From IMG/VR virus record IMGVR_UViG_3300033997_000092, positions 197,033-261,032 of that record: a stretch of DNA of 64,000 bases. The stretch is one strand, 5' to 3'. The notes beneath the pieces are model-generated. The model made no database searches, was not told the origin of the DNA, and saw nothing but the letters and a program-made list of their open reading frames with translations. Of this stretch, positions 1 to 64,000 are shown piece after piece. Positions within the stretch are counted from its first letter, which is position 1; each line of letters opens with the position of its first letter. The translations under genes and the position numbers were made by a program.

Positions 1-17
1 AAGAGAACTTAGCCATA

Positions 18-884
18 TTAAATCTCCGTTACTTCAGGTTTCAAACGGGCATACATCAAAGCAGCCTGTTGTTGTGGAAGTATCTGTGCTTTGCTTAAAC
101 GCACTTCTGCTGTTGTAGCAGGTCCGCCTGCAGTACAGATCAGGAACGGTGTAGATGCTCCTGCTGGCACATAGGCGCTGTTGTATGTAACAGGCTTAAT
201 GATTGCCCACGTTGGAACAACAGCACTGTTATTTGGATTCACTGAGGTATAAGGAACGAACTTAGTGATACCGCAACTTCCTACAGCAAACCGCACTATC
301 AAACGTGTTGCACCTGGAGCAGATACTGGACGTAATACAGTGCTGCCTATTTGGGTAAACAACTCAGTTTCAGTTGTGCCGTTGTAGGCAAACACGGTGT
401 ACTGAGTGTTGCTATCTGCGGTTACAGTAATGTGTGACACATCTGCTGTATTCCATAGATCGAAGTTTAATTGGTTTGCGCCAGCCGCCGCAGTGAACGC
501 ATATTGAAGTCTCGCAGACAGTACATCCAATTTACGTTCCAGGTTTAAGCTTGGTGTTGTTCCAGTTAAATCACGCATACCTATAGCATACACAGGTACA
601 CCGTTTACCTCAGTTTCTGCTTCGTCGCGGCCTGCAGCAGGATAACCATAAAGGCGCTGTGTCTGAGCAAATTCCATCATGTGTGATGGAGATACAAGTA
701 ACGAAGAAGAAACACGTAAAGCCTCTACTGCATTTTGCAGCAAGCCGCTATCTGTGTTTGGGTCAAATGATATTGCTTCTTCGGATTCTGGAACTGTACC
801 TGCAAAAACAAACACGTTCCATCCAGAAGTACCTGCATAGTCCTGCATACTCTGCAAGATATTAGAGTGACAGAATAAAAACAT
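18..884 (-). CDS. Virion fibre-like protein, paralogue family 'L' (long form with inserted beta-sandwich)
   Basis: Shares N-terminal VFAGTVPE and C-terminal PTWAII...CTAGGP...EVRL motifs with 1443..2384 and 4043..5050; lies in the structural operon. Confidence 0.6.
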   Translation of the reverse strand: MFLFCHSNILQSMQDYAGTSGWNVFVFAGTVPESEEAISFDPNTDSGLLQNAVEALRVSSSLLVSPSHMMEFAQTQRLYGYPAAGRDEAETEVNGVPVYAIGMRDLTGTTPSLNLERKLDVLSARLQYAFTAAAGANQLNFDLWNTADVSHITVTADSNTQYTVFAYNGTTETELFTQIGSTVLRPVSAPGATRLIVRFAVGSCGITKFVPYTSVNPNNSAVVPTWAIIKPVTYNSAYVPAGASTPFLICTAGGPATTAEVRLSKAQILPQQQAALMYARLKPEVTEI

Positions 885-885
885 A

Positions 886-1431
886 TTAGCCGCCCCATGT
901 GTAGTTGAATGTCAAGTCGTTGCCTTTCAGCACCTTTGACATATCGATTGCACTTCCAGCAAGGACCATATCAGCATTGCTGCCAACATCGCCTATAGTA
1001 CCGATACCAACAAAGTAAGCAGGCTGGCTCGAGGTCATATCAACAGCAGCCGTAGCACAAGTTGCGAACAAGAACCAACTAACTGTACCGCCAGAAATTT
1101 TAGTAAATTCTTCAGCACGTTCACTCAGAGGGAAACGGAACTTGGTCGGACCTATGTTGTGACCTTGTAGTGTGTTCTCATAACGGCACCACGCCTTCAA
1201 CGTACTGCCTAATGCTACTGCCCACTGATTTAACAGAGTCAGGCTGTACTGGCCACGCACTGTACTGAACTGAATACCTGAACCGGCAACAGTGCTAAAC
1301 ATAGCCGCTTCAAATTGTGCTTTGGTAGGCATCGGGCCATTATAAATAGCCATCATCTTGCGGTACGCACCTGAAGTAACGTAATCAGCGTTTGCTAAAG
1401 GTACTAAACCGTCCGTTGCTAAAATTGTCAT
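886..1431 (-). CDS. Virion fibre-like protein, paralogue family 'S' (short form)
   Basis: IYNGPMPT...GTVSWF...GTIGDVGSNADMVL motifs shared with neighbouring paralogues. Confidence 0.6.
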   Translation of the reverse strand: MTILATDGLVPLANADYVTSGAYRKMMAIYNGPMPTKAQFEAAMFSTVAGSGIQFSTVRGQYSLTLLNQWAVALGSTLKAWCRYENTLQGHNIGPTKFRFPLSERAEEFTKISGGTVSWFLFATCATAAVDMTSSQPAYFVGIGTIGDVGSNADMVLAGSAIDMSKVLKGNDLTFNYTWGG

Positions 1432-1442
1432 GCGAAGGCTCC

Positions 1443-2384
1443 TTACTCTACTTCGTTAACTACGTTGCCGAACACTTTCAGGTGAACCAGCGAGAAACTA
1501 TCACTGATGCCTGCACGACGACGATTTAATACAGCTACTTTACCGTCAAGTGGACCACCTGCACTCAGCACCATAGCAGGCACCTGTGTAGCATCGGCAG
1601 ACTTGTAAGTTGCTGTTGTTGGGTTAGCTGGAACCAATACACACCACGTTACGTCTGTAGTAGTTTTGTCGAACGTGTTTGATGGCAGCTCACTCGCAAA
1701 GAAACGAATGAAGCGATACTGCAATGTGTTAGCGGCCACTGTACCTGTATCATTCAGGAAACGAACACGCCACAGACGCGCACTAATTGGAGCGAATGTA
1801 ATTTCAATGCCCGCAGCGTTGTATGTTTTCACTGCTACGTTTGATGCCGCTGGAACCCATACAGATCCATCGTAGTATTCGACGTTGATGTTGCTGGCAT
1901 TACGAGTGGTTGCACTCATGTTAGCAAACAGTACCTTGTTGATACTGCACACATCGCCAAAATCAAATTGAATGAAACGACCTGTGACTAAGTGTGTCGA
2001 TGCTGTTGCTGTAACGGCGCTATCCTCTAAGCCATTAACATAGCCAACAGGTTCATCCATACCAGGAATGTCAGTAGATATTGCCTGAGGCAAACACTGT
2101 ATACCTGCAGTACCGTTATTGAGGCGTTCTCCGTGCATTTTCAAAGTAAACAAGGTCGACGCATGTTCAAAAGCTAACAGTTCTTGGCCGTAACCAGCGC
2201 TGTTAACCGCAGTAACACGAATACCAGCAATAGCATTGGCGAAGATACTGTCCATGTTAGCTAACTGGAATGGAAACGTACCCATAGACTCAGGTACTGT
2301 TCCTGACATTAAAAACATATTCCAGGCAGTGCCTCCTTTAAGAAGCATAGACTGAGCTTGAGCAAATTGTGCGGCTACGTACAT
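1443..2384 (-). CDS. Family 'L' virion protein with discoidin (F5/8 type C)-like insert
   Basis: FIQFDFGDVCSINKV...VEYYDGSVW...FAPISARLWRVRF is a typical galactose-binding/discoidin pattern. Confidence 0.65.
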   Translation of the reverse strand: MYVAAQFAQAQSMLLKGGTAWNMFLMSGTVPESMGTFPFQLANMDSIFANAIAGIRVTAVNSAGYGQELLAFEHASTLFTLKMHGERLNNGTAGIQCLPQAISTDIPGMDEPVGYVNGLEDSAVTATASTHLVTGRFIQFDFGDVCSINKVLFANMSATTRNASNINVEYYDGSVWVPAASNVAVKTYNAAGIEITFAPISARLWRVRFLNDTGTVAANTLQYRFIRFFASELPSNTFDKTTTDVTWCVLVPANPTTATYKSADATQVPAMVLSAGGPLDGKVAVLNRRRAGISDSFSLVHLKVFGNVVNEVE

Positions 2385-2394
2385 AACTCTTACC

Positions 2395-2937
2395 TTATGT
2401 CAGTGAGAAATTAAATTCTGAAGTGGATGCTTCCATCAGAACTACAGTGATTGGCGATACAGTTATTTCCATGGAGGATACATCGCTATAGAATATTTCA
2501 CGCACTGCAGGTGATGTAGAGAATTGTGATTCACCTTCACCTACCAATGTAATACGTGAATCCAACAAGCGTCCATCGAGATACTGTTCAGGCGTTACGT
2601 TGACTGTGATGTTATTCGCATCATAAGTAGCAATGTTTGACTTATACCCAAGCATTTCATTCAGGTTAAAGTCTTCAGGTGCACCAAAGAAGTACAGACC
2701 TATATAACCGTAGAACAGACTTGTATCTTGATTGAGTGTAGCTTCCGCTTCTTGGAAAACACTCAACGATACTTGGATACCATTGATGTCAATGTTCTGG
2801 TCGATTTCACTTGTTATAAGTGGGCGGAAGTTAGTGTCTCCTTCCAGTACACCCAACATAGTTGTTGAGATTGTGTCTGGAAAAAGTACACCAGGCTCGA
2901 ACCGTTGAGCATAGTAATTATGAACTTGGATAAACAT
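2395..2937 (-). CDS. Virion-associated protein, paralogue family 'T'
   Basis: C-terminal half (NITVNVTP...FYSDV...VSPI) aligns with 5058..5399. Confidence 0.5.
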   Translation of the reverse strand: MFIQVHNYYAQRFEPGVLFPDTISTTMLGVLEGDTNFRPLITSEIDQNIDINGIQVSLSVFQEAEATLNQDTSLFYGYIGLYFFGAPEDFNLNEMLGYKSNIATYDANNITVNVTPEQYLDGRLLDSRITLVGEGESQFSTSPAVREIFYSDVSSMEITVSPITVVLMEASTSEFNFSLT

Positions 2938-2940
2938 AAA

Positions 2941-3477
2941 TTACCCCAGCAGGTTACTGATGTTCACACGGAAGTCAGCTATACTGTATTTCTTACCTAC
3001 AGTTACAGCCAGTGAGCCTACTTTAATGTCTTCTGTTGATGCTGGTAATCCTACAGTACAACAGAATAATGTTCTGGCACTTGTAGTTGCTGATCCGTGT
3101 AAAGCTATTACCATAAGGCCCACATCACCAGCAGCAAGACCTTGCATGAAGTCAGTACGTTGGCTGAACAAGAACGCTGCTCCTGAAGGACCTTCATGGC
3201 GCTTTTGTGTGAATGACGTCATCGCAGTAATAGCACCCGCAGTTGTTACCACAGAACCCAAGCGAGTTCGCGTAGACACCAGATTGGTATTCACTAAATC
3301 TAAGTTGATAATACCAGTCGTAGCGTTTTTAGCAGTGCCATTTATATAGTTCATTTCAGCAGGAGTAATTGCAGGACCTGTGTAAAAGAAAATCGATACA
3401 CGATCTGTATTCGCTAAATCGTTCCTGTGGAATGGGTACTTCAAGAAACTCAACATCGTCTTATTTGCTAAAAGCAT
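2941..3477 (-). CDS. Family 'S' virion protein
   Basis: MLLANK...FYTGP...GLM...TVGLP motifs, clear paralogue of 3477..4025. Confidence 0.6.
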   Translation of the reverse strand: MLLANKTMLSFLKYPFHRNDLANTDRVSIFFYTGPAITPAEMNYINGTAKNATTGIINLDLVNTNLVSTRTRLGSVVTTAGAITAMTSFTQKRHEGPSGAAFLFSQRTDFMQGLAAGDVGLMVIALHGSATTSARTLFCCTVGLPASTEDIKVGSLAVTVGKKYSIADFRVNISNLLG

Positions 3478-4025
3478 TACGACTCTCCTAATAAGTCTGT
3501 CAGCCTGACATACATATCATTCACACGGATTACATCGTTGGCTGCAATTGTTGTATTTTCTATCTCAATCTCTTTGCCAGATCCAGGTAGACCTACTGTC
3601 ATAAGTACCGCTGCGTGAATAGGACCGTTGTAGTTGTCGTACAGCATACACAACATTAGTCCAGTCGTACCTGCTTGAAAACCTTTCAGTACCGAGGTCA
3701 CTACTGGCCGCAAACGTAAACAGAACTCGTCTACTGTATTGCCATACGCTTTGTTCACTAACAACTGACCGCTAACCGTAGTTCCACTGATAGAAGTGTA
3801 GGCTAAGTAACGGCGAATGCTGTTTAAATATGTTGTGAACGCACTGCCTCCTGCCATTGCCCCCGTTCCAGTTGTAACAGCAGTTTTAAGTGCGGCTAAT
3901 TCTCCTGCAGTCAGTTCTGGACCTTCGTACAGGTAAGTCACTGCGTAACTTGCAAATGCTCCGCCTGCTGCCGCCCGGAAAGGATTCATCAAATAGGCAG
4001 TCATGCCTTTGTTTGCTAAGAACAT
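3477..4025 (-). CDS. Family 'S' virion protein
   Basis: MFLANK...LYEGP...GLM...TVGLPGSGKEIEI. Confidence 0.6.
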   Translation of the reverse strand: MFLANKGMTAYLMNPFRAAAGGAFASYAVTYLYEGPELTAGELAALKTAVTTGTGAMAGGSAFTTYLNSIRRYLAYTSISGTTVSGQLLVNKAYGNTVDEFCLRLRPVVTSVLKGFQAGTTGLMLCMLYDNYNGPIHAAVLMTVGLPGSGKEIEIENTTIAANDVIRVNDMYVRLTDLLGES

Positions 4026-4042
4026 TAGGACTCTCCTATTTA

Positions 4043-5050
4043 TTAGAACAACTGCCCGTAAGCTAAGTACAGATCAAACTTACTATCGTTGTTGGCTTGC
4101 ACAGGAGCGTTGAAGCGCAGACGTCCATTTCCACCAATACCAGAAGCACTTACCAAGAAACAGAAATCATCTGTGTCAAACGGGCTATTGCCGTAAGAGT
4201 CAATCAGTTTTGCCTTTAAATTTGTCAACACTGTTGCTGATGTGAAATCAGGAACGATAACTGCCCAAGTAGGAACAGCTAAGTTGTATTGTACATCACC
4301 AGCTTCATAATCAAACTTACCGAAGTAGGCAAATGCCATAAGCACGGTACCTGCTGTACCTGACGCCAGTTTACGAATACGGAAGCGTGTTGCAGTTACT
4401 TCTGGGAAGCGAATGATTTGGTAACCTGTTACGTTCAGTACAGAAGTAACCAGCTCTACCCAAGCACTACCGTTATAGTATTCGATGACCATCTGACGCA
4501 TAAACGTGTTTGCAGCAGTACCTTGTTTGATACCGAAGCAGTTAACGTCTATAGGACGATTATATTCAAATTCAAAAACTTCGTTGGTGTTTGTGCTTAC
4601 AGTCACATAACTTGTTGTCAGACCTGCGAAGTTTGCTTCGGAACTCTGCTTGTACATAAACAGTTCAAACAGTTTGTGGTCACGGTAATCACCATACGCT
4701 TTAAAATTCGATGGGCCATAAACCAAGTGATTGGCGAAATTGGTACTTACAACACTTCCGCCTTGATACACGTTCACAGTCTCACCAGCATATTTGGCAA
4801 CTATGTCTGCGCCTTTCAACAAAGAACTACGCTGAGTCAATTGCACTTCAGATACAGATGGATACGACAGTGTTGCCAGGAAAGCGTTTTTGCAGTTTTG
4901 GATAAGGTTAGCTGCGTTTGGAGCAAAACCAATACCATCGAAATCTGTAGGAGGTGTGCCTTCGAAAGCATACACCAGCATGTTTGTGTTTGCTGGAAAG
5001 TTTACTTGCATACCAGCAATCATTGTTTCAGTTGCGCCAAATACGTGCAT
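4043..5050 (-). CDS. Family 'L' virion protein with discoidin-like insert
   Basis: AFEGTPPT; IEYYNGSAW...FPEVTATRFRIR; PTWAVIVP. Confidence 0.65.
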   Translation of the reverse strand: MHVFGATETMIAGMQVNFPANTNMLVYAFEGTPPTDFDGIGFAPNAANLIQNCKNAFLATLSYPSVSEVQLTQRSSLLKGADIVAKYAGETVNVYQGGSVVSTNFANHLVYGPSNFKAYGDYRDHKLFELFMYKQSSEANFAGLTTSYVTVSTNTNEVFEFEYNRPIDVNCFGIKQGTAANTFMRQMVIEYYNGSAWVELVTSVLNVTGYQIIRFPEVTATRFRIRKLASGTAGTVLMAFAYFGKFDYEAGDVQYNLAVPTWAVIVPDFTSATVLTNLKAKLIDSYGNSPFDTDDFCFLVSASGIGGNGRLRFNAPVQANNDSKFDLYLAYGQLF

Positions 5051-5057
5051 GTTTACC

Positions 5058-5399
5058 TCACGATAAGTTTAACACTATTGTAAAATTACTCGATTGTCCG
5101 ACCGAAGCAACGATTGGTGTGACACCAGCTTCAAAATCTAAGACATCGCCATAGAAGAATCCATCTAACACAACTGGACTCACATTAACAGTGAAGTTAG
5201 CAACACTGTCTTGGTAAAACAGATTGTTTTCATTTTGACTTGCATTCGGGAATAAAGGAGCACTCACTCCTTCGAGAGGCCTCAAAATTCTAAATGTCTT
5301 TGGGTCCAGCGCTACAGATACCTCTACTGTCTCACCAAACAAAGCACCAGAATCAAAACCAGGACCATAACGTCCACTTGCTTTTACTAAGTTGCTCAT
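5058..5399 (-). CDS. Family 'T' virion-associated protein
   Basis: NFTVNVSP...FYGDV...VTPI similar to 2395..2937. Confidence 0.5.
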   Translation of the reverse strand: MSNLVKASGRYGPGFDSGALFGETVEVSVALDPKTFRILRPLEGVSAPLFPNASQNENNLFYQDSVANFTVNVSPVVLDGFFYGDVLDFEAGVTPIVASVGQSSNFTIVLNLS

Positions 5400-5899
5400 A
5401 TCACGTGCCTCACTTTAAAGTTCAATGCACGGTATGTTTGACCTAATGTCATAGATGGATTGTTGATTTTCAAATCACCATCATCATTTAAGTCCGTTAT
5501 AGTTCCTTTCATTGAGAACAGTGAATTACCGTTTACGTTGTAGGCTACGTTTGATGCACGGTCATACAGCAAGAACCAGTCAGGTACTCCAGAGGTCAGT
5601 ACAGTTACAGGAACTCTGCCTAACTGAAAGTTTATATTCAAGTCAGGTGCACTTCCTATATTTGGATAGGTTGCTTTATCAATATCGATGTAACCAACTA
5701 TCTTACCTCCACGTGCAACAATAGCAGAGTACAGTCCTGCAAAGCTGCCGAGAAAAGGATTAGATGTGTTAGTTATGTAAGCACCAACTTCCTGTGCAGT
5801 CATATAACCTTTTTCAATCAACACGAACTGATAACGAAAGCCTGAATTTTTCAAAGGATATTGGTAGATTAATGCAGCCGCATCTTTATTCATTCTCAT
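5396..5899 (-). CDS. Family 'S' virion protein (start revised to ATG 5899)
   Basis: ATGA overlap with the upstream stop; GVPDWF...GTITD...GDLKIN motif. Confidence 0.55.
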   Translation of the reverse strand: MRMNKDAAALIYQYPLKNSGFRYQFVLIEKGYMTAQEVGAYITNTSNPFLGSFAGLYSAIVARGGKIVGYIDIDKATYPNIGSAPDLNINFQLGRVPVTVLTSGVPDWFLLYDRASNVAYNVNGNSLFSMKGTITDLNDDGDLKINNPSMTLGQTYRALNFKVRHVI

Positions 5900-6813
5900 G
5901 TTGCAGTTGCCTCCAGCTTTATGTCTTCTGTTATGAAAACAATAGGAGTATAAACAGACGGCTCTTCCCTGTTTGTTTCGCATTCTGATTTATCGAATGC
6001 AAATACTGGACACCGAGTTGTTGACCAATCTAACGCAGTAGGATATCCTAAGATATTGTACATGATTGGACAAAGAAGGATTGTTTGTATTGGACGAGAT
6101 ACGCAGCGTCTCTGGTCTGTTGTAGCGTAGAATGTGTCAATTGACCATCCTACTTGGCCAGCACTAGCAACAGCAACAGTCAGTTTTATGCCTGAGCATA
6201 CGCGCTCAACCAATCCACTTACTATATTTGTCCCAGAGCCTACAATCAAACCCAAGTCTTGCCAACTTCCATTCACAAGACACTCAAGGCGTACTGATGT
6301 TGGGCGTTGGTTTGTAGCACTGGCTATACCTGGAGCGTATTTAACATCTTTCACAAAGCACGGTTCAAATGTCTGCACTATTTCAGCAGATATGAAATCC
6401 GTTCCCCATACAATTGGAATGTTCCTTTGTGGAGCAGCCAAGCTGTAGTGTGGCGTGTAGAATGCGAATATGTCTCTTGGGACAGTTGTGCCAAAGTACA
6501 TTGATTCAGGACAAACACGTATTTCTTGCTGACCGTCGTCACTATAGGCTCCTAAGTGTTTAACCAAAGGCGCTCCATATGTTGTAGTCAACTTGTTGTA
6601 AGATATTGTCCCTAATCTGCCTGCCGCAGACAATGTATGTGAGGCAATGCAATGTTCGGTGAAATACTTCAGAGCTTCTGGTGAAGCTGGAGATTCCATC
6701 AGAATATCCAACTCACTTGTATCCATGAACAATGCAAGCCACGTATAAGCTGACCCAGATTGTCCTGCTAGTCCATTAGCAATACTTGCGTTCCAGTGAA
6801 TTAATTCCATCAA
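5896..6813 (-). CDS. Divergent family 'L' virion protein
   Basis: Similar size and position; RLECLVNGSWQDLG discoidin-like strand. Confidence 0.45.
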   Translation of the reverse strand: MMELIHWNASIANGLAGQSGSAYTWLALFMDTSELDILMESPASPEALKYFTEHCIASHTLSAAGRLGTISYNKLTTTYGAPLVKHLGAYSDDGQQEIRVCPESMYFGTTVPRDIFAFYTPHYSLAAPQRNIPIVWGTDFISAEIVQTFEPCFVKDVKYAPGIASATNQRPTSVRLECLVNGSWQDLGLIVGSGTNIVSGLVERVCSGIKLTVAVASAGQVGWSIDTFYATTDQRRCVSRPIQTILLCPIMYNILGYPTALDWSTTRCPVFAFDKSECETNREEPSVYTPIVFITEDIKLEATAT

Positions 6814-6834
6814 GAATCTCCAACGTAGGACTGC

Positions 6835-7401
6835 TTAACGTGGAACTACCAGGTTACCGCAGATGGTGATGTCGATATTTGCTAATGTTGCGTCACGAAT
6901 CTCAGGAGACTTCATACGGAATATTTGACCACGTTCAAATACTATTGAAGTACCGCCTGTAGATGCAAACACGCCTGAAGTGGCACCAGCAGCAAACGTC
7001 AGTGTGCCTACTTGGGTCGCTACTCCACCTACCACACGCTCAACAATGAATTGAGAAGTTGCAGTTGCCGCAGTTGTTGCTACAGCCAGAGAGTTTGCAA
7101 AGTTTGCACCAATTTGGAAAGTACGTGCGGCTATGTGTTTACACACAATGTCCAAAGACTTCGGACGGTCGAATATAGTTAGACCTATATCATATACGTC
7201 GAATTCAGTGTTTTCCGCCAGCACCCACTTGTTCAATTGGGCATTGAAAATGTATACGCCATTCGTGATAACCACACTGCCTATTACTTCAAACAGTTGT
7301 TTATCGACAGCACCGACAACAGAAGGCAATACTGAGCCACTGTTTTCTGCTGTACGGGACAGGCGACTTGATTCTAACAAGCTTAAACCATCAGATAACA
7401 T
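6835..7401 (-). CDS. Tail-fibre-type protein with C-terminal beta-sandwich
   Basis: YDIG...ATTAATA...VGTLTFAAGATSG...DATLANIDITI pattern seen in phage fibre C-termini. Confidence 0.5.
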   Translation of the reverse strand: MLSDGLSLLESSRLSRTAENSGSVLPSVVGAVDKQLFEVIGSVVITNGVYIFNAQLNKWVLAENTEFDVYDIGLTIFDRPKSLDIVCKHIAARTFQIGANFANSLAVATTAATATSQFIVERVVGGVATQVGTLTFAAGATSGVFASTGGTSIVFERGQIFRMKSPEIRDATLANIDITICGNLVVPR

Positions 7402-7411
7402 TGTTCGCTCC

Positions 7412-7639
7412 TTAATTGACGCGAGCTTCGCCTGTTAATGGGACAGAGAATTCAACACGCAAAGTGTTTGAATCTACCGATGAAACTGACTTAGGCAGTA
7501 TCTTTTGGAGCTTGCCTTGCCAGTTAACAAACACGTCCACAAGAACATTAGTTCTTCCAAGATTGTGTGGGATGCTCCACACAGTGTTTGCATGATCTTG
7601 TTTGTGCGAATAGCCTGCACCACGAACTTTAAGTGTCAT
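7412..7639 (-). CDS. Small fibre-module protein (WxIxHNLG module)
   Basis: A single copy of the ~65-aa module also found in 7652, 8348 and 12614. Confidence 0.55.
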   Translation of the reverse strand: MTLKVRGAGYSHKQDHANTVWSIPHNLGRTNVLVDVFVNWQGKLQKILPKSVSSVDSNTLRVEFSVPLTGEARVN

Positions 7640-7651
7640 AGTTAGGCCTCG

Positions 7652-8272
7652 TTACATACAAAGAACAGTACCAGTCACTGCATTAGTGAATGTCAATACT
7701 GTTTGGTTAGTTGTTGTGTGTTGGACTGAGCTAGGTAATAACTCAAATCCATCCGATGTAATGAAACGGATGATAGGAGCATATCCCAGCATGTGGTTCA
7801 CAGTTACTTCTGTTGTAGCCACGTCCACTTCCATTTCATATGCAACATCAGGCTTAGTCATGCCGTCCAGGTTACCTATCATTATGATAGCGTGACCAGT
7901 AGTTGCTTGCGCGAAAGTAATCTCAACTGTATCAGCATCAATGCCTTCAACGCTGTCAGGAACAACAAGCTGGTTATCGCTGTTGTATACTTGGACAATT
8001 ACTTTAGCACTGTTCATACCGTGTGGGACAGTCCACACAGCACTTGCAGAGTCTTGCTGGTGTATGTAAGTATTACGCTCTTGCAGCAGAGGTACCCACA
8101 GTACACTTTGACCATACGCTATAGCAAACAGCAAACGACCATCTACTACAGCTACACGGTTTGGAACAGCATATTGTACGCCAGCAGAGTCATCACCTAA
8201 AACAACATGACTCAAAGCATTACCTTGCATGTCCAGACCGCCGAACATCGTTAATCCGCCTAAGACCTTCAT
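7652..8272 (-). CDS. Fibre protein with two WxVxH(G/N)xx modules (start revised to ATG 8272)
   Basis: RBS AAGGTG before MKVLGG; the longer ORF runs through a terminator. Confidence 0.55.
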   Translation of the reverse strand: MKVLGGLTMFGGLDMQGNALSHVVLGDDSAGVQYAVPNRVAVVDGRLLFAIAYGQSVLWVPLLQERNTYIHQQDSASAVWTVPHGMNSAKVIVQVYNSDNQLVVPDSVEGIDADTVEITFAQATTGHAIIMIGNLDGMTKPDVAYEMEVDVATTEVTVNHMLGYAPIIRFITSDGFELLPSSVQHTTTNQTVLTFTNAVTGTVLCM

Positions 8273-8301
8273 GGATTCACCTTTGGTTCGTTGGGACAAA
8301 G

Positions 8302-8328
8302 AAAAATGGGGAGACAAAGCTCCCCATT
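8302..8328 (-). terminator. Rho-independent terminator after 8348..10048
   Basis: Minus strand AATGGGGAG-CTTTGT-CTCCCCATTTTT. Confidence 0.75.
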
Positions 8329-8347
8329 CATCAATCACTGAGGCCTA

Positions 8348-10048
8348 TTAGGCAGCAGGAGCAACAGTTGTTACGATCACTTTGCACTTAACGGCGATAG
8401 CGAAAGTAACTGTCAGGCTGTTACCATCTACGTAGGTGATGGTGTCTGGCAGAACAACTTCGTCTGATTCGTCAACAACAGTTACCTGGCAGTATTTCGT
8501 GCCAATGTTGTGTGTAACAGTGTGTGAAGCAGAAGCAGTGTCAGTACCTGTTGCAGTGCTGTCGTAGATGAACTGGCCAGCGCTGATACGAGTGTTGACG
8601 TTGCTGATTGAAGTGTTGATACCAGATACTGCGGTATCTAAGTCCAGCTTACGTGCTGGGTTAGCATCGGCAGTAGGAGCAATCACAGTAATCGCGCCTG
8701 TGAAATCAGCACCATCTAAACGGCCGTACAATGTGTCCAGATGTGCTTCATTCACTTTAACGCCAGTAGCATCAACAGTGATAGAAGAATCTGAAGCCAG
8801 AACAGCCAGGTCAACACCTGAACCGCCAGTTAAACCGTTACCAGCAACGTCACCTAACATAGTAGATGCAACGCCCTGAGAAGCGATTTGTAAACCACCA
8901 GAACCGTCGAAGCTCAAGCTGTTGTTCGCGCCGACTTTGATAGCCAGTTGGCCATTGCTGTCAGTAGTTTCGTCAGTACCGTTGATAGTCAGCATCAAAC
9001 CGCGGTTCAGGTACAGATCTAAACCAACTTCGTCTGAAGGCAGTTCAGCGATACCAGCACCTAAGTTAACGCTGATTGTGTTACCAGATTTGCTCAGACC
9101 GATACCAGCATTCACGCCAGCCAGACCACCGAACTCACCCCATGCGCCGCCCTGCAGAGCTAACCAGGTACCAGCAGTTGTATTCCATGCCAGCGCACCG
9201 TTAGGGCCTGATACAGAAATGTCATAGCTGATAGACTGGATTGCACCAGTAGCATCAACAACTACGATGTCACCAGCAGCAGGAGTCAGAGTGTTTGGAT
9301 CTGTGAAGTCTGAACCATCTACATAGATGTAACGGCCAGCAGCATCAACGAAATCGCTTTCGTAACCAACTACGTCAGCTTGGAAGTCCAGGCCAGCGAT
9401 AGCATTTTGCACGTCGATTAAACGGGCAGCATCTGTAGCGTTTTCTGGAGTAGCCAGACCGATGATTTTGTTGTTGTTCATCGCTAACTGACCGAACATG
9501 CTGTCGCCAGCTTGGTTTACTGGAGTGTAGCCCAGATTGTCTTGCTTGCTGTCAATTTGGGTCTGTACGTTATCAGTCACACCTGACAGGTAACCCAGCT
9601 CAGTAGTAGTTACAGCAGATGCAGCAACTTTACCAGAACCATCAGACACTAAAGCCTTGCTTGTATCCAGGTCAGAAGAAACGATGGTTGTAGCAGCACC
9701 AGTGACAGTATCCTGTTTGGTACCTAAACGAGTTTCAACGTGACCCTTAGATACAGCAGCCAGGTTATCTGAACCAGACTGATCAGTGCTTGATAACAGC
9801 AAGTCGGCTTCCATAGCCACTGTGCCGTCTTTCTTCACGTAATCGTTCAGGTTGCCACCTTTAGCAACTGTCTGTACGCTGGTACCATCGTAATACTTCA
9901 GCGCTTTTTCAGTTGAGTTGTACCACAGGCGAGACTCATAGCCAGCTAACTCGCCAACCGTTGGGTCAGTTGCCAGGTTTTCTGGTTTCATGTTGCGGAT
10001 GGTACCGCCGCCGACTAATGTGATATTACCAATTACTTGCATCGTCAT
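8348..10048 (-). CDS. Long tail/whisker fibre protein
   Basis: Gly/Ala/Thr-rich; fibre repeats (ELGYLSGVTDNVQTQIDSKQ, NKIIGLATP..ATDAA, AGIGLSKSGNTISV); C-terminal HNIG module; own terminator suggests high expression. Confidence 0.75.
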   Translation of the reverse strand: MTMQVIGNITLVGGGTIRNMKPENLATDPTVGELAGYESRLWYNSTEKALKYYDGTSVQTVAKGGNLNDYVKKDGTVAMEADLLLSSTDQSGSDNLAAVSKGHVETRLGTKQDTVTGAATTIVSSDLDTSKALVSDGSGKVAASAVTTTELGYLSGVTDNVQTQIDSKQDNLGYTPVNQAGDSMFGQLAMNNNKIIGLATPENATDAARLIDVQNAIAGLDFQADVVGYESDFVDAAGRYIYVDGSDFTDPNTLTPAAGDIVVVDATGAIQSISYDISVSGPNGALAWNTTAGTWLALQGGAWGEFGGLAGVNAGIGLSKSGNTISVNLGAGIAELPSDEVGLDLYLNRGLMLTINGTDETTDSNGQLAIKVGANNSLSFDGSGGLQIASQGVASTMLGDVAGNGLTGGSGVDLAVLASDSSITVDATGVKVNEAHLDTLYGRLDGADFTGAITVIAPTADANPARKLDLDTAVSGINTSISNVNTRISAGQFIYDSTATGTDTASASHTVTHNIGTKYCQVTVVDESDEVVLPDTITYVDGNSLTVTFAIAVKCKVIVTTVAPAA

Positions 10049-10076
10049 TCACCTTTTGGTTGTTGAATTTTGCATA

Positions 10077-10829
10077 TCACAGTATGCAAACTATTTCCAT
10101 ACCTTCCTGCTTCAAAGAATCTAACAGCGATTCGTAGTCGGCATGAAGTTTAGGATCCGATTCCAGACTAACACTATCTATGTAGGACTTGATGCACAGT
10201 TTGTGCCCCTGGATGTAACGGCTTTCTCTGTAAACAGACAGGCGCATTACAGGCATTGAAATTGATCTGTCTCTGTGGATAGCTAAGTCCAACAAATCAA
10301 TCGTAAGAAACGGGTCGCACGATTTCTTGGAGCCAAATATAAGGCAGTCCATTTCGTGCATTACAATACGCAAGTGGTTCATGTATTGTATTAGAAAATT
10401 ATTGAGATCTGTTACGGCAGCAGTAGTGTTATTATCAAGTAGTTTGTTAATCCGAAACACAAGGTGGTCTTTGTATTTATCGGATACTACCATGAGAATC
10501 AACGCCAACTTGACATCTATGTCAGGATACTTCATCCTAGTTACGTGAACAGATTTACTCATACCATCCAAGAATTTCTCGGATAGAGTTTTTATGATGT
10601 ATGTGTCTACTGTGGCTACTTTGCTGTTACGCAGTGCCATATAGACTTCATTGGACCAATCAAGTATTTGCTCAAGCACCGTGCATATTATTGCTTTGGT
10701 GCTATCGTCGAACTTGTAGGTAGATGTGTTGGTCAAGCTATCCAAGATAGTAAACCTAGCATTGTGAAAAGCAATACCATTAAGACTTATCATAGCTTGG
10801 AAATCGAGGTCATCAGTCAGGAATTTCAT
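10077..10829 (-). CDS. Hypothetical protein
   Basis: 250-aa ORF overlapping the upstream gene in the operon. Confidence 0.5.
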   Translation of the reverse strand: MKFLTDDLDFQAMISLNGIAFHNARFTILDSLTNTSTYKFDDSTKAIICTVLEQILDWSNEVYMALRNSKVATVDTYIIKTLSEKFLDGMSKSVHVTRMKYPDIDVKLALILMVVSDKYKDHLVFRINKLLDNNTTAAVTDLNNFLIQYMNHLRIVMHEMDCLIFGSKKSCDPFLTIDLLDLAIHRDRSISMPVMRLSVYRESRYIQGHKLCIKSYIDSVSLESDPKLHADYESLLDSLKQEGMEIVCIL

Positions 10830-11389
10830 TTGAGATCCTTCACCTCTCCAACGCCCATAAGTTCACCGGCGGCTCTAGCATTAGGACCAGAGCCTATCAG
10901 TAAACCTGTGATGCTAGATAACTTACTAACGATACCATTTACTTGTTGTCCTAAGACACGCAGTTCGGCATCAATTGTCATCAACTTAGCCTGAGCAGGA
11001 TCGGACATACTCGACCTTTGTAGATCTTTGAGCATATCTGTAACGCTGTCGATTTCATCGATCAGTTTTCGTGCATCCAAGTCAGCGGTCCGTATATACT
11101 CTACCAAGATATTGTACGTCATCTGGCAGGTTTTTAGGACCTCAGCTATTTGATATTCTGTTTTGCTATTTTCAACGTGGAGTTGAATCGTTTTACTAGC
11201 CTTATCCAAAGCTTCTCTGTATTCAGAGAGCTTAGTGCTCCATTCTTGTTTTTCTGCTTCCAGTTCTTCCAGCTGGCGCAATTTTGGTATAACGTACATT
11301 ATGAAAAAGAACGCTCCAGATATAAGAGCAAGCAGTAATGTAGTAGTACCTACCGGCACCGTAGCCAGAAATTCAAATACTATATCCAT
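10826..11389 (-). CDS. Membrane-anchored coiled-coil protein (possible lysis-related)
   Basis: N-terminal hydrophobic helix followed by a heptad-rich region. Confidence 0.45.
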   Translation of the reverse strand: MDIVFEFLATVPVGTTTLLLALISGAFFFIMYVIPKLRQLEELEAEKQEWSTKLSEYREALDKASKTIQLHVENSKTEYQIAEVLKTCQMTYNILVEYIRTADLDARKLIDEIDSVTDMLKDLQRSSMSDPAQAKLMTIDAELRVLGQQVNGIVSKLSSITGLLIGSGPNARAAGELMGVGEVKDLK

Positions 11390-11406
11390 AGCAGTAGTCC
11401 ACCGCC

Positions 11407-11709
11407 TTATTTAAACGTAGAGGTTCCGCATTGCTTGTCGCTAGTTTCAATAACTATCCTTTTAGCTCCTACGACATTATTGTCCTCAGTGACTATGACA
11501 GTAGCTATCGAACTGCTTAGCTCCAAGCACTGGTGTCCTGGAGCCCTGTCAACACAGATTGCACTTAGACATCCTACGTATTCGGATTTGATTGCATGAT
11601 CTCTATCGTTCTTCGACTGCTGCTGATATTGCACGCCAGCGATAACTATACCAATCAACACAACAATCAACACCAAAAACGAAGACATCCTGTATTTATC
11701 GATTTTCAT
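11407..11709 (-). CDS. Small single-pass membrane protein with 4 Cys
   Basis: Basic N-terminus, TM segment FLVLIVVLIGIVIAGV, then a Cys-containing domain. Confidence 0.5.
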   Translation of the reverse strand: MKIDKYRMSSFLVLIVVLIGIVIAGVQYQQQSKNDRDHAIKSEYVGCLSAICVDRAPGHQCLELSSSIATVIVTEDNNVVGAKRIVIETSDKQCGTSTFK

Positions 11710-12617
11710 TTTACTATCTCGTCAATATGTTCGACAGCTTGCACTGGACGGAATCCTAATGTCTCCATCCTGTGTATATTAGCATACAGCCTTGTTTTAA
11801 GCTGAGCTGTCTTCGCTGTTCCGTCTAAGAATGCACCAATACCCGCATAGTCCAGTTGAAGTATTATTGCCTCATTGGAATCACCAAACCTATAGCCTCC
11901 GACATCTAAGTGGGTGCGGTTATATCGCACCAATGTCTTCTTAATGTCGACCACAAGCTTATGGTTTGTATGTTCATCATCTGCAAGTTCATACATACAA
12001 TTGATGATTACGCCTTTATTATGTCTGTTTAGTACGCGAAGTTTAGACTCCAATTCCTGCACAGAACGGACAGATATTGTTTGAATTTGCTTTTCAGGTA
12101 TACCAGCTTTTAAAATCGCATCCTTGTAGATTTCAGACGCACGTTTACCTTTTAATGACCCATCATCCATGATAAAGAACTTACTTGGGTCGAAATTTAA
12201 TGCTTTAGTGAAGGAAATTAAACGACTAACGGGATTGTCTTCGTGAAAGTCACTTCCTGTTACTGAGAACGAAAACTCCATGACTTTTTTCTTAGGAAAG
12301 GCCGCACGGACCTCTTTTGATAGACCAGAACCATGTACTACAATAATCTCAGGGTCGATCCTTTTGATGTCATCAATAACGCTGTCTATTAGGAATCGTT
12401 TATGTCCAACAGACTTTCCAAAATCCATTTTCAAATAAAAAGAGTATACCCTGTATTTCGTACTACGGTGAGATATATAACTCGCCGCTGCATTTCCATA
12501 ATAAGCAGATATTGGATTCTGGTTTAGAAAATATATAACAGGTTTGCTTTTGTCTTGGTATTCCATACCGAACACAGGAAATACCAAGACAAGTAGCAAT
12601 AGAAAGCGCTTTATCAT
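11706..12617 (-). CDS. Secreted periplasmic-binding-protein-like protein
   Basis: Signal peptide MIKRFLLLLVLVFPVFG; alpha/beta pattern reminiscent of ABC substrate-binding/sensor domains. Confidence 0.4.
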   Translation of the reverse strand: MIKRFLLLLVLVFPVFGMEYQDKSKPVIYFLNQNPISAYYGNAAASYISHRSTKYRVYSFYLKMDFGKSVGHKRFLIDSVIDDIKRIDPEIIVVHGSGLSKEVRAAFPKKKVMEFSFSVTGSDFHEDNPVSRLISFTKALNFDPSKFFIMDDGSLKGKRASEIYKDAILKAGIPEKQIQTISVRSVQELESKLRVLNRHNKGVIINCMYELADDEHTNHKLVVDIKKTLVRYNRTHLDVGGYRFGDSNEAIILQLDYAGIGAFLDGTAKTAQLKTRLYANIHRMETLGFRPVQAVEHIDEIVK

Positions 12618-13531
12618 GCTACCGCAGGTGTTGTTGTTATTACAACACGTCCTACAATAGGAATTTGCGTCCTGACAATAATGAAATTTTTATCAGGAAG
12701 TTCGATTGATTCAGGTATGATTTGTGCATAAACTTCAGGAGCATCAGGAAATTCAGGGTCTTCCCCTTCACTTGATGCCAATAACCATACTTGAGCAATT
12801 ATGTTGTATGAGTCCAGCTCGTGGTGAATAATAACCTCAGAACTAGGTTCATTGATTACATGGACATAGAATCTAGCACCCGCAACGCCTCCACCGACAT
12901 CACCGCCTGTACCTGTCTCTATATTCTGCAATCTACGTTTCAATTCAATGATGTCTTCTTCAGCCTGTGTGAGTCTGACATTCATTTCCATCATTATGTT
13001 GAAGTAGTTGTTCGACTGTTGGCTTAGTATTGTCCTGAATACACCGTATGGAAATACTTCAGCATTTGCATATTGTTGTCCTGGCCCCACCGTTCTAGGA
13101 TATAGAGGTCCTGTCAGCGTCTGACCGCCACTCAATCGTACCAAGTTAGGATGTGCATCAGTATCCCGTGTGTGCTTCTCTAAACTTGTCGGATCAGCCA
13201 ATCGTAAACGATCTGCCTCATCATAATACTGGTTTTCTGTTGCGGTCGCATAGTCAAACAACTCGGTCCATGTGTGTTGTCTGTTGCCACTTACGTTCTT
13301 GGAGACACGCTTCAGCAACTTAAAATAATCAGCATCATTTTCACCTGACACTAACCAACACACATTTAATGGTAAAGAGTTGTTTATGGGTTCGTCACTT
13401 CCGACATAGATATAAATGATTTGACCTACATCGTTACCAAACTCTAACAGAATAGACTGCTCTTGCGTTAATCCATAACCTACTGCACGTACATAACAGT
13501 CATTGATTAACGTCTGTAGTTGCTGGTCCAT
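12614..13531 (-). CDS. Tail fibre-associated protein
   Basis: H...AHP fibre motif, short coiled coil, C-terminal IHHELD module. Confidence 0.55.
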   Translation of the reverse strand: MDQQLQTLINDCYVRAVGYGLTQEQSILLEFGNDVGQIIYIYVGSDEPINNSLPLNVCWLVSGENDADYFKLLKRVSKNVSGNRQHTWTELFDYATATENQYYDEADRLRLADPTSLEKHTRDTDAHPNLVRLSGGQTLTGPLYPRTVGPGQQYANAEVFPYGVFRTILSQQSNNYFNIMMEMNVRLTQAEEDIIELKRRLQNIETGTGGDVGGGVAGARFYVHVINEPSSEVIIHHELDSYNIIAQVWLLASSEGEDPEFPDAPEVYAQIIPESIELPDKNFIIVRTQIPIVGRVVITTTPAVA

Positions 13532-13539
13532 AAGCTCCC

Positions 13540-14025
13540 CTACGTGTAAAGATTGGTGCTGATTTGTTCGCGGCGTATCCTGAGTGCTTCAGTGATTTTT
13601 ATAAGCTGCTTGTGATCATGCTCGGCGAACTGCCATTGTCCTTCTACAACACACCACATCTTTGGTTTAACTTCAGGATTATGCAATGTTTCATGCAATG
13701 CTAATCCTAAGTTTAATTGAAAAGAAAGATCTGGAGTGTATATCCTGTTATCTATCTCCAGAGGAGCAAGTATGTCGTTTCGTGCGCTGCTCTGTCCTTG
13801 AGCTTTTGCTGCCAAAGCTATATCAGCTTGGTCTGCTTTGATTCTGATAAAAGTACCGTTCTCAATACGATAGTTATTCGGGTTATCACGCCATCTTTGC
13901 ACTTCAATAGCTGTAGCAAGGATATAGTGTTCCGATTTGATTTGTTGCGGATTCGAGTAAGACCCTGTTATGTTACTGCCGGAAACCACTTCAGGGTTAT
14001 ATGTTAGAAAAAGTTGACCTGCCAT
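13540..14025 (-). CDS. Tail fibre assembly-like protein (DUF4376-like)
   Basis: ARNDILAPLEIDNRIY..D..FQLNL...W pattern; follows a fibre gene. Confidence 0.5.
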   Translation of the reverse strand: MAGQLFLTYNPEVVSGSNITGSYSNPQQIKSEHYILATAIEVQRWRDNPNNYRIENGTFIRIKADQADIALAAKAQGQSSARNDILAPLEIDNRIYTPDLSFQLNLGLALHETLHNPEVKPKMWCVVEGQWQFAEHDHKQLIKITEALRIRREQISTNLYT

Positions 14026-14029
14026 AAAA

Positions 14030-14821
14030 TTAATCTCCCATCACTTGCCAGAAGAAATCCCATTTATCTGGAAGTGGGTTTGGGTGGGTTCCGGGTTTGA
14101 GTGTTATTGTTATACCGCCAATCTCAGTATCATCATAGATGAATTCACCAAAGAAGTATTTACTTGCTTGATAGCATTCTGGATCTAAGAATGTAAGCTG
14201 AATACTTGCGATACCGTTTACAAAGTTTAGTGGAAACAATAACGACACTGTATCACTGATAGGCAATGTCTCAGAAGTGAAACGTCCACTTTGAATCATA
14301 CCTCCAGCTCTACGAAGCCGCATTGCTACACCGCGAGTACCTTTTACCCATTCAGGTTCATCGCCATCATTACCCGGAGCGCCTGTTGCTCCTGTAGGGC
14401 CGGTAGGGCCAATGGGGCCCAATAAACCCTGAGGACCAATAGGACCTGTAGGCCCAGTGGGACCTATAGTCCCTCTGTCGCCTTTAATACCAGGACATCC
14501 TTGAATGCCAGGACGACCGTCACGACCGTTTCGTCCTGCTGCTCCAGTAAGACCTCTAGGTCCTCTGGCTCCTGTCTTTCCTTCTGGAGCTGTTCTTTCT
14601 GTTAACAGTCCTGAAGCCGTGTAGATATTGTTGTTCATATCTACAATAGTTATTGTTCCTGAGTTGCTATCAATGCTGAAGCTCTTTATTAGAGGATCGC
14701 CCACTGATTCAGGAGCTACTACTGCCATCTGGCCTGGAGCCGCAACTTGCATCAAATCGCCTGTACCTGCTGTACCGGGATCGATCATAGCTGGGCTGAT
14801 TTTAGTCAATTTGTTAGACAT
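14030..14821 (-). CDS. Collagen-like fibre protein with C-terminal receptor-binding-type domain
   Basis: About 25 uninterrupted G-X-Y triplets; GGMIQSG...LFPLNF...FFWQVMG tail-fibre C-terminus. Confidence 0.8.
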   Translation of the reverse strand: MSNKLTKISPAMIDPGTAGTGDLMQVAAPGQMAVVAPESVGDPLIKSFSIDSNSGTITIVDMNNNIYTASGLLTERTAPEGKTGARGPRGLTGAAGRNGRDGRPGIQGCPGIKGDRGTIGPTGPTGPIGPQGLLGPIGPTGPTGATGAPGNDGDEPEWVKGTRGVAMRLRRAGGMIQSGRFTSETLPISDTVSLLFPLNFVNGIASIQLTFLDPECYQASKYFFGEFIYDDTEIGGITITLKPGTHPNPLPDKWDFFWQVMGD

Positions 14822-14835
14822 ATCGTTGCATCCAC

Positions 14836-15075
14836 TTAAGGAGATTCGCTTGGTTCAAATGGCTCAAGCCATAGAGGAAATTCTGGATCGTCTGGAGCAT
14901 GTACTGCTTCATCATGCTCTGGATTCCGAATTCGTGTATTTTCTGGCACCATGCGGTACCACCCAGTGTTTTCGATATTACGAACGAGCCAACCAGCGTC
15001 CGCGAAATTATTTACACGGAACTGGTTGGCTTCTTTGCGAATATCTCTGGGTCTCAGGATTATTCGTTTTGCCAT
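14836..15075 (-). CDS. Small virion protein related to the N-terminus of 18828..22199
   Basis: WLVRNIENTGW...PENTRIR resembles LRIRSRDNRSW...PKAIRMR. Confidence 0.45.
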   Translation of the reverse strand: MAKRIILRPRDIRKEANQFRVNNFADAGWLVRNIENTGWYRMVPENTRIRNPEHDEAVHAPDDPEFPLWLEPFEPSESP

Positions 15076-15086
15076 AATAAATTAAA

Positions 15087-18000
15087 TTATAGAGAAGTTA
15101 TGTTATTGTTGTTAATCAAGAACCTGGAAGTTGTTTCTGGATTCTCAATTATAACAGGCGAGCCTGCGTCTTGCGCGATAGTCAGACCTGAATTCTGCCA
15201 TGCTGACACACTCTGGTTATACCGATATGTAATGTTTGCTTGAGCATCGTAAACTTTTGTTAAGTCCACAGCTCCAGAAAACATTGTATCTAAGAATGTT
15301 GCACCTGCTTGGCTTCTGACCATATACCCGTAATTGCTTTGATTGCGGAACGGCGCATATTTTGAATCAGAATTCAAATCAAGCGTTATAGTCGAGTTCG
15401 GATCATATGATGGGACTGCTCCTGTGTACCAATCAGTACAACGCGCTGTTAACGTATTTCCTGAGCGGACAACTTCAATTTTGCGTCGGGCATCAGACCA
15501 TCCTCGTATACCACTTCCTACAAGTATACCAGGAATAGAAGCTACTACGACACCATTCTCAATAAAGAATAGTCCCCAATTCATGTCAGGCGCAGGCGTC
15601 ATACCGTTACCTATGCCACCACCTGTACAACAGAAAGATATTGTACGTACTATGTTGTCTGACCCTAAATCGAAGCCCACTAATGCTCCTATTAAGTCGT
15701 CATCGGTATCAGCAGATGTTACAACCACTTCATACTTGTAGTCGCTATATTTATCAGGAGATACGAAGCCTGTGTAGGACGATAAGTTGTCTGGCATAAC
15801 TATTCTGTCTGGGTTAGATTGTAGTTGCCAGTTTGCTGCGGATCCTTGTGCTGTGCTGGCATTTGCATAGAAGTTGTTTGCGTCAGTTCTCCCCCAACTG
15901 TTGAAAATCTCTTGTTGGGTTGGAGGAGAGTACGCATTCATACGGGCCTGTGCTTCTACAGACGTTCCATAAATATAACCAGAAATTTGTGGAATCGGTG
16001 TAGGGCAATTCATCGTGTACGTCCATGCCGTTCCATCTGGACCTGTCACACGTATCATACACGTTGTTGCGTGTGGAGGGCCAGGATAAAAGAAACTTAA
16101 TGTTCCGTTACCTGAGACCAAACCACCTGTAGTAGCAACAAGTTGACCTTCATAGAAGATTTCCATCATGTCAGGTACACTGTACATAGTGTAGTTTACG
16201 TCAAGACGTCCTGCATCAGGACCTAAATAATGTATCGTTTCTGTTGTTCCTGCACCACCTGCAGGTGTTTCAACACCGCAAGGAGTAGCATCGTCGTCGC
16301 GTATTGTGATAGTTCCTATAGGTTTAACAAGGATACCACGAGTGTTGTTGGATAAGATGATTTCAAAAGTTTCATCATTCTCTATATCGCTATCACCTAC
16401 TATCGTAATAGGAATAGTCTTTTCACTTTCGCCTGATTGGAAGCAGATTTGCCCACTAGCACCGACATAATCTGGTTCTTGATCAACTGCGTCGATATAT
16501 GCTTCTGATTGACCTGAGTTGATTTGGCCAGTCATTCCTGTCCACAATGGATGAGGTCCGTTCTGGGCAATAGCGTTTTCCACAGTCAAATTCATTGTAT
16601 CGCGATCTATTGAGCCTTTGAACTTAATCCCGTAGAAATCAAACAGAACTTCGTTGGCGCCCTTGTAGAAGCCTATGCCGCTAGGGTCACCATCTACGCC
16701 GTGGTCAGCGATTACACCGAATCCTTGACCTGCAAGATGTGAAGCCTTCATCGCTGCTATCAGCGCTGGAGAGTTTACTTGTCCTCCAGTGTATGCACTA
16801 CTGATATACAAAACACAATCAAATCCGTCAAAGAACGCTTGTGTTTCTGGACACTCATTGCCGTACATGACTGTTAACGTGCGTCCTGTACCTGCAGCAG
16901 CCGAAGTAAAGTAGTTTGTGAAGCCTGTGTACGTTACACTGTCTTTAACATCGTAAGCTTGTCCAGCTACTCCTGCATCACCCATGAGTAATACTGCGCC
17001 ACCTGTCTTGCTTCCACTTAACCAGTTCATTACGTTTTGTAAGAACAGCAGAGTGTTTCCGTACTTCTGGACTGTAGCGCGATCATTCCAATATCCGTTG
17101 TAGAATTTAGGAAATGCACCGTCTAAGTACATCTTACGGTCACCAGCTATGTTCTCAATAACCATAACATGGGGGAGCTGTTGGTCGTCTTTAGCTAATG
17201 AGCGAACACTCAAGTCGCTCTTTGCAGTTCCATCTTGTGTACGCCAATCGACACACAGTGGAGTTGATCCCTGATAAGGCTCGCTAAGGAAAACACGTAC
17301 ATCTATTTCGCGGGAAACATCCAATTCAACGATGCTCATGTCTTCTATGCGAATCTCAGGATCGTTACCCTCAAGAACGCACGGTAATTCAAATGTGATT
17401 GTTCCAGAATCAGTATCACTTACACCAAGAACAGCATATTGCTTATCCGCAACAGTGGCTGTTATTGTTATAGGATATTGTGCGCGGTTATCTTCAAGTG
17501 CCAGTTGTTTCGTGAAACGAATCTTTGCTATACGTCCTTCTTCTTGGACTTCTAGCAGTTCTACCATTCCGTTACCTATGTCTCCGTGCCATAGATATTC
17601 GTATTTTCTCTGTTGCCAGTCAGGAGGATTAACAAATCTGACTTCAACAAGTGCTTCTTGTGACCAGACATCATCAACAAAATAACATCTGTCTTCACAT
17701 GGAACAGGCGGAGGCGGTGTTGGATCGGGTGGAGGAGGAGCAACAGGCACTACTGGAGTACGCTCATACACTTCGTACAAGTGAGGACTATGTTCACCCC
17801 AACTATGCACTTGACGATAGCCTCTACGTTCCCATGTCTCCGGACAAAATCCAAATGGAGCACTAGAGCCACTTTCAGTAGCTAAAATGTTCCAGCGCCA
17901 CCGAGCTAATATCGACGGGTCTGTTACTATCAAAGGGTCAGTGTATATAGATGCACATGATATTTCGTCTGTGCCTCTCGGATCACTGTACACACTTGAG

Positions 18001-18791
18001 TATTCTTTATCGTTTTCCCAAGGAAATGCTGTGGCTTCATTTGACTTACCGCCAATCATCTTACCTTTAGGCAACTGTGTGAATATTCGCTTCCATCCGT
18101 TGTACTTGTCATCAGGCTGAGTTACTGTGCGTATTGGTCTACGTGCTAAATAACGTAAGTTTGCATTGGTGTCGATTATTTTCATGCGACGACCCGCCAA
18201 GCTGCTTGGATTACCGGGAGCTCTAAAGAAGCTGCACCAACCGCCAAACACCTGCGCGTGATATATTTCACCTGAACTGTTGATTAGTCCATTATCGATT
18301 CTGTTACACGATGCAGGACAGAACGCATAACCTTGCGCTACAAAACGTGGATTACCGCCGTACGGACCTACGTTGAATACTCCATGAGCATGTACAAGAT
18401 ACTCATAATCATCTTCCCATTGAATAGGAAAATCAGTCACGGCGCCTAACCAAAAATGTTCCCAGTTGTCGTTATCACCTGCAGGAGAAGCAGTACCGAA
18501 GTTGATAGGACGTTCCAGGATACGTATGATATTTACGTTACCTCCGCGCCTGTCAATACTGCGGATGCCTTTAGTTACTTGATCGAATATCATCCAACCG
18601 TCAATAGTTCTGATAGCAAATCCGCGATCTCCTGGATTTATAGCTGCTGCCAGTGTTATACAGCGGCTGTGATCCATTTCGATATTTCTGTGTCCCGCTA
18701 TAGAGAACACAATGTATTCATGATCGAATTTCCAATCATACGGAACCCATGTAGCTCCGTTCAAATTGTCATAGACTACATTCCAAGTCAT
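15087..18791 (-). CDS. Large multidomain virion adhesin (Pro linker, split Calx-beta, lectin-like C-terminus)
   Basis: Calx-beta motifs TQDGTA / DYVGASGQICFQSGESEKTIPITIVGD..DETFEIILSN..ITIRDDD; DTDDDLIG resembles the thrombospondin C-terminal L-lectin motif. Confidence 0.75.
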   Translation of the reverse strand: MTWNVVYDNLNGATWVPYDWKFDHEYIVFSIAGHRNIEMDHSRCITLAAAINPGDRGFAIRTIDGWMIFDQVTKGIRSIDRRGGNVNIIRILERPINFGTASPAGDNDNWEHFWLGAVTDFPIQWEDDYEYLVHAHGVFNVGPYGGNPRFVAQGYAFCPASCNRIDNGLINSSGEIYHAQVFGGWCSFFRAPGNPSSLAGRRMKIIDTNANLRYLARRPIRTVTQPDDKYNGWKRIFTQLPKGKMIGGKSNEATAFPWENDKEYSSVYSDPRGTDEISCASIYTDPLIVTDPSILARWRWNILATESGSSAPFGFCPETWERRGYRQVHSWGEHSPHLYEVYERTPVVPVAPPPPDPTPPPPVPCEDRCYFVDDVWSQEALVEVRFVNPPDWQQRKYEYLWHGDIGNGMVELLEVQEEGRIAKIRFTKQLALEDNRAQYPITITATVADKQYAVLGVSDTDSGTITFELPCVLEGNDPEIRIEDMSIVELDVSREIDVRVFLSEPYQGSTPLCVDWRTQDGTAKSDLSVRSLAKDDQQLPHVMVIENIAGDRKMYLDGAFPKFYNGYWNDRATVQKYGNTLLFLQNVMNWLSGSKTGGAVLLMGDAGVAGQAYDVKDSVTYTGFTNYFTSAAAGTGRTLTVMYGNECPETQAFFDGFDCVLYISSAYTGGQVNSPALIAAMKASHLAGQGFGVIADHGVDGDPSGIGFYKGANEVLFDFYGIKFKGSIDRDTMNLTVENAIAQNGPHPLWTGMTGQINSGQSEAYIDAVDQEPDYVGASGQICFQSGESEKTIPITIVGDSDIENDETFEIILSNNTRGILVKPIGTITIRDDDATPCGVETPAGGAGTTETIHYLGPDAGRLDVNYTMYSVPDMMEIFYEGQLVATTGGLVSGNGTLSFFYPGPPHATTCMIRVTGPDGTAWTYTMNCPTPIPQISGYIYGTSVEAQARMNAYSPPTQQEIFNSWGRTDANNFYANASTAQGSAANWQLQSNPDRIVMPDNLSSYTGFVSPDKYSDYKYEVVVTSADTDDDLIGALVGFDLGSDNIVRTISFCCTGGGIGNGMTPAPDMNWGLFFIENGVVVASIPGILVGSGIRGWSDARRKIEVVRSGNTLTARCTDWYTGAVPSYDPNSTITLDLNSDSKYAPFRNQSNYGYMVRSQAGATFLDTMFSGAVDLTKVYDAQANITYRYNQSVSAWQNSGLTIAQDAGSPVIIENPETTSRFLINNNNITSL

Positions 18792-18827
18792 ACATATTCC
18801 TTTTGGGAGACCAAGTCTCCCATAAGA

Positions 18828-21800
18828 TTATAATTGAAGATTTCCCGCAACGTCTGACAATACTAAAGTAAGTTCGTTACTCTTTAATATATTGCCTGCG
18901 CTGTCTTTTATTAAACAGTATACCCTCCACTCACTGCGTTTTTCAGGAGGTGTGTTTGATGATAAGTGTCCATCTATAACTTCCACTCTAAATAAGTCAT
19001 TATCTGGAGAGAAGTCATTAGGCACGGCTACATCAATTTTAGCAACATAATTGCTATTAGGGTTGTTTATGTTGTTGAAAGTTTCGACAGCTTCCCATTT
19101 GTAAGAATATGTCTTTGCAGGATCGTATGGATACGAAGCAGCAATTCCATGTCTGTTACGTGCGGCAGGATTACTGACAAACCCACCGTTAGCTTCCATA
19201 TATGCTATTTTTCCTGGCTGCGCTATTTCTGTATGGTTTTGATCAGCTAATTGAGAGAATCCTATACCAAATATAACTGCACATCCAAAAGCTTGGTATT
19301 GTGTTGTTGAGTATGATTCTGCGGCATAGTTAGTACGTGTGAAGTTTAAGTCACTCACTGTGCCTCCACCGACATTCGGCTTCAGTATAGTAACAGTACC
19401 TTCGTTATCCAGAATTGTTGCATTCACAGGATTACTTATACGCAAGTAGAACTGTCTGCCATTATTGTCGTGCGCTGGAGTTAATGTTTCCACAGGAACA
19501 TTAACACTTGCTTGTCCCGCTAACAATGTAGCTGTCCCACTGCGACTATTGTAATCCGGATTTTGCACTGTGCTTTCTGGAGTAACCATTAACTGCGCTT
19601 GGTTGTAGCTTGCATCTATTACACCATCTGTAGGAACGCCTTGAACAAGCGGACTTCCAGGAAGGTGAGCTAAATGGTCAACTACATAATATTGAGGAGT
19701 AGCGCGCCATTGACGCTGTGTAGCATCGAATGAAATACGCTCATCCGACAAGTTGTTGAATGTTGCCTGTAGTGCTGCATTGGCCCAGTAGTTACGGTGC
19801 ATGTCCGTCGGGAACACACGCATTGGGAAGTGCAGTACAGCTCCATTACGCAGCAGTGTTCCAAGTGCTTGGCCTATACGCGCAGTATTACCTGACATAT
19901 AGACAGCAGCAACTGAGAATCCTGACATCTGGAACCACAATTTAGAATCGGCTACAGTAATAATGTCAGCATCCGTTGTAGACAGTGTGTTTTCCCACGT
20001 GTTGCTATTGTTTGGGATAGTACGCATTGGAACCTGCACAACAGTCATGTTGTAGATGTTACGCATTGCCTGAATAAAGTTAGAGCATTTAAGTGCCCAC
20101 TCTGTTTCAGGTTCACCTTCACCTAGTATCAGCCATTTCTTGTTAGTCAAATCTGGAATTTTCATCTTCCATGCGTTAACTGTCATCTTGGCTTCTGGTG
20201 TAAGCGTAGCAAACGATGATACTGCCTGAATAGTGTTTATTTGCGAACATTCGGTCGCACGATATTCACTGTTCATCAGGCGTTCCCACGAAGCATCTAC
20301 TACAAGAGAGCCTGCTGTTCCGGGGAAGTTTTGTACGCCGAAAGTAGCTAAGTTCGGCACTGCGTCACCGTATGGACGGTTCTCATTGCCTGTACTGAAC
20401 ACTGCCAGAGTACCACTTAATCCACTACTACCGCCAACACTTTTAGCTGTCCCATCTACAGTAACAAAATCAAACGTCACATCAGTTGGAGCAGGAATAT
20501 TGCTGCTGACAGTTACTTGGGCAACGGCACCTTTAGTCACATTGGCATCACTGACCACCAACTGCACTTCGTCATCACATACAGGTATAACTTTATCATC
20601 TACTTCAATGTCCAATACAGGAACAGGACAACCAACAAAGTATTCCCAGCTTGAGCCTAATGGTGCATCGATTCTCACTGTGATACGTTTACGTCTGCCA
20701 TTATCTAAAGCACTGTTTGTAAGGAATTGCACGAACGTAGTGCGCTTGCCTGTTTTGGCTTCGATAAGATTCATGTCCATGTCGAATACAGACACGACAT
20801 ATTGGAACTCGCCTTTACCAACTACTTTGATACTGACTACGCCAGGATCGACACCATTATCCATATCATAGTTGTCTTCTGTGCTGCTGTGGCCCATAGA
20901 CTGCAATCCAGCTACAGGTTCCTCACACGGCCACGGATTATCACGGTAGCCTGGAGTGTTTGTACAGAACAGAGTATAATACCAGCTTTTCATATCGTCA
21001 TCGAGCAGACGCTCTGCCGATGTTACACGTACCATGATGTCATGTACTTCTGTAGGGAACTCGTAAGGTTTCCACCACCACTTCAACGAACCTAATTCTT
21101 GAGCTGGGTCCATTGTACTTGCTACACGATTCTGGTTGTGATACACTTCAAACTTATCTGCATTTAACCAGCTAGTGTAATCAAGAACTAACTGCCAGTT
21201 CACGTTAGGGTCTGATACTGGGCCGATGTAATGATGGAATTCATAGTACCACTTACCGTCTTCCAAACGTGCTTCAAGAGGAAACACAGTTGCGTGACAC
21301 GGAGCAGGGTAAATAGGAGTACCGACATATTCTTCTGTGAATACACCCAAGAATTGATTCAAGTCAGTGTTATCCAAATTCACAACAGCTAAGTTGGGTT
21401 TTGGTCCCACAAATTGATACGCCCAGCGAGTACCGTCGCTACCACGCACACGAATCATAACACGTTGTTCACCTTCACCTACAGCTTGGTCAAGATAGAA
21501 TTCGATTTTGCTACGATCTTTAACACGGCCACAAGTTGTTGCTATGCGAGTTCCCATGTAATAAACGTCAACACTGATACCTTCACTGTCGTAGCTGGCA
21601 AACAACACTTCAAAGTAACCTGGACGATCACCTGTGTTGAATATAGTTTCAGTTATCTGACTTCCGCCACTGAACACACTGCTTCCCAAGTAGTTCGGGT
21701 TAGCATAAGTACCACGACCGTATGACGGCGTAACACCTGAATCATCGTAGCTTTCAATAGCATAGTTTAATGCTGGACGTTTAAGCACGTAGCCTTTAGG

Positions 21801-22199
21801 TGCACCAGCATCCGGCAACTTTTCAAATCCCGGTTCACCTGCATCAGGCAAATCATATCCTGGAGGATAGCCTGTTATCAGATTGAACAAGTTACCATCA
21901 GAGCCTATTCCATTTCCAGAACCAGCTTCGTCTGCTGTTAGTCCTGGAGGACAATTCACTGAACCTACTACGCGGAATTCACACTCAACATCAAAGCGAG
22001 GATCGAATGTGCAGTCGTTATGTATAAACTCACTATTGGCACCATCACGCATACGGATAGCTTTTGGGTCAATAAGCAGCCAGCTCCTGTTGTCGCGTGA
22101 CCTGATACGCAACGTAGCTTTGCATGGATCTAGCCATTTATTGTTGTAGGAGTTTCTTATTAAGAGGCGTCCCAGCGCTGGGATTTCGTTATCAGCCAT
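18828..22199 (-). CDS. Large multidomain virion protein (3 repeated beta-sandwich units, split Calx-beta)
   Basis: Repeats ending IMVRV...W.Y...C/GP; TVDGTA / DYNSRSGTATL...ISNPVNATILDNEGTVTI. Confidence 0.75.
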   Translation of the reverse strand: MADNEIPALGRLLIRNSYNNKWLDPCKATLRIRSRDNRSWLLIDPKAIRMRDGANSEFIHNDCTFDPRFDVECEFRVVGSVNCPPGLTADEAGSGNGIGSDGNLFNLITGYPPGYDLPDAGEPGFEKLPDAGAPKGYVLKRPALNYAIESYDDSGVTPSYGRGTYANPNYLGSSVFSGGSQITETIFNTGDRPGYFEVLFASYDSEGISVDVYYMGTRIATTCGRVKDRSKIEFYLDQAVGEGEQRVMIRVRGSDGTRWAYQFVGPKPNLAVVNLDNTDLNQFLGVFTEEYVGTPIYPAPCHATVFPLEARLEDGKWYYEFHHYIGPVSDPNVNWQLVLDYTSWLNADKFEVYHNQNRVASTMDPAQELGSLKWWWKPYEFPTEVHDIMVRVTSAERLLDDDMKSWYYTLFCTNTPGYRDNPWPCEEPVAGLQSMGHSSTEDNYDMDNGVDPGVVSIKVVGKGEFQYVVSVFDMDMNLIEAKTGKRTTFVQFLTNSALDNGRRKRITVRIDAPLGSSWEYFVGCPVPVLDIEVDDKVIPVCDDEVQLVVSDANVTKGAVAQVTVSSNIPAPTDVTFDFVTVDGTAKSVGGSSGLSGTLAVFSTGNENRPYGDAVPNLATFGVQNFPGTAGSLVVDASWERLMNSEYRATECSQINTIQAVSSFATLTPEAKMTVNAWKMKIPDLTNKKWLILGEGEPETEWALKCSNFIQAMRNIYNMTVVQVPMRTIPNNSNTWENTLSTTDADIITVADSKLWFQMSGFSVAAVYMSGNTARIGQALGTLLRNGAVLHFPMRVFPTDMHRNYWANAALQATFNNLSDERISFDATQRQWRATPQYYVVDHLAHLPGSPLVQGVPTDGVIDASYNQAQLMVTPESTVQNPDYNSRSGTATLLAGQASVNVPVETLTPAHDNNGRQFYLRISNPVNATILDNEGTVTILKPNVGGGTVSDLNFTRTNYAAESYSTTQYQAFGCAVIFGIGFSQLADQNHTEIAQPGKIAYMEANGGFVSNPAARNRHGIAASYPYDPAKTYSYKWEAVETFNNINNPNSNYVAKIDVAVPNDFSPDNDLFRVEVIDGHLSSNTPPEKRSEWRVYCLIKDSAGNILKSNELTLVLSDVAGNLQL

Positions 22200-22255
22200 T
22201 TTACTTCTCCGAGCCAGAAACGACTTGAGCCAGAATAAACTGGCCCAAATCAGTA

Positions 22256-22750
22256 TTATTTAGTTGCTATCCATAAAGCGCCTGCACCTACTGCACCAGG
22301 ATCTTCAGCTTGAATGTAGATCTGCACACGTCCATCTTGTCCTCTGATGCCTTGAGGACCTGTAGATCCTGTAGGACCAATAGGACCTTCAATGCCTCTA
22401 GGTCCACGTACTCCAGGCTTACCTTGAGGGCCTTGGGGTCCACGACATCCACGAGGACCTTGAATACCTTCAGCTCCAAGTAAACCATCTACACCAGGAG
22501 AACCATCGAATCCAGGAAGACCTTGACGACCTGTTCCCATACTTGATAGCGTTGGATATCCGCGAATGTGCAGAGGCTCAAATCCTGGAATAGTTATTGT
22601 AGTTATTCCCATTACAGGATCGAATACACCAGTTACACTTTGCCCTGCTGTAGGATCAGGTAATACAGAAAGTGATTTGCCTTCAGCTACAACTTGACCT
22701 GCTACTGCGGTAGCTGGCTTAATCATATCCATAGATACTTTGGTAACCAT
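22256..22750 (-). CDS. Collagen-like protein
   Basis: G-X-Y run; C-terminal DPGAVGAGALWI. Confidence 0.8.
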   Translation of the reverse strand: MVTKVSMDMIKPATAVAGQVVAEGKSLSVLPDPTAGQSVTGVFDPVMGITTITIPGFEPLHIRGYPTLSSMGTGRQGLPGFDGSPGVDGLLGAEGIQGPRGCRGPQGPQGKPGVRGPRGIEGPIGPTGSTGPQGIRGQDGRVQIYIQAEDPGAVGAGALWIATK

Positions 22751-22760
22751 GAATCACTCC

Positions 22761-23408
22761 TTAATCGAAAAACTGTTCAATGTCATCATCAATCTGACCC
22801 ACAGTAGGATTAACCCAAATACCGCCAGGACCTATCGATGGTCCGGGATCGATTTCACTGATAACGAGATTGATACGTCCGACTGGGCCTTGAGGACCAA
22901 TGGGGCCTGCTGGACCAGGAGCGCCTGTTGGGCCTGTTGGGCCTTGAGCTCCAGTCGGACCTGTAGGACCTGTAGGTCCCATTTGACCCATAGGACCCGG
23001 ACACCCAGGAGCTCCCTGAGGACCTATGTCTCCAGGCAAACCGTCGCGTCCATCTAAGCCCTGAGGACCTGTTGGGCCCTGAGGACCAGGACATCCTGCT
23101 TCACCTTCTAAACCGTCGCGTCCATCTTTACCTGGAGCTCCGTCAGGACCCGGATCACCCTGAGGACCTTGAGGACCCTCAGGTATCTGACTTACTATGG
23201 GAAAGTTACCCAGCACTTGTGTACTGCCGTCATAGAACGAGAATATAACTTTGCCTGTAGTTTCGTCGTATCTAAGTCCTGTCACAGGGGACACTGTTGA
23301 AGCAGTTCCTTCTGTGGGAGCAAGTACGCCTCCAACAACGCTTAAAGATTTACCTTCAGCCGATGTAGGCGCACGAACCATGCTTGTGTCAATTCTTGTT
23401 AGTTTCAT
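22761..23408 (-). CDS. Collagen-like protein
   Basis: More than 30 G-X-Y triplets; C-terminal [13 protein letters not shown]. Confidence 0.85.
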
Positions 23409-23411
23409 TAC

Positions 23412-24917
23412 CTATACCTTATGAATAGGACCCGCGTTATCTAAGTTGTGAATTAAATAACCACTCACAAAGAATACGTCGGTCGTTTCCACATTGAGGC
23501 TGACTACAGGCTTCTGGTCTTCAATAACTTCCACTTTAATTACATCGTGGAACTGACCAGATTCGTGATAAATTTTGTCACCAACAACTACACGATACAT
23601 ACGTTCAAAATAACAAACGCCATTACGTTGAATTAATATGTTTTCGTCTGATGTTAATGTGACAGTGCCATTCAGTCTGATAAACCTTCCGAATGAGCTA
23701 TGCGTGGCTGTCATTACAACAGCGGCTTCATACTCTGCTTTAAAATTAGTTGTTGTCCACGATAAGAACTGATCGTTATCTGAACTATCAGGAAGTCCTG
23801 CAATACGCACTGAGTCAACCGCGTCTGCTTCGTAAAGCGATTCGACTAATACTTTGCGCCTGCCCGCAGAAATCATTTGACCGTACGGTATACAGCCGCC
23901 ACCGCCACCTCCAGGAGGGTTAGTTGGAGGGGTAGCTGCATTAGTTGCAGAAAACTTAAACGTACCTGTCAATGTCAGTGTTTTGTTGTTGTCACCTGTG
24001 TCTTTGATTGTCAGTATTACCTGACCTTCGCGGACTTCAGTTGTTCCTGGAGCAACATACACACGACAACGCAAGTTCATGTTTGTGGAACTATCGCCTG
24101 TTTGATATATGTAGACATTTGGCGCCATCGTAAGAAAATCACCTGTCCACTTATACTCAAAAGGACCTTTACCGCCACTAAAATTGTCGAGTGTGTACGC
24201 AGCAATGCCTTCGTAGAAATCACCACCGACATGGGACAGCGTTAATGCGCGACTAGGAATGCTGCCACGCATTTGCTCTATAATCTCTGGATTAGTAGGA
24301 AGACCTGTATCAACAGTAACAAGTTGCCCCCAGATATAGACAAGTGGATCAGTAGGTTCAGAATCGCTGAATACTACAGATGTTATAGGCGTAGGACCTG
24401 TAGGACCTGTAGGACCAATCAAGCAGCTATTACCTATCGCTCCTCGTGCACCGTCAGGTCCTGTCGGTCCTATTATACCCATCGGGCCTGTAGGACCTTC
24501 ATCGCCTCCACAGCCTAGCGGGCCTACTGGTCCACGGGGGCCATCTTCAGCATCTAATCCTGGCTCACCCTGAATACCCATCACACCAGGAATACCAGCA
24601 CAGCCTACTTTGCCCTTACGGCCATCAAAGCCTTTGTAGCCATCACGGCCTTTACGTCCAGGAAGACCTTTCTTGCCAACTTTACCTGTACCCAGATTGG
24701 ACTGTGTTAAGAATCCTGTAGCTTCAAAAGTACCGTCGGGCGTAATGAATGTTAGAGCACCACGTACACTGTCCCAAGCAAACTCATAAGAACTTGACTT
24801 CGCTACAGGAGGTGCTTCGTAATCTATTAGCGCAGAAGAACCTGGTACGATAGCCTTTTGACCATCGTACCCTTGTTCAGCAGCTACGTTTTGTAAGTTA
24901 ACGTAAGTGTCTGACAT
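23412..24917 (-). CDS. Collagen-like fibre protein with C-terminal Hint domain
   Basis: G-X-Y run, beta domain, GGGGGG linker, then CIPYGQMI...VVSLNVETTDVFFVSGYLIHN. Confidence 0.8.
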   Translation of the reverse strand: MSDTYVNLQNVAAEQGYDGQKAIVPGSSALIDYEAPPVAKSSSYEFAWDSVRGALTFITPDGTFEATGFLTQSNLGTGKVGKKGLPGRKGRDGYKGFDGRKGKVGCAGIPGVMGIQGEPGLDAEDGPRGPVGPLGCGGDEGPTGPMGIIGPTGPDGARGAIGNSCLIGPTGPTGPTPITSVVFSDSEPTDPLVYIWGQLVTVDTGLPTNPEIIEQMRGSIPSRALTLSHVGGDFYEGIAAYTLDNFSGGKGPFEYKWTGDFLTMAPNVYIYQTGDSSTNMNLRCRVYVAPGTTEVREGQVILTIKDTGDNNKTLTLTGTFKFSATNAATPPTNPPGGGGGGCIPYGQMISAGRRKVLVESLYEADAVDSVRIAGLPDSSDNDQFLSWTTTNFKAEYEAAVVMTATHSSFGRFIRLNGTVTLTSDENILIQRNGVCYFERMYRVVVGDKIYHESGQFHDVIKVEVIEDQKPVVSLNVETTDVFFVSGYLIHNLDNAGPIHKV

Positions 24918-24932
24918 ATATTTGCCTTTAGT

Positions 24933-27302
24933 TTACGGCAAAGGAACTACAATGCCTGTCAACTCTGCTACAAGTGCTATTGTGAACTGGCCAGCAACAA
25001 CATTCGTTACTTTAGCTTTAGCTACAATATCAACTACGCCATCTGGGTAGTTTTCTTTAAGCAGAATAAGACTTGACCCTTTAGAACCGTTACCATATCC
25101 GTAAGAGTTTTCACCGCCACGCTGAGTAGCAATACCTGTCTCGCCTGTACCTGGAATACTACGACCGTAGTCAACTGTCGCTTCACTAGGACGCTTAACA
25201 GCCAGAATGAATTGCAATTCTTCATTGCCTGATGTCACAGTGTAACCTGGACCTAAACGGGCACTAAAGTCTGCATGGACGTTAATCATTATGTCTGTTT
25301 TGAATTCCACACGCTGCGTAATGACAACTTCGTTTGTGTCTTCGGCGCGTTGGCGTGAACTGATGCGTTGGTAGTTACCTTTATCAAGTCTGACCTTATC
25401 AGTCGAACTGATTTTGAAGTTAGGGAACGTACCTTCTATTAGCATGCCTGGACCTGGAACCAAGTCAATCGGCACAGCAGGCAGGAATATTGGGTCAGCA
25501 TTCTGACGTATTACCTTGTACCCTGTTGGTGTAGGAATAATATCAGTTACCATTCCACGCAATCCAGTGTCGCTGCTTCCTTCTGCTCTTACGTTATGGA
25601 AAATCATTACTTCAAGTGGTCGTCCCGTAGCAAAATCTGTTCTTGCTACAAGCTTGTTGCCTACAATAGAATACTCTGACTTCATAACGTGTGCACCTGA
25701 CTCACTCAAAAACACTAGGTCTTTTGACTGTGGTGCGATTGGCAGTGAAAGCACGTTACGCTTGGTAGTCGGATTGAACGTAGCCGTGATTACCTGTGTA
25801 CTATAGCCTGGAATTGGACGCTGTATGAAAGCGTTGATTTCAATCTTCAAGCCTACACCAGGAGCTTCGCTGAATATTACTTTCCTGCGTACAACATCTA
25901 CGGTATATGACGAATGCACTGTCATTATCCTGTCGATGAAGCACCAAGAATAGAATACGTTTTCAATATCAGCAGGCAAGTCGAATTCACGACGGGAACC
26001 ATCACCAATATCTTCAAAGCTAACGCATTCCGTGTACATGCCCGAGTGAGGCTCTAACTGGAATAAACGCGCATCGATTTCTAACCCAGAAGGAACATTC
26101 TCTGCAAATTCCAGCATGTTGTCTTCGATGTTAGCGGACTGGCGGAACTGACGCACACCAGAAATACTGATATACCAGTAATGGCTATTCTTGCGATAGC
26201 TGTACAGGCGCATCTGAGTTTCATCTACACCTGCTGTCAGTGGATCTTCGCTGTACAGAAGGAATTTGTTTGTTTCTTCCATAACAACTTGCGTTATCGC
26301 ACTGAACTTCAACTTACCTGGAGGATGATACAGGTTTCCTCTTGTGCGGGAAGCTGCTGCTCCACTCGGTACCCAACGTGGAACACCATCAAGCGGACCA
26401 GCTACAAGTACCCAGTCTTCATCTGTTCCTGCACGGCTAGGCAATCCTGAACCTGAGCCTTGCACTGTGTTTTGTTTCCAGATACTTACAGTGCTTGTTA
26501 CATCAAGTTCCAAGAACGCCAAATCACGGGTCATTACTTCTTCGGCTGCTGTTATAACACAACGTCGTGTAGTACCTTCTCCAGGACCTGAAACAATTTG
26601 AACTACAACAATGTCATCTTCTACAAGACCATAATCAGTTATCAATGAATCGACTTTGAATATCGACGGGTCTGTTACTTCTGTTGGGTTACCCATAAAC
26701 AACTTGGTAAATCCCAGGAAGCTCCAATGCTTACCTGCCAATCCACCGCGCACAGCAAGTCCTGCTGTTTCACTGTTTTGTTCATCTGGATTGACGACAA
26801 TATCAAGCACAGCCACAGCATTGGTGATTGCTTCTGCTGGATTAGGTAAGGCATCGACGTTGCCTACACTCGGTACTGAACCGAATTCTGACAGTGTGAC
26901 ATCGATAACGTGTGCATTGCCTTGTGCTAAGTGCAACAAGAATTCTATTTGCGCCGCACGATTCTTCCGTTTAGTAACAGATTCACTGAAACGTACACGG
27001 CCTAACACAGTGCCGTCGTTCAGTCCAATAGTTGCTTCCGACAGTTCTATTGATGAATTGCCTCCTACTTCACGAGGTACAACTACAGTGAACCGAACTG
27101 TATTGCGGTTTAAAACTTCAATGTAGTGAATGCGTCCGCTGTGGTGTTCTGTACCTAGTAACGCATCTGGTGTCTGAGCCGGTTCTGAGCCTTGGTAATC
27201 ACCAACAGCAAAGAAACGGGGGCGAATAACTGCGCCCCCTGCTTCGGCACTCAGCAACGCCTGTTCACCTTGTGGGGTAAGAATCAAACGATCTGGTGTC
27301 AT
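24933..27302 (-). CDS. Baseplate-attached tail fibre protein (P2 gpH/DUF3751-like N-terminus)
   Basis: LILTPQGEQALLSA...FAVGD N-terminus; internal GDG.R.EF.LP repeats; follows the wedge genes. Confidence 0.65.
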   Translation of the reverse strand: MTPDRLILTPQGEQALLSAEAGGAVIRPRFFAVGDYQGSEPAQTPDALLGTEHHSGRIHYIEVLNRNTVRFTVVVPREVGGNSSIELSEATIGLNDGTVLGRVRFSESVTKRKNRAAQIEFLLHLAQGNAHVIDVTLSEFGSVPSVGNVDALPNPAEAITNAVAVLDIVVNPDEQNSETAGLAVRGGLAGKHWSFLGFTKLFMGNPTEVTDPSIFKVDSLITDYGLVEDDIVVVQIVSGPGEGTTRRCVITAAEEVMTRDLAFLELDVTSTVSIWKQNTVQGSGSGLPSRAGTDEDWVLVAGPLDGVPRWVPSGAAASRTRGNLYHPPGKLKFSAITQVVMEETNKFLLYSEDPLTAGVDETQMRLYSYRKNSHYWYISISGVRQFRQSANIEDNMLEFAENVPSGLEIDARLFQLEPHSGMYTECVSFEDIGDGSRREFDLPADIENVFYSWCFIDRIMTVHSSYTVDVVRRKVIFSEAPGVGLKIEINAFIQRPIPGYSTQVITATFNPTTKRNVLSLPIAPQSKDLVFLSESGAHVMKSEYSIVGNKLVARTDFATGRPLEVMIFHNVRAEGSSDTGLRGMVTDIIPTPTGYKVIRQNADPIFLPAVPIDLVPGPGMLIEGTFPNFKISSTDKVRLDKGNYQRISSRQRAEDTNEVVITQRVEFKTDIMINVHADFSARLGPGYTVTSGNEELQFILAVKRPSEATVDYGRSIPGTGETGIATQRGGENSYGYGNGSKGSSLILLKENYPDGVVDIVAKAKVTNVVAGQFTIALVAELTGIVVPLP

Positions 27303-27337
27303 TGTATTAACTTCCTATTTCTAATCGTGTCTACAAA

Positions 27338-30300
27338 TTAGCGTTTGAACGCCACAGAGAATTCAGCCTGGCCGAATCCGCGCTTCACACTTTTGAAAAT
27401 GATCCAAGTCTCTGTCATTCCGTCCAAGTAAGTACGGACAACATCTACTCCTGGTTCCAAGTTACCCCAATCAACATCTGGGTTAATACTAGGAACCGCA
27501 GCCATTCTCAACGGCACTAACACTTTCGGGCAAGCAAAGTACAGATAGTCTGTGCTGTTTGGTAACACAGTAAATTTACCTGTGTCAACGCTTGTTAAAC
27601 GCTTGAACTTATTCTCTGACCAAATCAGGTTAAAGTAAGTTGTGTTGATTACATTAAATCCTGCTGTCCAATATATTGAGAAGCTGGATTGCAACAAGAT
27701 ACGGAACTTCTTCTCTTGCCTGAACCCACCTAATACATAAACACAACGAATATCAATGTAAGTGTCCTGCTCTACATAAGGCGTTGTTAAACGTCCTGTA
27801 TTTCTTTCGATTGACAATCCTGTCATCTTAGTATCGAGCATCCAGATACATGCGGAGGTCACATCTATAGGAGTCGGATTGTTACGCAACTTCAACATAG
27901 CAACCAAGTTTATAACTGAGTTGTCTTTGTAGCCAGGACTGTTAGCATCGACCAGCAGATCCTCTGGAACAAATCCTGCCAGCAAGTTGAACACAAAGTC
28001 CCGCGTTATTTCACGTTGTCCTTCACGACCAATTGCTTTCAGTGTCATAGTTGTGTCTGTGTCAAGTCTAGGTATTTTGAATGAAAACCTGTCATTGACT
28101 TCAAGGCCTTTAGGACCATTTACTATTTCCCATGACAATACATCCGCAGCAATGGCTGTAGATCCGTCACGGCGAAGTACACGGACATTCGGATAGAAAA
28201 CAGTATCATCCTGTGCAAAGTTAGGACCGATCAGTTCAATAATGTCCAGTGCCTTGGAGGCTGTTACTGTGATTACATAACGGGCTTCCACTGTTTCAGT
28301 GAACACTTCGGCTGATTCTTCTGTCTCACGGAATTCCTCAGTGTATGAAGCGACTAAGGTAACCTGCGAGTCATCTGATTGTGGTGCTATGTACAAACGA
28401 CCCGTTGCTTCATCAAGAGACACACCATTACCAGTCGGCTCGGCACGCCACAGCACAAGTCCAGGCGGAGGACCTGCAACAGGGTTATCTGTACGTTCCA
28501 AATCAACAGACAATTGGTAGTACAAGGTGCCATCCAAGCTATCAAATGCCCACTGATTGGGTTCATCAAGTATCAAGCTCTTGAAGTCATAGCTGATTAA
28601 ACCGCTAGGACCTGTTATCTTCATGTTCAGACCGCGCAGAATACTGTTGATCTTTTTCATGTAGATATTCAAGGTTTCTGTAAGTGTTGAAATACCGTCG
28701 TCATAGTTGGTGATTAATATCAGCCTAGCATCCACATTCATTTTGGGATATAGGTAACCATCACCATCAATATCTACTACGCTGGCAATAGGAAGAATCT
28801 CTTCCATGTCGATTTTGGAAAGCATATCAACAGATACGCGAGTTCCACTCCCATCACTAGACATAGGCAATATGTCTTCCTTGCCGTCAACTTCAACCAA
28901 GTAACGTATAAGTTCACGTTGCTGGTCAAAATCAACATCACGATAGAAATCAATTTCCCAGTCGCTTGACACAGGATATTCTTCACCTTCGTCATCGTAG
29001 TCCATGACCAACGCATAACTGTACATCATGCTTTCGTTAGCTTCTATTTCAACTGGACCTGATATGTAGTACGAATCAATGCGGTCGTGAGGTTGTAATG
29101 GTGCATTCACGACAGTCAGAGGCTGCGTTACTTCTTGGGCATAGAATTTGCCTACCAACTGGATAGTTTCGTCTTCGTCAATGTAACGAGTCTGAATCAG
29201 TGTTCTGTTGAGTAATACACCGTCATACTGCGCCATGAGTATGCCTAACTTGCTTGGCCAAGTTTGTCCTGTTACAGGACGGTTGCTTGGGTTAGCAAAT
29301 ATCGGTTCACCTTGTATCAGCTTTCTTACTTGGTCAACAGACAAGTTTTCATTGTCGATTGCCATCTGTTCGATTGTAGTGCGGTCAATACCAATCAATG
29401 CTTCCACAATACGATCAAGTGGGAACTGGCCGTTGTTGATATTGATAGGGAGATTATCAGTTTCACCCATCTGGTCGTAACCCATCCAAGTAGCATTTAC
29501 TTCTTGGGTTTCGCCGTTGTCGTAGTACCCTATCGTTGGGAAGAAGTAACGGTTGCCTTCTGCAAGCTGTAGTGGTATAGTAGATTCGATACGTTCCACT
29601 TTTGGTATGCGTGGTATTGCAACAACAGGAACAACATACTGCTGCACGTTTCCATTCGTATACACTGCTTTGATATGTATTGCACCCTGCACCTTGTCTG
29701 GGCCTTCCGTGTACTTCAGCATAACCATCGGATGAGTCAGACCAGTCTCCGCATCGATGAATTGGAAATCAGGATTGTTCTCGATTTCTATCTGGCTAAA
29801 GGACTGGAATTGCAGCGCATTACCTACATTCGTAGCTGTTGCCAATATTTGAGTAAGAGCGTCATCACCGTACACTATTACCTGTGTAGGCAGCACTTCA
29901 GTTCTGCTGTCAGTTGACCAACGCGCAGTAAAGCGCATTTGAACACTCTGGCCTTCGTTGATTGTGTTTGCTACGTCTGTGAGAATACCAATCAAATCTC
30001 TGGAATTCTTTTGGATAGTGACAAACTTTTGTGCTGTTATTGTCTGGTAATCGGTGTACCGTTGTGTGCTTACACGGACAAGACCGACACTGTTGTCTGT
30101 AACAAGAGGCATCTGCGCCACACCAGTAGAATCGATATTCACGTTCAGCACATCTTGGTTATCGACATTTCCTCCTGTACTGTACCAATCGGCCTGATTG
30201 ATAATACTACGCTGACCGTTGCTCCAGTTAGCGATAGCTATGAATCGGGCAACACGACCTTCTACAACAGCATCAGGTCCTTCGATGTTAATGCTCAACA

Positions 30301-31978
30301 AATCTATCTGTGGAAATTCCACATTCAAATAGTCTGTTTTCTTTATCGTTTCTTCCTTGTCCACATATATAAAATCGAGGACCAACTTATAGTCTTCACC
30401 GGCGGCTGTAGCAAGGAAAATGTTCTGATCGTTTACTTCGACCATGCCTACACGCGAAGATACCAAGAAGCCTTCGCTAACAACGCTGCCATCAGAAAAC
30501 AATATGTCGGCGTACACTTTGTAGTAGTTGCCTTGATTGAAGTCTGTTACAGTAGTCTCTGTTGCAATATTACCGTACTGGTCAAATGTAACCAAAGTGT
30601 AGGCAGGCTGTATTTCTACAGGAATAGGACTTACCAAATTCTCGACTATCAGAATTTGCTTGTTAGCACTCAACTCAGCACCATCAAAAGCACGATACAG
30701 GACCTGCATCAATACATTCTGGTCTTGGATAACACGTTTAGCCCGGATAGTAGATGTGTCCAACTCCGCATACTGGTCGCTGTCCAGTGACCACACGATG
30801 TTTTCAGTGTCTTGAATAGTGAAAGTGTTGTTGCCTATCTTACCTAACAACTCATACTTCTCAGATGCACCTGGTTTAAGAACACTGGCACCTTTTATAA
30901 CAAGTGAATCAGGCTTAATCGGAATACCGTACGCCAGCACAACTATGTTCTTGGATATTTCGGTACCCATAAACGTAGCTATTACTGTTGTTGATTGGCT
31001 GATGCCTGTTTGTGGGTCACGAAACATTGTAGTAGGCTTCGTCTGCGTCATTAATCCCGCCGTGTCCGACAGGGTGTTAGGAATCACAGTTGTTACTGTA
31101 GTGTCATCCCAAAACACCTTAACATAGACATTGTATTCCGTAGAAGCTGATACTACGTTTGGTACCATAAGCTCAACACGCTCTATCCCAGGAGTCTCCA
31201 GCCGAGCAAAGTCTTTTGGATAGAACATGGCTGACATACTGACATACAGGTATGTTTTGGAATACAGGCCAATGTAAATATCTTTGATTACTTCTTCTAT
31301 TGGAGCAAACTTGTAGAACAGTTCCGATATTCTGTAATCAACAAGAGCCTCGACTATTTCTGGATCATCTGTGTCAGGATTTAATTCGCGTGACATCAAT
31401 GCCATCAATTGGTTGCCAATAGCTACTTTCTGTGCTTCGTCCAGCTTGTCGTAATCCAGACGGCGACGCACGTACTCCAAATCACCCGCACCCAAGTTGA
31501 TGCTCAGATCTTCTGCTAGGTTAGCTCCATCAACAACAAGGTTAACGTGCGATGTGCTGAACCAACTACCGCCGTCGATATTCAGTTTGCCTGGAACAGG
31601 ACTGAAGTTCACATAGTCTTGAGAAAACAAGTTCTGCACTTGGAATCCGCGGTTCAACAGAAAGCTGATGAATTTTGGATATACAGGAGTGTTGTTAATC
31701 TCGCTGTACTTGGACAGTTGGTAGAAGCCTTTGCGAATATTACTTCCGTTTATCTCAAGGATATCACGGTGAATATCAAAGCCTATGTGCCGAATCATTT
31801 CATCTATAATTTCAGGATTAGTATTCCTGTCGATTGCCCGTAAGTTTTCCAACATACGGATGAACTGTTTGACGTTTTCTTCTGTGTAATCGTGGATGAT
31901 GTCATAGAGTCTGACCCATGCAGGTTCTTCCTCACGCATCAACTCTACCAACATATCAGATAGGCGTTTAGATGTCAT
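27338..31978 (-). CDS. Baseplate wedge subunit (gp7/gpI-like N-terminus) with multiple Ig-like repeats
   Basis: Follows the gp6/J-like gene; repeated I.GP..V.E...F...A.WS.G Ig-like units. Confidence 0.65.
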   Translation of the reverse strand: MTSKRLSDMLVELMREEEPAWVRLYDIIHDYTEENVKQFIRMLENLRAIDRNTNPEIIDEMIRHIGFDIHRDILEINGSNIRKGFYQLSKYSEINNTPVYPKFISFLLNRGFQVQNLFSQDYVNFSPVPGKLNIDGGSWFSTSHVNLVVDGANLAEDLSINLGAGDLEYVRRRLDYDKLDEAQKVAIGNQLMALMSRELNPDTDDPEIVEALVDYRISELFYKFAPIEEVIKDIYIGLYSKTYLYVSMSAMFYPKDFARLETPGIERVELMVPNVVSASTEYNVYVKVFWDDTTVTTVIPNTLSDTAGLMTQTKPTTMFRDPQTGISQSTTVIATFMGTEISKNIVVLAYGIPIKPDSLVIKGASVLKPGASEKYELLGKIGNNTFTIQDTENIVWSLDSDQYAELDTSTIRAKRVIQDQNVLMQVLYRAFDGAELSANKQILIVENLVSPIPVEIQPAYTLVTFDQYGNIATETTVTDFNQGNYYKVYADILFSDGSVVSEGFLVSSRVGMVEVNDQNIFLATAAGEDYKLVLDFIYVDKEETIKKTDYLNVEFPQIDLLSINIEGPDAVVEGRVARFIAIANWSNGQRSIINQADWYSTGGNVDNQDVLNVNIDSTGVAQMPLVTDNSVGLVRVSTQRYTDYQTITAQKFVTIQKNSRDLIGILTDVANTINEGQSVQMRFTARWSTDSRTEVLPTQVIVYGDDALTQILATATNVGNALQFQSFSQIEIENNPDFQFIDAETGLTHPMVMLKYTEGPDKVQGAIHIKAVYTNGNVQQYVVPVVAIPRIPKVERIESTIPLQLAEGNRYFFPTIGYYDNGETQEVNATWMGYDQMGETDNLPININNGQFPLDRIVEALIGIDRTTIEQMAIDNENLSVDQVRKLIQGEPIFANPSNRPVTGQTWPSKLGILMAQYDGVLLNRTLIQTRYIDEDETIQLVGKFYAQEVTQPLTVVNAPLQPHDRIDSYYISGPVEIEANESMMYSYALVMDYDDEGEEYPVSSDWEIDFYRDVDFDQQRELIRYLVEVDGKEDILPMSSDGSGTRVSVDMLSKIDMEEILPIASVVDIDGDGYLYPKMNVDARLILITNYDDGISTLTETLNIYMKKINSILRGLNMKITGPSGLISYDFKSLILDEPNQWAFDSLDGTLYYQLSVDLERTDNPVAGPPPGLVLWRAEPTGNGVSLDEATGRLYIAPQSDDSQVTLVASYTEEFRETEESAEVFTETVEARYVITVTASKALDIIELIGPNFAQDDTVFYPNVRVLRRDGSTAIAADVLSWEIVNGPKGLEVNDRFSFKIPRLDTDTTMTLKAIGREGQREITRDFVFNLLAGFVPEDLLVDANSPGYKDNSVINLVAMLKLRNNPTPIDVTSACIWMLDTKMTGLSIERNTGRLTTPYVEQDTYIDIRCVYVLGGFRQEKKFRILLQSSFSIYWTAGFNVINTTYFNLIWSENKFKRLTSVDTGKFTVLPNSTDYLYFACPKVLVPLRMAAVPSINPDVDWGNLEPGVDVVRTYLDGMTETWIIFKSVKRGFGQAEFSVAFKR

Positions 31979-33431
31979 TCAATGCACCTTTTCTTTCTGT
32001 GTACTTGACTAACACTGTGACTTGGTTAGGCGCAATGTATTCAAGTTTTGACCTGGGTTCAATGGGTTGGATAGGCTCTAATACACGAACATAGTCCAAA
32101 CCTTCGTAGCGTTTCTTATCAGCACCGAATGTAGCAAGGTCTTTCAAGTCGCTGATTTCTAACTTGCGTCCAAGCACACCACGGCGGCGCCTGAAGTAAT
32201 CGGCTATTGCTTGCTCGGTACGGGCTTTCCATGTTTCCCGTGATTGGTCTTCGTTGATGTATACTTCCATGACAATGTTAGTCAGTATGCGCTCTGGGTT
32301 ACATGGCAGTATCATTACATGCTTGTTTTTAATCTTTTCTGCCCATGCCAAGAACTTCGTCCATTGTCCTGATTGAGGGTTAGGATTAGTGCCTCCCCAA
32401 CTGCTTGTGCTTTTCGGCAGCACACATACACGCACTACGTTCATGTAGGTCAAATCATCAGGGGCTATGTCACGCTGGCCTTGAATAACAACGTCAGCCA
32501 CATCCGGGTACATGCCTATATTACCCAACCATGAATCATGTCGATCAAGATTGCGTTTTGATTGGAACACATAAGGTGCGTACATTTTAAGTACGTCTGT
32601 ATCCATCGGCTCACTTCCACCAACAGAAGCTTCGTCAGTGATACCACCTATAGTAGTATCGTTCTCATAGCGTACCCGCACACCGCTGGTTCCGATATTG
32701 CCAGATTCACCAGAAGTAAGAACATATCGTACTACAATACGATCACTGCTATTTAAACGCACACCAAATTGGCCGTTACCGAACATCAAGCTCACATCAC
32801 CTTCAGCGGTTGTGTTTGGAATGTACATGGGTTCATCGGCATCAACATCGAATATGCTGTCGTAAGGAACAAAAGCTTGTCGAGTACCACTTACAGGATT
32901 CTCGCTGTATACAAACATATCGTCCATTGATACAACGTGTCCCGGTACACCAAGTACAATCTCAGGGAAGTCCAAATCCACATTGCCCAAGTTGAATGTT
33001 TTGAGTTGTATGGTACCTTGTCCCATGATTACTTTACGTGATTCACTTGGACGCAACATAACGCTTTCACGGTTGTAGAAAGGCAAACCGTTTATAGTAA
33101 ATGCACTGAACTCGGGAATAGATTTGTTCACAGTGCTGTTGTTGCGTAATGTGACTGTTACCGTGCTGCCTGTCTTACGATTCAGTGTTTGTCCTAAATC
33201 ACGGGCGTTTGCAAGTACGCTGCTTGCACGGCGCGCTCTACGCATAAATGCTTCACGGAAAGCAAAGTTGATATATGCTTGGTTGACTTCAGTGCTACCT
33301 GCTAAGGCATCTGCAATAAAGATAGCCAGGCGGCTTTTGCTTTTATCAGACCATACATAATCGGAGGCAAAGCGTGTAAGGATAGCCTGAACGTGTTCCT
33401 CAAATGACGCTGCGTTTATAATTGGGTTCAT
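31968..33431 (-). CDS. Baseplate wedge protein (T4 gp6/baseplate J-like)
   Basis: REAFMRRARRASSVLANARDLG; LMFGNGQFG; VRYVLTSGESGN; SVGGSEP. Confidence 0.85.
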   Translation of the reverse strand: MNPIINAASFEEHVQAILTRFASDYVWSDKSKSRLAIFIADALAGSTEVNQAYINFAFREAFMRRARRASSVLANARDLGQTLNRKTGSTVTVTLRNNSTVNKSIPEFSAFTINGLPFYNRESVMLRPSESRKVIMGQGTIQLKTFNLGNVDLDFPEIVLGVPGHVVSMDDMFVYSENPVSGTRQAFVPYDSIFDVDADEPMYIPNTTAEGDVSLMFGNGQFGVRLNSSDRIVVRYVLTSGESGNIGTSGVRVRYENDTTIGGITDEASVGGSEPMDTDVLKMYAPYVFQSKRNLDRHDSWLGNIGMYPDVADVVIQGQRDIAPDDLTYMNVVRVCVLPKSTSSWGGTNPNPQSGQWTKFLAWAEKIKNKHVMILPCNPERILTNIVMEVYINEDQSRETWKARTEQAIADYFRRRRGVLGRKLEISDLKDLATFGADKKRYEGLDYVRVLEPIQPIEPRSKLEYIAPNQVTVLVKYTERKGALNDI

Positions 33432-33435
33432 GTTG

Positions 33436-33894
33436 TTATCCTAATTTCTGTAATCCGAATGAAACTTTCTTGCCTGTTACTTCCAAACGTGGAATATCTA
33501 CTTTGAGTTCACACACGTAGGTGCTAGTGCCGTAGTCCATTCCAATATCAATAGTGTCGATGTACACACCAAGGTCACCACTTGCTGTACGGTCGGCTGC
33601 CGTTTGTATAACAGTTAAGATTTCGTCCCGTGTTATTGTGTCGAATGGCTCAAACAACAAGTCCATTAACCTACGCACTCCCCACTCAGGTCTCCACCAG
33701 CGGCTGCCTCTTGGAGTAGATAGTAGCAACAAGAATTGTTGTACTTCTGCTTCGCCGTCATAAACAAACTCGTCACCTTTCTTGCCAATATCAATATTGA
33801 CATCACGGAATACATACGTTCCTTTATTCGTAGTTTCTTCCATTGACTCACGGGCAGCGACCTGTTGTTCATGCGTTTTAATAGTTCTGAACAT
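33436..33894 (-). CDS. Baseplate gp25-like protein
   Basis: LLLLSTPRGSRWWRPEWG...LLFEPFD signature. Confidence 0.85.
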   Translation of the reverse strand: MFRTIKTHEQQVAARESMEETTNKGTYVFRDVNIDIGKKGDEFVYDGEAEVQQFLLLLSTPRGSRWWRPEWGVRRLMDLLFEPFDTITRDEILTVIQTAADRTASGDLGVYIDTIDIGMDYGTSTYVCELKVDIPRLEVTGKKVSFGLQKLG

Positions 33895-34184
33895 TACCCT
33901 GCTCCTACGTTGCTTGAACCACCCATCGAAGTATCTCCACAGGTAGTTTTATCTCCCATACGTGTGACGCCACGTTTATTAACAAAAACTTTGGAAGAAC
34001 CTGTTGCTGTAGGAACGTGACAGCTTCCATTACAGCAGTGTAGCTTGTATTTATCTCCAGTACGCACAGCAGGAAGACCGTTAACAAACACATTGTTACT
34101 GCCTTGAATTGCTGGTACAGGAGGAAAGCAAGGACTGTGTCCCATCGTCATGTCAGGTCCTTTACGGATGACTGGTTTACCCAT
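33894..34184 (-). CDS. PAAR-repeat spike tip protein (T4 gp5.4-like)
   Basis: GH.CFPP...GSNNVFVNGLPAVRTGD...H...GSSKVFVN..GVTRMGD..CGD...GSSNV. Confidence 0.9.
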   Translation of the reverse strand: MGKPVIRKGPDMTMGHSPCFPPVPAIQGSNNVFVNGLPAVRTGDKYKLHCCNGSCHVPTATGSSKVFVNKRGVTRMGDKTTCGDTSMGGSSNVGAG

Positions 34185-34315
34185 GATCTTAGCCTCGGTT
34201 TTCTGTAAATATAAACTAAATTAGCAACTAGGAGGTATTTACAGATGGCTAAGGTGCTGGCTAAGATAATCAAGGTAACTAAAATCCCCTGCTTCCCAAT
34301 GTCCTGGAGTCGAAT
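34185..34315. promoter_or_regulatory. Divergent regulatory region with inverted TCTGTAAATA copies and a CTAATTT motif
   Basis: TCTGTAAATA (34202-34211) and TATTTACAGA (34236-34245); AAATTAG at 34218-34224; lies at the strand switch. Confidence 0.45.
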
Positions 34316-34852
34316 ATGGTAGAAGTTCATGCGTACACCGACGGTTCATGTATCAACAATCCGGGACCAGGCGGCATAGGCATCCACATGAGGAAGCCCG
34401 CTACAAAAAAGAAGAAGAAAATCAGCCTACCGTTCGGTTATACGACAAACAATGAAATGGAATTGATGGCTATATTGATCGCACTTATATCATTAAAGCC
34501 TGGAAAGTTTGTTACAGTGTTCTCCGACAGTGAATATTCTATAAATTGTCTGTGTTTGTGGCACCACGGTTGGGCAGCAAACGGTTGGCGTAAACCAGAA
34601 CACAACAAAAAGCTGATACAAACCATAGTCAAGTGCTTTTACTTTCATCGTGTAGAGTTTGTTAAAGTCAAAGCTCACTCAGGAATCAAGTACAACGAGA
34701 GTGCAGATGCTTTGGCTAGACAGGGCAGCGCTATCGCCCAAAAGAAGCGAAACAGTCCTGATTGTTTTACGTTAGAGCAGTGCCTACAGCAAGCTGAATT
34801 GTACTTTAAGAAATATGCAGGCTTCAAAGCACCAAACATAATAACAGCATAA
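34316..34852 (+). CDS. rnhA: Ribonuclease HI
   Basis: YTDGSC.NNPGPGG, TTNNEMELMA, SDSEY, VKAHSG..YNESADALA catalytic motifs. Confidence 0.95.
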   Translation: MVEVHAYTDGSCINNPGPGGIGIHMRKPATKKKKKISLPFGYTTNNEMELMAILIALISLKPGKFVTVFSDSEYSINCLCLWHHGWAANGWRKPEHNKKLIQTIVKCFYFHRVEFVKVKAHSGIKYNESADALARQGSAIAQKKRNSPDCFTLEQCLQQAELYFKKYAGFKAPNIITA

Positions 34853-34900
34853 CACTAATTTAATCTAGTACAATTAACCAGTACGACCAGGAGAATTATT

Positions 34901-36001
34901 ATGTCTGGAATTAACTTCCAACCAACTTTCATCGTACAATTGGGTGCGAATTCAAGCCAACACCGTGTTGTAGTAAGCGCACCAAGCAAAGGCGCTCCAT
35001 TTACTATAGCTGCAGGTGACGGTACTACTAACGGCCGTGTATTTGCTCCACAAGTAGGCGAAGATCAGTGGGACGCAGAACGTGTCGCATTGTTAGAAGC
35101 TCACCTTAATGCAGCGCTGCCTGGAATCCTGAACAATGTGGATTTATCTAAAGCTGGTGCGGCCGACCACGTAAACCTTATGCTGCGTGGTGTAGCTCAG
35201 TCTTACATGGAAACAACCTTGTTTGACGACAGTGTTGATGATTTGCAGCAAATTGGCGATACTGCTATGACTGAAATCGCTAAGCTGTCCAAGCAAAACA
35301 ATCCTCCTAAGCGTGGACCAGGTTATCCAATTGACCCAGTGGATCCAGAAGAGCCTATCTTTGAAGAAGGTGAGTTGGCTGTCACTATTATGTCTGCACT
35401 GTCTGCCCAGTTCTTGCAGGCTAACGGTACGTTGTTTGTGGGCTCTGGTATCCCAGGCAGCAAGTATAATATTGTCAGCAACGACTTGTTAGAAATCGGC
35501 ATGACTGCACACCGTCGTGGACAGTGGGACACAGGCCGTACATGGGACGAAGATGAAATCAACCTGGATTTAGCTACTACTGTTCCTGCTGATCGCTGGA
35601 ACGTAAGCTGGTCAATCGGTTTGAAAAATCCTGAAGTTGAACTTATTACTGACCTGTTCGACATCGAATTTATCATGGGCCTGCGTAACGACGGTACTCT
35701 GGCTGAAGGCGAATCAATTGTTTATCAACTGGAATACAATCCAGAAAACACTGCGCCGAATAGCCCATACGTGTTTACTGAAACAACAGGTATTATCAAC
35801 AGTATCGTAGATAGCCGTGGTGATGCGGAACTGCGCTGTGTGCAGAACAGTAGCTCCCTGCACTGGGTTAAATCTTCGTTGATTCCTCCTCTGGCTGCCG
35901 ACGCTCCTGTTGAAGGTATCTATGCTGCTCAAATCCGCGCTACCAACAAGCAGACTGGTACCGTGCTGATCAACACCTTGACTGTATCTGCTATGGTGTA
36001 A
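34901..36001 (+). CDS. Two-domain protein, probably virion/head-associated
   Basis: Strong RBS, Pro-rich linker (PGYPIDPVDPEEP), beta-rich C-domain, preceded by CTAATTT like the structural genes. Confidence 0.4.
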   Translation: MSGINFQPTFIVQLGANSSQHRVVVSAPSKGAPFTIAAGDGTTNGRVFAPQVGEDQWDAERVALLEAHLNAALPGILNNVDLSKAGAADHVNLMLRGVAQSYMETTLFDDSVDDLQQIGDTAMTEIAKLSKQNNPPKRGPGYPIDPVDPEEPIFEEGELAVTIMSALSAQFLQANGTLFVGSGIPGSKYNIVSNDLLEIGMTAHRRGQWDTGRTWDEDEINLDLATTVPADRWNVSWSIGLKNPEVELITDLFDIEFIMGLRNDGTLAEGESIVYQLEYNPENTAPNSPYVFTETTGIINSIVDSRGDAELRCVQNSSSLHWVKSSLIPPLAADAPVEGIYAAQIRATNKQTGTVLINTLTVSAMV

Positions 36002-36016
36002 CACAGGAGTCCTGGC

Positions 36017-36304
36017 ATGAGAATTTTTGTTAGCTTGAGTGCTGAACAGTTTTCTGTTACATTGCGTGAAGACGCAGGTATGTCAACAGCACAAATCCGT
36101 GAAAAGATTGATGCTATAAACAAGGAAACTAAATCGAATGCCAGGATAACTTCTATGGCAAAGTCAATTGCCAGTGTTCCCAAGCAGTTTACTATAACAG
36201 GCACTAAACGCGATGTAGTGTTTGTTGCCGCTGGCTGGTACGATACCGATCCAGATGAACATCAGTTGAGCCAAGACTGGAATCTGGATTTCCTTAAAAG
36301 TTAA
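36017..36304 (+). CDS. Small protein with MRIFVSLS leader
   Basis: RBS AGGAG; first 8 aa identical to the next gene. Confidence 0.6.
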   Translation: MRIFVSLSAEQFSVTLREDAGMSTAQIREKIDAINKETKSNARITSMAKSIASVPKQFTITGTKRDVVFVAAGWYDTDPDEHQLSQDWNLDFLKS

Positions 36305-36314
36305 GGAGCGCACT

Positions 36315-36734
36315 ATGCGTATTTTTGTTAGTTTGAGTAAGGCGGACGTGGCGCTCAAACCTGTTACGGGTCCAGGTCTTCCTTATGCAGATTTCGAGGA
36401 TAGATTACTATACGGAGATCCTAAGGATAGCGCTAAATACTTATCTAAATACTTTTCTCTGCCTGTTCAAGGCGCGGATCAGTTTGATGACGGTAACTCT
36501 TTTGCTGGTTGCTGGCTTGAAATTTTAAGTGAAGGTAAGATAAGAACTTTTGCTTTGGTTGTCAAAGACGCAAGCATATCAGAAACAGTTAAGTTTTCAG
36601 GAGCCAAGAACGTAATCTTATTTGAAGTTGAAGATAAGAAACAGTTGTACTTAGGTAAACCTGTTGTCATAGGTAAAGCTTATACTGCCAATCGTGTAGA
36701 TCCACTGATGTATACACTTAAAAATTTTGTGTGA
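36315..36734 (+). CDS. Small protein with MRIFVSLS leader
   Basis: RBS AAGGAG; first 8 aa identical to the previous gene. Confidence 0.6.
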   Translation: MRIFVSLSKADVALKPVTGPGLPYADFEDRLLYGDPKDSAKYLSKYFSLPVQGADQFDDGNSFAGCWLEILSEGKIRTFALVVKDASISETVKFSGAKNVILFEVEDKKQLYLGKPVVIGKAYTANRVDPLMYTLKNFV

Positions 36735-36747
36735 ACCACTTTACTGC

Positions 36748-36783
36748 AAAAACCCACCTCAGCAATGTCGTGGGTTTTTTTTT
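36748..36783 (+). terminator. Rho-independent terminator
   Basis: AAAAACCCAC...GTGGGTTTTTTTTT. Confidence 0.8.
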
Positions 36784-36839
36784 GGTCTCCAAACAGCTTA
36801 AAACACATGATACTGTAAATCAAGTGTAGGAGGAACATT

Positions 36840-37280
36840 ATGATTCAACATGCAAATTTACGTGATATTTTACAACTGCCCTCAGGTCCACTAAAAGAAC
36901 TGTTTATCAGTCCACATGATAAATTCCGCACAATGAATTGCCGTACTGTGGAATGCAGTTTTGAGTATCTGCCACTAACACCGTACACTCAGGCATTTGC
37001 TGAATCCATCTGCGCTTACCTAAACAAGAAATTTGTTGATGGACGTATTCATAAATTCGATGCCGATGATTTCTGTGCTGTCCACGAAGATACAGCCTAT
37101 CCTTACTCCCACACGATCATAGTGTGCTTGGACAAAGACGAAGATGACAGGCTTGTGATCAACGACACTATTGTCCGGGAATACGAAGGCTCAGTTTACG
37201 TGATGCCTCCGTTGACTAGCCACGGTATAGCTAAAGGCAAAAGTTCGCGCATTTCATTCATTATCTGGGCTAACCAGTAA
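36840..37280 (+). CDS. 2OG-Fe(II) oxygenase
   Basis: H-E-D...SHG...SRISF: HxD...H facial triad plus RxS 2-oxoglutarate motif. Confidence 0.75.
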   Translation: MIQHANLRDILQLPSGPLKELFISPHDKFRTMNCRTVECSFEYLPLTPYTQAFAESICAYLNKKFVDGRIHKFDADDFCAVHEDTAYPYSHTIIVCLDKDEDDRLVINDTIVREYEGSVYVMPPLTSHGIAKGKSSRISFIIWANQ

Positions 37281-37315
37281 CTGTAAATAATACTTGTTAA
37301 CAACGGAGATTTATT

Positions 37316-37834
37316 ATGCAACCTAATACTACTGGCGTTCCACAAATAGGCAACGTACTGTTCGCACACAACTTCTACCAACACATCCAAGTACGTACCT
37401 GTGTGCGTTTGGTAATGCTGGATTACGAAAATGACCGTGTTGAAATATCAGCACTGTATCATCGTGAACCTGAGTATCCACCACAGGCATACATTGAGAT
37501 CGCTGTTGGTGTGGACAGCTCTGGCCCTATGCTCGTACACAACGAATTCTTTTTGACTAAACTGGAAGAATCTGGTGCAGTTAAAATGCCCGCTGACTTC
37601 AATATCGACACTATGATTCCTTATATCAAGAGTCGCATTGAAAACTTTGACAACAATCCAGACCATTCAGATTTGCTAGAGCTGGATTATGACGATTTGG
37701 AACGTGACATCAACAATCACATTGCTAATGAAATTCCAGCGTTGCGTGAAGTAACTGAGCGTCTGGTAGACCTGTGTATTAAGTCATACCGTGCACAGAT
37801 GGATTGTATGCAGGCCGATGGTCTGGTAGTGTAG
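37316..37834 (+). CDS. Hypothetical protein
   Basis: RBS GGAG; 172 aa. Confidence 0.55.
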   Translation: MQPNTTGVPQIGNVLFAHNFYQHIQVRTCVRLVMLDYENDRVEISALYHREPEYPPQAYIEIAVGVDSSGPMLVHNEFFLTKLEESGAVKMPADFNIDTMIPYIKSRIENFDNNPDHSDLLELDYDDLERDINNHIANEIPALREVTERLVDLCIKSYRAQMDCMQADGLVV

Positions 37835-37843
37835 GAGAATACA

Positions 37844-39040
37844 ATGAATTTTCAACAATCGAATCCTATTATCATCGGCGGCGATACTGAATTCAATGAA
37901 GTAAACTGGCTCGATAACAGCTATATCATGGCAGCCGACCGTATTATGGTGGAAGGCGTTCGTAGTGGTAATCGCACAGGCGTAAACACTTACAAAGTAT
38001 TCGGCCACTTTATCAATACTAACTTGATGGAAGGCTACCCTCTGCTTACAACAAAGCAAGTATTCACCCGTCCTATGTTCCATGAACTGATTTGGATGTT
38101 GAACGGTGAAACAAATATTCAATACTTGCTGGACAATGATGTACATATTTGGGACGGCTGGGCTAACACTAACGGTGACTTAGGTCCTGTATACGGTGAA
38201 CAGTGGCGTAATCGTGAAGACACTCAGATCCTGATGCGTAACGACCCGTACTACGAACAACGCCTGTCGTACTATGAAAGCAACGGCTACACAAACGTAG
38301 CTACCAACCCAACGCTGGATGTGTACAGCCGTCGCATTGACCAAATTCAGGTAGCATTGGATCGTTTAAAAACAAACCCAGACTGCCGCCGCATTATCGT
38401 AGATGCGTGGAATCCTGGTCTGCTGCCTACAGACGAGCATCCAACAAAACAAGCTGAACAGGGCCGTCAAGCATTACCTGCATGTCATGCGTTCTTCCAA
38501 TTCGGCTCCAGTGAACATCATCGTAACGATATTACTATCGATGACTTAGGCATACTGAACATCTATCGTGTAGGCAACAAAGTCTATATGAGCGGTGTTG
38601 AAATTGATGTCCAGTTGTCTGATGTTGAGCAAATGGATGAAGTAGGTCTGTTGCAGCTTATCCGCCGCTACAAAGATAGCCGTGTTCCATTTAAGCGTAT
38701 GTTAGATACTCACCTGCACTTGCGTAGTAGTGATGTGTTCTTGGGTCTGCCGTTTAATATCAGTTCCTACGCTGCTTTGTCTGGTTTGTTCTGTGCTGTT
38801 CTTGGTATGATACCCCGCGGTCTGACACTCAGCTTTGGTGACATGCACATTTATAGCAACCACGTTGAGCCTTTGCAGAAGCAAGCGAATAACTTGGAAA
38901 ACACTAAGTACCCACCAAAGCTTGTAACTATTGGTGTTGGTCCTGAGCAAAACGCCGATTTGAAGAACCTCAGCATTGATTGTTTCCGTGTGTTGCAATA
39001 CAGTCACTGTGGTAAAATCACAGCCGACGTGGCCGTGTAA
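37844..39040 (+). CDS. thyA: Thymidylate synthase with insertions
   Basis: NRTGVNT, YPLLTTK, IWDGWA..NGDLGPVYGEQWR, RRIIVDAWN, ALPACH, RSSDVFLGLPFN, GDMHIYSNH. Confidence 0.95.
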   Translation: MNFQQSNPIIIGGDTEFNEVNWLDNSYIMAADRIMVEGVRSGNRTGVNTYKVFGHFINTNLMEGYPLLTTKQVFTRPMFHELIWMLNGETNIQYLLDNDVHIWDGWANTNGDLGPVYGEQWRNREDTQILMRNDPYYEQRLSYYESNGYTNVATNPTLDVYSRRIDQIQVALDRLKTNPDCRRIIVDAWNPGLLPTDEHPTKQAEQGRQALPACHAFFQFGSSEHHRNDITIDDLGILNIYRVGNKVYMSGVEIDVQLSDVEQMDEVGLLQLIRRYKDSRVPFKRMLDTHLHLRSSDVFLGLPFNISSYAALSGLFCAVLGMIPRGLTLSFGDMHIYSNHVEPLQKQANNLENTKYPPKLVTIGVGPEQNADLKNLSIDCFRVLQYSHCGKITADVAV

Positions 39041-39049
39041 GGTACAACT

Positions 39050-39850
39050 ATGGAACAGTTAAAAACATCATTTGATTTTGTTGAAGATGACCAAAGGCCT
39101 GTAACACAGGTTGTAGCTGATTGGACAGACTTAATTGCAAAGTCCGTTAAAGAAGACCTTGTTGTGCTGCATGAAGGTCAGTGGTTCGACCCAAATATCA
39201 TGGCAACTGCCGATGAATACACTATGCACATCCTGGTACTTACAGGCAAGCTGTGGCCAACGCACGTAATTGTCAACCATGTGTCTGTTAAAGCAGATTC
39301 AGACGAAGACAGTGCTTGGAAAGACACGGCACCTGCTCCTGTACTCCACAATGAGCTTAGCTGGTTACGTGGTATTTTGCCTACGCTGCGTGGTAACGTC
39401 AAGTCCCGTGTCCGTTGTAGTTTACGTGCGTTAGAACTTGCGTTACCTCACATCAATAAAGGCAACTACATTCTGCAACGTGAATTCTTTGCCGAGGTAG
39501 GTCGCCTTACTCGTTTGGTTATCAATTGGAAGAATAAACAGGGTAATTACAACGATGTACTGAAACAGCGTTTCCTATATCTCGATGCAGCTATGCAGAA
39601 GTTAACTGGTAAATCGGCTGACCGTATGCGTATGTCCTTGTACTATGCCCACGACCAGAAGCACAAAGCTGTTGTTGGTCGCGCAGTAAAAGCTTGGATT
39701 GAAGGTGGCCTCAATCAACCACTTTGGTTTCCTCCTGCAGGAACTGATAAAGGTAAGTTGAACAGTGACGGAACCATCGACGTATCGTTCAGATTCAATC
39801 CTGATTATGGAAAAATAACAGATGTCGAAACAGATGCTGGTTCAAGCTAA
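39050..39850 (+). CDS. Hypothetical protein
   Basis: 266-aa ORF in operon. Confidence 0.55.
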   Translation: MEQLKTSFDFVEDDQRPVTQVVADWTDLIAKSVKEDLVVLHEGQWFDPNIMATADEYTMHILVLTGKLWPTHVIVNHVSVKADSDEDSAWKDTAPAPVLHNELSWLRGILPTLRGNVKSRVRCSLRALELALPHINKGNYILQREFFAEVGRLTRLVINWKNKQGNYNDVLKQRFLYLDAAMQKLTGKSADRMRMSLYYAHDQKHKAVVGRAVKAWIEGGLNQPLWFPPAGTDKGKLNSDGTIDVSFRFNPDYGKITDVETDAGSS

Positions 39851-40250
39851 ATCTAAGGCCTTTCTCCACAGAGTGGTCAAAAGCAAGTTTATTGAAGTTG
39901 CCGATAAAGCAGCAGAGGATATTCTTACACGGCGCGCTTATGCCTATATTATATCCTATTCACCGAAGCTTGAACCAACAAGTGGTTACATGACGTTAGT
40001 TCACATTCTATCTGTCATACGTCCAGGTAACATTCCAAAACCAGGAACTTTACCTACAGGTGAATACAGTTTCGTATTAGATTCAGTTGTAGTGTCCTTG
40101 AACGAGGCTGGCAAGGCTCGTATGGCCAAGTTTGGCATTGTTTCATTCAAGGACGAAGACTACGACCTAGAAGATTTTGTCGAAGCCGTATCTTTGACAG
40201 GCAACTTGGAAAACATTGATGATAAGTCTGACGAACAAAGCTCAGCTTAA
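39822..40250 (+). CDS. Hypothetical protein
   Basis: Overlapping operon ORF. Confidence 0.5.
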   Translation: MSKQMLVQAKSKAFLHRVVKSKFIEVADKAAEDILTRRAYAYIISYSPKLEPTSGYMTLVHILSVIRPGNIPKPGTLPTGEYSFVLDSVVVSLNEAGKARMAKFGIVSFKDEDYDLEDFVEAVSLTGNLENIDDKSDEQSSA

Positions 40251-41091
40251 ATTGATGAAGAAGAGGTCGTATGCTTCGGTTGAAGAAATCTCTGACTTAA
40301 CTGGACAGACACTGACAACCGAAGCCTACTGCGACGATGTCCCTGATTTGGATGCTACCGTTCTAGTGTGTCCAAAGGGGGATCGTCTGCGCCCACGTTA
40401 CTTCGGAATCTTTTCAGCTAGAAAGAACATTAAAGGTGACTACGTTATTTCTGTTGAGCAGGCCCTTAGTCGGATGAATGCCGATAGCTTCAATTTGATA
40501 TTTGCCAAGCCGGCAATACAATCAAGCGAACGCGACAGGCTCCTAACTCTATATGAGAAACAATTAAGGGCGCATGAAAAACATGCCAATGGGAAAGGAC
40601 TTGGAGTACCTATACCAAAAGCCAGCCCAGAAGAAATAATGAAAGCAATGGAAGAACTTGAAGAACGTCCTGACGCTAACTATGGCAGATGTACAATCAT
40701 TTCTCCTAACATGCTACAGCAGCCAGACAAACTGCGTCTGCTGTTTGAGACAATAAAATTGCCTTTTAATTGGGGCCGTTCCTATTTTATGACGCCCTCA
40801 ATTTACCGTGAGTTTTTGTGTAAGAACATCAAGTGGATATTAGAGACTATGGATATTTCCATACGTCATTACGATGGCCGTCCTTGTGTACGCATAAAGA
40901 AAATGCACAGCAAGATATTCGCAGGTTATATTCATTCGATGTGCGAGAATAACCGAAAGCAAGTAGTCTTGTCTGGTAAAGAAATATGCCAAGTCATATC
41001 AAATACCTGGGGCATCGATTGCAGGCTTCCTGAAATTGAATCTCTTTGGTCAGTGTCTGTGATCAAACGAACAAAGAAAAAGAAGGATTGA
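40216..41091 (+). CDS. Hypothetical protein (start uncertain)
   Basis: 291-aa basic ORF. Confidence 0.5.
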   Translation: MMISLTNKAQLKLMKKRSYASVEEISDLTGQTLTTEAYCDDVPDLDATVLVCPKGDRLRPRYFGIFSARKNIKGDYVISVEQALSRMNADSFNLIFAKPAIQSSERDRLLTLYEKQLRAHEKHANGKGLGVPIPKASPEEIMKAMEELEERPDANYGRCTIISPNMLQQPDKLRLLFETIKLPFNWGRSYFMTPSIYREFLCKNIKWILETMDISIRHYDGRPCVRIKKMHSKIFAGYIHSMCENNRKQVVLSGKEICQVISNTWGIDCRLPEIESLWSVSVIKRTKKKKD

Positions 41092-41094
41092 ACT

Positions 41095-41727
41095 ATGATG
41101 TCTCCAAACATAGATGAAGAATATTACTCGTTGAACGATGATGTTAAACAGCGCGTTATCAAACGTCTGCAGGTCGTTGCAGGTAAAACATTGGACGTTG
41201 TTATTTCTGAAGACAATGTTGAAATTCTGGCTTCACTGATATTCCAGCAGACGCATCCTATCCGCATGTTAGGTGCTTTGTCCGCTTTAGGCTGTGGTGA
41301 TTTACAATCACTGGCTGTGTCAGGTTTCTTTGATTTACGTGACGCTACTCTGGAAAAGTTACGCGCGAATTTAGGTAAACGTGTTTCGTTCTCTCCTATC
41401 GAAGAAATACGTGGTGTGCCACGCTCATACATTACTTTCCATGACGTGGAACATACTGTAACGCTGACGCGGTTCGCATTTGGTAACTGTCCGTGGTGGG
41501 ATCCTGACACAATTGTCATGGCGCACGACGGTCTTTTGTTGTGGGTATCGTCAGAAGACTTAGCTGCCGATAAAGAAAACCACAAAGGCATCGACTATAC
41601 AATCGTCGGTGACGTTCACCACATCCGTGGAACAAAAATGCTGTACGATCAGCAGAACAAACTAACTGTGAATCCAGTCACGCTGAATGCGTATGGTGTA
41701 TTCAATGTTCGTGGAGATACCGAATGA
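41095..41727 (+). CDS. Hypothetical protein
   Basis: 210-aa ORF. Confidence 0.5.
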   Translation: MMSPNIDEEYYSLNDDVKQRVIKRLQVVAGKTLDVVISEDNVEILASLIFQQTHPIRMLGALSALGCGDLQSLAVSGFFDLRDATLEKLRANLGKRVSFSPIEEIRGVPRSYITFHDVEHTVTLTRFAFGNCPWWDPDTIVMAHDGLLLWVSSEDLAADKENHKGIDYTIVGDVHHIRGTKMLYDQQNKLTVNPVTLNAYGVFNVRGDTE

Positions 41728-42188
41728 ATATTATGGAACATGCCCTGCTTGCAACAGTAGTCCTTTACATTGTGTTGGCTCTGGCACTGTTTGGTTTCGT
41801 TACACTGTACTTCCTTTTCTACTACAGAAAAGCACTGTATCACATTCTCGCCAGTTACCAGTATTTCAGTAGTCCTGAGCATTCGCGTGGTTACACAGGT
41901 AACACTGAATTCAAAATGTCTTACAGGACACTGTACGCTCTGTATAAAGCCTTTTCCCAGTTAGCTGATGAAGGCTTGCCGTGGACAATGTGTCCTAAGT
42001 GCAGCACTAAAACGCATGAAATGAAAGAACCGTTTAACATGCGTGAACATCCGAGTAAGCAATCTAGCCTGTACATCAAAACATGCGGGTCATGTAAACA
42101 CGAATCTACTTGGACATTTGGACCAGGTATTTGGATTCATGTACCAGATGTGTGGCATGACAAAGAGGAAAGCAAAAATGAAAACTAA
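41724..42188 (+). CDS. Membrane-anchored zinc-ribbon protein
   Basis: N-terminal TM helix; CPKC...CGSC. Confidence 0.55.
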   Translation: MNIMEHALLATVVLYIVLALALFGFVTLYFLFYYRKALYHILASYQYFSSPEHSRGYTGNTEFKMSYRTLYALYKAFSQLADEGLPWTMCPKCSTKTHEMKEPFNMREHPSKQSSLYIKTCGSCKHESTWTFGPGIWIHVPDVWHDKEESKNEN

Positions 42189-42519
42189 AATCCTGATAGT
42201 CGATCCCTTCCGTGACTACGAATTCCCATTTGTTAACACGGACACACTATTGTTGATTCAAAACAAGCGCCCTGTTAAGCTAATGTCCAGCGGCTTCTTT
42301 GGAACTGTGATTATCAACGACATGGCTCTACGCGAACTATGTCCTCAGATGGTTCAGTTTTTAATTGATTGTTGTACGCATACAATCAACAATTGTGCCT
42401 ATGCTGGCGATGTTGACTTCCAGATTTTCTTAGCTGGTAAGCTGGAGTACCAATCTAAGTTCTCGCTGCTGGAAGAAAAGCTACGTGAGTTGATTAAACC
42501 AGAGAACCATCAGGAGTAG
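42178..42519 (+). CDS. Hypothetical protein (start revised to ATG 42178)
   Basis: RBS GAGG before MKTKILIV. Confidence 0.5.
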   Translation: MKTKILIVDPFRDYEFPFVNTDTLLLIQNKRPVKLMSSGFFGTVIINDMALRELCPQMVQFLIDCCTHTINNCAYAGDVDFQIFLAGKLEYQSKFSLLEEKLRELIKPENHQE

Positions 42520-42521
42520 CT

Positions 42522-43307
42522 ATGCACACTATACAACCTACAACAACATTATTAGATATAGCTGTTCCAGTTTATTCATTACGTGGACTACAGCAAGTTG
42601 ACTTTGGTATGGTAGGAGCCTATTTGGATTCTATCACTCGTGGTGATATAACGGCAGCACTGGTAATCTTTGCCTCAAAATACCCAACTGATACAAATCC
42701 AGAAGAACCAATCTACGTTCCTTTAGTATCAGTTTATGATGTGGCAACAGACACGTTGAACTATACACGTTTGCCTGAGTCCGTTGACTCTATGCCAATA
42801 CCTGCGGCAACTCCTGACTCAAGTAACACGCACATAAAGGTTCCTGGGATTCCTGGCGTGTTTCGTAAAGATGTTCTTACTACCAAACGCTTTAACCATC
42901 GCCACAATATGTTCAGGCGTTCTACAAAAGGTATTTTGAACTTCCAAAACAAACACTTTACCTCTATGTACAGTCGGACCGATTTAGAAAATCTCCGCAG
43001 TATGGACGCATTGCCTAGCTGGGCTACGCATGTTTATACACCTGGCTCACAGGATGCACGTATTGGGTCTCCTTATGACCGCATCTATCGCTTGGCGACA
43101 TACAGGTTTGTCGGTGAAACTCAGGAAACTGGTGAGAATAAGCTGGTGTATTTCCAACAAGAGCCAGTACCATCGTTCTATACGGCCAATGCACAAGCCG
43201 CTGAAATACTGAAAACACGGTCTGCTAAAGTAATGACTATTGTTCCGCAGGACAGCAAGATAATCTGGACGTTGGACTCTTTCTTTAATCCATTGAGTTG
43301 CCTATGA
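42522..43307 (+). CDS. Hypothetical protein
   Basis: RBS AGGAG; 261 aa. Confidence 0.55.
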   Translation: MHTIQPTTTLLDIAVPVYSLRGLQQVDFGMVGAYLDSITRGDITAALVIFASKYPTDTNPEEPIYVPLVSVYDVATDTLNYTRLPESVDSMPIPAATPDSSNTHIKVPGIPGVFRKDVLTTKRFNHRHNMFRRSTKGILNFQNKHFTSMYSRTDLENLRSMDALPSWATHVYTPGSQDARIGSPYDRIYRLATYRFVGETQETGENKLVYFQQEPVPSFYTANAQAAEILKTRSAKVMTIVPQDSKIIWTLDSFFNPLSCL

Positions 43308-43729
43308 AACGACTGGTAAAGATGCTACTACACTGTCCTGATGTTCTCCCTATGACATTGCTTGGTCCTACTTCATGTCTGTCAGAAATACATGCGCTGT
43401 GCGGAAAGACACATAACGAACACGGACTACATCAGGTACCTGATATTTTCAGCGCAGCGAACTTCAATGTTGAACTTTACCGCAACTCGTTTGGTATAAA
43501 GTGGGACGCAGAAGGTAAACCTTTCAACGAAGTTAAGTGTGTTATCGAAATAGGCGATGCCAACGTAGCCGATCCTAGTGATTACAGCTACGTGCATATT
43601 AATGAAAGGACCACTGTAGAAAACAAGCACCTACTCAGGTATGTCAATCATGGATCAAACACATCCAGAATTCCTGGAATTGGTTTCTTCAGCCCTTACT
43701 ATTGTTATTTAGGTACTTCAATAGGATGA
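43304..43729 (+). CDS. Hypothetical protein
   Basis: ATGA overlap with the upstream stop. Confidence 0.45.
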   Translation: MKRLVKMLLHCPDVLPMTLLGPTSCLSEIHALCGKTHNEHGLHQVPDIFSAANFNVELYRNSFGIKWDAEGKPFNEVKCVIEIGDANVADPSDYSYVHINERTTVENKHLLRYVNHGSNTSRIPGIGFFSPYYCYLGTSIG

Positions 43730-43989
43730 ATTTGTCAAAACTAACCAAAGCAATCCGCTTTGAAACCCAGGCGGATAAGTTACTGAAAACTTGGGACAGA
43801 CGTTATGAAGAAGGCTGCACTTACGCATATCAGCGGGTATGTGAGGCTGGACCTGACATGACCCAAGTAAATCAAGTCATACAAGAGTTGGAGCTGAATA
43901 TTGCTCTGTCTGACTTAGGTGGCCAGAAGACAAGTGCTTTCGATGAAGGCGTGTTGGCTTATATTCGTAGTTATCGTTTAGCGAGGTAA
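43726..43989 (+). CDS. Hypothetical protein
   Basis: ATGA overlap with the upstream stop. Confidence 0.45.
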   Translation: MNLSKLTKAIRFETQADKLLKTWDRRYEEGCTYAYQRVCEAGPDMTQVNQVIQELELNIALSDLGGQKTSAFDEGVLAYIRSYRLAR

Positions 43990-43991
43990 GT

Positions 43992-44114
43992 ATGTCAGGT
44001 AAAGATGATTTAGATTTAGATAGCTTCGACGAACTGGAAGTTCCAGACGTTGATATTGAAAACAATCAGCCTGCGGAAGACGAAGGTTGTGAAGGCGGCG
44101 CTTGTAAAATCTAA
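43992..44114 (+). CDS. 40-aa acidic peptide resembling the C-terminal redox tail of class Ia ribonucleotide reductase alpha (not in ORF track)
   Basis: Translated by hand: MSGKDDLDLDSFDELEVPDVDIENNQPAEDEGCEGGACKI*; RBS GAGGT; exactly fills the gap between two operon genes. Confidence 0.8.
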   Translation: MSGKDDLDLDSFDELEVPDVDIENNQPAEDEGCEGGACKI

Positions 44115-44123
44115 GGAGATTTC

Positions 44124-44567
44124 ATGGCAAATTTCAACAAACAGGCAGCAACTGTTGTCAGTGGCTTCCCTGGAATCGGCAAATCACACTTCTTTAATCG
44201 CCAACAAGAATTAGGTCTGAAGGTGATGGACAGCGACAGTTCAAAATTCCCAAAAGACAACTTTCCACAGAACTACATGCAACACATTGGTGAGGCTATG
44301 TATCAGTGCGACTACTTGTTGGTAAGTTCACATGATGCGGTACGCCGTGCTTTGGTAGATGCGGGTATAGTTTATACATTGGTCTATCCGCATATTTCAC
44401 TGAAAGATGAATATATGCGTCGGTATAAGGAGCGCGGTTCTCCTCAGCCGTTCTTAGATCTAATGGAAAAGAACTGGGACAGTTTTGTTACTGGTTGTAT
44501 TAACCAAACAGGCTGCAAGCATGTTGTGCTTCAAGCTGGCCAATATATGTCTGACGTAATAGGGTAG
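44124..44567 (+). CDS. P-loop nucleotide kinase-like protein
   Basis: Walker A SGFPGIGKS; DSDSS; RYKERGS lid. Confidence 0.7.
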   Translation: MANFNKQAATVVSGFPGIGKSHFFNRQQELGLKVMDSDSSKFPKDNFPQNYMQHIGEAMYQCDYLLVSSHDAVRRALVDAGIVYTLVYPHISLKDEYMRRYKERGSPQPFLDLMEKNWDSFVTGCINQTGCKHVVLQAGQYMSDVIG

Positions 44568-44571
44568 GCTT

Positions 44572-45288
44572 ATGCTCAGTGAACTGTTAAAATACCTACA
44601 GCAAAACACATCGTTGGCCATGCTGCCTGCGTGGTCTGAAGATCTTATGTATATGTCTAGTGAAGATTCTGATCACTTGCAGCGTACAGCAACCAGTGCT
44701 ATGATGGAAACGTATAAGCTTTTGACTAATGCACTTCCACGTGTGTTCAGCAAAAGTATTGCATTATCTCAGGCACCAAACGAAAACACCCGTGTCACGT
44801 TTGACGTACTGAACGGTTGTGTTGAAGACTACACGGACATGATAAAGACTACATTTATCGCTCGTGGTCAACCGATAGTTGATTACATGGTTGCATCTAT
44901 CCGCAATCAGGTTACAGATTTTGAAATGACTGTCAACTGTTTTATTTTAACTTATACAACTGTTGGTCCATTACTTAATCTAATCCGTACAGGACAATCT
45001 ATTGAACTTGCCTTGTCTGTTTTAGAGTGTTTACCTTCGCACGATAATGAAAATGGACCAATATACTGTCCTGTACTGCCTCCAGGGCCAATAGAACTCT
45101 ATGACTTAGTTGCTACAAGGCGTGGTTTTACTGTAGGCCAACGGGTTACAGAAATTGTTTCAAGGTACGATTGCTTGGTAGCGCAATCAGGCAACAAAGA
45201 AATGTCACTTTACTGGGAAGCTTTGAAAAACTTACCAGGCAACAAAAAAGTTCTGGGGTCATTAGGCTATGAAAACAACTGCAGGTGA
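44572..45288 (+). CDS. Hypothetical protein
   Basis: 238-aa ORF. Confidence 0.5.
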   Translation: MLSELLKYLQQNTSLAMLPAWSEDLMYMSSEDSDHLQRTATSAMMETYKLLTNALPRVFSKSIALSQAPNENTRVTFDVLNGCVEDYTDMIKTTFIARGQPIVDYMVASIRNQVTDFEMTVNCFILTYTTVGPLLNLIRTGQSIELALSVLECLPSHDNENGPIYCPVLPPGPIELYDLVATRRGFTVGQRVTEIVSRYDCLVAQSGNKEMSLYWEALKNLPGNKKVLGSLGYENNCR

Positions 45289-45967
45289 GTTGCGTAAACG
45301 CGGCTTCAATATTCCAGACAATATACCTGACTGCGCTACTACAGAACTCAACGGATACGGAGTTGGTACTGTGTCAGCAGGCCATGACAATTCCCTTCAG
45401 GTAGACTTGCTTGCCAACTTGGGTCCTTTCGAGTGGGTATCGGCTACTGTTGTTGCTAAAGGTCCAGACAAGATAACGCTTGACAAAACTCTATGGCCAG
45501 CTCCTCTGACTTTAGATCATGTCCAGCAGCGCACTCCAACAGAATGCCTGTCTGCCTGTATCGCTATGATAACGCGCATACCTATTGACCGCGTAGTTGC
45601 GGACTTCCATGAGCGTTATAGGCGAGACTGGACTGTAAATGTATCTACATACTTCAACGAAATTGGTTTGAAGCATACGGTGCGTTCTGCTGTCGACCGT
45701 GTCATTGAAGAAGGCTTTGTGTATACAGCCCGTGTGTCTTCGCTGAATAATATCGGCGGCGGCCATGCTGTTGTAATACATAATTGCCCGGATGCTGGTT
45801 TCACTGTTTACGACCCAAACAAAGGTCGTCCTGATACCCGCTATTATGAGTTTGTTAAAACAGACGATCCACTGTCTGAAACATTAACGTCCTACATTAC
45901 TACAACCCAAATAGCTGAGCAGGATTTGCGTGTGTTCTGGGCAGCACAACAGGAGAAAATAGAATGA
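45269..45967 (+). CDS. Peptidase C39-like cysteine protease
   Basis: QQRTPTECLSACIAM...GHAVVI...VYDP (Q, C, H, D arrangement). Confidence 0.7.
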   Translation: MKTTAGELRKRGFNIPDNIPDCATTELNGYGVGTVSAGHDNSLQVDLLANLGPFEWVSATVVAKGPDKITLDKTLWPAPLTLDHVQQRTPTECLSACIAMITRIPIDRVVADFHERYRRDWTVNVSTYFNEIGLKHTVRSAVDRVIEEGFVYTARVSSLNNIGGGHAVVIHNCPDAGFTVYDPNKGRPDTRYYEFVKTDDPLSETLTSYITTTQIAEQDLRVFWAAQQEKIE

Positions 45968-47019
45968 GTCATTCTGGTCGTATCGAAAATGCGTTGACTA
46001 AGCTTAATGCGCTTGGTTGGACGTGTGAAGTCCACAACTTCAAAATTCCACAGTTCAGTATGCACGTTGACTATGATAACAAGCGTCTGGCAATCAACTG
46101 TCCGAAAGCATATCATACAGCGCAGATGCTGGACCACGTACACGATATTACTACTGTTGAAACTGAATCTTTAAGTGGTCAGAAGTGTGTTGTTCGTGGC
46201 GCTTATGTTTATAGCTTTGTTGGTCTGGAAGTCTTTGAATACACTTCTCCAAACTCAGGCGACCATAAAGCATTTGCTAATCTGGTTCTTACTGGAATGC
46301 CACGCAGCATGTACACAGGTGAGTTTTTTCCTGAATCAGAAGACCGTGCTGTAATGCACATTGAAGTCGAAGGCGATGTCAATATCCAGACTCTGGACGC
46401 TGTCGTAGCTGCCGTACAGAACGCAACAGGTTATGTTCGTGAGAAGCCAACTATTCCAGGTCGCTACAATGTTCGCCACATTGCTAAAGAAGGTCAACCT
46501 GAGTTTATCGGTGAAGAAGTTAACGTCTGGTTAGTTGAAGGCGTCCCTTACGTTGACTTAGACCCAGACGGTAGCTGTCCAGTGTCCAGCGTACACGACG
46601 GTTTAGAATGGCAATTGATTGAAAAAGCAGACAGCCCTGTTGCTGAAGACGTTCAGGTATCTGTTTGTGTTCGCCGTTCAGACAGCACAATCGTTACAGC
46701 CGACGATGCTCCTGGTAATGGTGGTGCACACCACGAATACAGTATCTCGACAGTACACGATCCTGAACTCAACTCCTCGTTTAAGATTGCAGTTTTGCGA
46801 TTCCAGAATGGCGGAGTAGCAGAAGTCGGTGTTAACGGTATTCAGATTGAAGACCTGTTAGCTATGAGCGCACATCGTCTGGAGTGTTTCCAAGCAGGTC
46901 CGTTTGCCTGTATTCAAAATCAATCAGCGCTGGAAAGCATTAAACATGCACTTGCTACATTAGACGCACGTACTGCTGACCGCAAGGCTCGTAATGTAGA
47001 AGGCAAACAAGTAGTCTAA
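45964..47019 (+). CDS. Fusion protein with C-terminal Tad1-like anti-defence sponge domain
   Basis: GGAHHEY...FQNG...GVNG..EDLL...RLECFQAGPF...N..AL...RTADRKARNVEG matches the Tad1 family pattern as recalled. Confidence 0.75.
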   Translation: MSHSGRIENALTKLNALGWTCEVHNFKIPQFSMHVDYDNKRLAINCPKAYHTAQMLDHVHDITTVETESLSGQKCVVRGAYVYSFVGLEVFEYTSPNSGDHKAFANLVLTGMPRSMYTGEFFPESEDRAVMHIEVEGDVNIQTLDAVVAAVQNATGYVREKPTIPGRYNVRHIAKEGQPEFIGEEVNVWLVEGVPYVDLDPDGSCPVSSVHDGLEWQLIEKADSPVAEDVQVSVCVRRSDSTIVTADDAPGNGGAHHEYSISTVHDPELNSSFKIAVLRFQNGGVAEVGVNGIQIEDLLAMSAHRLECFQAGPFACIQNQSALESIKHALATLDARTADRKARNVEGKQVV

Positions 47020-47023
47020 CCGT

Positions 47024-47050
47024 AAGAGGGAGCAATTTGCTCCCTCTTTT
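47024..47050 (+). terminator. Rho-independent terminator
   Basis: AAGAGGGAGCAA-T-TTGCTCCCTCTTTT. Confidence 0.85.
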
Positions 47051-47072
47051 CGTTTCTATGGTTCAGAGTCAT

Positions 47073-47160
47073 TATCTCTGTTATCCGTAGCAAAAACAGG
47101 ACACTATAAAACCGACTGTTTTGAGCTATAGTTATCTCTGTTATCCGTTGCATAAATAGG
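47073..47160 (+). repeat. Two copies, 60 bp apart, of the 28-bp element TATCTCTGTTATCCGTWGCAWAAAYAGG
   Basis: Copies at 47073-47100 and 47133-47160; third copy at 57849-57876. Confidence 0.85.
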
Positions 47161-47163
47161 CTA

Positions 47164-47193
47164 TTGACACCCACCCATATACTCTGCTATAAT
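47164..47193 (+). promoter_or_regulatory. Sigma70-type early promoter
   Basis: TTGACA-18 bp-TATAAT with extended -10 TG. Confidence 0.85.
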
Positions 47194-47204
47194 AAGCCCA
47201 TACG

Positions 47205-47519
47205 TTGAACAGGAGAAAGCATATTATGCTGCCTATACAGATAGCTACTGCAATCGTGATAAACAACAACGTACACCGCGCAATATCAGGCGTTAACAGA
47301 ACACGTTTGGGTATTGGAGCTGGTGGCTTTGTTGAACACCGAATCGTTCTTACTCCGCTCGGTCAGAAGTGCATGGACTTAGTGAAGCAGGACAGAGAGG
47401 CAATGCGTTCGGTTATTTACCAACAGCGTGTTGCTGAATTGAAAGCGCGTGGTATTACAAGACCGGGCGATATTATGAAATATACATACGATATGTTTGG
47501 AGGAAAAGTAAGATGGTAA
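47205..47519 (+). CDS. Early hypothetical protein (real start probably the downstream ATG, MLPIQ)
   Basis: First gene after the promoter; RBS AGGAG. Confidence 0.5.
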   Translation: MNRRKHIMLPIQIATAIVINNNVHRAISGVNRTRLGIGAGGFVEHRIVLTPLGQKCMDLVKQDREAMRSVIYQQRVAELKARGITRPGDIMKYTYDMFGGKVRW

Positions 47520-47959
47520 ACTCAAAAGATCTGAAAGCTGGTTCATTAATCGAAGCACAGTTCAACGACGGTCCGAATCGTTCAGGTATCGTAACTGAAC
47601 TCATACACCAGAAAGGAGCAAAAACTGAAGGTGAACTGTTCGGACTACGCGCCTTGTTTTATATGGAGGAGTTTAAAGCACACTGGAATATTTCTATTGA
47701 AACTTCTCAGGTAGTGTTTGTTGCTCCTACGCAGCCGGATTTACCTGCGTTACTTGACGAAGCCAAACAAGCTGTAATGCGCTGGACATGCACTATCGAC
47801 GGCGAAGAATCTGTGCCACTGAGCTTTGCTTCTATGACAATGCCAGAAGACGGCTTCAACCTAAGCAAAGAAGAAGCGGACAAACTAAAGTCGATGCAAG
47901 TCGGCGATAGTTTCGTTGCTGGTGATGAAGGTCAAGCACTGATTAAACGTGTAGCCTGA
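47513..47959 (+). CDS. Early protein with shared C-terminal module
   Basis: C-terminus LSKEEADKLKSMQVGD...LIKRVA. Confidence 0.55.
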   Translation: MVNSKDLKAGSLIEAQFNDGPNRSGIVTELIHQKGAKTEGELFGLRALFYMEEFKAHWNISIETSQVVFVAPTQPDLPALLDEAKQAVMRWTCTIDGEESVPLSFASMTMPEDGFNLSKEEADKLKSMQVGDSFVAGDEGQALIKRVA

Positions 47960-47970
47960 GTTTGATATTA

Positions 47971-47994
47971 GTAGGCATTCCACAGAGTGCCTGC
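47971..47994 (+). other. Conserved intergenic RNA hairpin, copy 1
   Basis: GTAGGCATT-ccacag-AGTGCCTGC. Confidence 0.75.
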
Positions 47995-48025
47995 ACTATA
48001 TGATTCTCAACACAAGGAAAACATT

Positions 48026-48460
48026 ATGTTCGATAACCAAAGCAAAGAAGTAAAATCAATCGCTACACGTTTGGCAAAAATCACCAAGCCTCAAATGGCA
48101 CTTGAACGTATGGCTCAGATTCTAAAAAGCAAAGGCATTAATGGTTATCCGCGTATAGGCCATTATGTACCAGACATCGGATTTATGATTCCATCCACTG
48201 TTCCTGGTTCTGAGTACATAACTGTACCTCTTGTGCCGAAAGTACACGAACACATCAAAGGCCTTATGGAGAATCACAAAGGCTTCATTGTGTTGCGCCA
48301 CAGACCCTTTTCTCTATTAGCTGGGGTTGCTTACCGTTCATCTGATGCGGTCATTGATGAACATGGTGTAGTACATACAGATAAACTTACATTCAACTGT
48401 GAGCGAGTAATGACACTCAGCTTAAACTTAGGCCCACGTTCTTCAAACGGAGATTTATAA
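48026..48460 (+). CDS. Early hypothetical protein (start revised)
   Basis: RBS AAGGA before MFDNQSK. Confidence 0.55.
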   Translation: MFDNQSKEVKSIATRLAKITKPQMALERMAQILKSKGINGYPRIGHYVPDIGFMIPSTVPGSEYITVPLVPKVHEHIKGLMENHKGFIVLRHRPFSLLAGVAYRSSDAVIDEHGVVHTDKLTFNCERVMTLSLNLGPRSSNGDL

Positions 48461-49029
48461 TGTCAGATGCACCAGCAAAATTTTTACCTGTTAAAGGTCG
48501 CGTATACACAACTAGCCAGATCGACAATGCGTTGGATCTACGAGACAGTCCTCATTTAGGTTTCTACAACATCGACAAGGTAAAGGATGTTGTTCAGGAT
48601 AGTCATTTGGCTGTCAATCTCAGCACTCTGCCTGGCTGGAAGGACCTGCGCTGGATATTTATTCGTGAAACACACGAATGGATTCCAATCTTCCAGATCG
48701 TGGAAGAAGATGAACCGAAGCTGTTAAAGCTGCTTCGGGAAAGCGATACTGAAGGTGAAGACGAAGAAGCCGTGTACTACCCACACATACCAGAGGGATT
48801 TGATGAAAAGGGCAGACCAGTTAAACCTGTGCATGTTCCTAAGACGTACACGTTGTACGATAAAGAACGGCATGTAGACACCGAAGAATCTCGTGGTCCG
48901 TTCAACTTACTGTCTCTGATTCACACCACTGATTGGTCTGACGAGGAGTTTGACAAAATCACCGATTTGACTGTTGGTCAAGTCGTTGAATTTGCCGAAG
49001 GTCGTCTGGTAGTAACTCGCGTGAGTTAA
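48460..49029 (+). CDS. Early protein with shared C-terminal module
   Basis: C-terminus WSDEEFDKITDLTVGQ...VVTRVS. Confidence 0.55.
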   Translation: MSDAPAKFLPVKGRVYTTSQIDNALDLRDSPHLGFYNIDKVKDVVQDSHLAVNLSTLPGWKDLRWIFIRETHEWIPIFQIVEEDEPKLLKLLRESDTEGEDEEAVYYPHIPEGFDEKGRPVKPVHVPKTYTLYDKERHVDTEESRGPFNLLSLIHTTDWSDEEFDKITDLTVGQVVEFAEGRLVVTRVS

Positions 49030-49035
49030 GATTAC

Positions 49036-49063
49036 TAATGGGCATTGTGTTCAGTGTCCATTG
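49036..49063 (+). other. Conserved intergenic RNA hairpin, copy 2
   Basis: TAATGGGCATT-gtgttc-AGTGTCCATTG. Confidence 0.75.
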
Positions 49064-49090
49064 TTAATACTCAAACAAAGGTAACAGGAT

Positions 49091-50239
49091 ATGCTACAAC
49101 ATTTTATAGTCTGCTTGATAGCAGGCTTCTTTATGTCGTTCTCGCGTTGGTTCAAACACAAAGATGCACCAGTTGACCCAAATGTACCAAAACACAGGCG
49201 GCCCCGACTAGAGGTAGTCAACTTTGAGAAGATAACACTCAAGGAATTTGGTATAAGCGCAATAGGCAATGTGTTTGTTGCTGCATTCAGTATGATATTC
49301 TTCTTCATCTACTTGACTACAGCCGCATCCGACTTTGAGATTTTGAATGGCCGTGTAACAGACAAACAGCGTGATGAAGTCAGTTGTAGCCATTCATACT
49401 CCTGCCCGCCTTGCCGTGACGTATGTACAAAACGCAGTGACGGAAGTAGGAGTTGTACACGGGAATGTTCAACGTGTTATAAACATCGTTATGATGTGGA
49501 CTGGGATGTGTTTACTACAGTAGGTACATTCACTATATCGCGTGGTCCTAACAATGAACAGGGATTAGATATGCCTCCGTACTGGGCGTCTTTACAAATA
49601 GGTGACCCAGCCTCGGCAGAACATACTTATGAAAACTTTTTGCTTATCGGCCAGAACAGCCTGAACTTCAAAGCCGAAAGTGTTGAAGAACGATTTGCAG
49701 GTTCGTTACACAAATACCCTGAAGTGTACAACTACTTTGATTATAACCGTGTACTCAACACAACCAAAGCAGGAACAAGCTGGCTCAATGATAAACTCAA
49801 TCGTTGGTTATCTGTCAAAGGCAGTCAGAAGCAGCTCAACATCATATACGTGTTGACTGAACAGAACCCTGAATACTTCTATGCCTTAATGTCGAAGTGG
49901 TCTGGCGGTAAAAAGAACGACTTGATTATAGTGATTGGTATGGACAACACAGGAAAAGAGATTCTTTGGTTCAATGCAAACACGTACGGTAAAGGCATGA
50001 ACAACCGCGAACTACTGACCGAACTGAAGTTTGCTTCTGTTGGTAAGCCGTTTGACGTAAGCTTGGTAGACAAGCATTTGGAATTAGTAGATGAAAAGTT
50101 TGTGCGTTTACCTGCAGAAACTTTCGCTCAGAAGAAATCTGAAGTTCAGATACCGCTGTGGTTCTCGCTTATCATGGCATCCTTAAATATGTTAGTTAGC
50201 TATTTCATTTCACGTAAAATGAGGGAAGTAAATTTATGA
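49091..50239 (+). CDS. Membrane protein with Cys-rich insert and TPM-like periplasmic domain
   Basis: N- and C-terminal TM helices; CSHSYSCPPC..C...C...C..C; W.GGKKNDLIIVIG. Confidence 0.6.
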   Translation: MLQHFIVCLIAGFFMSFSRWFKHKDAPVDPNVPKHRRPRLEVVNFEKITLKEFGISAIGNVFVAAFSMIFFFIYLTTAASDFEILNGRVTDKQRDEVSCSHSYSCPPCRDVCTKRSDGSRSCTRECSTCYKHRYDVDWDVFTTVGTFTISRGPNNEQGLDMPPYWASLQIGDPASAEHTYENFLLIGQNSLNFKAESVEERFAGSLHKYPEVYNYFDYNRVLNTTKAGTSWLNDKLNRWLSVKGSQKQLNIIYVLTEQNPEYFYALMSKWSGGKKNDLIIVIGMDNTGKEILWFNANTYGKGMNNRELLTELKFASVGKPFDVSLVDKHLELVDEKFVRLPAETFAQKKSEVQIPLWFSLIMASLNMLVSYFISRKMREVNL

Positions 50240-50817
50240 AAACGCAAAAAGGTTCGGCTCTGGGTATTATTCTGGGTGTGTTGGGTTTATTGTTTTTGGT
50301 TGTTGCTCTGATTGCAGCAATTTTCTTTCACTACAAAGACAGAGGCTCCGACTTCCAGGTCAAAATCGGTTCATCTTACCGTCTGGCTCAATCTTCATTG
50401 AGTAAGTACACACTCAAGATGCAGGATTTGAAGGGCCTGAAGAATATGGACACGCAGGCACTGAAGGATCTGTTAACTTCATCCAACACTTCACGTTACG
50501 GTGCAGACGGTTCTCAGGCTGCGGTACAGTGGTTGAAAGAAAACAACATTCCTGTCAACAACGAACTGGTAACAAAAATGGCTGTGTTGATTGACTCAGG
50601 CCGTGACGAATACGGTGTACAGCAGGAAAACTTAAATGCCGACTGTACCACATTCAAATATGAACTGGGTCGTAGCTGGAGCGGTCTGTGGTATTCAATC
50701 GCTGGTCGTCCTGATGAAAGCAACAAAAAAGAATTCAGCCTGTCTATGTGTGACCTGGTTCTGGATGCTGCTACAGTAGAAGCATACGAAACCAAACAAG
50801 CGAAGTCCGTGTTCTAA
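50236..50817 (+). CDS. LemA-like membrane-anchored helical protein
   Basis: MKTQKGS plus TM helix; QWLKENN...IDSGRDEY..QQ helical bundle pattern. Confidence 0.5.
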   Translation: MKTQKGSALGIILGVLGLLFLVVALIAAIFFHYKDRGSDFQVKIGSSYRLAQSSLSKYTLKMQDLKGLKNMDTQALKDLLTSSNTSRYGADGSQAAVQWLKENNIPVNNELVTKMAVLIDSGRDEYGVQQENLNADCTTFKYELGRSWSGLWYSIAGRPDESNKKEFSLSMCDLVLDAATVEAYETKQAKSVF

Positions 50818-50823
50818 CATTAC

Positions 50824-50851
50824 TAATAGGCATTCATAGTAGTGCCTATTG
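50824..50851 (+). other. Conserved intergenic RNA hairpin, copy 3
   Basis: TAATAGGCATT-catagt-AGTGCCTATTG. Confidence 0.75.
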
Positions 50852-50878
50852 TTGATGAACGAAAAAGGAAAACTAATC

Positions 50879-51253
50879 ATGTTAGTAGATGCAAAGAAAC
50901 TCAAAGCAGTAAAATTCTTGTCGATGCTGGACCAACTATACATTGACATTCTTGGTGCAGAGCCGAATACTATGGAACCAAACTCTCTGGTAGTGTTCAC
51001 GCAGTTTGCCGACTTAATAGATGACAATACGGAACAAAACATCCGTAACTTGTTTGAAGGCACGATTGACCTTGCGTGGACAATACAAGAAAACAGAACA
51101 TCGGTTCCGTTTTATTCGCAGGGCATTGCTGTATTCATTATCTATTTACTTAAACGTCACTGCAACCGTTTGAAAGCAGACTGGCCATTAGAGTGGCGTT
51201 TGCTTTCAGCCGTCGCTACAAACATCGGCGTATCATTGCGCGAAGGCGACTAA
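50879..51253 (+). CDS. Early hypothetical protein (start revised)
   Basis: RBS AAGGA before MLVDAKK. Confidence 0.5.
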   Translation: MLVDAKKLKAVKFLSMLDQLYIDILGAEPNTMEPNSLVVFTQFADLIDDNTEQNIRNLFEGTIDLAWTIQENRTSVPFYSQGIAVFIIYLLKRHCNRLKADWPLEWRLLSAVATNIGVSLREGD

Positions 51254-51281
51254 ATCAAATCTAAATTTTATCGAGGTATTT

Positions 51282-51914
51282 ATGAAAGTTTTAAGAATTG
51301 CTGTTGAAGGCAAACGTGTAGAAAAACCGCGCTGGACAAAAGAGACACCTGAAGAAAGACTGGCGAGTGAGCGTTTACCTACGTTCACCGTGTTCGGTAC
51401 TTCTGACAGAACAGACCCACGTATGCACATGGATATTATGGCAACGGCATCCATAATCCGTGGTGCTGCTGGTGCCCTGGGCGTGTCTCCTGAAGTGTTT
51501 ACGTCTGAGTTTAACTTTGAACGAAGTGACCACGAAGACAATATGCACACAATACACTTCTTACCAAAAGTAAAGCCTGGTGTACTGGCGCATCTGCAAT
51601 TTCCTGGCGATGACGAACCCCATCTAGTAATGGTTATTGCTGAAGTTCTGGAACGTCAAGGTGTAGTTTGGGAAAAACACGAACCTAATCGAGAAATCCG
51701 TCTTCTCAACAAGATTGATTTGCCTGATACAAACGCCCGTATACAATTTCCACAAGTTGACGGTTGGGTAGTAGCCAGTGTTATCAAAGAAGTAAAAAAC
51801 ACCAACGCCAGATCCATCCACAGTGCGAAATGGGAACCAGGTTTGGTGATTGGCAGTGATTGGTTCTTTGTAACGCATGAATCTCTGACACCTATTGATT
51901 TTGCTCAATGGTGA
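51282..51914 (+). CDS. Early hypothetical protein
   Basis: RBS GAGGT; 210 aa. Confidence 0.55.
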   Translation: MKVLRIAVEGKRVEKPRWTKETPEERLASERLPTFTVFGTSDRTDPRMHMDIMATASIIRGAAGALGVSPEVFTSEFNFERSDHEDNMHTIHFLPKVKPGVLAHLQFPGDDEPHLVMVIAEVLERQGVVWEKHEPNREIRLLNKIDLPDTNARIQFPQVDGWVVASVIKEVKNTNARSIHSAKWEPGLVIGSDWFFVTHESLTPIDFAQW

Positions 51915-51917
51915 TTT

Positions 51918-52094
51918 ATGTCAAACAGTGAAAAATCATTTGTAGTATCTACGCCGTTTAGCGAAGTGGTTATGTCACACCGTGATGTGCTGCGTAAATT
52001 CAAGTTCACGCCTGCTCAGAGTAAAACATTCTCTGGATTAGGCATCAATTCAACGATGTCAGTAGGCAAAACTAACATCAAGCGTAAGGAATAA
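51918..52094 (+). CDS. 58-aa protein, probable stand-alone copy of the shared C-terminal module (not in ORF track)
   Basis: MSNSEKSFVVSTPFSEVVMSHRDVLRKFKFTPAQSKTFSGLGINSTMSVGKTNIKRKE*; fills the operon gap. Confidence 0.6.
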   Translation: MSNSEKSFVVSTPFSEVVMSHRDVLRKFKFTPAQSKTFSGLGINSTMSVGKTNIKRKE

Positions 52095-52098
52095 CAAA

Positions 52099-52734
52099 AT
52101 GAAACCAGCTAACAATGCTCCTATGTACGCTGCACTGTATCCTGAATTGGCTGAGATATGCCGTAGCTTTGGTTATGCGCTTGCTGTTCACGGCACTATG
52201 TCACGCGATTTTGATATTGTGGCAATACCGTGGGCAGAAACAATGTCAGGCGGACCTGAAGACGTAGTTAAAGCGATCTGCAAACGCTTTGCAGTAAACA
52301 AAGTCTCGGGCGACCCAGTGATTATGAATCACGGACGAATCTGCTACAATTTGGCACTAATGGGTGAGTTCTTTTTCGACCTCAGTTTCATAGCAACTGA
52401 TTCTCCTGCTGTTAAGCTACGCGCAGGCCTGAACCAAGCTATCGAACTACTGGCTACTGCACTGCATGAGCCTGAGCAGATCACCGAAGAAGAAATCCAT
52501 GAGCTGCGTACTCTGGAACGTGAATCGGTCGGTGACTCTACTCCGATATGTGTACGACGTTTCACGTTGACTGTTGACGAAGATGCCGAAGATGTCTCTT
52601 ATGCTGCTATCAGAAAAAGAGCCGATGCTTTGGACCTGAATGATGAAGATCTGACAAACATTGCTCGCCTTGATGTTCAGGAAGAGCTTCCGATTCACGA
52701 AAATCCAATAGTTATAATCACCCGTATTGCATAA
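52099..52734 (+). CDS. Nucleotidyltransferase-fold-like N-domain plus shared C-terminal module
   Basis: GYALAVHGTMSRDFDIVAIPW (G[ST]..RDxD-like); C-terminus LNDEDLTNIARLDV...IITRIA. Confidence 0.55.
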   Translation: MKPANNAPMYAALYPELAEICRSFGYALAVHGTMSRDFDIVAIPWAETMSGGPEDVVKAICKRFAVNKVSGDPVIMNHGRICYNLALMGEFFFDLSFIATDSPAVKLRAGLNQAIELLATALHEPEQITEEEIHELRTLERESVGDSTPICVRRFTLTVDEDAEDVSYAAIRKRADALDLNDEDLTNIARLDVQEELPIHENPIVIITRIA

Positions 52735-52745
52735 GGAAACAGGCA

Positions 52746-53246
52746 ATGAAAGAATTCCACATTTTAACACACGAAAAAGAAATTCTCCGTGTAGTAGAAC
52801 GCAACTTAGTTGCTATTGAAGGTGTATTATGTATGCGGGCATATGCACCTAACGGTACTGTTATCAATGTAGCCGAATCTCGCATTGTCTACGGACACGA
52901 AGACACGCAAGTTTTAGAAACGATGCGTACTGGTAAAGTCAAAGTAAAAGACGTTGCCAGTTGGTGGCTGGGCTATATTGCTGTTTGCAGTGAGTTAGGT
53001 CCGTACAAAGAATACCGCGGCCGTGTTGCGAAAATCTGCGACGAACTTATTGAATTTGACAAACAGCTTCCACACATAGATGAACGTACTACGGAAGACG
53101 GTGCGAATGCCGCTGGCTATATGCAACGCATCTGGAGTACGCTTCCTGATGACCCAAGTATACACCGTCTGCCTCGCTGGTCATTATTGTGCGACCTGTG
53201 CAGTGAGTCGTGGGTATTTGAATTTGGAGAAAATGAAGATGATTGA
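52746..53246 (+). CDS. Hypothetical protein
   Basis: 166-aa ORF with RBS. Confidence 0.5.
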   Translation: MKEFHILTHEKEILRVVERNLVAIEGVLCMRAYAPNGTVINVAESRIVYGHEDTQVLETMRTGKVKVKDVASWWLGYIAVCSELGPYKEYRGRVAKICDELIEFDKQLPHIDERTTEDGANAAGYMQRIWSTLPDDPSIHRLPRWSLLCDLCSESWVFEFGENEDD

Positions 53247-53424
53247 AGCACAACTATTTGACCGTGTCAGAAAGATAGCCCGGTCTTCACACGTAGCGAT
53301 AATCACAGCTAGGGCGGACCAACCTAGCATGCGTGGTCCTGCTGATGTTTGGGTATTTACTCAACCGTCGAAGATAAATCCTGACGCTGTGTTTACTGTT
53401 ACACGCACTAAGCAACGTAAATAA
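53233..53424 (+). CDS. Small hypothetical protein (start revised)
   Basis: RBS GGAG; bridges the neighbouring genes. Confidence 0.4.
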   Translation: MKMIEAQLFDRVRKIARSSHVAIITARADQPSMRGPADVWVFTQPSKINPDAVFTVTRTKQRK

Positions 53425-53486
53425 TGTTCATGCGTATTCATTGGAGTACGCATTATAGATTGTTTAACTGGATAGGAAGGTTAAGT

Positions 53487-54146
53487 ATGTTAAAAGAACA
53501 CAAAGAGGATTTGGTACGTCAGTACCTGCCTACAATCAAAAGAATTGCGTACAGCCTGTTACGCAAATTGCCAAACACAATTCAGTTTGATGATTTGGTG
53601 CAGGCTGGGTCGATAGGTTTGCTTGAGTCGTTAGACAGATATGACCCAAATAACGAGGCTTCGTTTGGTACATTTGCTGGCATCCGTATTCATGGAGCTA
53701 TGCTTGATGAAGTGCGCCATAGCTCGTGGATTCCAAAGAACCTATATGCCAGACAGAAGTATGTCACAAGCGTATACGATTCTTTGGAGTCTACACTGTT
53801 TCGTAAACCGTCTTTGCCTGAGCTGGCTGAAGCACTGAATATGACTGTAGCCGAACTCAATGCCGAGTCTACTGCGCTTGGTCTTGAGATAGTTTACGGC
53901 AATAGCGTTGACTATCAATATGTTGACAATCAAGACCCTGTGGAGGAACAACAGTTTTACACCGACTTAGCTAAATCTGTTTTAGATTTGCCTGACAGGT
54001 ATTTGATGTTGATGCGTCTTTACTACTCTGCGGACAAAAACATGAAAGAGATTGGTGCAGCGTTGAATGTTAGCGAATCACGTATTTGTATCATGCACCG
54101 TACTGCTATCAAAATGGTTCAATCATCTATGCACAACTGGATTTAA
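53487..54146 (+). CDS. fliA: FliA/WhiG (sigma-28)-family RNA polymerase sigma factor
   Basis: DDLVQAGSIGLLE..DRYD....F.TFA.IRIHGAMLDEVR..WIP; region 4 LYY...NMKEIGAALNVSESRIC.MH; start at MLKEH after RBS AGGAAGG. Confidence 0.88.
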   Translation: MLKEHKEDLVRQYLPTIKRIAYSLLRKLPNTIQFDDLVQAGSIGLLESLDRYDPNNEASFGTFAGIRIHGAMLDEVRHSSWIPKNLYARQKYVTSVYDSLESTLFRKPSLPELAEALNMTVAELNAESTALGLEIVYGNSVDYQYVDNQDPVEEQQFYTDLAKSVLDLPDRYLMLMRLYYSADKNMKEIGAALNVSESRICIMHRTAIKMVQSSMHNWI

Positions 54147-54148
54147 TT

Positions 54149-54802
54149 ATGGAAACTTTAAACGATATTAAACAACTGTTTCACATGACTTTGATTCTGA
54201 TGTTTAACAAACACTGGAGGACGGTTTGTATTTTCTTGTGTCTGGCACTAGGTTTCTTTGGTTGGGGAAATATTTTGCTTTTCATTGTTGTAAGCGTCTG
54301 TGCCCAAGTTATGTATTTGCAAAACATAGATAAGCGGGAATTGGTACGGATGTGTAAGTTGACGTGCCATATATTACTGCCTGTCGCCATACTTACGACA
54401 ATCGTTATATCCGTGGCAATGTATTGGGGTCCAGCAGGTGAGCCTCCATCGGAAGTAGTCATAGAGACTATGAATAGTATACACACTACTATGCTTGGTA
54501 TTGCCATGTGTTTGCTGTCAGGCGCTATTATAGTCAATACTTACAGTGAATATGTTTCATTTGATAGAGGCTTTAACGTGGTATTCGGAACTCTGCTCAG
54601 GAAACCTGAAAGCCGCATTCCGTTTGTGTTGATAAGTGGCATCGAAATAGCCTTCATTATTCTGGAATTGACTTTCTATGTAGGTGTGCCTCTGATGGTA
54701 TCATGGGTACTGATGTATGTTTATGATATGCGTGTATTGCGTAAATCAAAACAGAAATCAAAGTCAGGTGTCGATAAGTTTATTCCAGCATTGCAAAATT
54801 AA
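54149..54802 (+). CDS. Polytopic membrane protein
   Basis: Five to six hydrophobic segments. Confidence 0.55.
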   Translation: METLNDIKQLFHMTLILMFNKHWRTVCIFLCLALGFFGWGNILLFIVVSVCAQVMYLQNIDKRELVRMCKLTCHILLPVAILTTIVISVAMYWGPAGEPPSEVVIETMNSIHTTMLGIAMCLLSGAIIVNTYSEYVSFDRGFNVVFGTLLRKPESRIPFVLISGIEIAFIILELTFYVGVPLMVSWVLMYVYDMRVLRKSKQKSKSGVDKFIPALQN

Positions 54803-54813
54803 AGGACAGCATC

Positions 54814-55290
54814 ATGGACTTGAGCCAAGTTAAAGAGCTATTCACTTACCTGAATTGCAACAATGTTTCTTACAAGTTCTTCACCGAAACTTGGTACATG
54901 GAAATTGAAGTGAAGCTTCAAGACACTACAATCAAATTTCTTGTTGAAGAACAGCACACGGCGTTGGGCAAAATCGTACTCAATCTTTTGGTTGAAGAAC
55001 CTTCAGGCTTCAATATGTTGTGTGCCGACGTTAGCTTTAAACTTAGCAGTGATCGAGGCTTAATAGATCACATTGCTCAGTATATTGGTAAGTTGGCTTA
55101 TTTACGTTATCGTGAGGGCAAATACATTGTTGTGAAAGAAACGATGGTCACAGAGAAACACGAAGTCGTTTTCTACGACAGCTTCCTTAATCATCTACAT
55201 GCCGCTGGCTTTATAACAACGGACTATTTCCAGCAACTGGAAGTTTCCTCACAAAAGGTAACAGTGTTTGTCGAATATGAGGAACAGTAA
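54814..55290 (+). CDS. Hypothetical protein
   Basis: ORF with RBS. Confidence 0.5.
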   Translation: MDLSQVKELFTYLNCNNVSYKFFTETWYMEIEVKLQDTTIKFLVEEQHTALGKIVLNLLVEEPSGFNMLCADVSFKLSSDRGLIDHIAQYIGKLAYLRYREGKYIVVKETMVTEKHEVVFYDSFLNHLHAAGFITTDYFQQLEVSSQKVTVFVEYEEQ

Positions 55291-55622
55291 TGGACGCACT
55301 CATTTGCCAACAAGCAATGTCCAAGTGTATGCTTATGATAAGCACCAGCAAAGAAGAACACAAAGACACTGTTGCCCGTTATTTCAGTCTTGCTCGTTCA
55401 GCGGTATTCAAGTTCTGTGGTGATGGACCTGAATGGGATCATGTGCTTGCTGCCCATAACAATGCACTCTATATGTTCCGTGAGAAGTTCGGTGAGTTTC
55501 GACACACTAATCGTATAGAATACAAGAGCAGACACTTAGGACGCAGTGTGTATCTGGTGACTAAAAACAATTCTATCATTGGATTTATAAGCGATGACAA
55601 TATACAAAATCCCAGTAGCTGA
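55290..55622 (+). CDS. Hypothetical protein
   Basis: Stop/start overlap. Confidence 0.5.
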   Translation: MDALICQQAMSKCMLMISTSKEEHKDTVARYFSLARSAVFKFCGDGPEWDHVLAAHNNALYMFREKFGEFRHTNRIEYKSRHLGRSVYLVTKNNSIIGFISDDNIQNPSS

Positions 55623-56253
55623 CTTTCCTAAATACGCGAGCTTGGTTCCTGCGAAGCATGTCGTTGTATCCGGTCCTGAATATGAAAACACTTACGACCC
55701 AAAAGTCGGCATCTGCGTTGTTAAAAATGTAGCTACGTCAGGCAAAGAGTATGTAAACTTTTCGGACTATTGCCACGAAGTTGCACACGCTGTATTGTTT
55801 GTGTTGACTGGACAGACGCACAGGCTAAGCATGCCTGAGTTTGGCATGCAAAATCCGATGGATTCAAAAGCTTGCCAATCTATGCGTATACTGGAAGTTG
55901 AAACACAGGTATTGGCTATACAGGCTGTGCTTCTGCAACAGTCTGGTATTCGATTCTGTAAATCTTCAATGTATAGAAAAGAATGTCAAGGGTTCCGACG
56001 ACTGAGCTTTGGTACGGATAGGCAGTGCCATTCAGATTTCCTGCCGATAAAAACAAAGATGCCTGTGGCACTTGAGCAGTATCTCGCGGAACACAAGTTT
56101 GTCAAAGGCAATCCTACAATGGAAGCGATGCACGACATCTGGACGTATCGTAGAACAAAAGCACAATTGACTATGCTTATGCAGATGACCAAGAAAGCAG
56201 AAGCCACGTATACAAAAGACCAGATTCAAGAAGCTCTGGCTCAATTACAATAA
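55594..56253 (+). CDS. HExxH metalloprotein (EpmC-like motif), paralogue of 60283..60948
   Basis: DYCHEVAH...HRL.MPEFG...EVETQV.AIQ. Confidence 0.55.
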   Translation: MTIYKIPVADFPKYASLVPAKHVVVSGPEYENTYDPKVGICVVKNVATSGKEYVNFSDYCHEVAHAVLFVLTGQTHRLSMPEFGMQNPMDSKACQSMRILEVETQVLAIQAVLLQQSGIRFCKSSMYRKECQGFRRLSFGTDRQCHSDFLPIKTKMPVALEQYLAEHKFVKGNPTMEAMHDIWTYRRTKAQLTMLMQMTKKAEATYTKDQIQEALAQLQ

Positions 56254-56254
56254 G

Positions 56255-56920
56255 GTGAACCGAATGAACGATGCCGTCATATTGAAATGCACAGAAGCAC
56301 GCCCAGTAGTGTGGTTAGAGTTGTCCATTTTGCCTAAGCGGTCTCCTATATGGCTACCACGTTTAATAACTGACCCGAATGACGAAGTTATACTGCGTGG
56401 TCTTGGATTGAAAGTTAACTATCTTGGTGACACATTGCTTGCTGACATGGGACCAAATTTAGAGGATTTTCATAATCCTAAATTTGAGTTGCTTCCTACA
56501 CAGCACATTTACTTTACCGATTCACATACTGCCAGTGAGAAGCGTTCGACAGCCAATTACTTTTTCGCGGACCACCTTATCCAAGTGAAGCCTGCTTCAG
56601 TGTTGGATGAAAATAAAGTCGAGTTGTTGCTGTGTAAATATAAGCTGACTATGAACTACAGTGGACACGGACATCCTAAACGTGAAGCGGTTATGGTCTG
56701 TTACGGCAAGTTACCTGATATTCCTACTGAGTGGCAGAATAGTTCTGAATACAGTAAAATTCTCGCTGAGTTTGATAGAAAACAAAACATAACTACGTTG
56801 GGCTCTTTTTTAGAGGCACCATGGGACACACACTTAGGCAGATGCAATCCTATACAGCAAAAGCTGCTGGAAAAGTTTGTAGAGATTAAATCAGGTACTA
56901 AAAGTGAAGGTGCTGTATGA
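56255..56920 (+). CDS. Hypothetical protein
   Basis: 221-aa ORF. Confidence 0.5.
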   Translation: MNRMNDAVILKCTEARPVVWLELSILPKRSPIWLPRLITDPNDEVILRGLGLKVNYLGDTLLADMGPNLEDFHNPKFELLPTQHIYFTDSHTASEKRSTANYFFADHLIQVKPASVLDENKVELLLCKYKLTMNYSGHGHPKREAVMVCYGKLPDIPTEWQNSSEYSKILAEFDRKQNITTLGSFLEAPWDTHLGRCNPIQQKLLEKFVEIKSGTKSEGAV

Positions 56921-57450
56921 TAAAGACAAGCAGAACTATAAGCAATCGGGTCTGGCTTGTCTCAGGTAGCTTCTGTGCTATGCGCTGGAGTGTGTGGAAA
57001 CAGTCAGGTCAGCCTGAAGGAATCGAAGGCTACTTGGAGCTAACTGACGGCAGGACAACAGTTCACATCCACAGTGCCGATCCTGCTGCTGTAGGAAAAG
57101 AGAAGTCGCTAGAGGATTTCGTAGCTAAGTTGAATATAATGCTACAGATGCTTGGCAATTTCATCAAAATAGATCCAACCAAAGACACTGACTTTGTTGA
57201 TAGAGTCTGGTTGAATCCAGAAGAAAGCCACTTCTCCGGATCTATGGTAGTTTATTTGAAGCATATAAACGACAAAGAATACCATTTAGGGTTGAAGATT
57301 TCCTGCTGTAAGTATTCTTTAACCTTCTATCCACACAATAGTAGTACAGTCACAAAAACTAAGTTGATTGCAAAACGTATCAGTGTCCAGATTAACAAGA
57401 TGCTTGATGCCATCAACGAACTGAATCAGTACAAAGACCCTCTGGTCTAA
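56917..57450 (+). CDS. Hypothetical protein with an apparent internal duplication
   Basis: NRVWL..SGS...YLELTDG..TV.IH repeated as DRVWL..FSGS...LKISCC..SL.FY. Confidence 0.5.
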   Translation: MIKTSRTISNRVWLVSGSFCAMRWSVWKQSGQPEGIEGYLELTDGRTTVHIHSADPAAVGKEKSLEDFVAKLNIMLQMLGNFIKIDPTKDTDFVDRVWLNPEESHFSGSMVVYLKHINDKEYHLGLKISCCKYSLTFYPHNSSTVTKTKLIAKRISVQINKMLDAINELNQYKDPLV

Positions 57451-57481
57451 CTGTAACGGCAATACTGCCACAAGATGCCAC

Positions 57482-57793
57482 ATGCAAGGCAAACAAACGG
57501 AGACATTTATGTCAGAACAAATCAAAGCACTGAAACAAGAAGGCTACGCTGTGATTGAGACCTCACAGATTGTAGAAGGCACAGCTTACAAAAAGCTGGA
57601 CGGCAATATACTGGACCTGCATGAAAAGGGACACAGCCGTATTGCTGTAGTTACGAATGCAGACAATCCACATCTGGGCGACCTGCAGCACAGAGCAGAC
57701 CGTTTAGCTAAAGTGATTCCAGGTCTTCAGGTAGTCGTCCACGCTGGTACGCAAGTCGTAGCACCATGCTACTCTGAGCAAGCAGAACAGTAA
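57482..57793 (+). CDS. Hypothetical protein
   Basis: Last gene before the terminator. Confidence 0.5.
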   Translation: MQGKQTETFMSEQIKALKQEGYAVIETSQIVEGTAYKKLDGNILDLHEKGHSRIAVVTNADNPHLGDLQHRADRLAKVIPGLQVVVHAGTQVVAPCYSEQAEQ

Positions 57794-57801
57794 ATCGTGT
57801 G

Positions 57802-57825
57802 AAAGGAGCCTCAGCGCTCCTTTTT
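57802..57825 (+). terminator. Rho-independent terminator
   Basis: AAAGGAGC-CTCAGC-GCTCCTTTTT. Confidence 0.8.
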
Positions 57826-57848
57826 GCGTTTCTACGGCATATAGCACG

Positions 57849-57909
57849 TATCTCTGTTATCCGTAGCAAAAACAGGCTATTGACATCCGGTTAAATTCCA
57901 TGCTATAAT
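57849..57909 (+). promoter_or_regulatory. Sigma70-type early promoter with the conserved 28-bp upstream element
   Basis: TATCTCTGTTATCCGTAGCAAAAACAGG-CTA-TTGACA(57880)-18 bp-TATAAT(57904), extended -10 TG. Confidence 0.85.
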
Positions 57910-57952
57910 ATACCCACAGCAATAGTGCTTTATTAACACTGGGTATATATAC

Positions 57953-58279
57953 ATGAAAGCTACAATACAGAAACAAGTCAACTCATTGATTGCCGACGGA
58001 ACTATCACTTTTATCGAAAAAGCACAGTGGGGTTCGCTTTACTCTATAAAGGGAATCAATGCGAAAAAGATTCGCCTGTTTATCTCAGACGATGGTGATC
58101 AGTGGAGACTGGCGGGATATGACAAACGCGGTCTGTGGTTTAGTTTAGGTGACCGTGCCGATTTAAGCAATGGCATGAATGTAAGCACCTCGTCATTTAT
58201 GCAAAGCATCCCAGCACTATCTATGGGATACAAATCAGGCGCTGCTTGGTTGAAAGCTGAAATCTTAACTCAAATATAA
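57953..58279 (+). CDS. Early hypothetical protein
   Basis: First gene after the promoter. Confidence 0.55.
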   Translation: MKATIQKQVNSLIADGTITFIEKAQWGSLYSIKGINAKKIRLFISDDGDQWRLAGYDKRGLWFSLGDRADLSNGMNVSTSSFMQSIPALSMGYKSGAAWLKAEILTQI

Positions 58280-58293
58280 TCTGGAGACGCATC

Positions 58294-58644
58294 ATGTCGC
58301 AAGTATCAATCATCGAATTATCAGTTGGTGTTGTATCCGTCAAACTGGAAACAGGCTCACGCACGTTAGCCAATATGTTTGGTGTTTATCTAAAAGACTC
58401 CAATGACCCGGAGTATTACAGAGAGGAACAAAAGTTCTCGGGTGAACACGCATACGGAATGGCGATGGAACATCTAGTCGCCTATCTACGTATAGGTCCC
58501 CGCGACAAGGACATCAACTATATCCTAGACAAAATCGAGGAAGGTTACGCAGACTGGAAACGAGACTGCGAAGACTTCAAAGAACGTGGTAATAACTTCG
58601 ATTTACCATTTCACCTGTATATCACAATAGCCGTTCAAAAATAA
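58294..58644 (+). CDS. Early hypothetical protein
   Basis: RBS GGAG. Confidence 0.55.
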   Translation: MSQVSIIELSVGVVSVKLETGSRTLANMFGVYLKDSNDPEYYREEQKFSGEHAYGMAMEHLVAYLRIGPRDKDINYILDKIEEGYADWKRDCEDFKERGNNFDLPFHLYITIAVQK

Positions 58645-58655
58645 GGAGAACGACA

Positions 58656-59309
58656 ATGGCCCATTATGTATTCTATTTTTTAGATGGTGAAGCAGTTATC
58701 ATCGAAGCAGACGACGGAGGCAAAGACGATGCCTCTATCGCTTTCAACAAACAGTTTAGTCGTGGTGCGTTGCAGGCAGTTGACTTTTATGAGCGATTCG
58801 ATAATGCCGTAACCAAAGCTGACCTTAAGTATTCGTTTGATGACGGCGCGTGGCACAAAATCATCTGCTACGATACTGTTATGCACTTCAACCCGAATAA
58901 AGCAGAAGGCACGTTCCGTAATCTCTGGTCGTGGTTAGCTGGTTCGTTTACAAAAGGCGAAGGCTATTCTACTGTGCCTGTTGTAGTATTCGATGATAAG
59001 GGTTTTGATGATCAGGGACCTGCATCAGGCAAAGAAGTCAGTGTCCCTTACGGCGTTGATAAAGGCAGTGTGTTTGAAATGACAAACACTGACAACGAAT
59101 TTGACAAAATCTGGAAGACGTTACCTCGCAAACGTACAAATGCCGACTACGTTGCAGAGTGTTCACGCATTTTAGGTCGCACTGATCAGGCACAGGCCAC
59201 TGTTTATTTTCCTGCTGACCCGGATAGTCCTGACGAAGTTATGATTCAGGCTAACTGTGATTTTGTCCATAACCATGTTACGTTTTCAGTGTATCAAGGG
59301 GATTGTTAA
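58656..59309 (+). CDS. Early hypothetical protein
   Basis: RBS AAGGAG. Confidence 0.55.
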   Translation: MAHYVFYFLDGEAVIIEADDGGKDDASIAFNKQFSRGALQAVDFYERFDNAVTKADLKYSFDDGAWHKIICYDTVMHFNPNKAEGTFRNLWSWLAGSFTKGEGYSTVPVVVFDDKGFDDQGPASGKEVSVPYGVDKGSVFEMTNTDNEFDKIWKTLPRKRTNADYVAECSRILGRTDQAQATVYFPADPDSPDEVMIQANCDFVHNHVTFSVYQGDC

Positions 59310-59599
59310 TGGAAGACGATTCAGTTAATGAAATCACTGTCCTGGAACTTGAAGAACAGATATTCCAGTTAGAAGGAATCGTGGTACGAATACGTGCTCC
59401 TTCAAAGTCAAAAGTTCTTGAGTATGGTTATACTCGCTGTGCTCCTGGCAATCAAAAAGTTTCGCTGTGGTTGAATACACGGGTTGCTCCTTGTTTACGC
59501 GGACTTGAGATTAGTGTAATTAGTGGTAGTTTCGGTTCGGTACTTGGCCAAACTACTTTATCTAACCTGCGTGATAGTTACGTTAGACGCTCTAAATAA
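59303..59599 (+). CDS. Hypothetical protein
   Basis: 98-aa operon ORF. Confidence 0.5.
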   Translation: MLMEDDSVNEITVLELEEQIFQLEGIVVRIRAPSKSKVLEYGYTRCAPGNQKVSLWLNTRVAPCLRGLEISVISGSFGSVLGQTTLSNLRDSYVRRSK

Positions 59600-59609
59600 G
59601 GAGACTGAT

Positions 59610-59948
59610 ATGCCTGTTGTAATGATTAAGCTTGTAGTTCCTGGTGCGACGGTTGAACGTGTGTTCAAGTTCAGTAACACGTTTCCTCCAAGTGCAGCCA
59701 CTGCATTAAACGATGTGATGCCTGAAGACCCACACAAAGCCTCATCTAAGGCAGCAACAATCCTGTGTGATTTGATCGGTCGTAACCCACGTGACCCTCA
59801 CCTTCACTACATGCTGTTGAGTGTCGATGAAGCGGTCCGTTCACATCAAGGCCGTGAGCAAGCCCATAAGATTCGCGCACTGGGTAAAGAGTCAACGCTG
59901 CCTTTTCACTTTAAGTTTTCTATAGAAAGCTTGGAGCGTGAAGATTAA
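59610..59948 (+). CDS. Hypothetical protein (start revised)
   Basis: RBS AAGGAG before MPVVMIK. Confidence 0.5.
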   Translation: MPVVMIKLVVPGATVERVFKFSNTFPPSAATALNDVMPEDPHKASSKAATILCDLIGRNPRDPHLHYMLLSVDEAVRSHQGREQAHKIRALGKESTLPFHFKFSIESLERED

Positions 59949-59962
59949 CGATCGGAGAGTTT

Positions 59963-60220
59963 ATGGATACATACCAGCCGGCGAAAAGTCCAATCAACGG
60001 CGTTGTGCTTTTCGATATTGCATTAAAACATCTATCTGGTAACAACGTAGGAGCAACGGATGTTGACTTCCTGCGTAACTCAGATGCGATTGCTGAAATC
60101 CGTTTCATGCTGAAGGCCAGCGGCTGGAAACATGATGAAAACTATGTACGCCAAGTTATGCGTATTATGTATCACAAAGTCAAAGCACACCAGTTCTTGA
60201 TAGAGCTGGAAAGTTCTTGA
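59963..60220 (+). CDS. Hypothetical protein
   Basis: RBS GGAG. Confidence 0.5.
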   Translation: MDTYQPAKSPINGVVLFDIALKHLSGNNVGATDVDFLRNSDAIAEIRFMLKASGWKHDENYVRQVMRIMYHKVKAHQFLIELESS

Positions 60221-60233
60221 TTGTGATTTACTC

Positions 60234-60257
60234 GTAGGCATTCGCAACAGTGCCTAC
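60234..60257 (+). other. Conserved intergenic RNA hairpin, copy 4
   Basis: GTAGGCATT-cgcaac-AGTGCCTAC. Confidence 0.75.
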
Positions 60258-60282
60258 TATGAAAATCATACGAGGAAATATC

Positions 60283-60948
60283 ATGGGACAACATCTGAGA
60301 AAGCTGACAACAGATTCAGCTATTGAACTGGGACGTACTATCGGTGTCCCAGTAGAACTCAACGAAAAGTTTAGCGGCTGGTTAGGAAACAAGGTCCTTA
60401 TGCGTACTCACCTCGATGCGCGAGGCGGAATCTATGTTAACGGCATTGATTACTTCCATGAACTCGCGCATGGGATTCGTTTGATGTCACTCGGATATAG
60501 CCATCGAATTATGTTAGAGAACTTCGGCTTTAAAAAGCTTGAGACATTTGACAAAGACCGTGCGATGCGCGTTATCCAGGAAGAATGTTTGGTAGTTGGA
60601 ATACAAATCAAATTGGCTTCCCAACATGATGCCAAACTATCTATTCACAACGCTATAAAGATGCAAGCCCAATCAATCATTGATATAGTGGCTCGCGACG
60701 GTAAACGGTTGTCAAACGCACTTCCTCAGAAAAAGGTACCCGATGACCTTGTTAAACTAGGAACAGCCATAACTGATGACTGTCACCCGAATTCAATACT
60801 GCATGAAAAGCGATTGCAGTACAGGCGTGAGAACGAGACACATCTGGTTAGAACTGTTATGCGCCTTATCCGTTTGTATCTTGGTACGTACACTGACAAA
60901 GAAATCAGTACAGGCCTTGACCAATTAATCACATCAATTTCTAAATAG
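60283..60948 (+). CDS. HExxH metalloprotein, paralogue of 55594..56253 (start revised)
   Basis: DYFHELAH...HRIMLENFG...EECLVVGIQ; RBS GAGG before MGQHL. Confidence 0.55.
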   Translation: MGQHLRKLTTDSAIELGRTIGVPVELNEKFSGWLGNKVLMRTHLDARGGIYVNGIDYFHELAHGIRLMSLGYSHRIMLENFGFKKLETFDKDRAMRVIQEECLVVGIQIKLASQHDAKLSIHNAIKMQAQSIIDIVARDGKRLSNALPQKKVPDDLVKLGTAITDDCHPNSILHEKRLQYRRENETHLVRTVMRLIRLYLGTYTDKEISTGLDQLITSISK

Positions 60949-60958
60949 GTAAACTACC

Positions 60959-62089
60959 ATGAAAGCAAAGAAAACCGAAATGTACCGCAACTTCACTGCA
61001 ATCCTTCCAGTAACATGCAATGCCAATTGCGTGTTCTGTCCTGAAAAGGAAATGGAAAACAAAGCAACTAAGGCAGATTGGCTAGAAGGCTTAGTCAAGT
61101 CCATTTTTGAAAACAGAAAGCGTGTAGATCACGTATCTATCTCTGGCGGTGAACCCACACTGAACGTCAAGCTACTACAGCAAACAATTGACAACATTTT
61201 GAGTGAGACACACATTACCCGTGTCGGTCTGACTTCCAATGGTCAGTTTTTGGAATCAGCAAATAAAACGCTGAATGTACTGAATGCGTTGACAGACAAA
61301 ACAACACTGGAGTGCAAACTGGATTTTATGAATATTTCCATGCACTCGTTTAATGCTGACCTGAATATGGAGATTATGGGTATCTCCTCTATGTTTGATT
61401 TGGATGCTCTGGTAAGATTCCGTAAGTTGTTAGGCCAATTGTCGTTCCACATCAACTTTGTGATCTGCAAACAAAACATCCGTAACATTCTGTGGGAAAT
61501 GAAGCAAGCCAAACGCTTCATGGAAGCAAACCCGAATATCGACGTGGTGTTTCGTGTTGACTACAACATGAAAGCAGAATTTAAAAAGCTGCACACGTGG
61601 GCACAGGCAAGCAAATCAAAACGCCGTTCTATTGAAATGCCGGCGTTGATTACAATGTTCAACAGTGTATTTGGTACAGGCACGGAAGTCGATCCGACTA
61701 CACAACTGATTGGATACTGCCCGTCATGCTTCACTATGATGTCAAAAGTAAGTGACTTAAACTTTGCTTACCTGAAAGCCAGTGCGTATGAGCCTAATGC
61801 TATTCTGGATAAACCCACTGAGTTGATTTATCACATGGACGGCGAACTGTATTACGATTGGTCACGCAAGCAGTATGCAGGTGATACGGAAGCGGTCGAA
61901 GACTTTGATGAAGATGAATTGTTAGACAACATTTTCGACGAAGACGATGAACTTCCTGAAAAGCCTTTGCCTACGAAAGGTAAAAAGAAGCCAGTAGAAA
62001 AGAAAAAGAAACACGCCAAAATACGTACCAGTTCAGACTCTGGCTCTGGCGGTCGCTGTGGTTATGGTGGAGGTCGCTGTGGATATTAA
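60959..62089 (+). CDS. Radical SAM enzyme with acidic/basic linker and Gly-Cys tail
   Basis: CNANCVFC (CxxxCxxC), SISGGEPTL, TSNG, NISMH. Confidence 0.85.
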   Translation: MKAKKTEMYRNFTAILPVTCNANCVFCPEKEMENKATKADWLEGLVKSIFENRKRVDHVSISGGEPTLNVKLLQQTIDNILSETHITRVGLTSNGQFLESANKTLNVLNALTDKTTLECKLDFMNISMHSFNADLNMEIMGISSMFDLDALVRFRKLLGQLSFHINFVICKQNIRNILWEMKQAKRFMEANPNIDVVFRVDYNMKAEFKKLHTWAQASKSKRRSIEMPALITMFNSVFGTGTEVDPTTQLIGYCPSCFTMMSKVSDLNFAYLKASAYEPNAILDKPTELIYHMDGELYYDWSRKQYAGDTEAVEDFDEDELLDNIFDEDDELPEKPLPTKGKKKPVEKKKKHAKIRTSSDSGSGGRCGYGGGRCGY

Positions 62090-62345
62090 TGTGTTTGTTG
62101 CGGGTGTAACTGAATATGAACGTGGCTGGGGAAATCGCCCTGACGGATATGTCATTGTAAAAACTCCAGACGATCTGAAAACACTGTTGAAGCCAAACGG
62201 TCACTTGTGTGGAGATTACGAAGAATTCTCCACAGTAGCTACGGACCTACGTGCAGCTAAACTGACCGAAGAAGGTGTAGCTGCGATGGAAGGCAAAGTG
62301 GCTCTGTGGGTAATGCAACACGATAAACGCAAGCTTATCGAATAG
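62079..62345 (+). CDS. Small phage protein (EYERGWG motif)
   Basis: GGAGG RBS then GTG at 62079. Confidence 0.5.
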   Translation: MDINVFVAGVTEYERGWGNRPDGYVIVKTPDDLKTLLKPNGHLCGDYEEFSTVATDLRAAKLTEEGVAAMEGKVALWVMQHDKRKLIE

Positions 62346-62357
62346 ACGGAGACATAT

Positions 62358-62621
62358 ATGGATGTAATGTATTTCTTTTATAGCGCAGAACAGGACGCTG
62401 TAAAAAGACGTAACGCAAACAGAGAACGGCGGCAATTACCAATCAATCACGTTGTTGATTCTGAAGGTAAAATACACGAATTTACTATGCAGAGCCCTAA
62501 AAGGCATCCTGATGTAGGCTTCAAGGACCTTCAGTTTATATGTGAAGCAACCAAAAACAGTGTTATCCATAACGGTCGTCCTCAAGGCGAATGGGCTAAA
62601 GCACACTTACACAAACTTTAA
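62358..62621 (+). CDS. Hypothetical protein
   Basis: RBS GGAG. Confidence 0.5.
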   Translation: MDVMYFFYSAEQDAVKRRNANRERRQLPINHVVDSEGKIHEFTMQSPKRHPDVGFKDLQFICEATKNSVIHNGRPQGEWAKAHLHKL

Positions 62622-62636
62622 TATGGGACTATTGAA

Positions 62637-63230
62637 ATGCAAAAATTCCAATGCTTTGCAAATATCCTGTACCCGAATATACTCGATCTGTATATCAAAG
62701 GTACAAAAGGTGCCAACGTCAAAGATATGGTACTTCCTAAATTCATAGGCAGAATCAGTATGATTCCGTCATCCAGTGAGAAAGACCGTTTCCAGTGTTC
62801 TTTACTTACTCCTCACTTTATGTTGAGTACGCTGCCTTGTAGCTCTATGTCTGTAGCAAGCTTGGAAGACTACGTGAAGTTGCTGGAGCAGGACTACGTG
62901 AATGTAGAGAACCTGCAGAAGTTGTTGGAAGAACAGGACTATCTGAAGTTCAAGCACTTCCACGTAGTTGGTGGCCGTAAGACTACAACAGATGCTTCCG
63001 TACCTGAGACAATTTACGTTGATTTTATTTCAGGTCGTCCTCACCTTGTCCATATAATCAGTAACAATAGCAGGTTCAGTCGTACTGACTTGCAAAAGAT
63101 TACTACAACAAGCCGTGAGTATTTGGACGAATTCTTAAAACGGTATACGCCGGTTTATCAGTTCAAAGTAATCGAAACATTAACCAACAAAGTGGATGCA
63201 AAGCTTACTTTGTTCTTCACACCACGCTAA
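62637..63230 (+). CDS. Hypothetical protein
   Basis: 197-aa ORF. Confidence 0.5.
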   Translation: MQKFQCFANILYPNILDLYIKGTKGANVKDMVLPKFIGRISMIPSSSEKDRFQCSLLTPHFMLSTLPCSSMSVASLEDYVKLLEQDYVNVENLQKLLEEQDYLKFKHFHVVGGRKTTTDASVPETIYVDFISGRPHLVHIISNNSRFSRTDLQKITTTSREYLDEFLKRYTPVYQFKVIETLTNKVDAKLTLFFTPR

Positions 63231-63239
63231 TAAGGAAAT

Positions 63240-64000
63240 ATGATGGAAACTTTATCGATAGTAATAGGCTTTATCATGGGACTCAGCACGTTCGTAGCTG
63301 ATATTATGCCGACGTGGCTGCTGGCAATCTTAGTGTTCGTGGCAGCCGCTTTGGCTTCGGCGTCTTACACTTCAATTTATCCAATTCATCGTAATGTGGA
63401 TTATGTACATAAACCTATAAGCTTTTCTACACTGTTTTTTGCTGTAGTGCTTTATGTACTTGCTGATGCCTTGTTTTTGCAGTACGGCATTGACCTTGAA
63501 CTAAGTTGGATGTCGGTTGCGTACATCTTAGCAGTAGGACTGTCGGCCTCATTCTTTACTTGGCTATATGTGAACTACAAACACGTTGTTACAGTCCGTG
63601 CTGTTATATTCCGTGGTACTCAGCGTGGTGCGTCAAACTTAAATGAGTTGACCTCGATGAATCTGATTTATGTCCAAAACATACTGGACACCTTTTGTGA
63701 CTCTAAATTCAAAGAGTTTACGAAAATGAAAGACATCTATACGTGGGGTGCCTCAGGAAAGTTATGTAAGCTCCATCTAGATCATCGTAATCTGATTGAG
63801 AACAAGGTCTCTATTGATTCCTGCCCGGCTCCTACTGGACCTAAAGGCCAACGAGCTGAAACTCAAAGTATGTTTGCTACTCCTACAAGCCACTGGTATC
63901 CAAAGTATGACAGAAAAGACGAAGTTACTTCGTTGGAAGAAGCATGGCTTTACTGCCTGCATACAAACACAGTCCAAAAAGAACTGATTGATTTGTTACG
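63240..64000 (+). CDS. Membrane protein, truncated by window end (not in ORF track)
   Basis: RBS AAGGA, MMETLSIVIGFIMG...; reading frame open to the window edge; several N-terminal hydrophobic segments. Confidence 0.6.
   Translation, partial: MMETLSIVIGFIMGLSTFVADIMPTWLLAILVFVAAALASASYTSIYPIHRNVDYVHKPISFSTLFFAVVLYVLADALFLQYGIDLELSWMSVAYILAVGLSASFFTWLYVNYKHVVTVRAVIFRGTQRGASNLNELTSMNLIYVQNILDTFCDSKFKEFTKMKDIYTWGASGKLCKLHLDHRNLIENKVSIDSCPAPTGPKGQRAETQSMFATPTSHWYPKYDRKDEVTSLEEAWLYCLHTNTVQKELIDLL

What the first reader, a model, noticed from the sequence alone, without database searches (positions are those of the whole stretch)
36017..36734. Two otherwise unrelated proteins share the N-terminal leader MRIFVSLS
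Seen: the first 8 aa are identical but encoded with synonymous differences (ATGAGAATTTTTGTTAGCTTGAGT vs ATGCGTATTTTTGTTAGTTTGAGT), so selection acts on the peptide. The remaining sequences do not align. Established analogy: T4 internal proteins share a 10-aa capsid-targeting sequence removed by the prohead protease. Inference: this is a phage-specific packaging tag for proteins injected with the DNA, possibly anti-defence cargo.
Basis: partly seen in the sequence, partly recalled or inferred. Interest (0 to 1): 0.6.

Follow-up and report, generated by a model that had tools for sequence, protein, structure and literature searches.

The report
Shared N-terminal tag on phage cargo proteins
Two neighbouring genes of a 261-kb jumbo phage start with the same nine-residue peptide, which also heads a dozen other small proteins of this phage and many in its relatives (several encoded next to the head-maturation protease), so it is most likely a tag that loads varied cargo proteins into the virus particle, though nobody has tested that.

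Summary
ORFs 36017-36304 (95 aa, "A") and 36315-36734 (139 aa) both begin MRIFVSLS, with 3 synonymous and 0 replacement differences, and they have no other detectable similarity.

The 139-aa gene inherited its leader. A close relative has leader + 96-residue "B" domain + the same C-terminal domain (78% identical). The window lacks exactly 288 nt in frame, just after codon 10.

The leader is not limited to this pair:
- A profile trained only on a 319-kb relative ranks A first and the 139-aa protein fourth among 325 N-termini of this genome. No internal position among 75,960 reaches 14 bits.
- The other top hits (MKIKVFVSES...) lie directly downstream of the prohead protease gene. A DarA_C-domain protein there has a weaker, leader-like start.
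- In the 319-kb relative the same slot holds seven consecutive genes that start MKILVS.S.
- Serine codons switch between AGY and TCN, so selection is on the peptide.
- AlphaFold places the leader outside the folded domains.

Best reading: a clade-specific virion-loading tag, working like the T4 capsid targeting sequence, on exchangeable cargo. Packaging, cleavage and any anti-defence role are untested. It is a new variant of a known kind.

The parts
34316..34852 (+). RNase H gene. It is the first gene of the rightward gene string that contains the finding.
   Evidence: PHROG 531, E 6.5e-46. The order RNase H - structural homolog - leader genes - 146 aa - 172 aa - ThyA is kept in relatives L006, L058 and G001.
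34901..36001 (+). 366-aa protein directly upstream. It is a homolog of a virion structural protein.
   Evidence: tblastn: 28.6% identity over 52% of the query to Pseudomonas phage PA5oct gp383, annotated 'structural protein, ESI-MS/MS'. It is 41% identical to the syntenic L006 protein.
36005..36009 (+). Shine-Dalgarno AGGAG of gene A, 7 nt before the ATG.
   Evidence: Read from the sequence.
36017..36304 (+). Gene A, 95 aa: a 9-11 residue leader followed by a small ferredoxin/ACT-like alpha/beta domain.
   Evidence: ORF. AlphaFold gives pLDDT 81.8 and pTM 0.73; residues 1-11 have no secondary structure, residues 1-6 have pLDDT below 50, and the fold starts at strand 12-17. Homologs: P0003, P0004, the G001 copy and the C-terminal half of P0006.
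36017..36043 (+). Leader of A, MRIFVSLSA.
   Evidence: Top score (20.1 bits) of all 325 N-termini under a profile trained only on leaders of relative G001.
36303..36308 (+). Shine-Dalgarno AAGGAG of the second gene. It overlaps the TAA stop of A.
   Evidence: Read from the sequence.
36315..36734 (+). Second gene, 139 aa: leader + 3 residual residues of a lost B domain + C' domain (mostly beta, function unknown).
   Evidence: ORF. It is 78% identical over 92% of its length to the C-terminal part of the 235-aa protein P0002 of a close relative. The C' domain in the model of P0002 has pLDDT of about 65-75.
36315..36338 (+). Leader of the second gene, MRIFVSLS.
   Evidence: Rank 4 (17.1 bits) in the same scan.
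36339..36349 (+). Remnant of the B domain (K-A-D) and the deletion junction, at about 36346|36347.
   Evidence: The DNA alignment with L003/L004 shows one clean 288-column gap (96 codons) starting 32 nt after the ATG. B residues A-[A/Q]-D are conserved in L003, L006 and P0006.
36747..36783 (+). Hairpin plus T-run, the likely intrinsic terminator that ends the gene string.
   Evidence: MFE -14.8 kcal/mol, z -2.87. It is 100% conserved in L003/L004 while its flanks vary. The simple consensus scan does not call it because the loop is too long.
36840..37280 (+). Conserved 146-aa gene that marks the right edge of the variable slot.
   Evidence: Homologs follow the slot in L003, L006, L058 and G001.

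Best explanation
MRIFVSLS(A) is one form of a clade-wide N-terminal leader. Its shape is Met, usually Lys or Arg, three hydrophobic residues, then Ser-x-Ser-Ala/Ser. I infer that it acts as a virion-loading tag, most likely binding the prohead core or scaffold as the T4 capsid targeting sequence does. Proteins that carry it would then be packed into the particle and could enter the host with the DNA.

The slot between the 366-aa structural-protein gene and the 146-aa gene is a hot-spot where leader + cargo cassettes are gained, fused, split and deleted:
- this phage: leader-A and leader-C'
- L003: leader-A and leader-B-C'
- L006: leader-A and leader-B, followed in frame (one TGA between) by a third domain
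- L058: a single leader-B-A gene
- the 319-kb relative G001: seven leader genes in a row.

The window's 139-aa gene arose from leader-B-C' by a 288-nt in-frame deletion. The deletion removed the B core and its Ser-rich linker but kept the ribosome site, the start codon and the leader.

Shown: the anatomy, the deletion, peptide-level selection, restriction of the motif to N-termini, and co-occurrence with genes next to the head protease. Inferred: targeting to the virion, possible removal by the protease, and injection.
For: 1. The leader forms a class of N-termini. A profile trained only on G001 leaders scores A at 20.1 bits (rank 1 of 325) and the 139-aa protein at 17.1 bits (rank 4). At 14 bits or more there are 5 N-termini and 0 of 75,960 internal positions. 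Simple regexes give 4-6 N-terminal matches against 0.004-0.02 expected.
2. Ranks 2, 3 and 5 (MKIKVFVSESA, MKINVMISESA), plus two MKIK[V/I]FVSESS genes that my gene caller missed, lie between the head maturation protease (PHROG 18299, E 1.4e-86) and the scaffold-like, structural and capsid genes. A neighbouring 156-aa protein (MRVLVSIAK) matches the looser regexes but scores only 4.4 bits on the profile. It is a Pfam DarA_C protein (47.4 bits, cutoff 27) and hits PHROG 1926, 'released from the phage upon host infection'. Phage P1 Dar proteins are packed in the head (PMC9024508).
3. Relatives show the same picture. G001 has eight leader genes after its protease and seven consecutive MKILVS.S genes in the syntenic slot. 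NCTB, G003, G004 and G005 have leader-like genes after the protease. The DNA pattern gives 10 hits against 0 control hits in G001.
4. Selection is on the peptide. Among leaders, Ser is coded AGC/AGT/TCA/TCT and Arg AGA/CGT, and Leu, Ile and Val wobble positions vary.
5. The leader lies outside the folds. Residues 1-11 of A are unstructured, and residues 1-9 of leader-B-C' have pLDDT below 50, next to a B domain with pLDDT of about 90.
6. In every rearrangement the leader stays at the N-terminus of the product. In the B-A fusion the internal A part has lost MRIFV.
7. Most bearers are small and basic (pI 9-12, genome median 6.7), as expected for DNA-associated internal proteins.
8. The upstream gene is a homolog of an MS-verified virion protein.
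Against: - There is no proteomic, cleavage or injection evidence for any bearer. No cultured member of the closest subclade was found here.
- The leader lacks the Glu-terminated motif of T4-type protease sites, and nothing is known about this protease's specificity. It has no Pfam or PDB sequence match.
- Leader-bearing genes also follow the tail tube gene, so the target may not be the capsid.
- A and the 139-aa protein are not basic (pI 5.7 and 7.7). They sit beside baseplate and nucleotide-metabolism genes, not head genes.
- Keeping the leader after the deletion is also what any deletion that preserves expression would do, so that single event is weak evidence.
- Gene calls were made with a crude home-made caller, and score thresholds were chosen after seeing the data.
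- The protease + A complex prediction gave no verdict.
Confidence: 0.55

Rival explanations
1. The leader does direct proteins into the virion, but to a part other than the capsid interior. Candidates are the tail-tube lumen or the baseplate/spike complex, by analogy with cargo loading on contractile injection systems.
For: The most widely conserved bearer in the clade is a 222-229-aa protein encoded right after the tail tube gene. G001 and G000 have a second small, very basic bearer there. The finding's slot lies next to the PAAR, gp25-like and gp6-like baseplate genes.
Against: The largest group of bearers lies directly downstream of the prohead protease, next to a DarA_C protein with a leader-like start. 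Gene position is a weak guide to location in the particle; from my own knowledge, T4 internal-protein genes are also scattered.
Confidence: 0.15
2. The shared N-terminus is only a relic of common descent. A and B would descend from one duplicated gene whose first strand stayed conserved, and the 139-aa gene kept it by accident of a deletion. The peptide would have no function of its own.
For: The two genes are adjacent. Profile-profile alignment of A and B extends to about 15 columns. The 139-aa protein clearly inherited its leader by deletion.
Against: The same leader heads at least a dozen proteins with unrelated sequences, at three loci of this genome and in every relative examined. It is predicted to lie outside the folded domains. 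It has been kept through saturating synonymous change while everything after it became unalignable.
Confidence: 0.1
3. The leader is a recognition signal for a cytoplasmic machine rather than for the virion: an N-terminal degron for a host AAA+ protease, a chaperone handle, or a nascent-peptide effect on translation.
For: Met-basic-hydrophobic x3 resembles the ClpX N-terminal recognition motif 2. This comes from my memory of Flynn et al. 2003 and was not tested here. The strict restriction to N-termini would fit.
Against: This does not explain the clustering next to the head protease and tail tube genes, the DarA_C neighbour, or the conserved S-x-S-A end. The x5-hydrophobic part of that ClpX motif is not kept, by inspection of the leaders listed.
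Confidence: 0.07
4. The conserved element is the DNA or RNA, not the peptide: a shared translation-initiation region, a binding site for a translational repressor, or a short homology used for cassette recombination.
For: The element sits at the start codon. The slot is recombinationally active, with fusions and deletions.
Against: Codons differ freely at synonymous sites, including AGY/TCN serine switches and AGA/CGT arginine. The upstream 20 nt are not conserved beyond a Shine-Dalgarno motif. The 288-nt deletion does not have the leader at its end points.
Confidence: 0.03
5. It is a secretion (Sec/Tat) or lipoprotein signal peptide.
For: A positive residue followed by hydrophobic residues and a small-x-small motif (S-x-S / S-x-A) looks superficially like a signal-peptidase site.
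Against: The hydrophobic run is only 3-5 residues and is broken by Ser. The whole leader is 9 residues, with no lipobox Cys and no twin arginine (read from the sequences). From general knowledge, Sec signals need a hydrophobic core of about 7-15 residues.
Confidence: 0.02

Closest known systems
Phage T4 capsid targeting sequence (CTS) of the internal proteins IPI/II/III, Alt and others (Mullaney and Black 1996, as summarised in PMC5694885)
   Same: A short (10-20 residue) N-terminal peptide is shared by otherwise unrelated proteins. From my own knowledge, the cargo genes are variable and partly clustered, and the T-even IP loci are hyperplastic with only the CTS conserved. Many bearers are basic. 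In T4 the tag binds the prohead core and is portable to foreign proteins.
   Different: There is no sequence resemblance, and the conserved end is S-x-S-A/S, not a Glu-terminated protease site. The protease belongs to another family (PHROG 18299; no Pfam or PDB sequence match). There are more bearers (about 12 here, 20 or more in G001). Some bearers are in the tail cluster. Nothing has been shown experimentally.
Phage P1 Dar system and the DarB N-terminal packaging signal (PMC9024508)
   Same: In P1 an N-terminal signal suffices to send a reporter into the capsid, and the cargo is injected anti-restriction protein. Here a protein with a Pfam DarA_C domain and a leader-like start (MRVLVSIAK, only 4.4 bits on the profile) lies in the protease-adjacent cluster.
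   Different: The P1 signal needs more than 9 and up to 30 residues. [quoted passage not shown] Here a 9-residue consensus is shared by many proteins.
Salmonella giant phage SPN3US gp53/gp54 and other phiKZ-like head proteins with N-terminal propeptides (PMC5694885)
   Same: Diverged paralogous head proteins have identical N-termini, which the authors read as CTS-like.
   Different: SPN3US propeptides are mostly longer than 100 residues and are cleaved at an A/S/G-x-E type motif. Here the shared part is 9 residues, on non-paralogous proteins, in a different jumbo-phage clade (NCTB / Y3 / AD1 / JA29 relatives).
Pseudomonas phage PA5oct gp380-gp382, neighbours of the homolog of the window's 366-aa protein
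   Same: Adjacent genes share an N-terminal leader (MK[IL]xE[FI]xLxE). Two of them (gp380, gp381) are annotated as ESI-MS/MS-detected structural proteins; gp382 is annotated 'hypothetical protein'.
   Different: The leader sequence is different and ends in a T4-like L-x-E. There is no homology to A, B or C'.

Membership tests
T4-type capsid targeting sequence | A short N-terminal peptide shared by proteins that are otherwise unrelated | tested here: met
   The leader heads A, C', basic head-cluster proteins and seven unrelated array proteins in G001. At 14 bits or more there are 0 of 75,960 internal positions.
T4-type capsid targeting sequence | Bearers are physically present in proheads or mature heads | not testable with these tools
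   No proteome exists for this phage or its nearest relatives. The evidence is indirect only: position next to the protease gene, a DarA_C neighbour, and the basic pI of most bearers.
T4-type capsid targeting sequence | The tag ends in the prohead-protease consensus, (L/I)-x-E in T4, and is cleaved off | tested here: not met
   The leaders end in S-x-S-A/S. A has Glu at position 10, but the 139-aa protein and most other bearers do not. Cleavage at some other motif cannot be tested. The internal frequency of the motif is near chance (15 matches in all, 7 of them within the first 14 residues; about 5 expected, by my own hand estimate from residue composition).
T4-type capsid targeting sequence | The tag is sufficient to target a foreign protein into the head | not testable with these tools
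   This needs leader-reporter fusions in a cultured relative.
P1 Dar-type head-packaged anti-restriction proteins | DarA_C domain | tested here: met
   Met only for the 156-aa head-cluster protein outside the window (PF18789, E 2.8e-12, 47.4 bits against a cutoff of 27). A and the 139-aa protein have no Pfam or PHROG hit.
Sec/lipoprotein signal peptide | A hydrophobic core of about 7 or more residues after a basic n-region, or a lipobox Cys | tested here: not met
   By inspection of the leaders: 3-5 hydrophobic residues interrupted by Ser, and no Cys.
B-domain family (N-terminal adaptor-like domain, unnamed) | An approximately 85-residue domain with the motifs SF.N.QE..TVE, KGN...V.P and LQKAF..W | tested here: not met
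   The window's 139-aa protein keeps only the leader and 3 residues of B. The family exists in relatives: 16 hits in 1.84 billion representatives.

The most novel reading that the evidence does not exclude
A portable nine-residue virion-loading tag marks the whole repertoire of packaged, host-injected proteins of a jumbo-phage clade that includes cultured Erwinia and Dickeya phages. The slot in this window would then be a fast-evolving cassette array of such cargo, where anti-defence or host-takeover proteins could be listed from sequence alone and foreign proteins could be loaded by adding the tag.
Probability: 0.4. Interest if true: 0.75.

Novelty: new variant of a known kind. Interest (0 to 1): 0.62.

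Why it matters
If the tag works as proposed, the packaged and ejected proteins of a poorly studied jumbo-phage clade could be read from the genome: about 12 candidates here and 20 or more in a 319-kb relative. Those proteins are where anti-restriction and other early counter-defence functions tend to be found. The tag would also be a second, unrelated, very short capsid-loading tag that could be tested for protein delivery in phages of plant-pathogen hosts.

The slot in the window also shows how such cargo evolves: by fusion, fission and in-frame deletion behind a fixed leader.

Tried and rejected
- DNA search of the region against 50,697 phage records found no match.
- PHROG and Pfam scans of A and the 139-aa protein gave no family.
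- Foldseek of the A model against the PDB returned only generic ferredoxin-like/ACT/S6 folds, none with E of 0.001 or better.
- Foldseek of the leader-B-C' model against viral structures found nothing usable.
- ESM Atlas gave a Cas6-like feature match of 0.84-0.88 for the 139-aa protein. That is below the 0.9 lead threshold with a low shared-feature count, so I treat it as a lead only. A matched only ferredoxin/ACT-like folds.
- hhalign of the A and B families aligns only the first ~15 columns (probability 19.5%), so paralogy beyond the leader is not shown.
- C' and the 208-aa ORF of L006 show no similarity.
- tblastn with the B-A fusion against the phage records and a search with the same protein in NCTB, AD1 and PA5oct both found nothing.
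- The B profile found nothing in G001-G005.
- The protease profile had no relative among PDB sequences.
- Complex prediction of protease + A gave no verdict (score 0.01). This is not evidence either way.
- I looked for proteome data on cultured relatives. The AD1 and Alexandra annotations call the leader-bearing post-tube gene 'hypothetical protein'. The PaBG paper does not discuss N-termini or processing.
- I considered that the motif is also an internal protease site. Internal matches are about as frequent as chance (the expected number is my own rough estimate), and two of them lie inside repeated zinc-ribbon motifs, so I dropped this idea.
- Not used: read laying, the look-up of sequencing runs and the metagenome-contig scan.
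- No alternative genetic code was applied.

Full report
**What is in the window.** The window is the last 64 kb of a 261,032-bp virus record with direct terminal repeats (G000:C1:197033-261032). Two adjacent plus-strand ORFs begin with the same eight residues, MRIFVSLS: 36017-36304 (95 aa, called A here) and 36315-36734 (139 aa). The 24 nucleotides differ at three positions (AGA/CGT and AGC/AGT), and all three differences are synonymous. Each ORF has its own Shine-Dalgarno motif: AGGAG at 36005-36009 and AAGGAG at 36303-36308. A conserved hairpin plus T-run follows the second gene (36747-36783, -14.8 kcal/mol). Beyond the N-terminus the two proteins do not align. No other ORF of the genome starts with this exact peptide.

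**The second gene inherited its leader.** A word-index protein search found a 235-aa relative, P0002, that is 78% identical to the 139-aa protein over 92% of its length. Its contig (L003/L004) has the same gene order. There the first gene is a 95-aa A that also starts MRIFVSLSA. The second gene starts MRIFVSLAA and is followed by about 96 extra residues before the shared C-terminal domain, C'. The DNA alignment shows one clean 288-column gap in the window, starting 32 nt after the ATG, at about 36346|36347.

The extra segment is a domain in its own right, called B here:
- It appears as an 89-aa ORF in a more distant syntenic relative (L006, 46% identity).
- It is fused to an A domain in another relative (P0006; the slot in L058 holds that single gene).
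- It is found at or near the N-terminus of longer proteins in 16 clusters out of 1.84 billion representatives.

B is present in all outgroups, and the window keeps the B residues K-A-D just after the leader. The window lineage, including the near-identical contigs L005 and L007, therefore lost B by an in-frame deletion that kept the ribosome site, the start codon and the leader.

**The leader is a class of N-termini, not a coincidence of two genes.** An all-against-all comparison of SD-preceded starts found a second group outside the window, at 63-70 kb of the genome. Four genes there start MKIK[V/I]FVSES and one starts MKINVMISES. Neighbours start MKVLVSLNS and MRVLVSIAK. These genes lie directly downstream of the head maturation protease (PHROG 18299, E 1.4e-86). 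They lie upstream of a 700-aa acidic scaffold-like protein, a virion structural protein (PHROG 16710) and the capsid gene position. The MRVLVSIAK protein carries a Pfam DarA_C domain (47.4 bits, cutoff 27) and matches PHROG 1926, 'released from the phage upon host infection'. Its start matches the looser regexes but scores only 4.4 bits on the profile described next, so it is leader-like rather than a clear member.

To avoid circularity I trained a 7-column profile only on leaders from a relative, G001, and scanned the 325 N-termini of this genome. A ranks first (20.1 bits) and the 139-aa protein ranks fourth (17.1 bits). Ranks 2, 3 and 5 are head-cluster genes. At 14 bits or more there are 5 N-termini and none among 75,960 internal positions. 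Simple regexes give 4-6 N-terminal matches against 0.004-0.02 expected.

**Relatives.** tblastn with the protease places the phage among relatives of phage NCTB, the Dickeya phages JA29 and AD1, the Erwinia phages Alexandra and Y3, and Yersinia phage fHe-Yen9-02, at 43-50% identity. A profile scan of IMG/VR gave 33 loci.
- In the closest relative (G001, 319 kb, protease 62% identical), eight genes after the protease carry the leader: MKIKVFVSQSS, MKIQVMLSESA, MKILVSLCTSV, MKIRVFISESS and others.
- NCTB, G003, G004 and G005 have similar starts, for example MKIISISA, MKIFISQSG and MEIFISLSA on the DarA_C-like gene.
- In G001 the slot syntenic to the finding runs RNase H, homolog of the 366-aa protein, variable slot, homolog of the 146-aa protein, ThyA. 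That slot holds seven consecutive genes starting MKILVS[L/T/V]S[A/S] or close variants. One of them is the A homolog.
- A DNA pattern for this leader hits G001 ten times against zero for the reversed control. The hits also include a gene after the tail tube and genes at two further loci.
- In my sample of loci from the Erwinia/Dickeya part of the clade, nearly all (10 of 11) keep one leader-bearing gene of about 222 aa after the tail tube, for example MLIFLSESARK in Y3 and MLFFVSVSAPR in JA29.

**Peptide or nucleotide.** Among twelve leaders, serine is encoded by AGC, AGT, TCA and TCT, arginine by AGA and CGT, and the Leu, Ile and Val third positions vary. Upstream sequence shares only a Shine-Dalgarno motif. 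Selection is therefore on the peptide. This argues against a shared RNA element or a recombination site.

**Structure.** AlphaFold models A as a small ferredoxin/ACT-like domain (pLDDT 81.8, pTM 0.73). The fold starts at strand 12-17, and residues 1-11 have no secondary structure. In the leader-B-C' protein, residues 1-9 have pLDDT below 50, B (residues 11-97) has pLDDT of about 90, a Ser-rich linker (98-116) is disordered, and C' is a mostly beta domain of moderate confidence. The leader is therefore a free N-terminal extension, not the first strand of a shared fold. Fold searches gave no functional lead for A, B or C'.

**Interpretation.** The anatomy has these parts:
- a short free N-terminal peptide under peptide-level selection;
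- restriction to N-termini;
- attachment to many unrelated, mostly basic small proteins (pI 9-12 against a genome median of 6.7);
- a main cluster of such genes directly downstream of the prohead protease gene, beside a DarA_C protein;
- arrays of exchangeable cargo genes behind it.

This is what the T4 capsid targeting sequence and the P1 DarB signal look like functionally (PMC5694885; PMC9024508). I therefore take the leader to be a virion-loading tag, and the window's slot to be a hot-spot of leader + cargo cassettes. That function is inferred, not shown:
- No bearer has been seen in a particle.
- The leader does not end in a Glu-type protease site.
- Some bearers lie in the tail cluster.
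- A and the 139-aa protein are not basic.
- Retention of the leader after the B deletion would also be expected of any deletion that preserves expression.

The gene directly upstream is a homolog of an MS-verified virion protein of phage PA5oct. That fits late, structural expression but does not prove it.

**Membership and novelty.** The feature works like a T4 CTS but does not meet its sequence or cleavage-motif definition, and the experimental criteria cannot be tested here. I found no description of this leader in the searched literature. That literature is limited to open-access papers. I class it as a new variant of a known kind.

**Limits.**
- Gene calls outside the window come from a simple ORF/SD heuristic. 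It missed two head-cluster genes that the ORF listing shows.
- Profile thresholds were chosen after inspecting the data.
- The family names rest on HMM hits.
- The alignments used for structure prediction were shallow (5 and 10 sequences).

Noticed in passing
L008 = G000:C1:60000-72000 (outside the window), minus strand, L008:3228-9573: A cluster of nine genes lies between the prohead protease and a scaffold-like protein. Five start MKIK[V/I]FVSES or MKINVMISES, one starts MKVLVSLNS and one MRVLVSIAK. Most are very basic and K/A/S/P-rich, so they look like internal head proteins.
   Followed up: yes
L008:3228-3698 (-), 156 aa: This protein has a Pfam DarA_C domain (E 2.8e-12) and matches PHROG 1926, 'released from the phage upon host infection'. 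Homologs with leader-like starts are present in NCTB, G004 and G005 (MLISISLG, MKLLISLS, MEIFISLSA).
   Followed up: partly
L047 = G001:C1:190000-203000, minus strand, about 4556-8255: In a 319-kb relative the slot syntenic to the finding holds seven consecutive genes of 92-199 aa that all start MKILVS.S or close variants. Only one of them is homologous to A.
   Followed up: yes
L006:6321-7244 (+): The B ORF and the following 208-aa ORF are in the same frame. They are separated by a single TGA that falls exactly on the conserved Trp of the B motif AFDxW. This could be a recent nonsense split of a leader-B-cargo fusion or an assembly variant. No recoding is claimed.
   Followed up: partly
L011 (Pseudomonas phage PA5oct MK797984.1, 260677-262300): Three adjacent genes next to the homolog of the window's 366-aa protein share a different N-terminal leader, MK[IL]xE[FI]xLxE, which ends in a T4-like L-x-E. 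Two of them (gp380, gp381) are annotated as ESI-MS/MS-detected structural proteins. This suggests that leaders specific to each clade are common in jumbo phages.
   Followed up: no
G000:C1:54240-55240 (outside the window) and L048 (G001): Two leader-bearing genes follow the tail tube gene: a 104-109-aa protein with pI of about 12, and a 226-229-aa protein with a D..WY.[FY].G motif. Of my sampled Erwinia/Dickeya loci, 10 of 11 also carry a leader-bearing gene of about 222 aa after the tail tube (JA29 and Y3 show the DCDWYRFEG motif).
   Followed up: partly
P0011-P0016: The B domain also occurs at or near the N-terminus of much longer, unrelated proteins (200-388 aa) without the MRIFVSLS-type leader. 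It may be a general adaptor domain fused to variable C-termini.
   Followed up: no
L008:960-3062 (-), 700 aa: An acidic, low-complexity protein (long D/E runs) with two CxxC...CPxC zinc-ribbon-like repeats lies between the leader cluster and the structural/capsid genes. PHROG 20988 is labelled 'ATPase', but the composition looks like a scaffold.
   Followed up: no
window 37844-39040 (+): The thymidylate synthase is 398 aa and matches Pfam in two stretches, so it carries a large insertion compared with the 266-position model. The insertion is conserved in relatives (394-419 aa).
   Followed up: no
window 31968-34184 (-): Baseplate genes are transcribed divergently from the finding's gene string: a PAAR protein (33894-34184, E 5.9e-13), plus weak gp25-like and gp6/Baseplate_J-like hits below the Pfam cutoffs.
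   Followed up: no
window 36315-36734 (+): ESM Atlas feature search places the 139-aa protein nearest to Cas6 N-terminal-domain clusters, at scores of 0.84-0.88. That is below the tool's 0.9 lead level and has a low shared-feature count, so it is unverified.
   Followed up: no

What the first reader, a model, noticed from the sequence alone, without database searches (positions are those of the whole stretch)
43992..44114. Free-standing gene encoding only the redox-active C-terminal tail of ribonucleotide reductase alpha
Seen: a 40-codon ORF below the ORF-track cutoff, with its own RBS, tightly packed between two operon genes. It encodes an acidic, probably disordered linker ending EDEGCEGGACKI-stop. 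Established: E. coli class Ia NrdA ends ...DDGCESGACKI, and its CxxxxC pair (C754/C759) shuttles electrons from thioredoxin/glutaredoxin to the active site. No nrdA body is adjacent, so it does not look like a frameshifted remnant. Inference: the phage makes the RNR swinging arm as a separate peptide. It could (a) re-reduce host or phage RNR in trans to boost dNTP supply, (b) complete a split phage RNR that lacks a tail, or (c) act as a decoy for host RNR or redoxins. It sits immediately upstream of a nucleotide-kinase-like gene and in the same arm as thyA. I know of no description of such a peptide.
Basis: partly seen in the sequence, partly recalled or inferred. Interest (0 to 1): 0.9.

Follow-up and report, generated by a model that had tools for sequence, protein, structure and literature searches.

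The report
Stand-alone ribonucleotide reductase tail peptide
This phage gene encodes only a copy of the flexible, two-cysteine end of the bacterial enzyme that makes DNA building blocks, and the same tiny unnamed gene proves widespread in phages and in bacteria such as Neisseria and Moraxella, pointing to an unrecognised way of tuning that enzyme or its electron supply.

Summary
Window 43992-44114 (+) is a 40-codon ORF with its own Shine-Dalgarno, and it ends in EDEGCEGGACKI-stop. This matches the class Ia RNR alpha (NrdA) redox tail.

It is not a one-off and not phage-specific:
- It belongs to a large unnamed family: 433 protein clusters at 90% identity, every named one called 'hypothetical'.
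- Members are about 45 aa, with net charge about -13, and are predicted disordered.
- They occur in many jumbo and other phages and in bacterial chromosomes. In Neisseriaceae the gene sits between iscS and iscU. In Moraxella it lies next to flavin reductases and an Rrf2 regulator. In a marine gammaproteobacterium it follows katG.
- The tail is almost invariant, and a middle module and an N-terminal acidic helix are also conserved.

A complete peptide-bearing phage genome (pEa_SNUABM_30) has no RNR of any class. Bacterial lineages with the peptide also have tailed NrdA. So the 'split RNR' idea fails as a general explanation.

In at least five jumbo-phage lineages the gene lies 2-5 kb from thyA.

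Best reading, which is inferred: a detached NrdA swinging arm that thioredoxin or glutaredoxin keeps reduced and that acts in trans on host RNR. Whether it supports or inhibits the enzyme is unresolved. I found no published description.

The parts
43983..43986 (+). Shine-Dalgarno GAGG, 5 nt upstream of the ATG. It overlaps the end of the upstream ORF, whose stop is at 43987-43989.
   Evidence: Read directly from the sequence.
43992..44114 (+). 40-codon ORF plus stop. It encodes an acidic, disordered small protein of the free-standing NrdA-tail family.
   Evidence: An identical protein is on record from 6 contigs, the longest 261 kb. Close homologs are P0001 and P0002. The family profile finds 433 clusters. 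AlphaFold2 gives mean pLDDT 61 and pTM 0.18.
44004..44042 (+). N-module, residues 5-17 (DDLDLDSFDELEV). It is an acidic/hydrophobic motif and contains the only predicted helix, at residues 9-14. NrdA has no equivalent.
   Evidence: Family alignment A2, AF2 secondary structure, and close parallels in the bacterial peptide of L141. The sequence drifts within the subfamily but keeps its hydrophobic/acidic pattern.
44040..44075 (+). M-module and linker, residues 17-28 (VPDVDIENNQPA). It is almost fixed within the window's subfamily. It parallels the hydrophobic-then-acidic stretch just before the tail in real NrdAs.
   Evidence: Subfamily comparison, compared by eye with the NrdA pre-tail sequences listed.
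44076..44111 (+). C-module, residues 29-40 (EDEGCEGGACKI). This is the NrdA-type redox tail. Cys33 is at 44088-44090 and Cys38 at 44103-44105. The stop is at 44112-44114.
   Evidence: G, C, E, G, A, C, K and I are invariant in A2. 147 of 174 family proteins end in exactly GCEGGACKI. The tail matches NrdA ends in 15 viral loci and most of the bacterial loci and E. coli R1.
44124..44567 (+). Downstream gene of 147 aa with a P-loop and a match to phrog_4182 (unknown function). It is co-transcribed, but it is not a conserved partner in other lineages.
37844..39040 (+). Thymidylate synthase homolog of 398 aa, 5 kb upstream on the same strand.
   Evidence: tblastn with a phage ThyA and Pfam PF00303 at E=1e-71. 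The same thyA-to-peptide proximity occurs in L171, Alexandravirus and Derbicusvirus and Asesino.
47024..47048 (+). Strong intrinsic-terminator-like hairpin with an 11-bp stem. It is the likely end of the transcription unit that holds the peptide gene.
   Evidence: This is a consensus scan only.

Best explanation
The ORF encodes a genuine 40-aa, strongly acidic, intrinsically disordered protein. It belongs to a large, previously unnamed family found in phages and in bacteria.

Its last ~12 residues reproduce the C-terminal dithiol 'swinging arm' of class Ia ribonucleotide reductase alpha (NrdA). The preceding ~10 residues resemble the NrdA pre-tail. An N-terminal acidic helix motif is an added docking element.

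Proposed mechanism (all inferred):
1. The phage makes the peptide together with its nucleotide-metabolism genes.
2. Host thioredoxin or glutaredoxin keeps its Cys-x4-Cys pair reduced, as they do for the NrdA tail.
3. The free tail enters the active site of host NrdA in trans and exchanges disulfide with the active-site cysteine pair.
4. It thereby serves as an auxiliary or spare electron shuttle. This would sustain host RNR turnover when the phage has no RNR of its own. In bacteria it would do the same when the thiol and Fe-S systems are stressed.

Shown here: the sequence modules, their conservation, the family's distribution, and the absence of a phage RNR in a relative. Inferred: reduction by redoxins, engagement of NrdA, and the positive sign of the effect.
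For: (1) The tail matches NrdA tails closely and is under strong constraint. It is invariant in A2. 147 of 174 family proteins end in exactly GCEGGACKI. 34 distinct DNA versions use all synonymous codons. Conservation this tight, including the terminal K-I, suggests the peptide must fit the same sites as the NrdA tail.

(2) The only solved-structure matches are R1 C-termini. One of them is the isolated 25-mer R1 tail peptide, chain 1qfn_B. From memory, that entry is its mixed-disulfide complex with glutaredoxin-1, so a free tail would be a redoxin substrate.

(3) The complete genome of the peptide-bearing phage pEa_SNUABM_30 has no RNR alpha, no RNR beta and no class II or III enzyme. Any RNR target there must be the host's.

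(4) Nucleotide-metabolism context recurs. thyA lies 2-5 kb away in the window, in L171, in Alexandravirus, in Derbicusvirus and in Asesino. In Asesino a MazG gene follows directly.

(5) The peptide tail matches the tail type of NrdA in related bacteria. Pectobacterium, Brenneria and Tatumella NrdA end DDGCEGGACKI.

(6) Bacterial copies sit with Fe-S assembly, flavin-reductase and katG/GST genes. This fits a thiol-redox role.

(7) Disorder plus a short helix fits a tethered-arm mimic with a docking motif.
Against: No biochemical or expression data exist for this family.
- The tail built into NrdA has a very high local concentration, so the benefit of a free tail is not obvious.
- The two published precedents for proteins acting at this step are inhibitory: the Neurospora UN-24 C-terminal domain in yeast (PMC3618301) and Sml1 (known to me from memory and from the title cited in that paper).
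- None of the bacterial contexts examined contains nrd genes.
- The partner of the N-module is unknown.
- Only 64 kb of the window's own ~261-kb genome was available, so an RNR elsewhere in it is not excluded.
- The pattern searches fixed the tail residues in advance, which biases the codon analysis. The profile search is less biased but still uses tail words.
Confidence: 0.38

Rival explanations
1. RNR inhibitor. The free tail, anchored by its N-module, occupies the NrdA active-site channel or tail-docking surface. It either blocks regeneration by the enzyme's own tail or forms a dead-end mixed disulfide. This would throttle host dNTP synthesis. In bacteria it would act as a stress brake. In phages it would redirect or shut down host metabolism.
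For: A free 135-aa C-terminal domain of an RNR large subunit forms a non-reducible complex with yeast Rnr1p and is toxic (PMC3618301). Sml1 is reported to inhibit by interfering with C-terminus-mediated regeneration (title cited; details from memory). The peptide is a small acidic disordered protein, like Sml1-type regulators. Co-location with stress genes in bacteria could fit a checkpoint.
Against: A phage with no RNR of its own and a 260-kb genome should need host RNR activity. Both cysteines are strictly kept, which a simple steric blocker would not require. The thyA and MazG neighbourhood points to boosting dNTP supply rather than blocking it.
Confidence: 0.2
2. General thioredoxin/glutaredoxin-coupled dithiol relay whose clients are not RNR. 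The tail is kept only because it is an optimal handle for redoxins. The variable N-module steers it to other clients, for example IscS/IscU persulfide chemistry in Neisseria, peroxide or aldehyde detoxification elsewhere, or a phage Fe-S or radical-SAM enzyme.
For: The gene sits between iscS and iscU throughout Neisseriaceae. In other bacteria it lies next to an OYE-type flavin oxidoreductase and an Rrf2 regulator, a CysJ-like flavoprotein, or katG with GST and DJ-1. The N-module varies between lineages while the tail is fixed. The window and pEa_SNUABM_30 each encode a radical-SAM/Fer4_12 protein.
Against: The similarity extends beyond the Cys pair into the NrdA pre-tail. The tail, including the terminal K-I, is more conserved than redoxin recognition alone would seem to need. 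The recurrent phage neighbour is thyA, not Fe-S genes.
Confidence: 0.2
3. Redoxin decoy. The peptide is made in excess and soaks up thioredoxin or glutaredoxin, diverting reducing power or these proteins away from host processes.
For: The isolated R1 tail peptide has been solved as a separate chain, 1qfn_B; from memory it is bound to glutaredoxin-1. The tail is highly conserved.
Against: A dithiol peptide consumes reducing power only if something oxidises it. A housekeeping bacterial copy inside the isc operon is hard to reconcile with self-poisoning of the redoxin pool.
Confidence: 0.08
4. Missing tail of a split phage RNR. Under this idea the phage encodes a tail-less NrdA elsewhere and supplies the arm separately.
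For: Only 64 kb of the ~261-kb genome could be inspected.
Against: The complete genome of the peptide-bearing phage pEa_SNUABM_30 has no RNR at all. No NrdA body lies in any of the 24 viral loci with a free copy. Thalassolituus has both tailed NrdA and the peptide. A 773-aa RNR alpha chain, 7mdi_A, matches the peptide tail at its very end; from memory it is from N. gonorrhoeae.
Confidence: 0.03
5. Precursor of a ribosomally made, modified peptide (lanthipeptide-like). Some UniRef entries carry this as an automatic label.
For: Three UniRef entries are auto-named 'FxLD family lantipeptide'. The N-module contains F/L-x-L-D-like strings.
Against: No modifying enzyme, protease or exporter lies in any neighbourhood scanned. 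The window's peptide has no Ser or Thr after the N-module, so it could not form lanthionines. No NCBIfam model matches, including any lanthipeptide family model. The match to an enzyme tail would be left unexplained.
Confidence: 0.03

Closest known systems
C-terminal redox tail of class Ia RNR alpha (E. coli NrdA Cys754/Cys759)
   Same: The last 9 residues follow the same G-C-E-(G/S)-G-A-C-K-I pattern. The run-up is acidic, and the hydrophobic pre-tail patch is similar.
   Different: The peptide is encoded on its own and is not attached to the catalytic barrel. It carries an extra N-terminal acidic helix motif. It occurs in a phage genome that lacks RNR entirely, and in bacteria that appear to have a tailed NrdA as well.
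Isolated R1 C-terminal 25-mer peptide used with glutaredoxin-1 (PDB 1QFN)
   Same: It is a free peptide with the same tail. It shows that the tail can be handled as a separate molecule. That the partner chain is glutaredoxin-1 is from memory.
   Different: That peptide is a laboratory construct. Here nature encodes the free tail as a gene with additional modules.
Sml1 / Spd1-type small disordered RNR regulators of yeasts
   Same: They are small, disordered proteins that act at the step where the R1 C-terminus regenerates the active site (title cited; mechanism from memory).
   Different: There is no sequence relationship. The yeast proteins are eukaryotic, inhibitory and lack the Cys-pair tail. 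Pfam finds nothing in the peptide.
Neurospora UN-24 (PA) C-terminal incompatibility domain of the RNR large subunit
   Same: It is a free C-terminal piece of an RNR large subunit that acts in trans on another RNR alpha and forms a complex with it (PMC3618301).
   Different: It is 135 aa, fungal, toxic, and was expressed artificially as a fragment. It is not a natural separate gene.
Acidic accessory proteins of the ISC machinery (IscX, CyaY)
   Same: They are small acidic proteins encoded in or near isc operons. The Neisseriaceae peptide sits between iscS and iscU.
   Different: No homology was detected in Pfam or NCBIfam. Those proteins are folded and lack the Cys-x4-Cys-K-I end. The role of IscX and CyaY is stated from memory.

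Membership tests
Class Ia RNR alpha (NrdA) C-terminal tail module | C-terminal Cys-x4-Cys pair in the consensus G-C-E-(S/G)-G-A-C-K-I, ending the polypeptide | tested here: met
   The window tail matches the NrdA ends listed.
Class Ia RNR alpha (NrdA) C-terminal tail module | Tail is covalently attached to the alpha catalytic barrel (PF02867) | tested here: not met
   The ORF is 40 aa. No NrdA body is found in the window or in any free-copy locus. No Pfam hit.
Class Ia RNR alpha (NrdA) C-terminal tail module | Reduces the active-site disulfide and is re-reduced by thioredoxin or glutaredoxin | not testable with these tools
   This needs enzymology. The only indirect support is the isolated R1 tail peptide chain 1qfn_B.
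Split phage RNR (alpha made from separately encoded pieces) | A tail-less or fragmented nrdA in the same genome | tested here: not met
   The complete pEa_SNUABM_30 genome has no alpha or beta by tblastn and no RNR Pfam family among all CDS of 450 aa or more. The window's own full genome could not be tested.
Sml1/Spd1-type RNR inhibitors | Sequence membership in the family | tested here: not met
   No Pfam family at E<=0.1.
Sml1/Spd1-type RNR inhibitors | Binds R1 and blocks regeneration by the R1 C-terminus | not testable with these tools
   Binding and activity assays are required.
Lanthipeptide / RiPP precursor (FxLD label) | Core peptide with Ser/Thr plus Cys, and adjacent modification enzymes | tested here: not met
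   The window peptide has no Ser or Thr after residue 11. No such enzymes appear in any neighbourhood. No NCBIfam hit.
ISC accessory proteins | Encoded within an isc operon | tested here: inconclusive
   Met in Neisseriaceae, where the order is iscS, peptide, iscU. Partly met in Moraxella, where the gene lies upstream of an Rrf2/IscR-like gene. Not met in phages or in other bacteria.
New family proposed here: free-standing NrdA-tail peptides | 35-90 aa, strongly acidic, N-terminal hydrophobic/acidic motif, hydrophobic-acidic middle patch, C-terminal C-x4-C-K-(I/L) end | tested here: met
   Alignment A2. Profile searches (433 clusters; 83 representatives at 50% identity). Composition and tails. 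Subfamily comparison.

The most novel reading that the evidence does not exclude
Free-standing 'RNR tails' would be a new class of small trans-acting proteins. They would be detached copies of an enzyme's own redox arm, fitted with a docking helix. Bacteria would use them to couple the thiol, Fe-S and oxidative-stress network to ribonucleotide reduction. Many phages would have captured them to control the host's dNTP supply without encoding an RNR.
Probability: 0.45. Interest if true: 0.85.

Novelty: new variant of a known kind. Interest (0 to 1): 0.78.

Why it matters
Ribonucleotide reductase is the bottleneck for DNA precursors, and its re-reduction step is one of the least understood parts of its cycle. 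A natural, separately encoded copy of the redox arm would be a new kind of RNR accessory factor.

It is conserved in hundreds of protein clusters, in jumbo phages and in human-associated bacteria (Neisseria, Moraxella).

It would explain how phages without an RNR could manipulate host dNTP synthesis. It would link Fe-S assembly and oxidative-stress loci to RNR or to the thioredoxin/glutaredoxin system. It would also provide a simple genetic and biochemical handle, a 40-aa peptide, for studying how the tail enters the active site.

Even if the target is not RNR, this is a widespread, strongly constrained and completely unannotated small protein.

Tried and rejected
- Megablast of the region against sequenced phages found no match.
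- The first word-index protein search with the single peptide found only two close homologs. The alignment-based repeat was needed.
- A full-text search for the string GACKI returned only surnames.
- Four topical literature searches found no description of such a peptide.
- I fetched 50 kb of pEa_SNUABM_5 and found no tail ORF in it, so that genome was not useful.
- Pfam, PHROGs and NCBIfam have no family for the peptide.
- Pfam on longer proteins that carry the module at their C-terminus gave nothing, so no informative fusion was found. The repeat-rich ~1,000-1,400 aa hits that were scanned are spurious.
- tblastn with the marine variant found nothing among isolated phages.
- I tested the idea that the N-module mimics the NrdB C-terminal tail that docks on alpha. 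The NrdB tails extracted from the loci share only the acidic/hydrophobic flavour. The register differs, and the NrdB motif is at a free C-terminus. I keep it as a lead only.
- Single-chain AlphaFold2 shows only disorder plus a short helix. Complexes cannot be predicted with the tools here.
- Zhang et al. 2007 (Sml1 and the R1 C-terminus) is not held, so its details are cited from memory.
- A remnant or pseudogene origin is rejected because of the ORF's own start and SD, the conserved non-NrdA module, the family size, and its presence in a genome without RNR.

Full report
**1. The observation**

Window 43992-44114 (+) is a 40-codon ORF. A GAGG Shine-Dalgarno lies 5 nt upstream. The upstream ORF stops 2 nt before the ATG, and the next ORF starts 9 nt after the stop behind its own GGAG.

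The product is very acidic and ends EDEGCEGGACKI. E. coli R1 chains in the PDB end DDGCESGACKI. When a family member is searched against all PDB sequences, the only matches are R1 C-termini. The DNA pattern for this tail occurs once in the window and in none of 100 shuffles.

No NrdA body exists in the 64-kb window. thyA is at 37844-39040 on the same strand. The downstream gene has a P-loop and matches phrog_4182, but it has no kinase family hit. A consensus scan shows no strong promoter or terminator between about 41 kb and a strong hairpin at 47024-47048, so the ORF lies inside a long operon.

The window is 100% identical to a stretch of a 261-kb IMG/VR contig. It belongs, distantly, to the PaBG/Lu11/NCTB/Alexandravirus/Dickeya-JA11 clade of jumbo myoviruses, with at most 36% identity in a conserved tail protein.

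**2. It is a family, not a curiosity**

- tblastn found annotated 'hypothetical' ORFs of 47-82 aa with the same end in Erwinia jumbo phages of two genera.
- A degenerate DNA scan of IMG/VR gave 39 loci. Of these, 24 are free-standing ORFs of 26-86 aa and 15 are true NrdA ends. None of the free copies has an NrdA body nearby.
- The free copies fall into at least six unrelated gene neighbourhoods. These include T7-like replication modules and a marine group beside head-tail genes.
- Other subfamily queries find 48 sequenced phages of Erwinia, Klebsiella, Dickeya, Raoultella and Stenotrophomonas. Examples are Klebsiella phage Miami and, as a weaker match, Erwinia phage Asesino. Their tails vary slightly but keep C-x4-C-K-I.

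**3. It is also bacterial**

One 'viral' locus, L018, is a chromosomal isc operon in the order IscR, IscS, 42-aa peptide, IscU, IscA, HscB. The peptide gene is flanked by the sequence I recall as the Neisseria DNA uptake sequence.

A scan of one genome per bacterial species was limited to 119 loci. It gave 20 complete free-standing copies and otherwise ordinary NrdA ends. The free copies are in Neisseria species, Eikenella, Moraxella and Thalassolituus. The NrdA ends are in Pectobacterium, Brenneria, Gilliamella, Shewanella, Pseudoalteromonas and others.

Contexts of the free bacterial copies:
- Neisseriaceae: always just upstream of iscU.
- Moraxella: after an Old-Yellow-Enzyme-type oxidoreductase and a luciferase-like monooxygenase, and before an Rrf2/IscR-like gene.
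- Thalassolituus: after a CysJ-like flavoprotein.
- One marine gammaproteobacterium: after katG, beside GST, DJ-1 and a LysR regulator.
- Another marine gammaproteobacterium: after cvfB.

The Neisseria and Moraxella proteins are on record from about 1,000 or more contigs, and all are named 'hypothetical'. A few carry an automatic 'FxLD family lantipeptide' label. A profile search finds 433 clusters at 90% identity and 83 representatives at 50% identity. Pfam, PHROGs and NCBIfam have no model. Four topical literature searches found no description.

**4. Anatomy and selection**

The family alignment shows three modules:
- an N-terminal hydrophobic/acidic motif;
- a middle hydrophobic-then-acidic patch;
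- the tail.

Of 174 family proteins, 147 end in exactly GCEGGACKI. Most others are K-L variants or read-throughs, and only two singletons have lost a cysteine. Median length is 45 aa and median net charge is -13.

In the window's own subfamily the N-module drifts, but residues 18-40 are essentially fixed. Thirty-four different DNA tails encode the same nine residues using all synonymous codons. There is a caveat: the pattern search fixed those residues in advance.

Real NrdAs have a similar hydrophobic-acidic patch just before the tail. So similarity to NrdA spans about 20-25 residues, while the N-module is extra.

AlphaFold2 with the family alignment predicts disorder (mean pLDDT 61, pTM 0.18) and a single helix at residues 9-14.

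Some longer proteins fuse the same modules to unknown N-terminal domains.

**5.

Option (b), a split phage RNR, fails as a general explanation.
- I fetched the whole 259,771-bp genome of pEa_SNUABM_30. The only similarity to nine NrdA queries and to NrdB is the 13-residue tail of the free ORF.
- Pfam over every CDS of 450 aa or more finds no RNR family of any class.
- In Thalassolituus one species shows a tailed NrdA and another the free peptide.
- A 773-aa RNR alpha chain in the PDB, 7mdi, matches the peptide tail at its last 12 residues. I recall this chain as being from N. gonorrhoeae.

So the peptide coexists with tailed NrdA, or occurs with no phage RNR at all. The window's own full genome could not be read.

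**6. What it most likely does**

Established knowledge (class Ia RNR mechanism, from memory and as summarised in PMC3618301 and PMC9669993): after each turnover the C-terminal cysteine pair enters the active site and takes over the disulfide. Thioredoxin or glutaredoxin then re-reduces it. The isolated R1 tail peptide has been solved as a separate chain (1qfn_B). From memory, it is bound to glutaredoxin-1.

The free peptide carries the same tail with the same extreme conservation. I therefore infer that it uses the same partners, namely the redoxins and the NrdA active site.

Two observations make me favour a supportive role as an auxiliary or spare electron shuttle for host RNR (confidence 0.38):
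- thyA proximity recurs in at least five jumbo-phage lineages, and MazG follows directly in Asesino.
- A peptide-bearing phage has no RNR of its own.

The main rivals:
- An Sml1- or UN-24-like inhibitor (0.20). The only published precedents for trans action at this step are inhibitory.
- A general redoxin-coupled dithiol relay for non-RNR clients such as the ISC machinery (0.20). The bacterial contexts favour this.
- A pure redoxin decoy, a split RNR, and a RiPP precursor are each unlikely, for the reasons given with each rival.

**7. Comparison and novelty**

The tail module is the known NrdA redox arm. The peptide fails the membership feature of being attached to the catalytic barrel. It has no sequence relation to Sml1-type regulators or to ISC accessory proteins.

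I rate it a new variant of a known kind: the RNR redox arm, detached, separately encoded and given a docking motif. The family itself is new and unannotated.

**8. Verdict**

Interest 0.78.

Noticed in passing
L018 (IMGVR_UViG_2541047228_000006), 1411-7765: A contig filed as viral in IMG/VR carries a chromosomal isc operon (IscR, IscS, peptide, IscU, IscA, HscB) followed by gyrA. It has Neisseria-type uptake sequences. At least this stretch is cellular, not phage.
   Followed up: yes
P0089 and P0097 (89 aa, ENA contigs of 586 and 878 bp): Two different sequences join the first 46 residues of IscU in frame to the peptide. This may be an assembly artefact or a real rearrangement next to iscU in some Neisseriaceae.
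   Followed up: no
Window + strand arm 34316-63227 (one ORF, not pinpointed); pEa_SNUABM_30, one CDS of 450 aa or more: Each genome encodes a protein with Radical_SAM plus Fer4_12 domains but no anaerobic RNR. This may be a QueE-like or other Fe-S enzyme. It could be relevant because the bacterial peptide sits in the Fe-S assembly operon.
   Followed up: partly
pEa_SNUABM_30 (L044-L049): Two large proteins contain intein splicing/Hint domains (Pfam summary).
   Followed up: no
Window 47024-47048 and 47164-47193: A strong terminator-like hairpin with an 11-bp stem is followed by a perfect 12/12 sigma-70 consensus promoter with an extended -10 TG. This looks like an operon boundary with a host-type promoter inside a jumbo-phage genome.
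   Followed up: no
Window 37844-39040: The thymidylate synthase homolog is 398 aa, and relatives are 346-392 aa. This is clearly longer than the 267-aa ThyA used as query. An extra domain or an altered specificity, such as a hydroxymethylase, is possible.
   Followed up: no
Window + strand arm 34316-63227 (one ORF, not pinpointed): A sigma-70 family protein (regions 2 and 4) is encoded in the same arm, together with an RNase H at 34316-34849.
   Followed up: no
UniRef names seen: Some Neisseria and Thalassolituus members are auto-named 'FxLD family lantipeptide'. Nothing in the sequence context supports this, so it is probably a mis-annotation that could spread.
   Followed up: partly
P0216 (131 aa) and P0223 (261 aa): These proteins fuse the N, M and C modules to a shared N-terminal domain with no Pfam match. 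Their tail has D instead of G before the first Cys. The domain might identify a partner if it were characterised.
   Followed up: partly
Window 45269-45967: This 232-aa ORF has a weak Peptidase_C39-like hit (E=0.0055, around a Cys near residue 90) and a solid match to phrog_4049 of unknown function.
   Followed up: no

What the first reader, a model, noticed from the sequence alone, without database searches (positions are those of the whole stretch)
47957..60270. Family of four covarying intergenic RNA hairpins (TRGGCATT-N6-AGTGYCY) in the early operons
Seen: four copies at 47971, 49036, 50824 and 60234. Each starts 6-13 nt after a stop codon and ends about 25-32 nt before the next start. All keep the same U.G wobble (GCAUU/AGUGY) and a 6-nt variable loop. 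Copy 2 shows a compensatory A-U to G-C change plus a G-C to G.U change, and the stems extend imperfectly outward (e.g. GAGT...ACTC, GTGATTT...AAATCAT). None has a U-tract, so they are not terminators. All lie downstream of the two sigma70 promoters. Inference: conserved wobble pairs and covariation point to an RNA-level element rather than a DNA operator. Candidates are RNase III-type processing/stabilising sites (as in T7 early mRNA) or a binding site for a phage post-transcriptional regulator.
Basis: partly seen in the sequence, partly recalled or inferred. Interest (0 to 1): 0.75.

Follow-up and report, generated by a model that had tools for sequence, protein, structure and literature searches.

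The report
T7-type RNase III hairpins, jumbo phage
Five conserved RNA hairpins between early genes of an uncultivated 261-kb phage match, in sequence and in shape, the sites where host RNase III cuts phage T7 early mRNA, so they are most likely mRNA-processing signals: a textbook kind of element found in a phage group where it had not been described.

Summary
The four copies are exactly where stated, all on the + strand, with none expected by chance. I found a fifth copy (53430-53453, in front of a phage sigma-factor gene) and one decayed copy (51908-51940).

In 17 non-redundant copies from this phage and three related metagenomic contigs:
- 152 of 153 stem positions pair.
- 5 of 9 pairs show compensatory changes.
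- The three top pairs (A-U, U.G, U-A) never vary, while the 6-nt loop varies freely.

The U-A/U.G top is the published "distal box" that E. coli RNase III binds in T7 R1.1 RNA.

Most copies share the fold computed for T7 R1.1: a 9-bp upper stem, a 2x3 internal loop, then an 8-10-bp lower stem. Copies 2 and 3 instead resemble T7 R1.3.

- A covariance model built only from the window copies picks five known T7 RNase III sites as its top five hits in the T7 genome.
- A model built only from T7 sites picks window copies 4, 5 and 1 as its top three hits.

The phage has no RNase III gene, so the host enzyme would act.

This is a new member of a known kind.

The parts
47957..48009 (+). Hairpin 1. Upper stem 47971-47979/47986-47994, loop 47980-47985, 2x3 internal loop, then an interrupted lower stem. 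Predicted RNase III cut near 47997. Lies between the stop at 47957-59 and the ATG at 48026.
   Evidence: hit by the T7-only model R3 as third-best in the window
49029..49071 (+). Hairpin 2 (type B). An 11-bp stem 49036-49046/49053-49063, loop 49047-49052, a 1x1 mismatch at 49035/49064, then 4-6 further bp. Predicted cut near 49064. Lies between the stop at 49027-29 and the ATG at 49091.
50818..50857 (+). Hairpin 3 (type B). An 11-bp stem 50824-50834/50841-50851, loop 50835-50840, a 1x1 mismatch at 50823/50852, then 5 bp. Predicted cut near 50852. Lies between the stop at 50815-17 and the ATG at 50879.
53418..53466 (+). Upper stem 53430-53438/53445-53453, loop 53439-53444, 2x3 internal loop, 1 bp, 1x1 mismatch, then an 8-bp lower stem. 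Predicted cut near 53456. Lies between the stop at 53422-24 and the ATG at 53487 of a sigma70-family factor gene.
   Evidence: second-best hit of the T7-only model R3, E 0.026, all 17 model pairs formed
60214..60276 (+). Hairpin 4 (type C). Upper stem 60234-60242/60249-60257, loop 60243-60248, 2x3 internal loop, 1 bp, 1x1 mismatch, then an 8-bp lower stem 60222-60229/60263-60270. An outer 6-bp helix pairs 60214-60219 with 60271-60276 and covers the Shine-Dalgarno of the gene at 60283. Predicted cut near 60260.
   Evidence: best hit of the T7-only model R3 (36.7 bits, E 2e-6); its best ungapped matches in all of T7 are R1.1 and R18.5
51908..51940 (+). Decayed copy of the type-C site. It keeps the lower stem (GTGATTT/AAATCAT) and part of the 3' arm, but the 5' arm of the upper stem is missing. 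It overlaps a stop/start junction.
47137..47193 (+). Early promoter P1. A conserved 24-nt upstream element is followed by TTGACA-18-TATAAT with an extended -10. It drives the operon that holds hairpins 1, 2, 3 and 5.
57853..57909 (+). Early promoter P2, with the same upstream element and consensus hexamers. It drives the operon that holds hairpin 4.
47024..47048 (+). Intrinsic terminator that closes the preceding unit, just upstream of P1.
57802..57829 (+). Intrinsic terminator (hairpin plus T-run). It ends the P1 operon just upstream of P2.

Best explanation
The hairpins are T7-type processing signals for the host's RNase III.

Inferred from the sequence: host RNA polymerase starts at two consensus sigma70 promoters and makes two long early transcripts. 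One runs about 47.2-57.8 kb, the other from 57.9 kb on. Between cistrons the RNA folds into a bipartite hairpin of about 20-24 bp.

Inferred from the T7 and E. coli biochemistry, not measured here:
- RNase III docks on the helix, using the invariant U-A/U.G pairs under the loop as its distal box.
- It cuts about 12 nt 3' of the loop.
- In copies 1, 4 and 5 the cut falls in the 3' side of the asymmetric internal loop, so only one strand is cleaved.
- In copies 2 and 3 it falls at a 1x1 mismatch in an almost continuous helix, as in T7 R1.3.
- The upstream mRNA then ends in a hairpin that protects it from 3' exonucleases.
- The downstream mRNA starts 25-30 nt before its start codon, freed from the upstream strand.

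In copy 4 this release would unmask a Shine-Dalgarno sequence that the uncut transcript pairs (inference from the fold).
For: 1. The family is real and strand-specific.

2. The structure is selected. In 17 non-redundant copies, 152/153 cells pair and 5/9 pairs carry compensatory changes. The covariation score is 0.494 against 0.243 +/- 0.031 in shuffles (0/500 reach it) and at most 0.185 when partners are slid.

3. The three top pairs A-U, U.G, U-A are invariant in 17/17, while the 6-nt loop varies. Pertzev & Nicholson 2006 (PMC1540722) report three things for R1.1-derived RNA: the UA/UG distal box is a positive binding determinant of E. coli RNase III, UG-to-GU is strongly inhibitory, and loop sequence is irrelevant.

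4. The architecture matches. Copies 4 and 5 and several relatives give 9 bp, a 2x3 loop, 1 bp, a 1x1 mismatch and then 8-10 bp, the same result as computed for T7 R1.1. Copies 2 and 3 resemble T7 R1.3. Total helix length is 17-24 bp. That is about the two helical turns cited for RNase III substrates (PMC3867540).

5. Cross-detection works both ways. Model R1, built from the window copies only, gives as its top five hits in the whole T7 genome the intercistronic hairpins before genes 18.5, 1.1, 0.5, 0.3 and 4.7. Model R3, built from seven T7 sites only, gives window copies 4 (E 2e-6), 5 (E 0.026) and 1 as its top three hits in the window. It finds nothing significant in the other 197 kb of the genome. 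In a relative it hits the type-C copies at E 1e-5.

6. The context is that of T7: intercistronic sites in long early operons read from host-type promoters.

7. The phage has no RNase III gene, so the host enzyme would act.
Against: - There is no experimental evidence. No transcript 5'/3' ends could be obtained; the 'RNA' runs are wastewater metagenome contigs and showed no molecule ends.
- The host is unknown, so its RNase III preferences are assumed to resemble E. coli's. The distal box is not a universally conserved sequence among RNase III substrates (PMC3867540).
- The T7-only model scores copies 2 and 3 below its reporting threshold and copy 1 only at E 1.8. Their assignment rests on membership in the same family.
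- The proximal box was not evaluated rigorously.
- The T7 cleavage coordinates I used to place the cut are from memory of Dunn & Studier 1983, not from a tool.
Confidence: 0.8

Rival explanations
1. The hairpins are operators for a sequence- or structure-specific RNA-binding protein, phage-encoded or host. The protein would repress or couple translation of the downstream cistron, or act as an antiterminator loading site (nut-like).
For: - Each hairpin sits at a constant short distance (about 30 nt) before the next start codon.
- The top of the helix is invariant.
- In copy 4 the extended helix covers the Shine-Dalgarno sequence.
Against: - The loop, the usual specific determinant (boxB, MS2, the gp43 operator), varies freely in sequence.
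- No boxA-like partner is conserved across the sub-types.
- One operon holds four copies, which a processive antiterminator would not need.
- The same element occurs in unrelated phages (Lu11, Aeh1, T7) that have no evident shared regulator.
- The invariant part is fully explained by the RNase III distal box (PMC1540722).
Confidence: 0.07
2. The hairpins are uncleaved RNA stabilisers or insulators, acting as REP-like 3' exonuclease barriers or ribosome/transcription punctuation without any endonuclease.
For: - They are stable hairpins (-17 to -22 kcal/mol) directly after stop codons and lack a U-tract.
- RNase III can also bind without cutting (PMC3867540, PMC1540722).
Against: - An exonuclease barrier does not need an invariant U.G wobble, a fixed 6-nt loop length, or a 2x3 internal loop at a fixed distance.
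- Those features are the ones shared with cleaved T7 sites.
Confidence: 0.08
3. The elements act mainly at the DNA level. They would be short repeats serving as recombination junctions for shuffling gene cassettes (like PeSLs), or single-strand DNA hairpins for replication or priming.
For: - Gene content between hairpins differs among relatives, with breakpoints at the hairpins.
- The two most similar copies (2 and 3) bracket a two-gene cassette. That cassette is absent from two relatives and has homologues in unrelated phage families.
- Metagenome contigs tend to break near the hairpins.
Against: - An invariant T.G mismatch on one strand (A.C on the other) and G.U-type one-sided changes have no rationale in duplex or cruciform DNA.
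- The compensatory changes preserve pairing, not sequence identity, and sequence identity is what homologous recombination would need.
- All copies are in the sense orientation.
- Junction use may be a by-product of these being the only shared intergenic sequences.
Confidence: 0.05

Closest known systems
Bacteriophage T7 early RNase III processing signals (R0.3, R0.5, R1.1, R1.3, R4.7, R18.5)
   Same: - Both are intercistronic sites in long early transcripts made by host RNA polymerase.
- Both are bipartite hairpins of about two helical turns.
- Both have a 9-bp upper stem ending in A-U, U.G, U-A under a 6-nt apical region.
- Both have an asymmetric internal loop flanked by ACUC and UAUGA (copy 4).
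- Both have a GUGAU../..AUCA lower stem.
- Covariance models built from either set detect the other.
   Different: - The host phage is an unrelated 261-kb myovirus-like jumbo phage, with only 30-36% protein identity to Phage NCTB, PaBG and Lu11.
- The middle of the upper stem differs (GUAGGC against AAGGUC).
- Copies 2 and 3 have their own flanks.
- No T7-like protein kinase or phage RNA polymerase context was looked for.
- Cleavage is untested.
PeSLs (promoter-early stem-loops) of T4-type phages (PMC2839356, PMC4122927)
   Same: Both are short conserved intergenic regulatory motifs in early or hyperplastic regions that coincide with insertion, deletion and replacement junctions between close relatives.
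   Different: A PeSL is a terminator stem-loop fused to an early promoter. The hairpins here carry no promoter and no U-tract. The PeSL-like units of this genome are instead the terminator plus conserved promoter at 47024-47193 and 57802-57909.
Lambda-type nut sites (boxA plus boxB)
   Same: Both are small RNA hairpins in early transcripts downstream of early promoters.
   Different: boxB has a 5-bp stem and a conserved pentaloop read by N, with one site per operon. Here the loop is variable, the stem is long and bipartite, and one operon holds four copies.
REP/BIME-type intergenic palindromes of enterobacteria
   Same: Both are repeated intergenic hairpins after stop codons that can stabilise upstream mRNA.
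   Different: REPs have an unrelated consensus, occur in both orientations and often in pairs, and are linked to RAYT transposases. None of this is seen here.

Membership tests
T7-type RNase III processing signal | RNA hairpin or helix of about two helical turns (about 20-22 bp), formed from coaxial upper and lower stems | tested here: met
   Constrained folds give 17-24 bp for the five window copies and 19-23 bp for relatives. The same script gives 20-24 bp for T7 R0.5, R1.1, R1.3, R4.7 and R18.5. The + strand folds far better than the - strand.
T7-type RNase III processing signal | Distal box: two base pairs about 11-12 bp from the scissile bond, canonically U-A plus U.G in R1.1 (PMC1540722, PMC3867540) | tested here: met
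   U.G and U-A are invariant in 17/17 copies, directly under a variable 6-nt loop. The helix discontinuity lies 9-11 bp below them. That places the expected cut 12 nt from the loop, as in T7. The T7 cut positions are from memory.
T7-type RNase III processing signal | Internal loop or mismatch at the target site that limits cleavage to one strand and leaves a 3' hairpin | tested here: met
   Copies 1, 4 and 5 and most L114 copies have a 2x3 internal loop after 9 bp, identical to the fold computed for T7 R1.1. Copies 2 and 3 have a 1x1 mismatch after 11 bp, like T7 R1.3 after 12 bp.
T7-type RNase III processing signal | Proximal box free of antideterminant G-C pairs at the critical positions | tested here: inconclusive
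   The four positions next to the predicted cut are A/U-rich or unpaired in all copies. I could not place the published box positions exactly, because the figure of PMC1540722 is not held.
T7-type RNase III processing signal | Similarity in sequence and structure to experimentally defined T7 sites | tested here: met
   R1 (window copies only) gives five T7 RNase III sites as the top five hits in T7. R3 (T7 sites only) gives copies 4, 5 and 1 as the top three hits in the window. Copies 2 and 3 are not reported by R3.
T7-type RNase III processing signal | Intercistronic position in polycistronic early mRNA made from host-type promoters | tested here: met
   Consensus sigma70 promoters lie at 47164 and 57880 and terminators at 47024 and 57802. 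Every hairpin lies between a stop codon and the next start codon.
T7-type RNase III processing signal | Actual cleavage by RNase III in vivo or in vitro | not testable with these tools
   Only metagenome contigs were available and no molecule ends were seen.
PeSL (promoter-early stem-loop) | Stem-loop terminator fused to an early sigma70-type promoter | tested here: not met
   There is no U-tract, and no promoter-like site above background adjoins the hairpins.
nut/boxB antitermination site | Conserved loop sequence and an adjacent boxA | tested here: not met
   Loop columns are not conserved, and no element is shared by all sub-types outside the stem.
Any Rfam family | Match at the gathering score | tested here: not met
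   The window gives no hit at gathering. Region 47000-61000 gives only chance-level hits at E<=1. T7 itself gives no hit, so Rfam simply has no model for this kind of element.

The most novel reading that the evidence does not exclude
The T7-type RNase III hairpin may be a portable module that moves horizontally with gene cassettes among unrelated phage families: T7-like podoviruses, T4-like Aeh1, Lu11-like and this jumbo lineage. It would serve both as an mRNA insulator/processing site and as the microhomology at which cassettes are exchanged, an RNase III-site counterpart of PeSLs.

This would explain three things:
- Non-essential parts (the ACUC/UAUGA loop flanks, the GUGAU lower stem) are shared with T7.
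- Breakpoints between relatives fall at hairpins.
- Copies 2 and 3 bracket a widely travelled two-gene cassette.
Probability: 0.25. Interest if true: 0.65.

Novelty: new member of a known kind. Interest (0 to 1): 0.5.

Why it matters
RNase III processing of early mRNA is a textbook feature of T7-like phages. It is not described for jumbo myoviruses in anything my capped literature searches returned.

If the prediction holds:
- It gives a sequence and structure signature that can annotate operon punctuation in uncultivated phages: CAUU-N6-AGUG on top of a bipartite helix. Rfam has no such model.
- It predicts the real mRNA units of this phage's early region, including a separately processed sigma-factor message.
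- It adds natural variants to the small set of RNase III insulators used in synthetic biology (PMC3643576).
- Similarity to T7 sites beyond what the enzyme needs raises a testable question: horizontal spread or convergence.

Tried and rejected
- **Near-identical phage records.** None were found. Relatives came from exact-protein look-ups instead.
- **Motif scan of viral contigs.** It gave 91 single-hit loci, which I first took for chance. Re-analysis shows a mixture. Of 75 unique hits, 24 have no stem extension, while 46 have at least 2 extra pairs, against about 19% expected. My crude ORF calls placed many of these inside or antisense to ORFs. I could not resolve this, so I base no claim on these loci except for multi-copy or annotated cases (Lu11, Aeh1, L039).
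- **Locus L113 (P0006).** It is a plasmid/ICE-like context, not a related phage.
- **Model R2.** Built from 17 lineage copies, it is too lineage-specific. T7 sites are still its top two hits, but at E about 1.
- **The genome search with R3 on the own genome.** It returned nothing because its first-look filter missed the sites. I tiled the genome and ran cmsearch instead.
- **Read laying.** It gave contigs only, with no ends.
- **PeSL, nut/boxB, REP and N4-type hairpin promoters.** Considered and rejected on anatomy. N4 hairpins have 3-nt loops and need a virion RNA polymerase; this point is from memory.
- **A phage-encoded RNase III.** None was found.
- **Generic structural scan for bipartite hairpins.** Not specific enough: 134 hits against about 75 in shuffles.
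- **Older T7 papers.** Attempts to read them for exact cleavage coordinates failed because they are not held.
Full report
**Observation.** The motif TRGGCATT-N6-AGTGYCY occurs four times in the window, at 47972, 49039, 50827 and 60235. All copies are on the + strand, and none was found in 100 dinucleotide-preserving shuffles.

The window is the last 64 kb of a complete 261,032-bp virus record with terminal repeats. That genome has no other strict copy on either strand.

Each copy lies between a stop codon and the next ATG, and none is followed by a U-tract. Folded as RNA, the + strand gives z-scores of -2.6 to -3.8. The complementary strand gives only -0.6 to -1.5, because the G.U pairs become A.C mismatches.

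Two perfect extended -10 sigma70 promoters lie upstream, at 47164-47193 and 57880-57909. Each is preceded by an intrinsic terminator.

**More copies.** A covariance model built from the four copies (R1) and a purely structural scan both found a fifth copy at 53430-53453.
- It keeps the ATT-N6-AGT top with the U.G wobble.
- Its lower stem differs from the consensus by three compensatory double changes.
- It starts 6 nt after a stop codon and ends 33 nt before the ATG (53487) of a sigma70-family factor gene (Pfam region 2 at 5.7e-17, region 4 at 3e-7).

A model built from T7 sites later exposed a decayed copy at 51908-51940. It keeps the lower stem but has lost the 5' arm of the upper stem.

**What the genome is.** It has 43% G+C. 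Its tail and baseplate proteins are 30-36% identical to those of Phage NCTB, PaBG, Lu11 and the Erwinia/Dickeya jumbo phages. It comes from a subsurface metagenome, and near relatives occur in wastewater and biofilm runs.

**Relatives and covariation.** Homologues of the 189-aa protein encoded at 48460-49029 led to metagenomic contigs of relatives at 92%, 70% and 56% protein identity.

These contigs carry the same hairpins. All are on the gene strand and intergenic, and a 46-kb contig holds eight within about 7 kb.

Results for 17 non-redundant copies (alignment A3; counts):
- 152 of 153 cells form standard pairs.
- Five of nine pairs show changes on both sides (24 cells).
- The covariation score is 0.494. 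Shuffles give 0.243 +/- 0.031 and none of 500 reaches the observed value. Sliding the partners gives at most 0.185.
- The three pairs nearest the loop (A-U, U.G, U-A) never vary, whereas the six loop positions are not conserved.

One caveat applies. The copies were collected with a structure-aware model, which leans the counts towards pairing. Against that, all hits are intergenic and co-oriented, and the plain pattern scan finds the same sites.

**Identification.** Folding the intercistronic regions of phage T7 showed that its RNase III sites look like these hairpins.
- The hairpin between T7 genes 1 and 1.1 has the same CATT-N6-AGTG top.
- It has the same ACTC and TATGA flanks as window copy 4, and a nearly identical apical region.
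- The hairpin before T7 gene 0.5 shares the GTGAT.../...ATCAC lower stem.

I tested this resemblance in both directions.
- **R1 against T7.** R1 was built only from window copies. I ran it over the whole T7 genome, both strands, without filters. Its five best hits are 36816-36866, 5847-5897, 1427-1478, 852-899 and 13853-13902, all on the + strand. By the T7 gene map these lie before genes 18.5, 1.1, 0.5, 0.3 and 4.7. Those are the places of RNase III sites R18.5, R1.1, R0.5, R0.3 and R4.7. The site names and positions come from established knowledge (Dunn & Studier 1983). The origin of R1.1 between genes 1.0 and 1.1 is confirmed in PMC6121014. The use of R0.5 and R1.1 as T7 early RNase III sites is confirmed in PMC3643576.
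- **R3 against the window.** R3 was built only from seven T7 sites, with upper and lower stems. I ran it over the window without filters. Its top three hits are copy 4 (36.7 bits, E 2e-6), copy 5 (E 0.026) and copy 1 (E 1.8). All 17 model pairs are formed in copies 4 and 5.
- **R3 elsewhere.** It finds nothing significant in the remaining 197 kb of the genome. It hits the type-C copies of the 70% relative at E 1e-5 and 4e-5.
- **Ungapped comparison.** The 46-mer around copy 4 has its two best ungapped matches in all of T7 at R1.1 (28/46) and R18.5 (27/46).

**Architecture.** I used constrained folds with one script for all sites.
- Copies 4 and 5 and several relatives give a 9-bp upper stem, a 2x3 internal loop, one pair, a 1x1 mismatch and an 8-10-bp lower stem. 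The script returns exactly this for T7 R1.1.
- Copy 1 has the same 9 bp and 2x3 loop, with a more interrupted lower stem.
- Copies 2 and 3 have 11 bp, a 1x1 mismatch and 4-5 more pairs. They resemble T7 R1.3 (12 bp, then 1x1).
- Total helix length is 17-24 bp.

**Fit to published RNase III rules.**
- E. coli RNase III substrates are about two helical turns long. [quoted passage not shown] Internal loops restrict cleavage to one strand, leaving a protective 3' hairpin (PMC3867540, PMC1540722).
- For the R1.1-derived minimal substrate, the canonical UA/UG distal box is a positive binding determinant. Every substitution there lowers binding, UG to GU strongly so. The loop sequence and position do not matter (PMC1540722).
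- This is precisely the pattern of conservation seen here: invariant U-A and U.G, and a free loop.
- In T7 the cut falls at the 12th nucleotide 3' of the apical region. I derived this from remembered coordinates 5887 and 1468 laid, so allow +/-1-2 nt.
- The same count places cuts near 47997, 49064, 50852, 53456 and 60260.

**Mechanism proposed.**
- The two early transcripts would be cut by the host enzyme into five and at least two pieces. The phage itself has no RNase III domain.
- Each upstream piece would end in the upper hairpin.
- Each downstream piece would start 25-30 nt before its start codon.
- In copy 4 an outer 6-bp helix pairs 60214-60219 with 60271-60276, which includes the Shine-Dalgarno sequence of the gene at 60283. 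Cleavage could therefore activate translation. This is inference.

**What could not be shown.** No stranded RNA data exist for this phage. The runs labelled RNA are wastewater metagenome assemblies. Laying four of them on 47000-52999 gave fragmented contigs and no molecule ends.

The host is unknown. Copies 2 and 3 are tied to T7 only through their family membership. Rfam has no model for T7 RNase III sites (T7 gives no hit), so the negative Rfam results carry no weight.

**Wider distribution.** Hairpins with the same top occur elsewhere, in sense orientation and between annotated genes.
- Pseudomonas phage Lu11 has four copies.
- Aeromonas phage Aeh1 has two copies flanking Aeh1p106.
- A 177-kb viral contig has six copies.

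The 91 single pattern hits in viral contigs are a mixture of chance and real hairpins, and I did not resolve their gene context.

**Mosaic junctions.** Gene content between hairpins differs among the relatives, with breakpoints at the hairpins.
- The cassette 49091-50817 plus hairpin 3 is present only in this phage and its 92% relative. So is the sigma gene plus hairpin 5.
- Other genes are gained or lost next to hairpins in the 70% and 56% relatives.
- That cassette's 382-aa protein (49091-50239) has homologues in T5-like, Vi1-like, T4-like and Serratia jumbo phages. Its 193-aa partner matches phage family phrog_1383.

This may be a by-product of shared intergenic sequence, or a second role for the hairpins. 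It is the basis of the novel reading.

**Verdict.** The family is real and selected as an RNA structure. By every test available it belongs with the T7-type RNase III processing signals. It is a known kind of element in a new phage group. Confidence is 0.8, pending cleavage or end-mapping experiments.

Noticed in passing
window 47085-47108, 47137-47193, 57853-57909; also genome 1666, 150214, 150759, 158687, 158817, 170099: A family of nine early promoters, all on the + strand. A conserved 24-nt element (TCTGTTATCCGTWGCAWAAAYAGG) sits directly upstream of near-consensus sigma70 hexamers. In the window each promoter follows a strong terminator, a PeSL-like terminator-promoter cassette. Metagenome contigs switch partners exactly at the edges of the element (47133/34 and 47168/69).
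   Followed up: partly
window 53487-54146: A phage-encoded sigma70-family factor (regions 2 and 4) lies directly downstream of the newly found fifth hairpin. The gene and its hairpin are present in the 92% relative but not detected in the 70% and 56% relatives.
   Followed up: partly
window 51908-51940: A decayed copy of the type-C hairpin. The lower stem and part of the 3' arm remain and the 5' arm of the upper stem is gone. It overlaps the stop of one gene and the start of the next.
   Followed up: partly
genome G000:C1:2672-2695 (outside the window): A hairpin with the same bipartite architecture (9 bp, 2x3 loop, 1 bp, 1x1, 9 bp) and a related stem (GTGTAGGTA/TGCCTACAC), but an A-U/U.G top. 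It lies downstream of the early promoter at 1666 and is not detected by any of the three models. It may be a divergent sixth site.
   Followed up: partly
window 49091-50817: A two-gene cassette (phrog_2087 membrane-like protein plus phrog_1383 'virion structural protein') is bracketed by the two most similar hairpins. It is absent from two relatives. Its 382-aa protein has homologues (37-42% identity) in T5-like, Vi1-like, T4-like Aeromonas and Serratia jumbo phages.
   Followed up: partly
window 60214-60219 with 60271-60276: An outer helix of hairpin 4 pairs the end of the upstream ORF with the Shine-Dalgarno (GAGGA) of the gene at 60283. This suggests translation that depends on processing.
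   Followed up: no
L110 (Lu11 270.7-280.5 kb), L116 (Aeh1 69.5-72.5 kb), L039: The same CATT-N6-AGTG-topped hairpins occur in several copies, intergenic and in sense orientation, in cultured phages Lu11 and Aeh1 and in a 177-kb viral contig. They are not annotated in the GenBank records.
   Followed up: partly
window 60959-62089 and 37844-39040: A radical-SAM (QueE-like) gene and a thymidylate synthase gene lie in the early region.
   Followed up: no
L001-L091 (viral contigs pattern hits): Many pattern hits with clearly extended stems fell inside or antisense to ORFs by my crude ORF calling (for example L005, L053 and their near-duplicates). Either the ORF calls are wrong or a second, unrelated use of this palindrome exists.
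   Followed up: no
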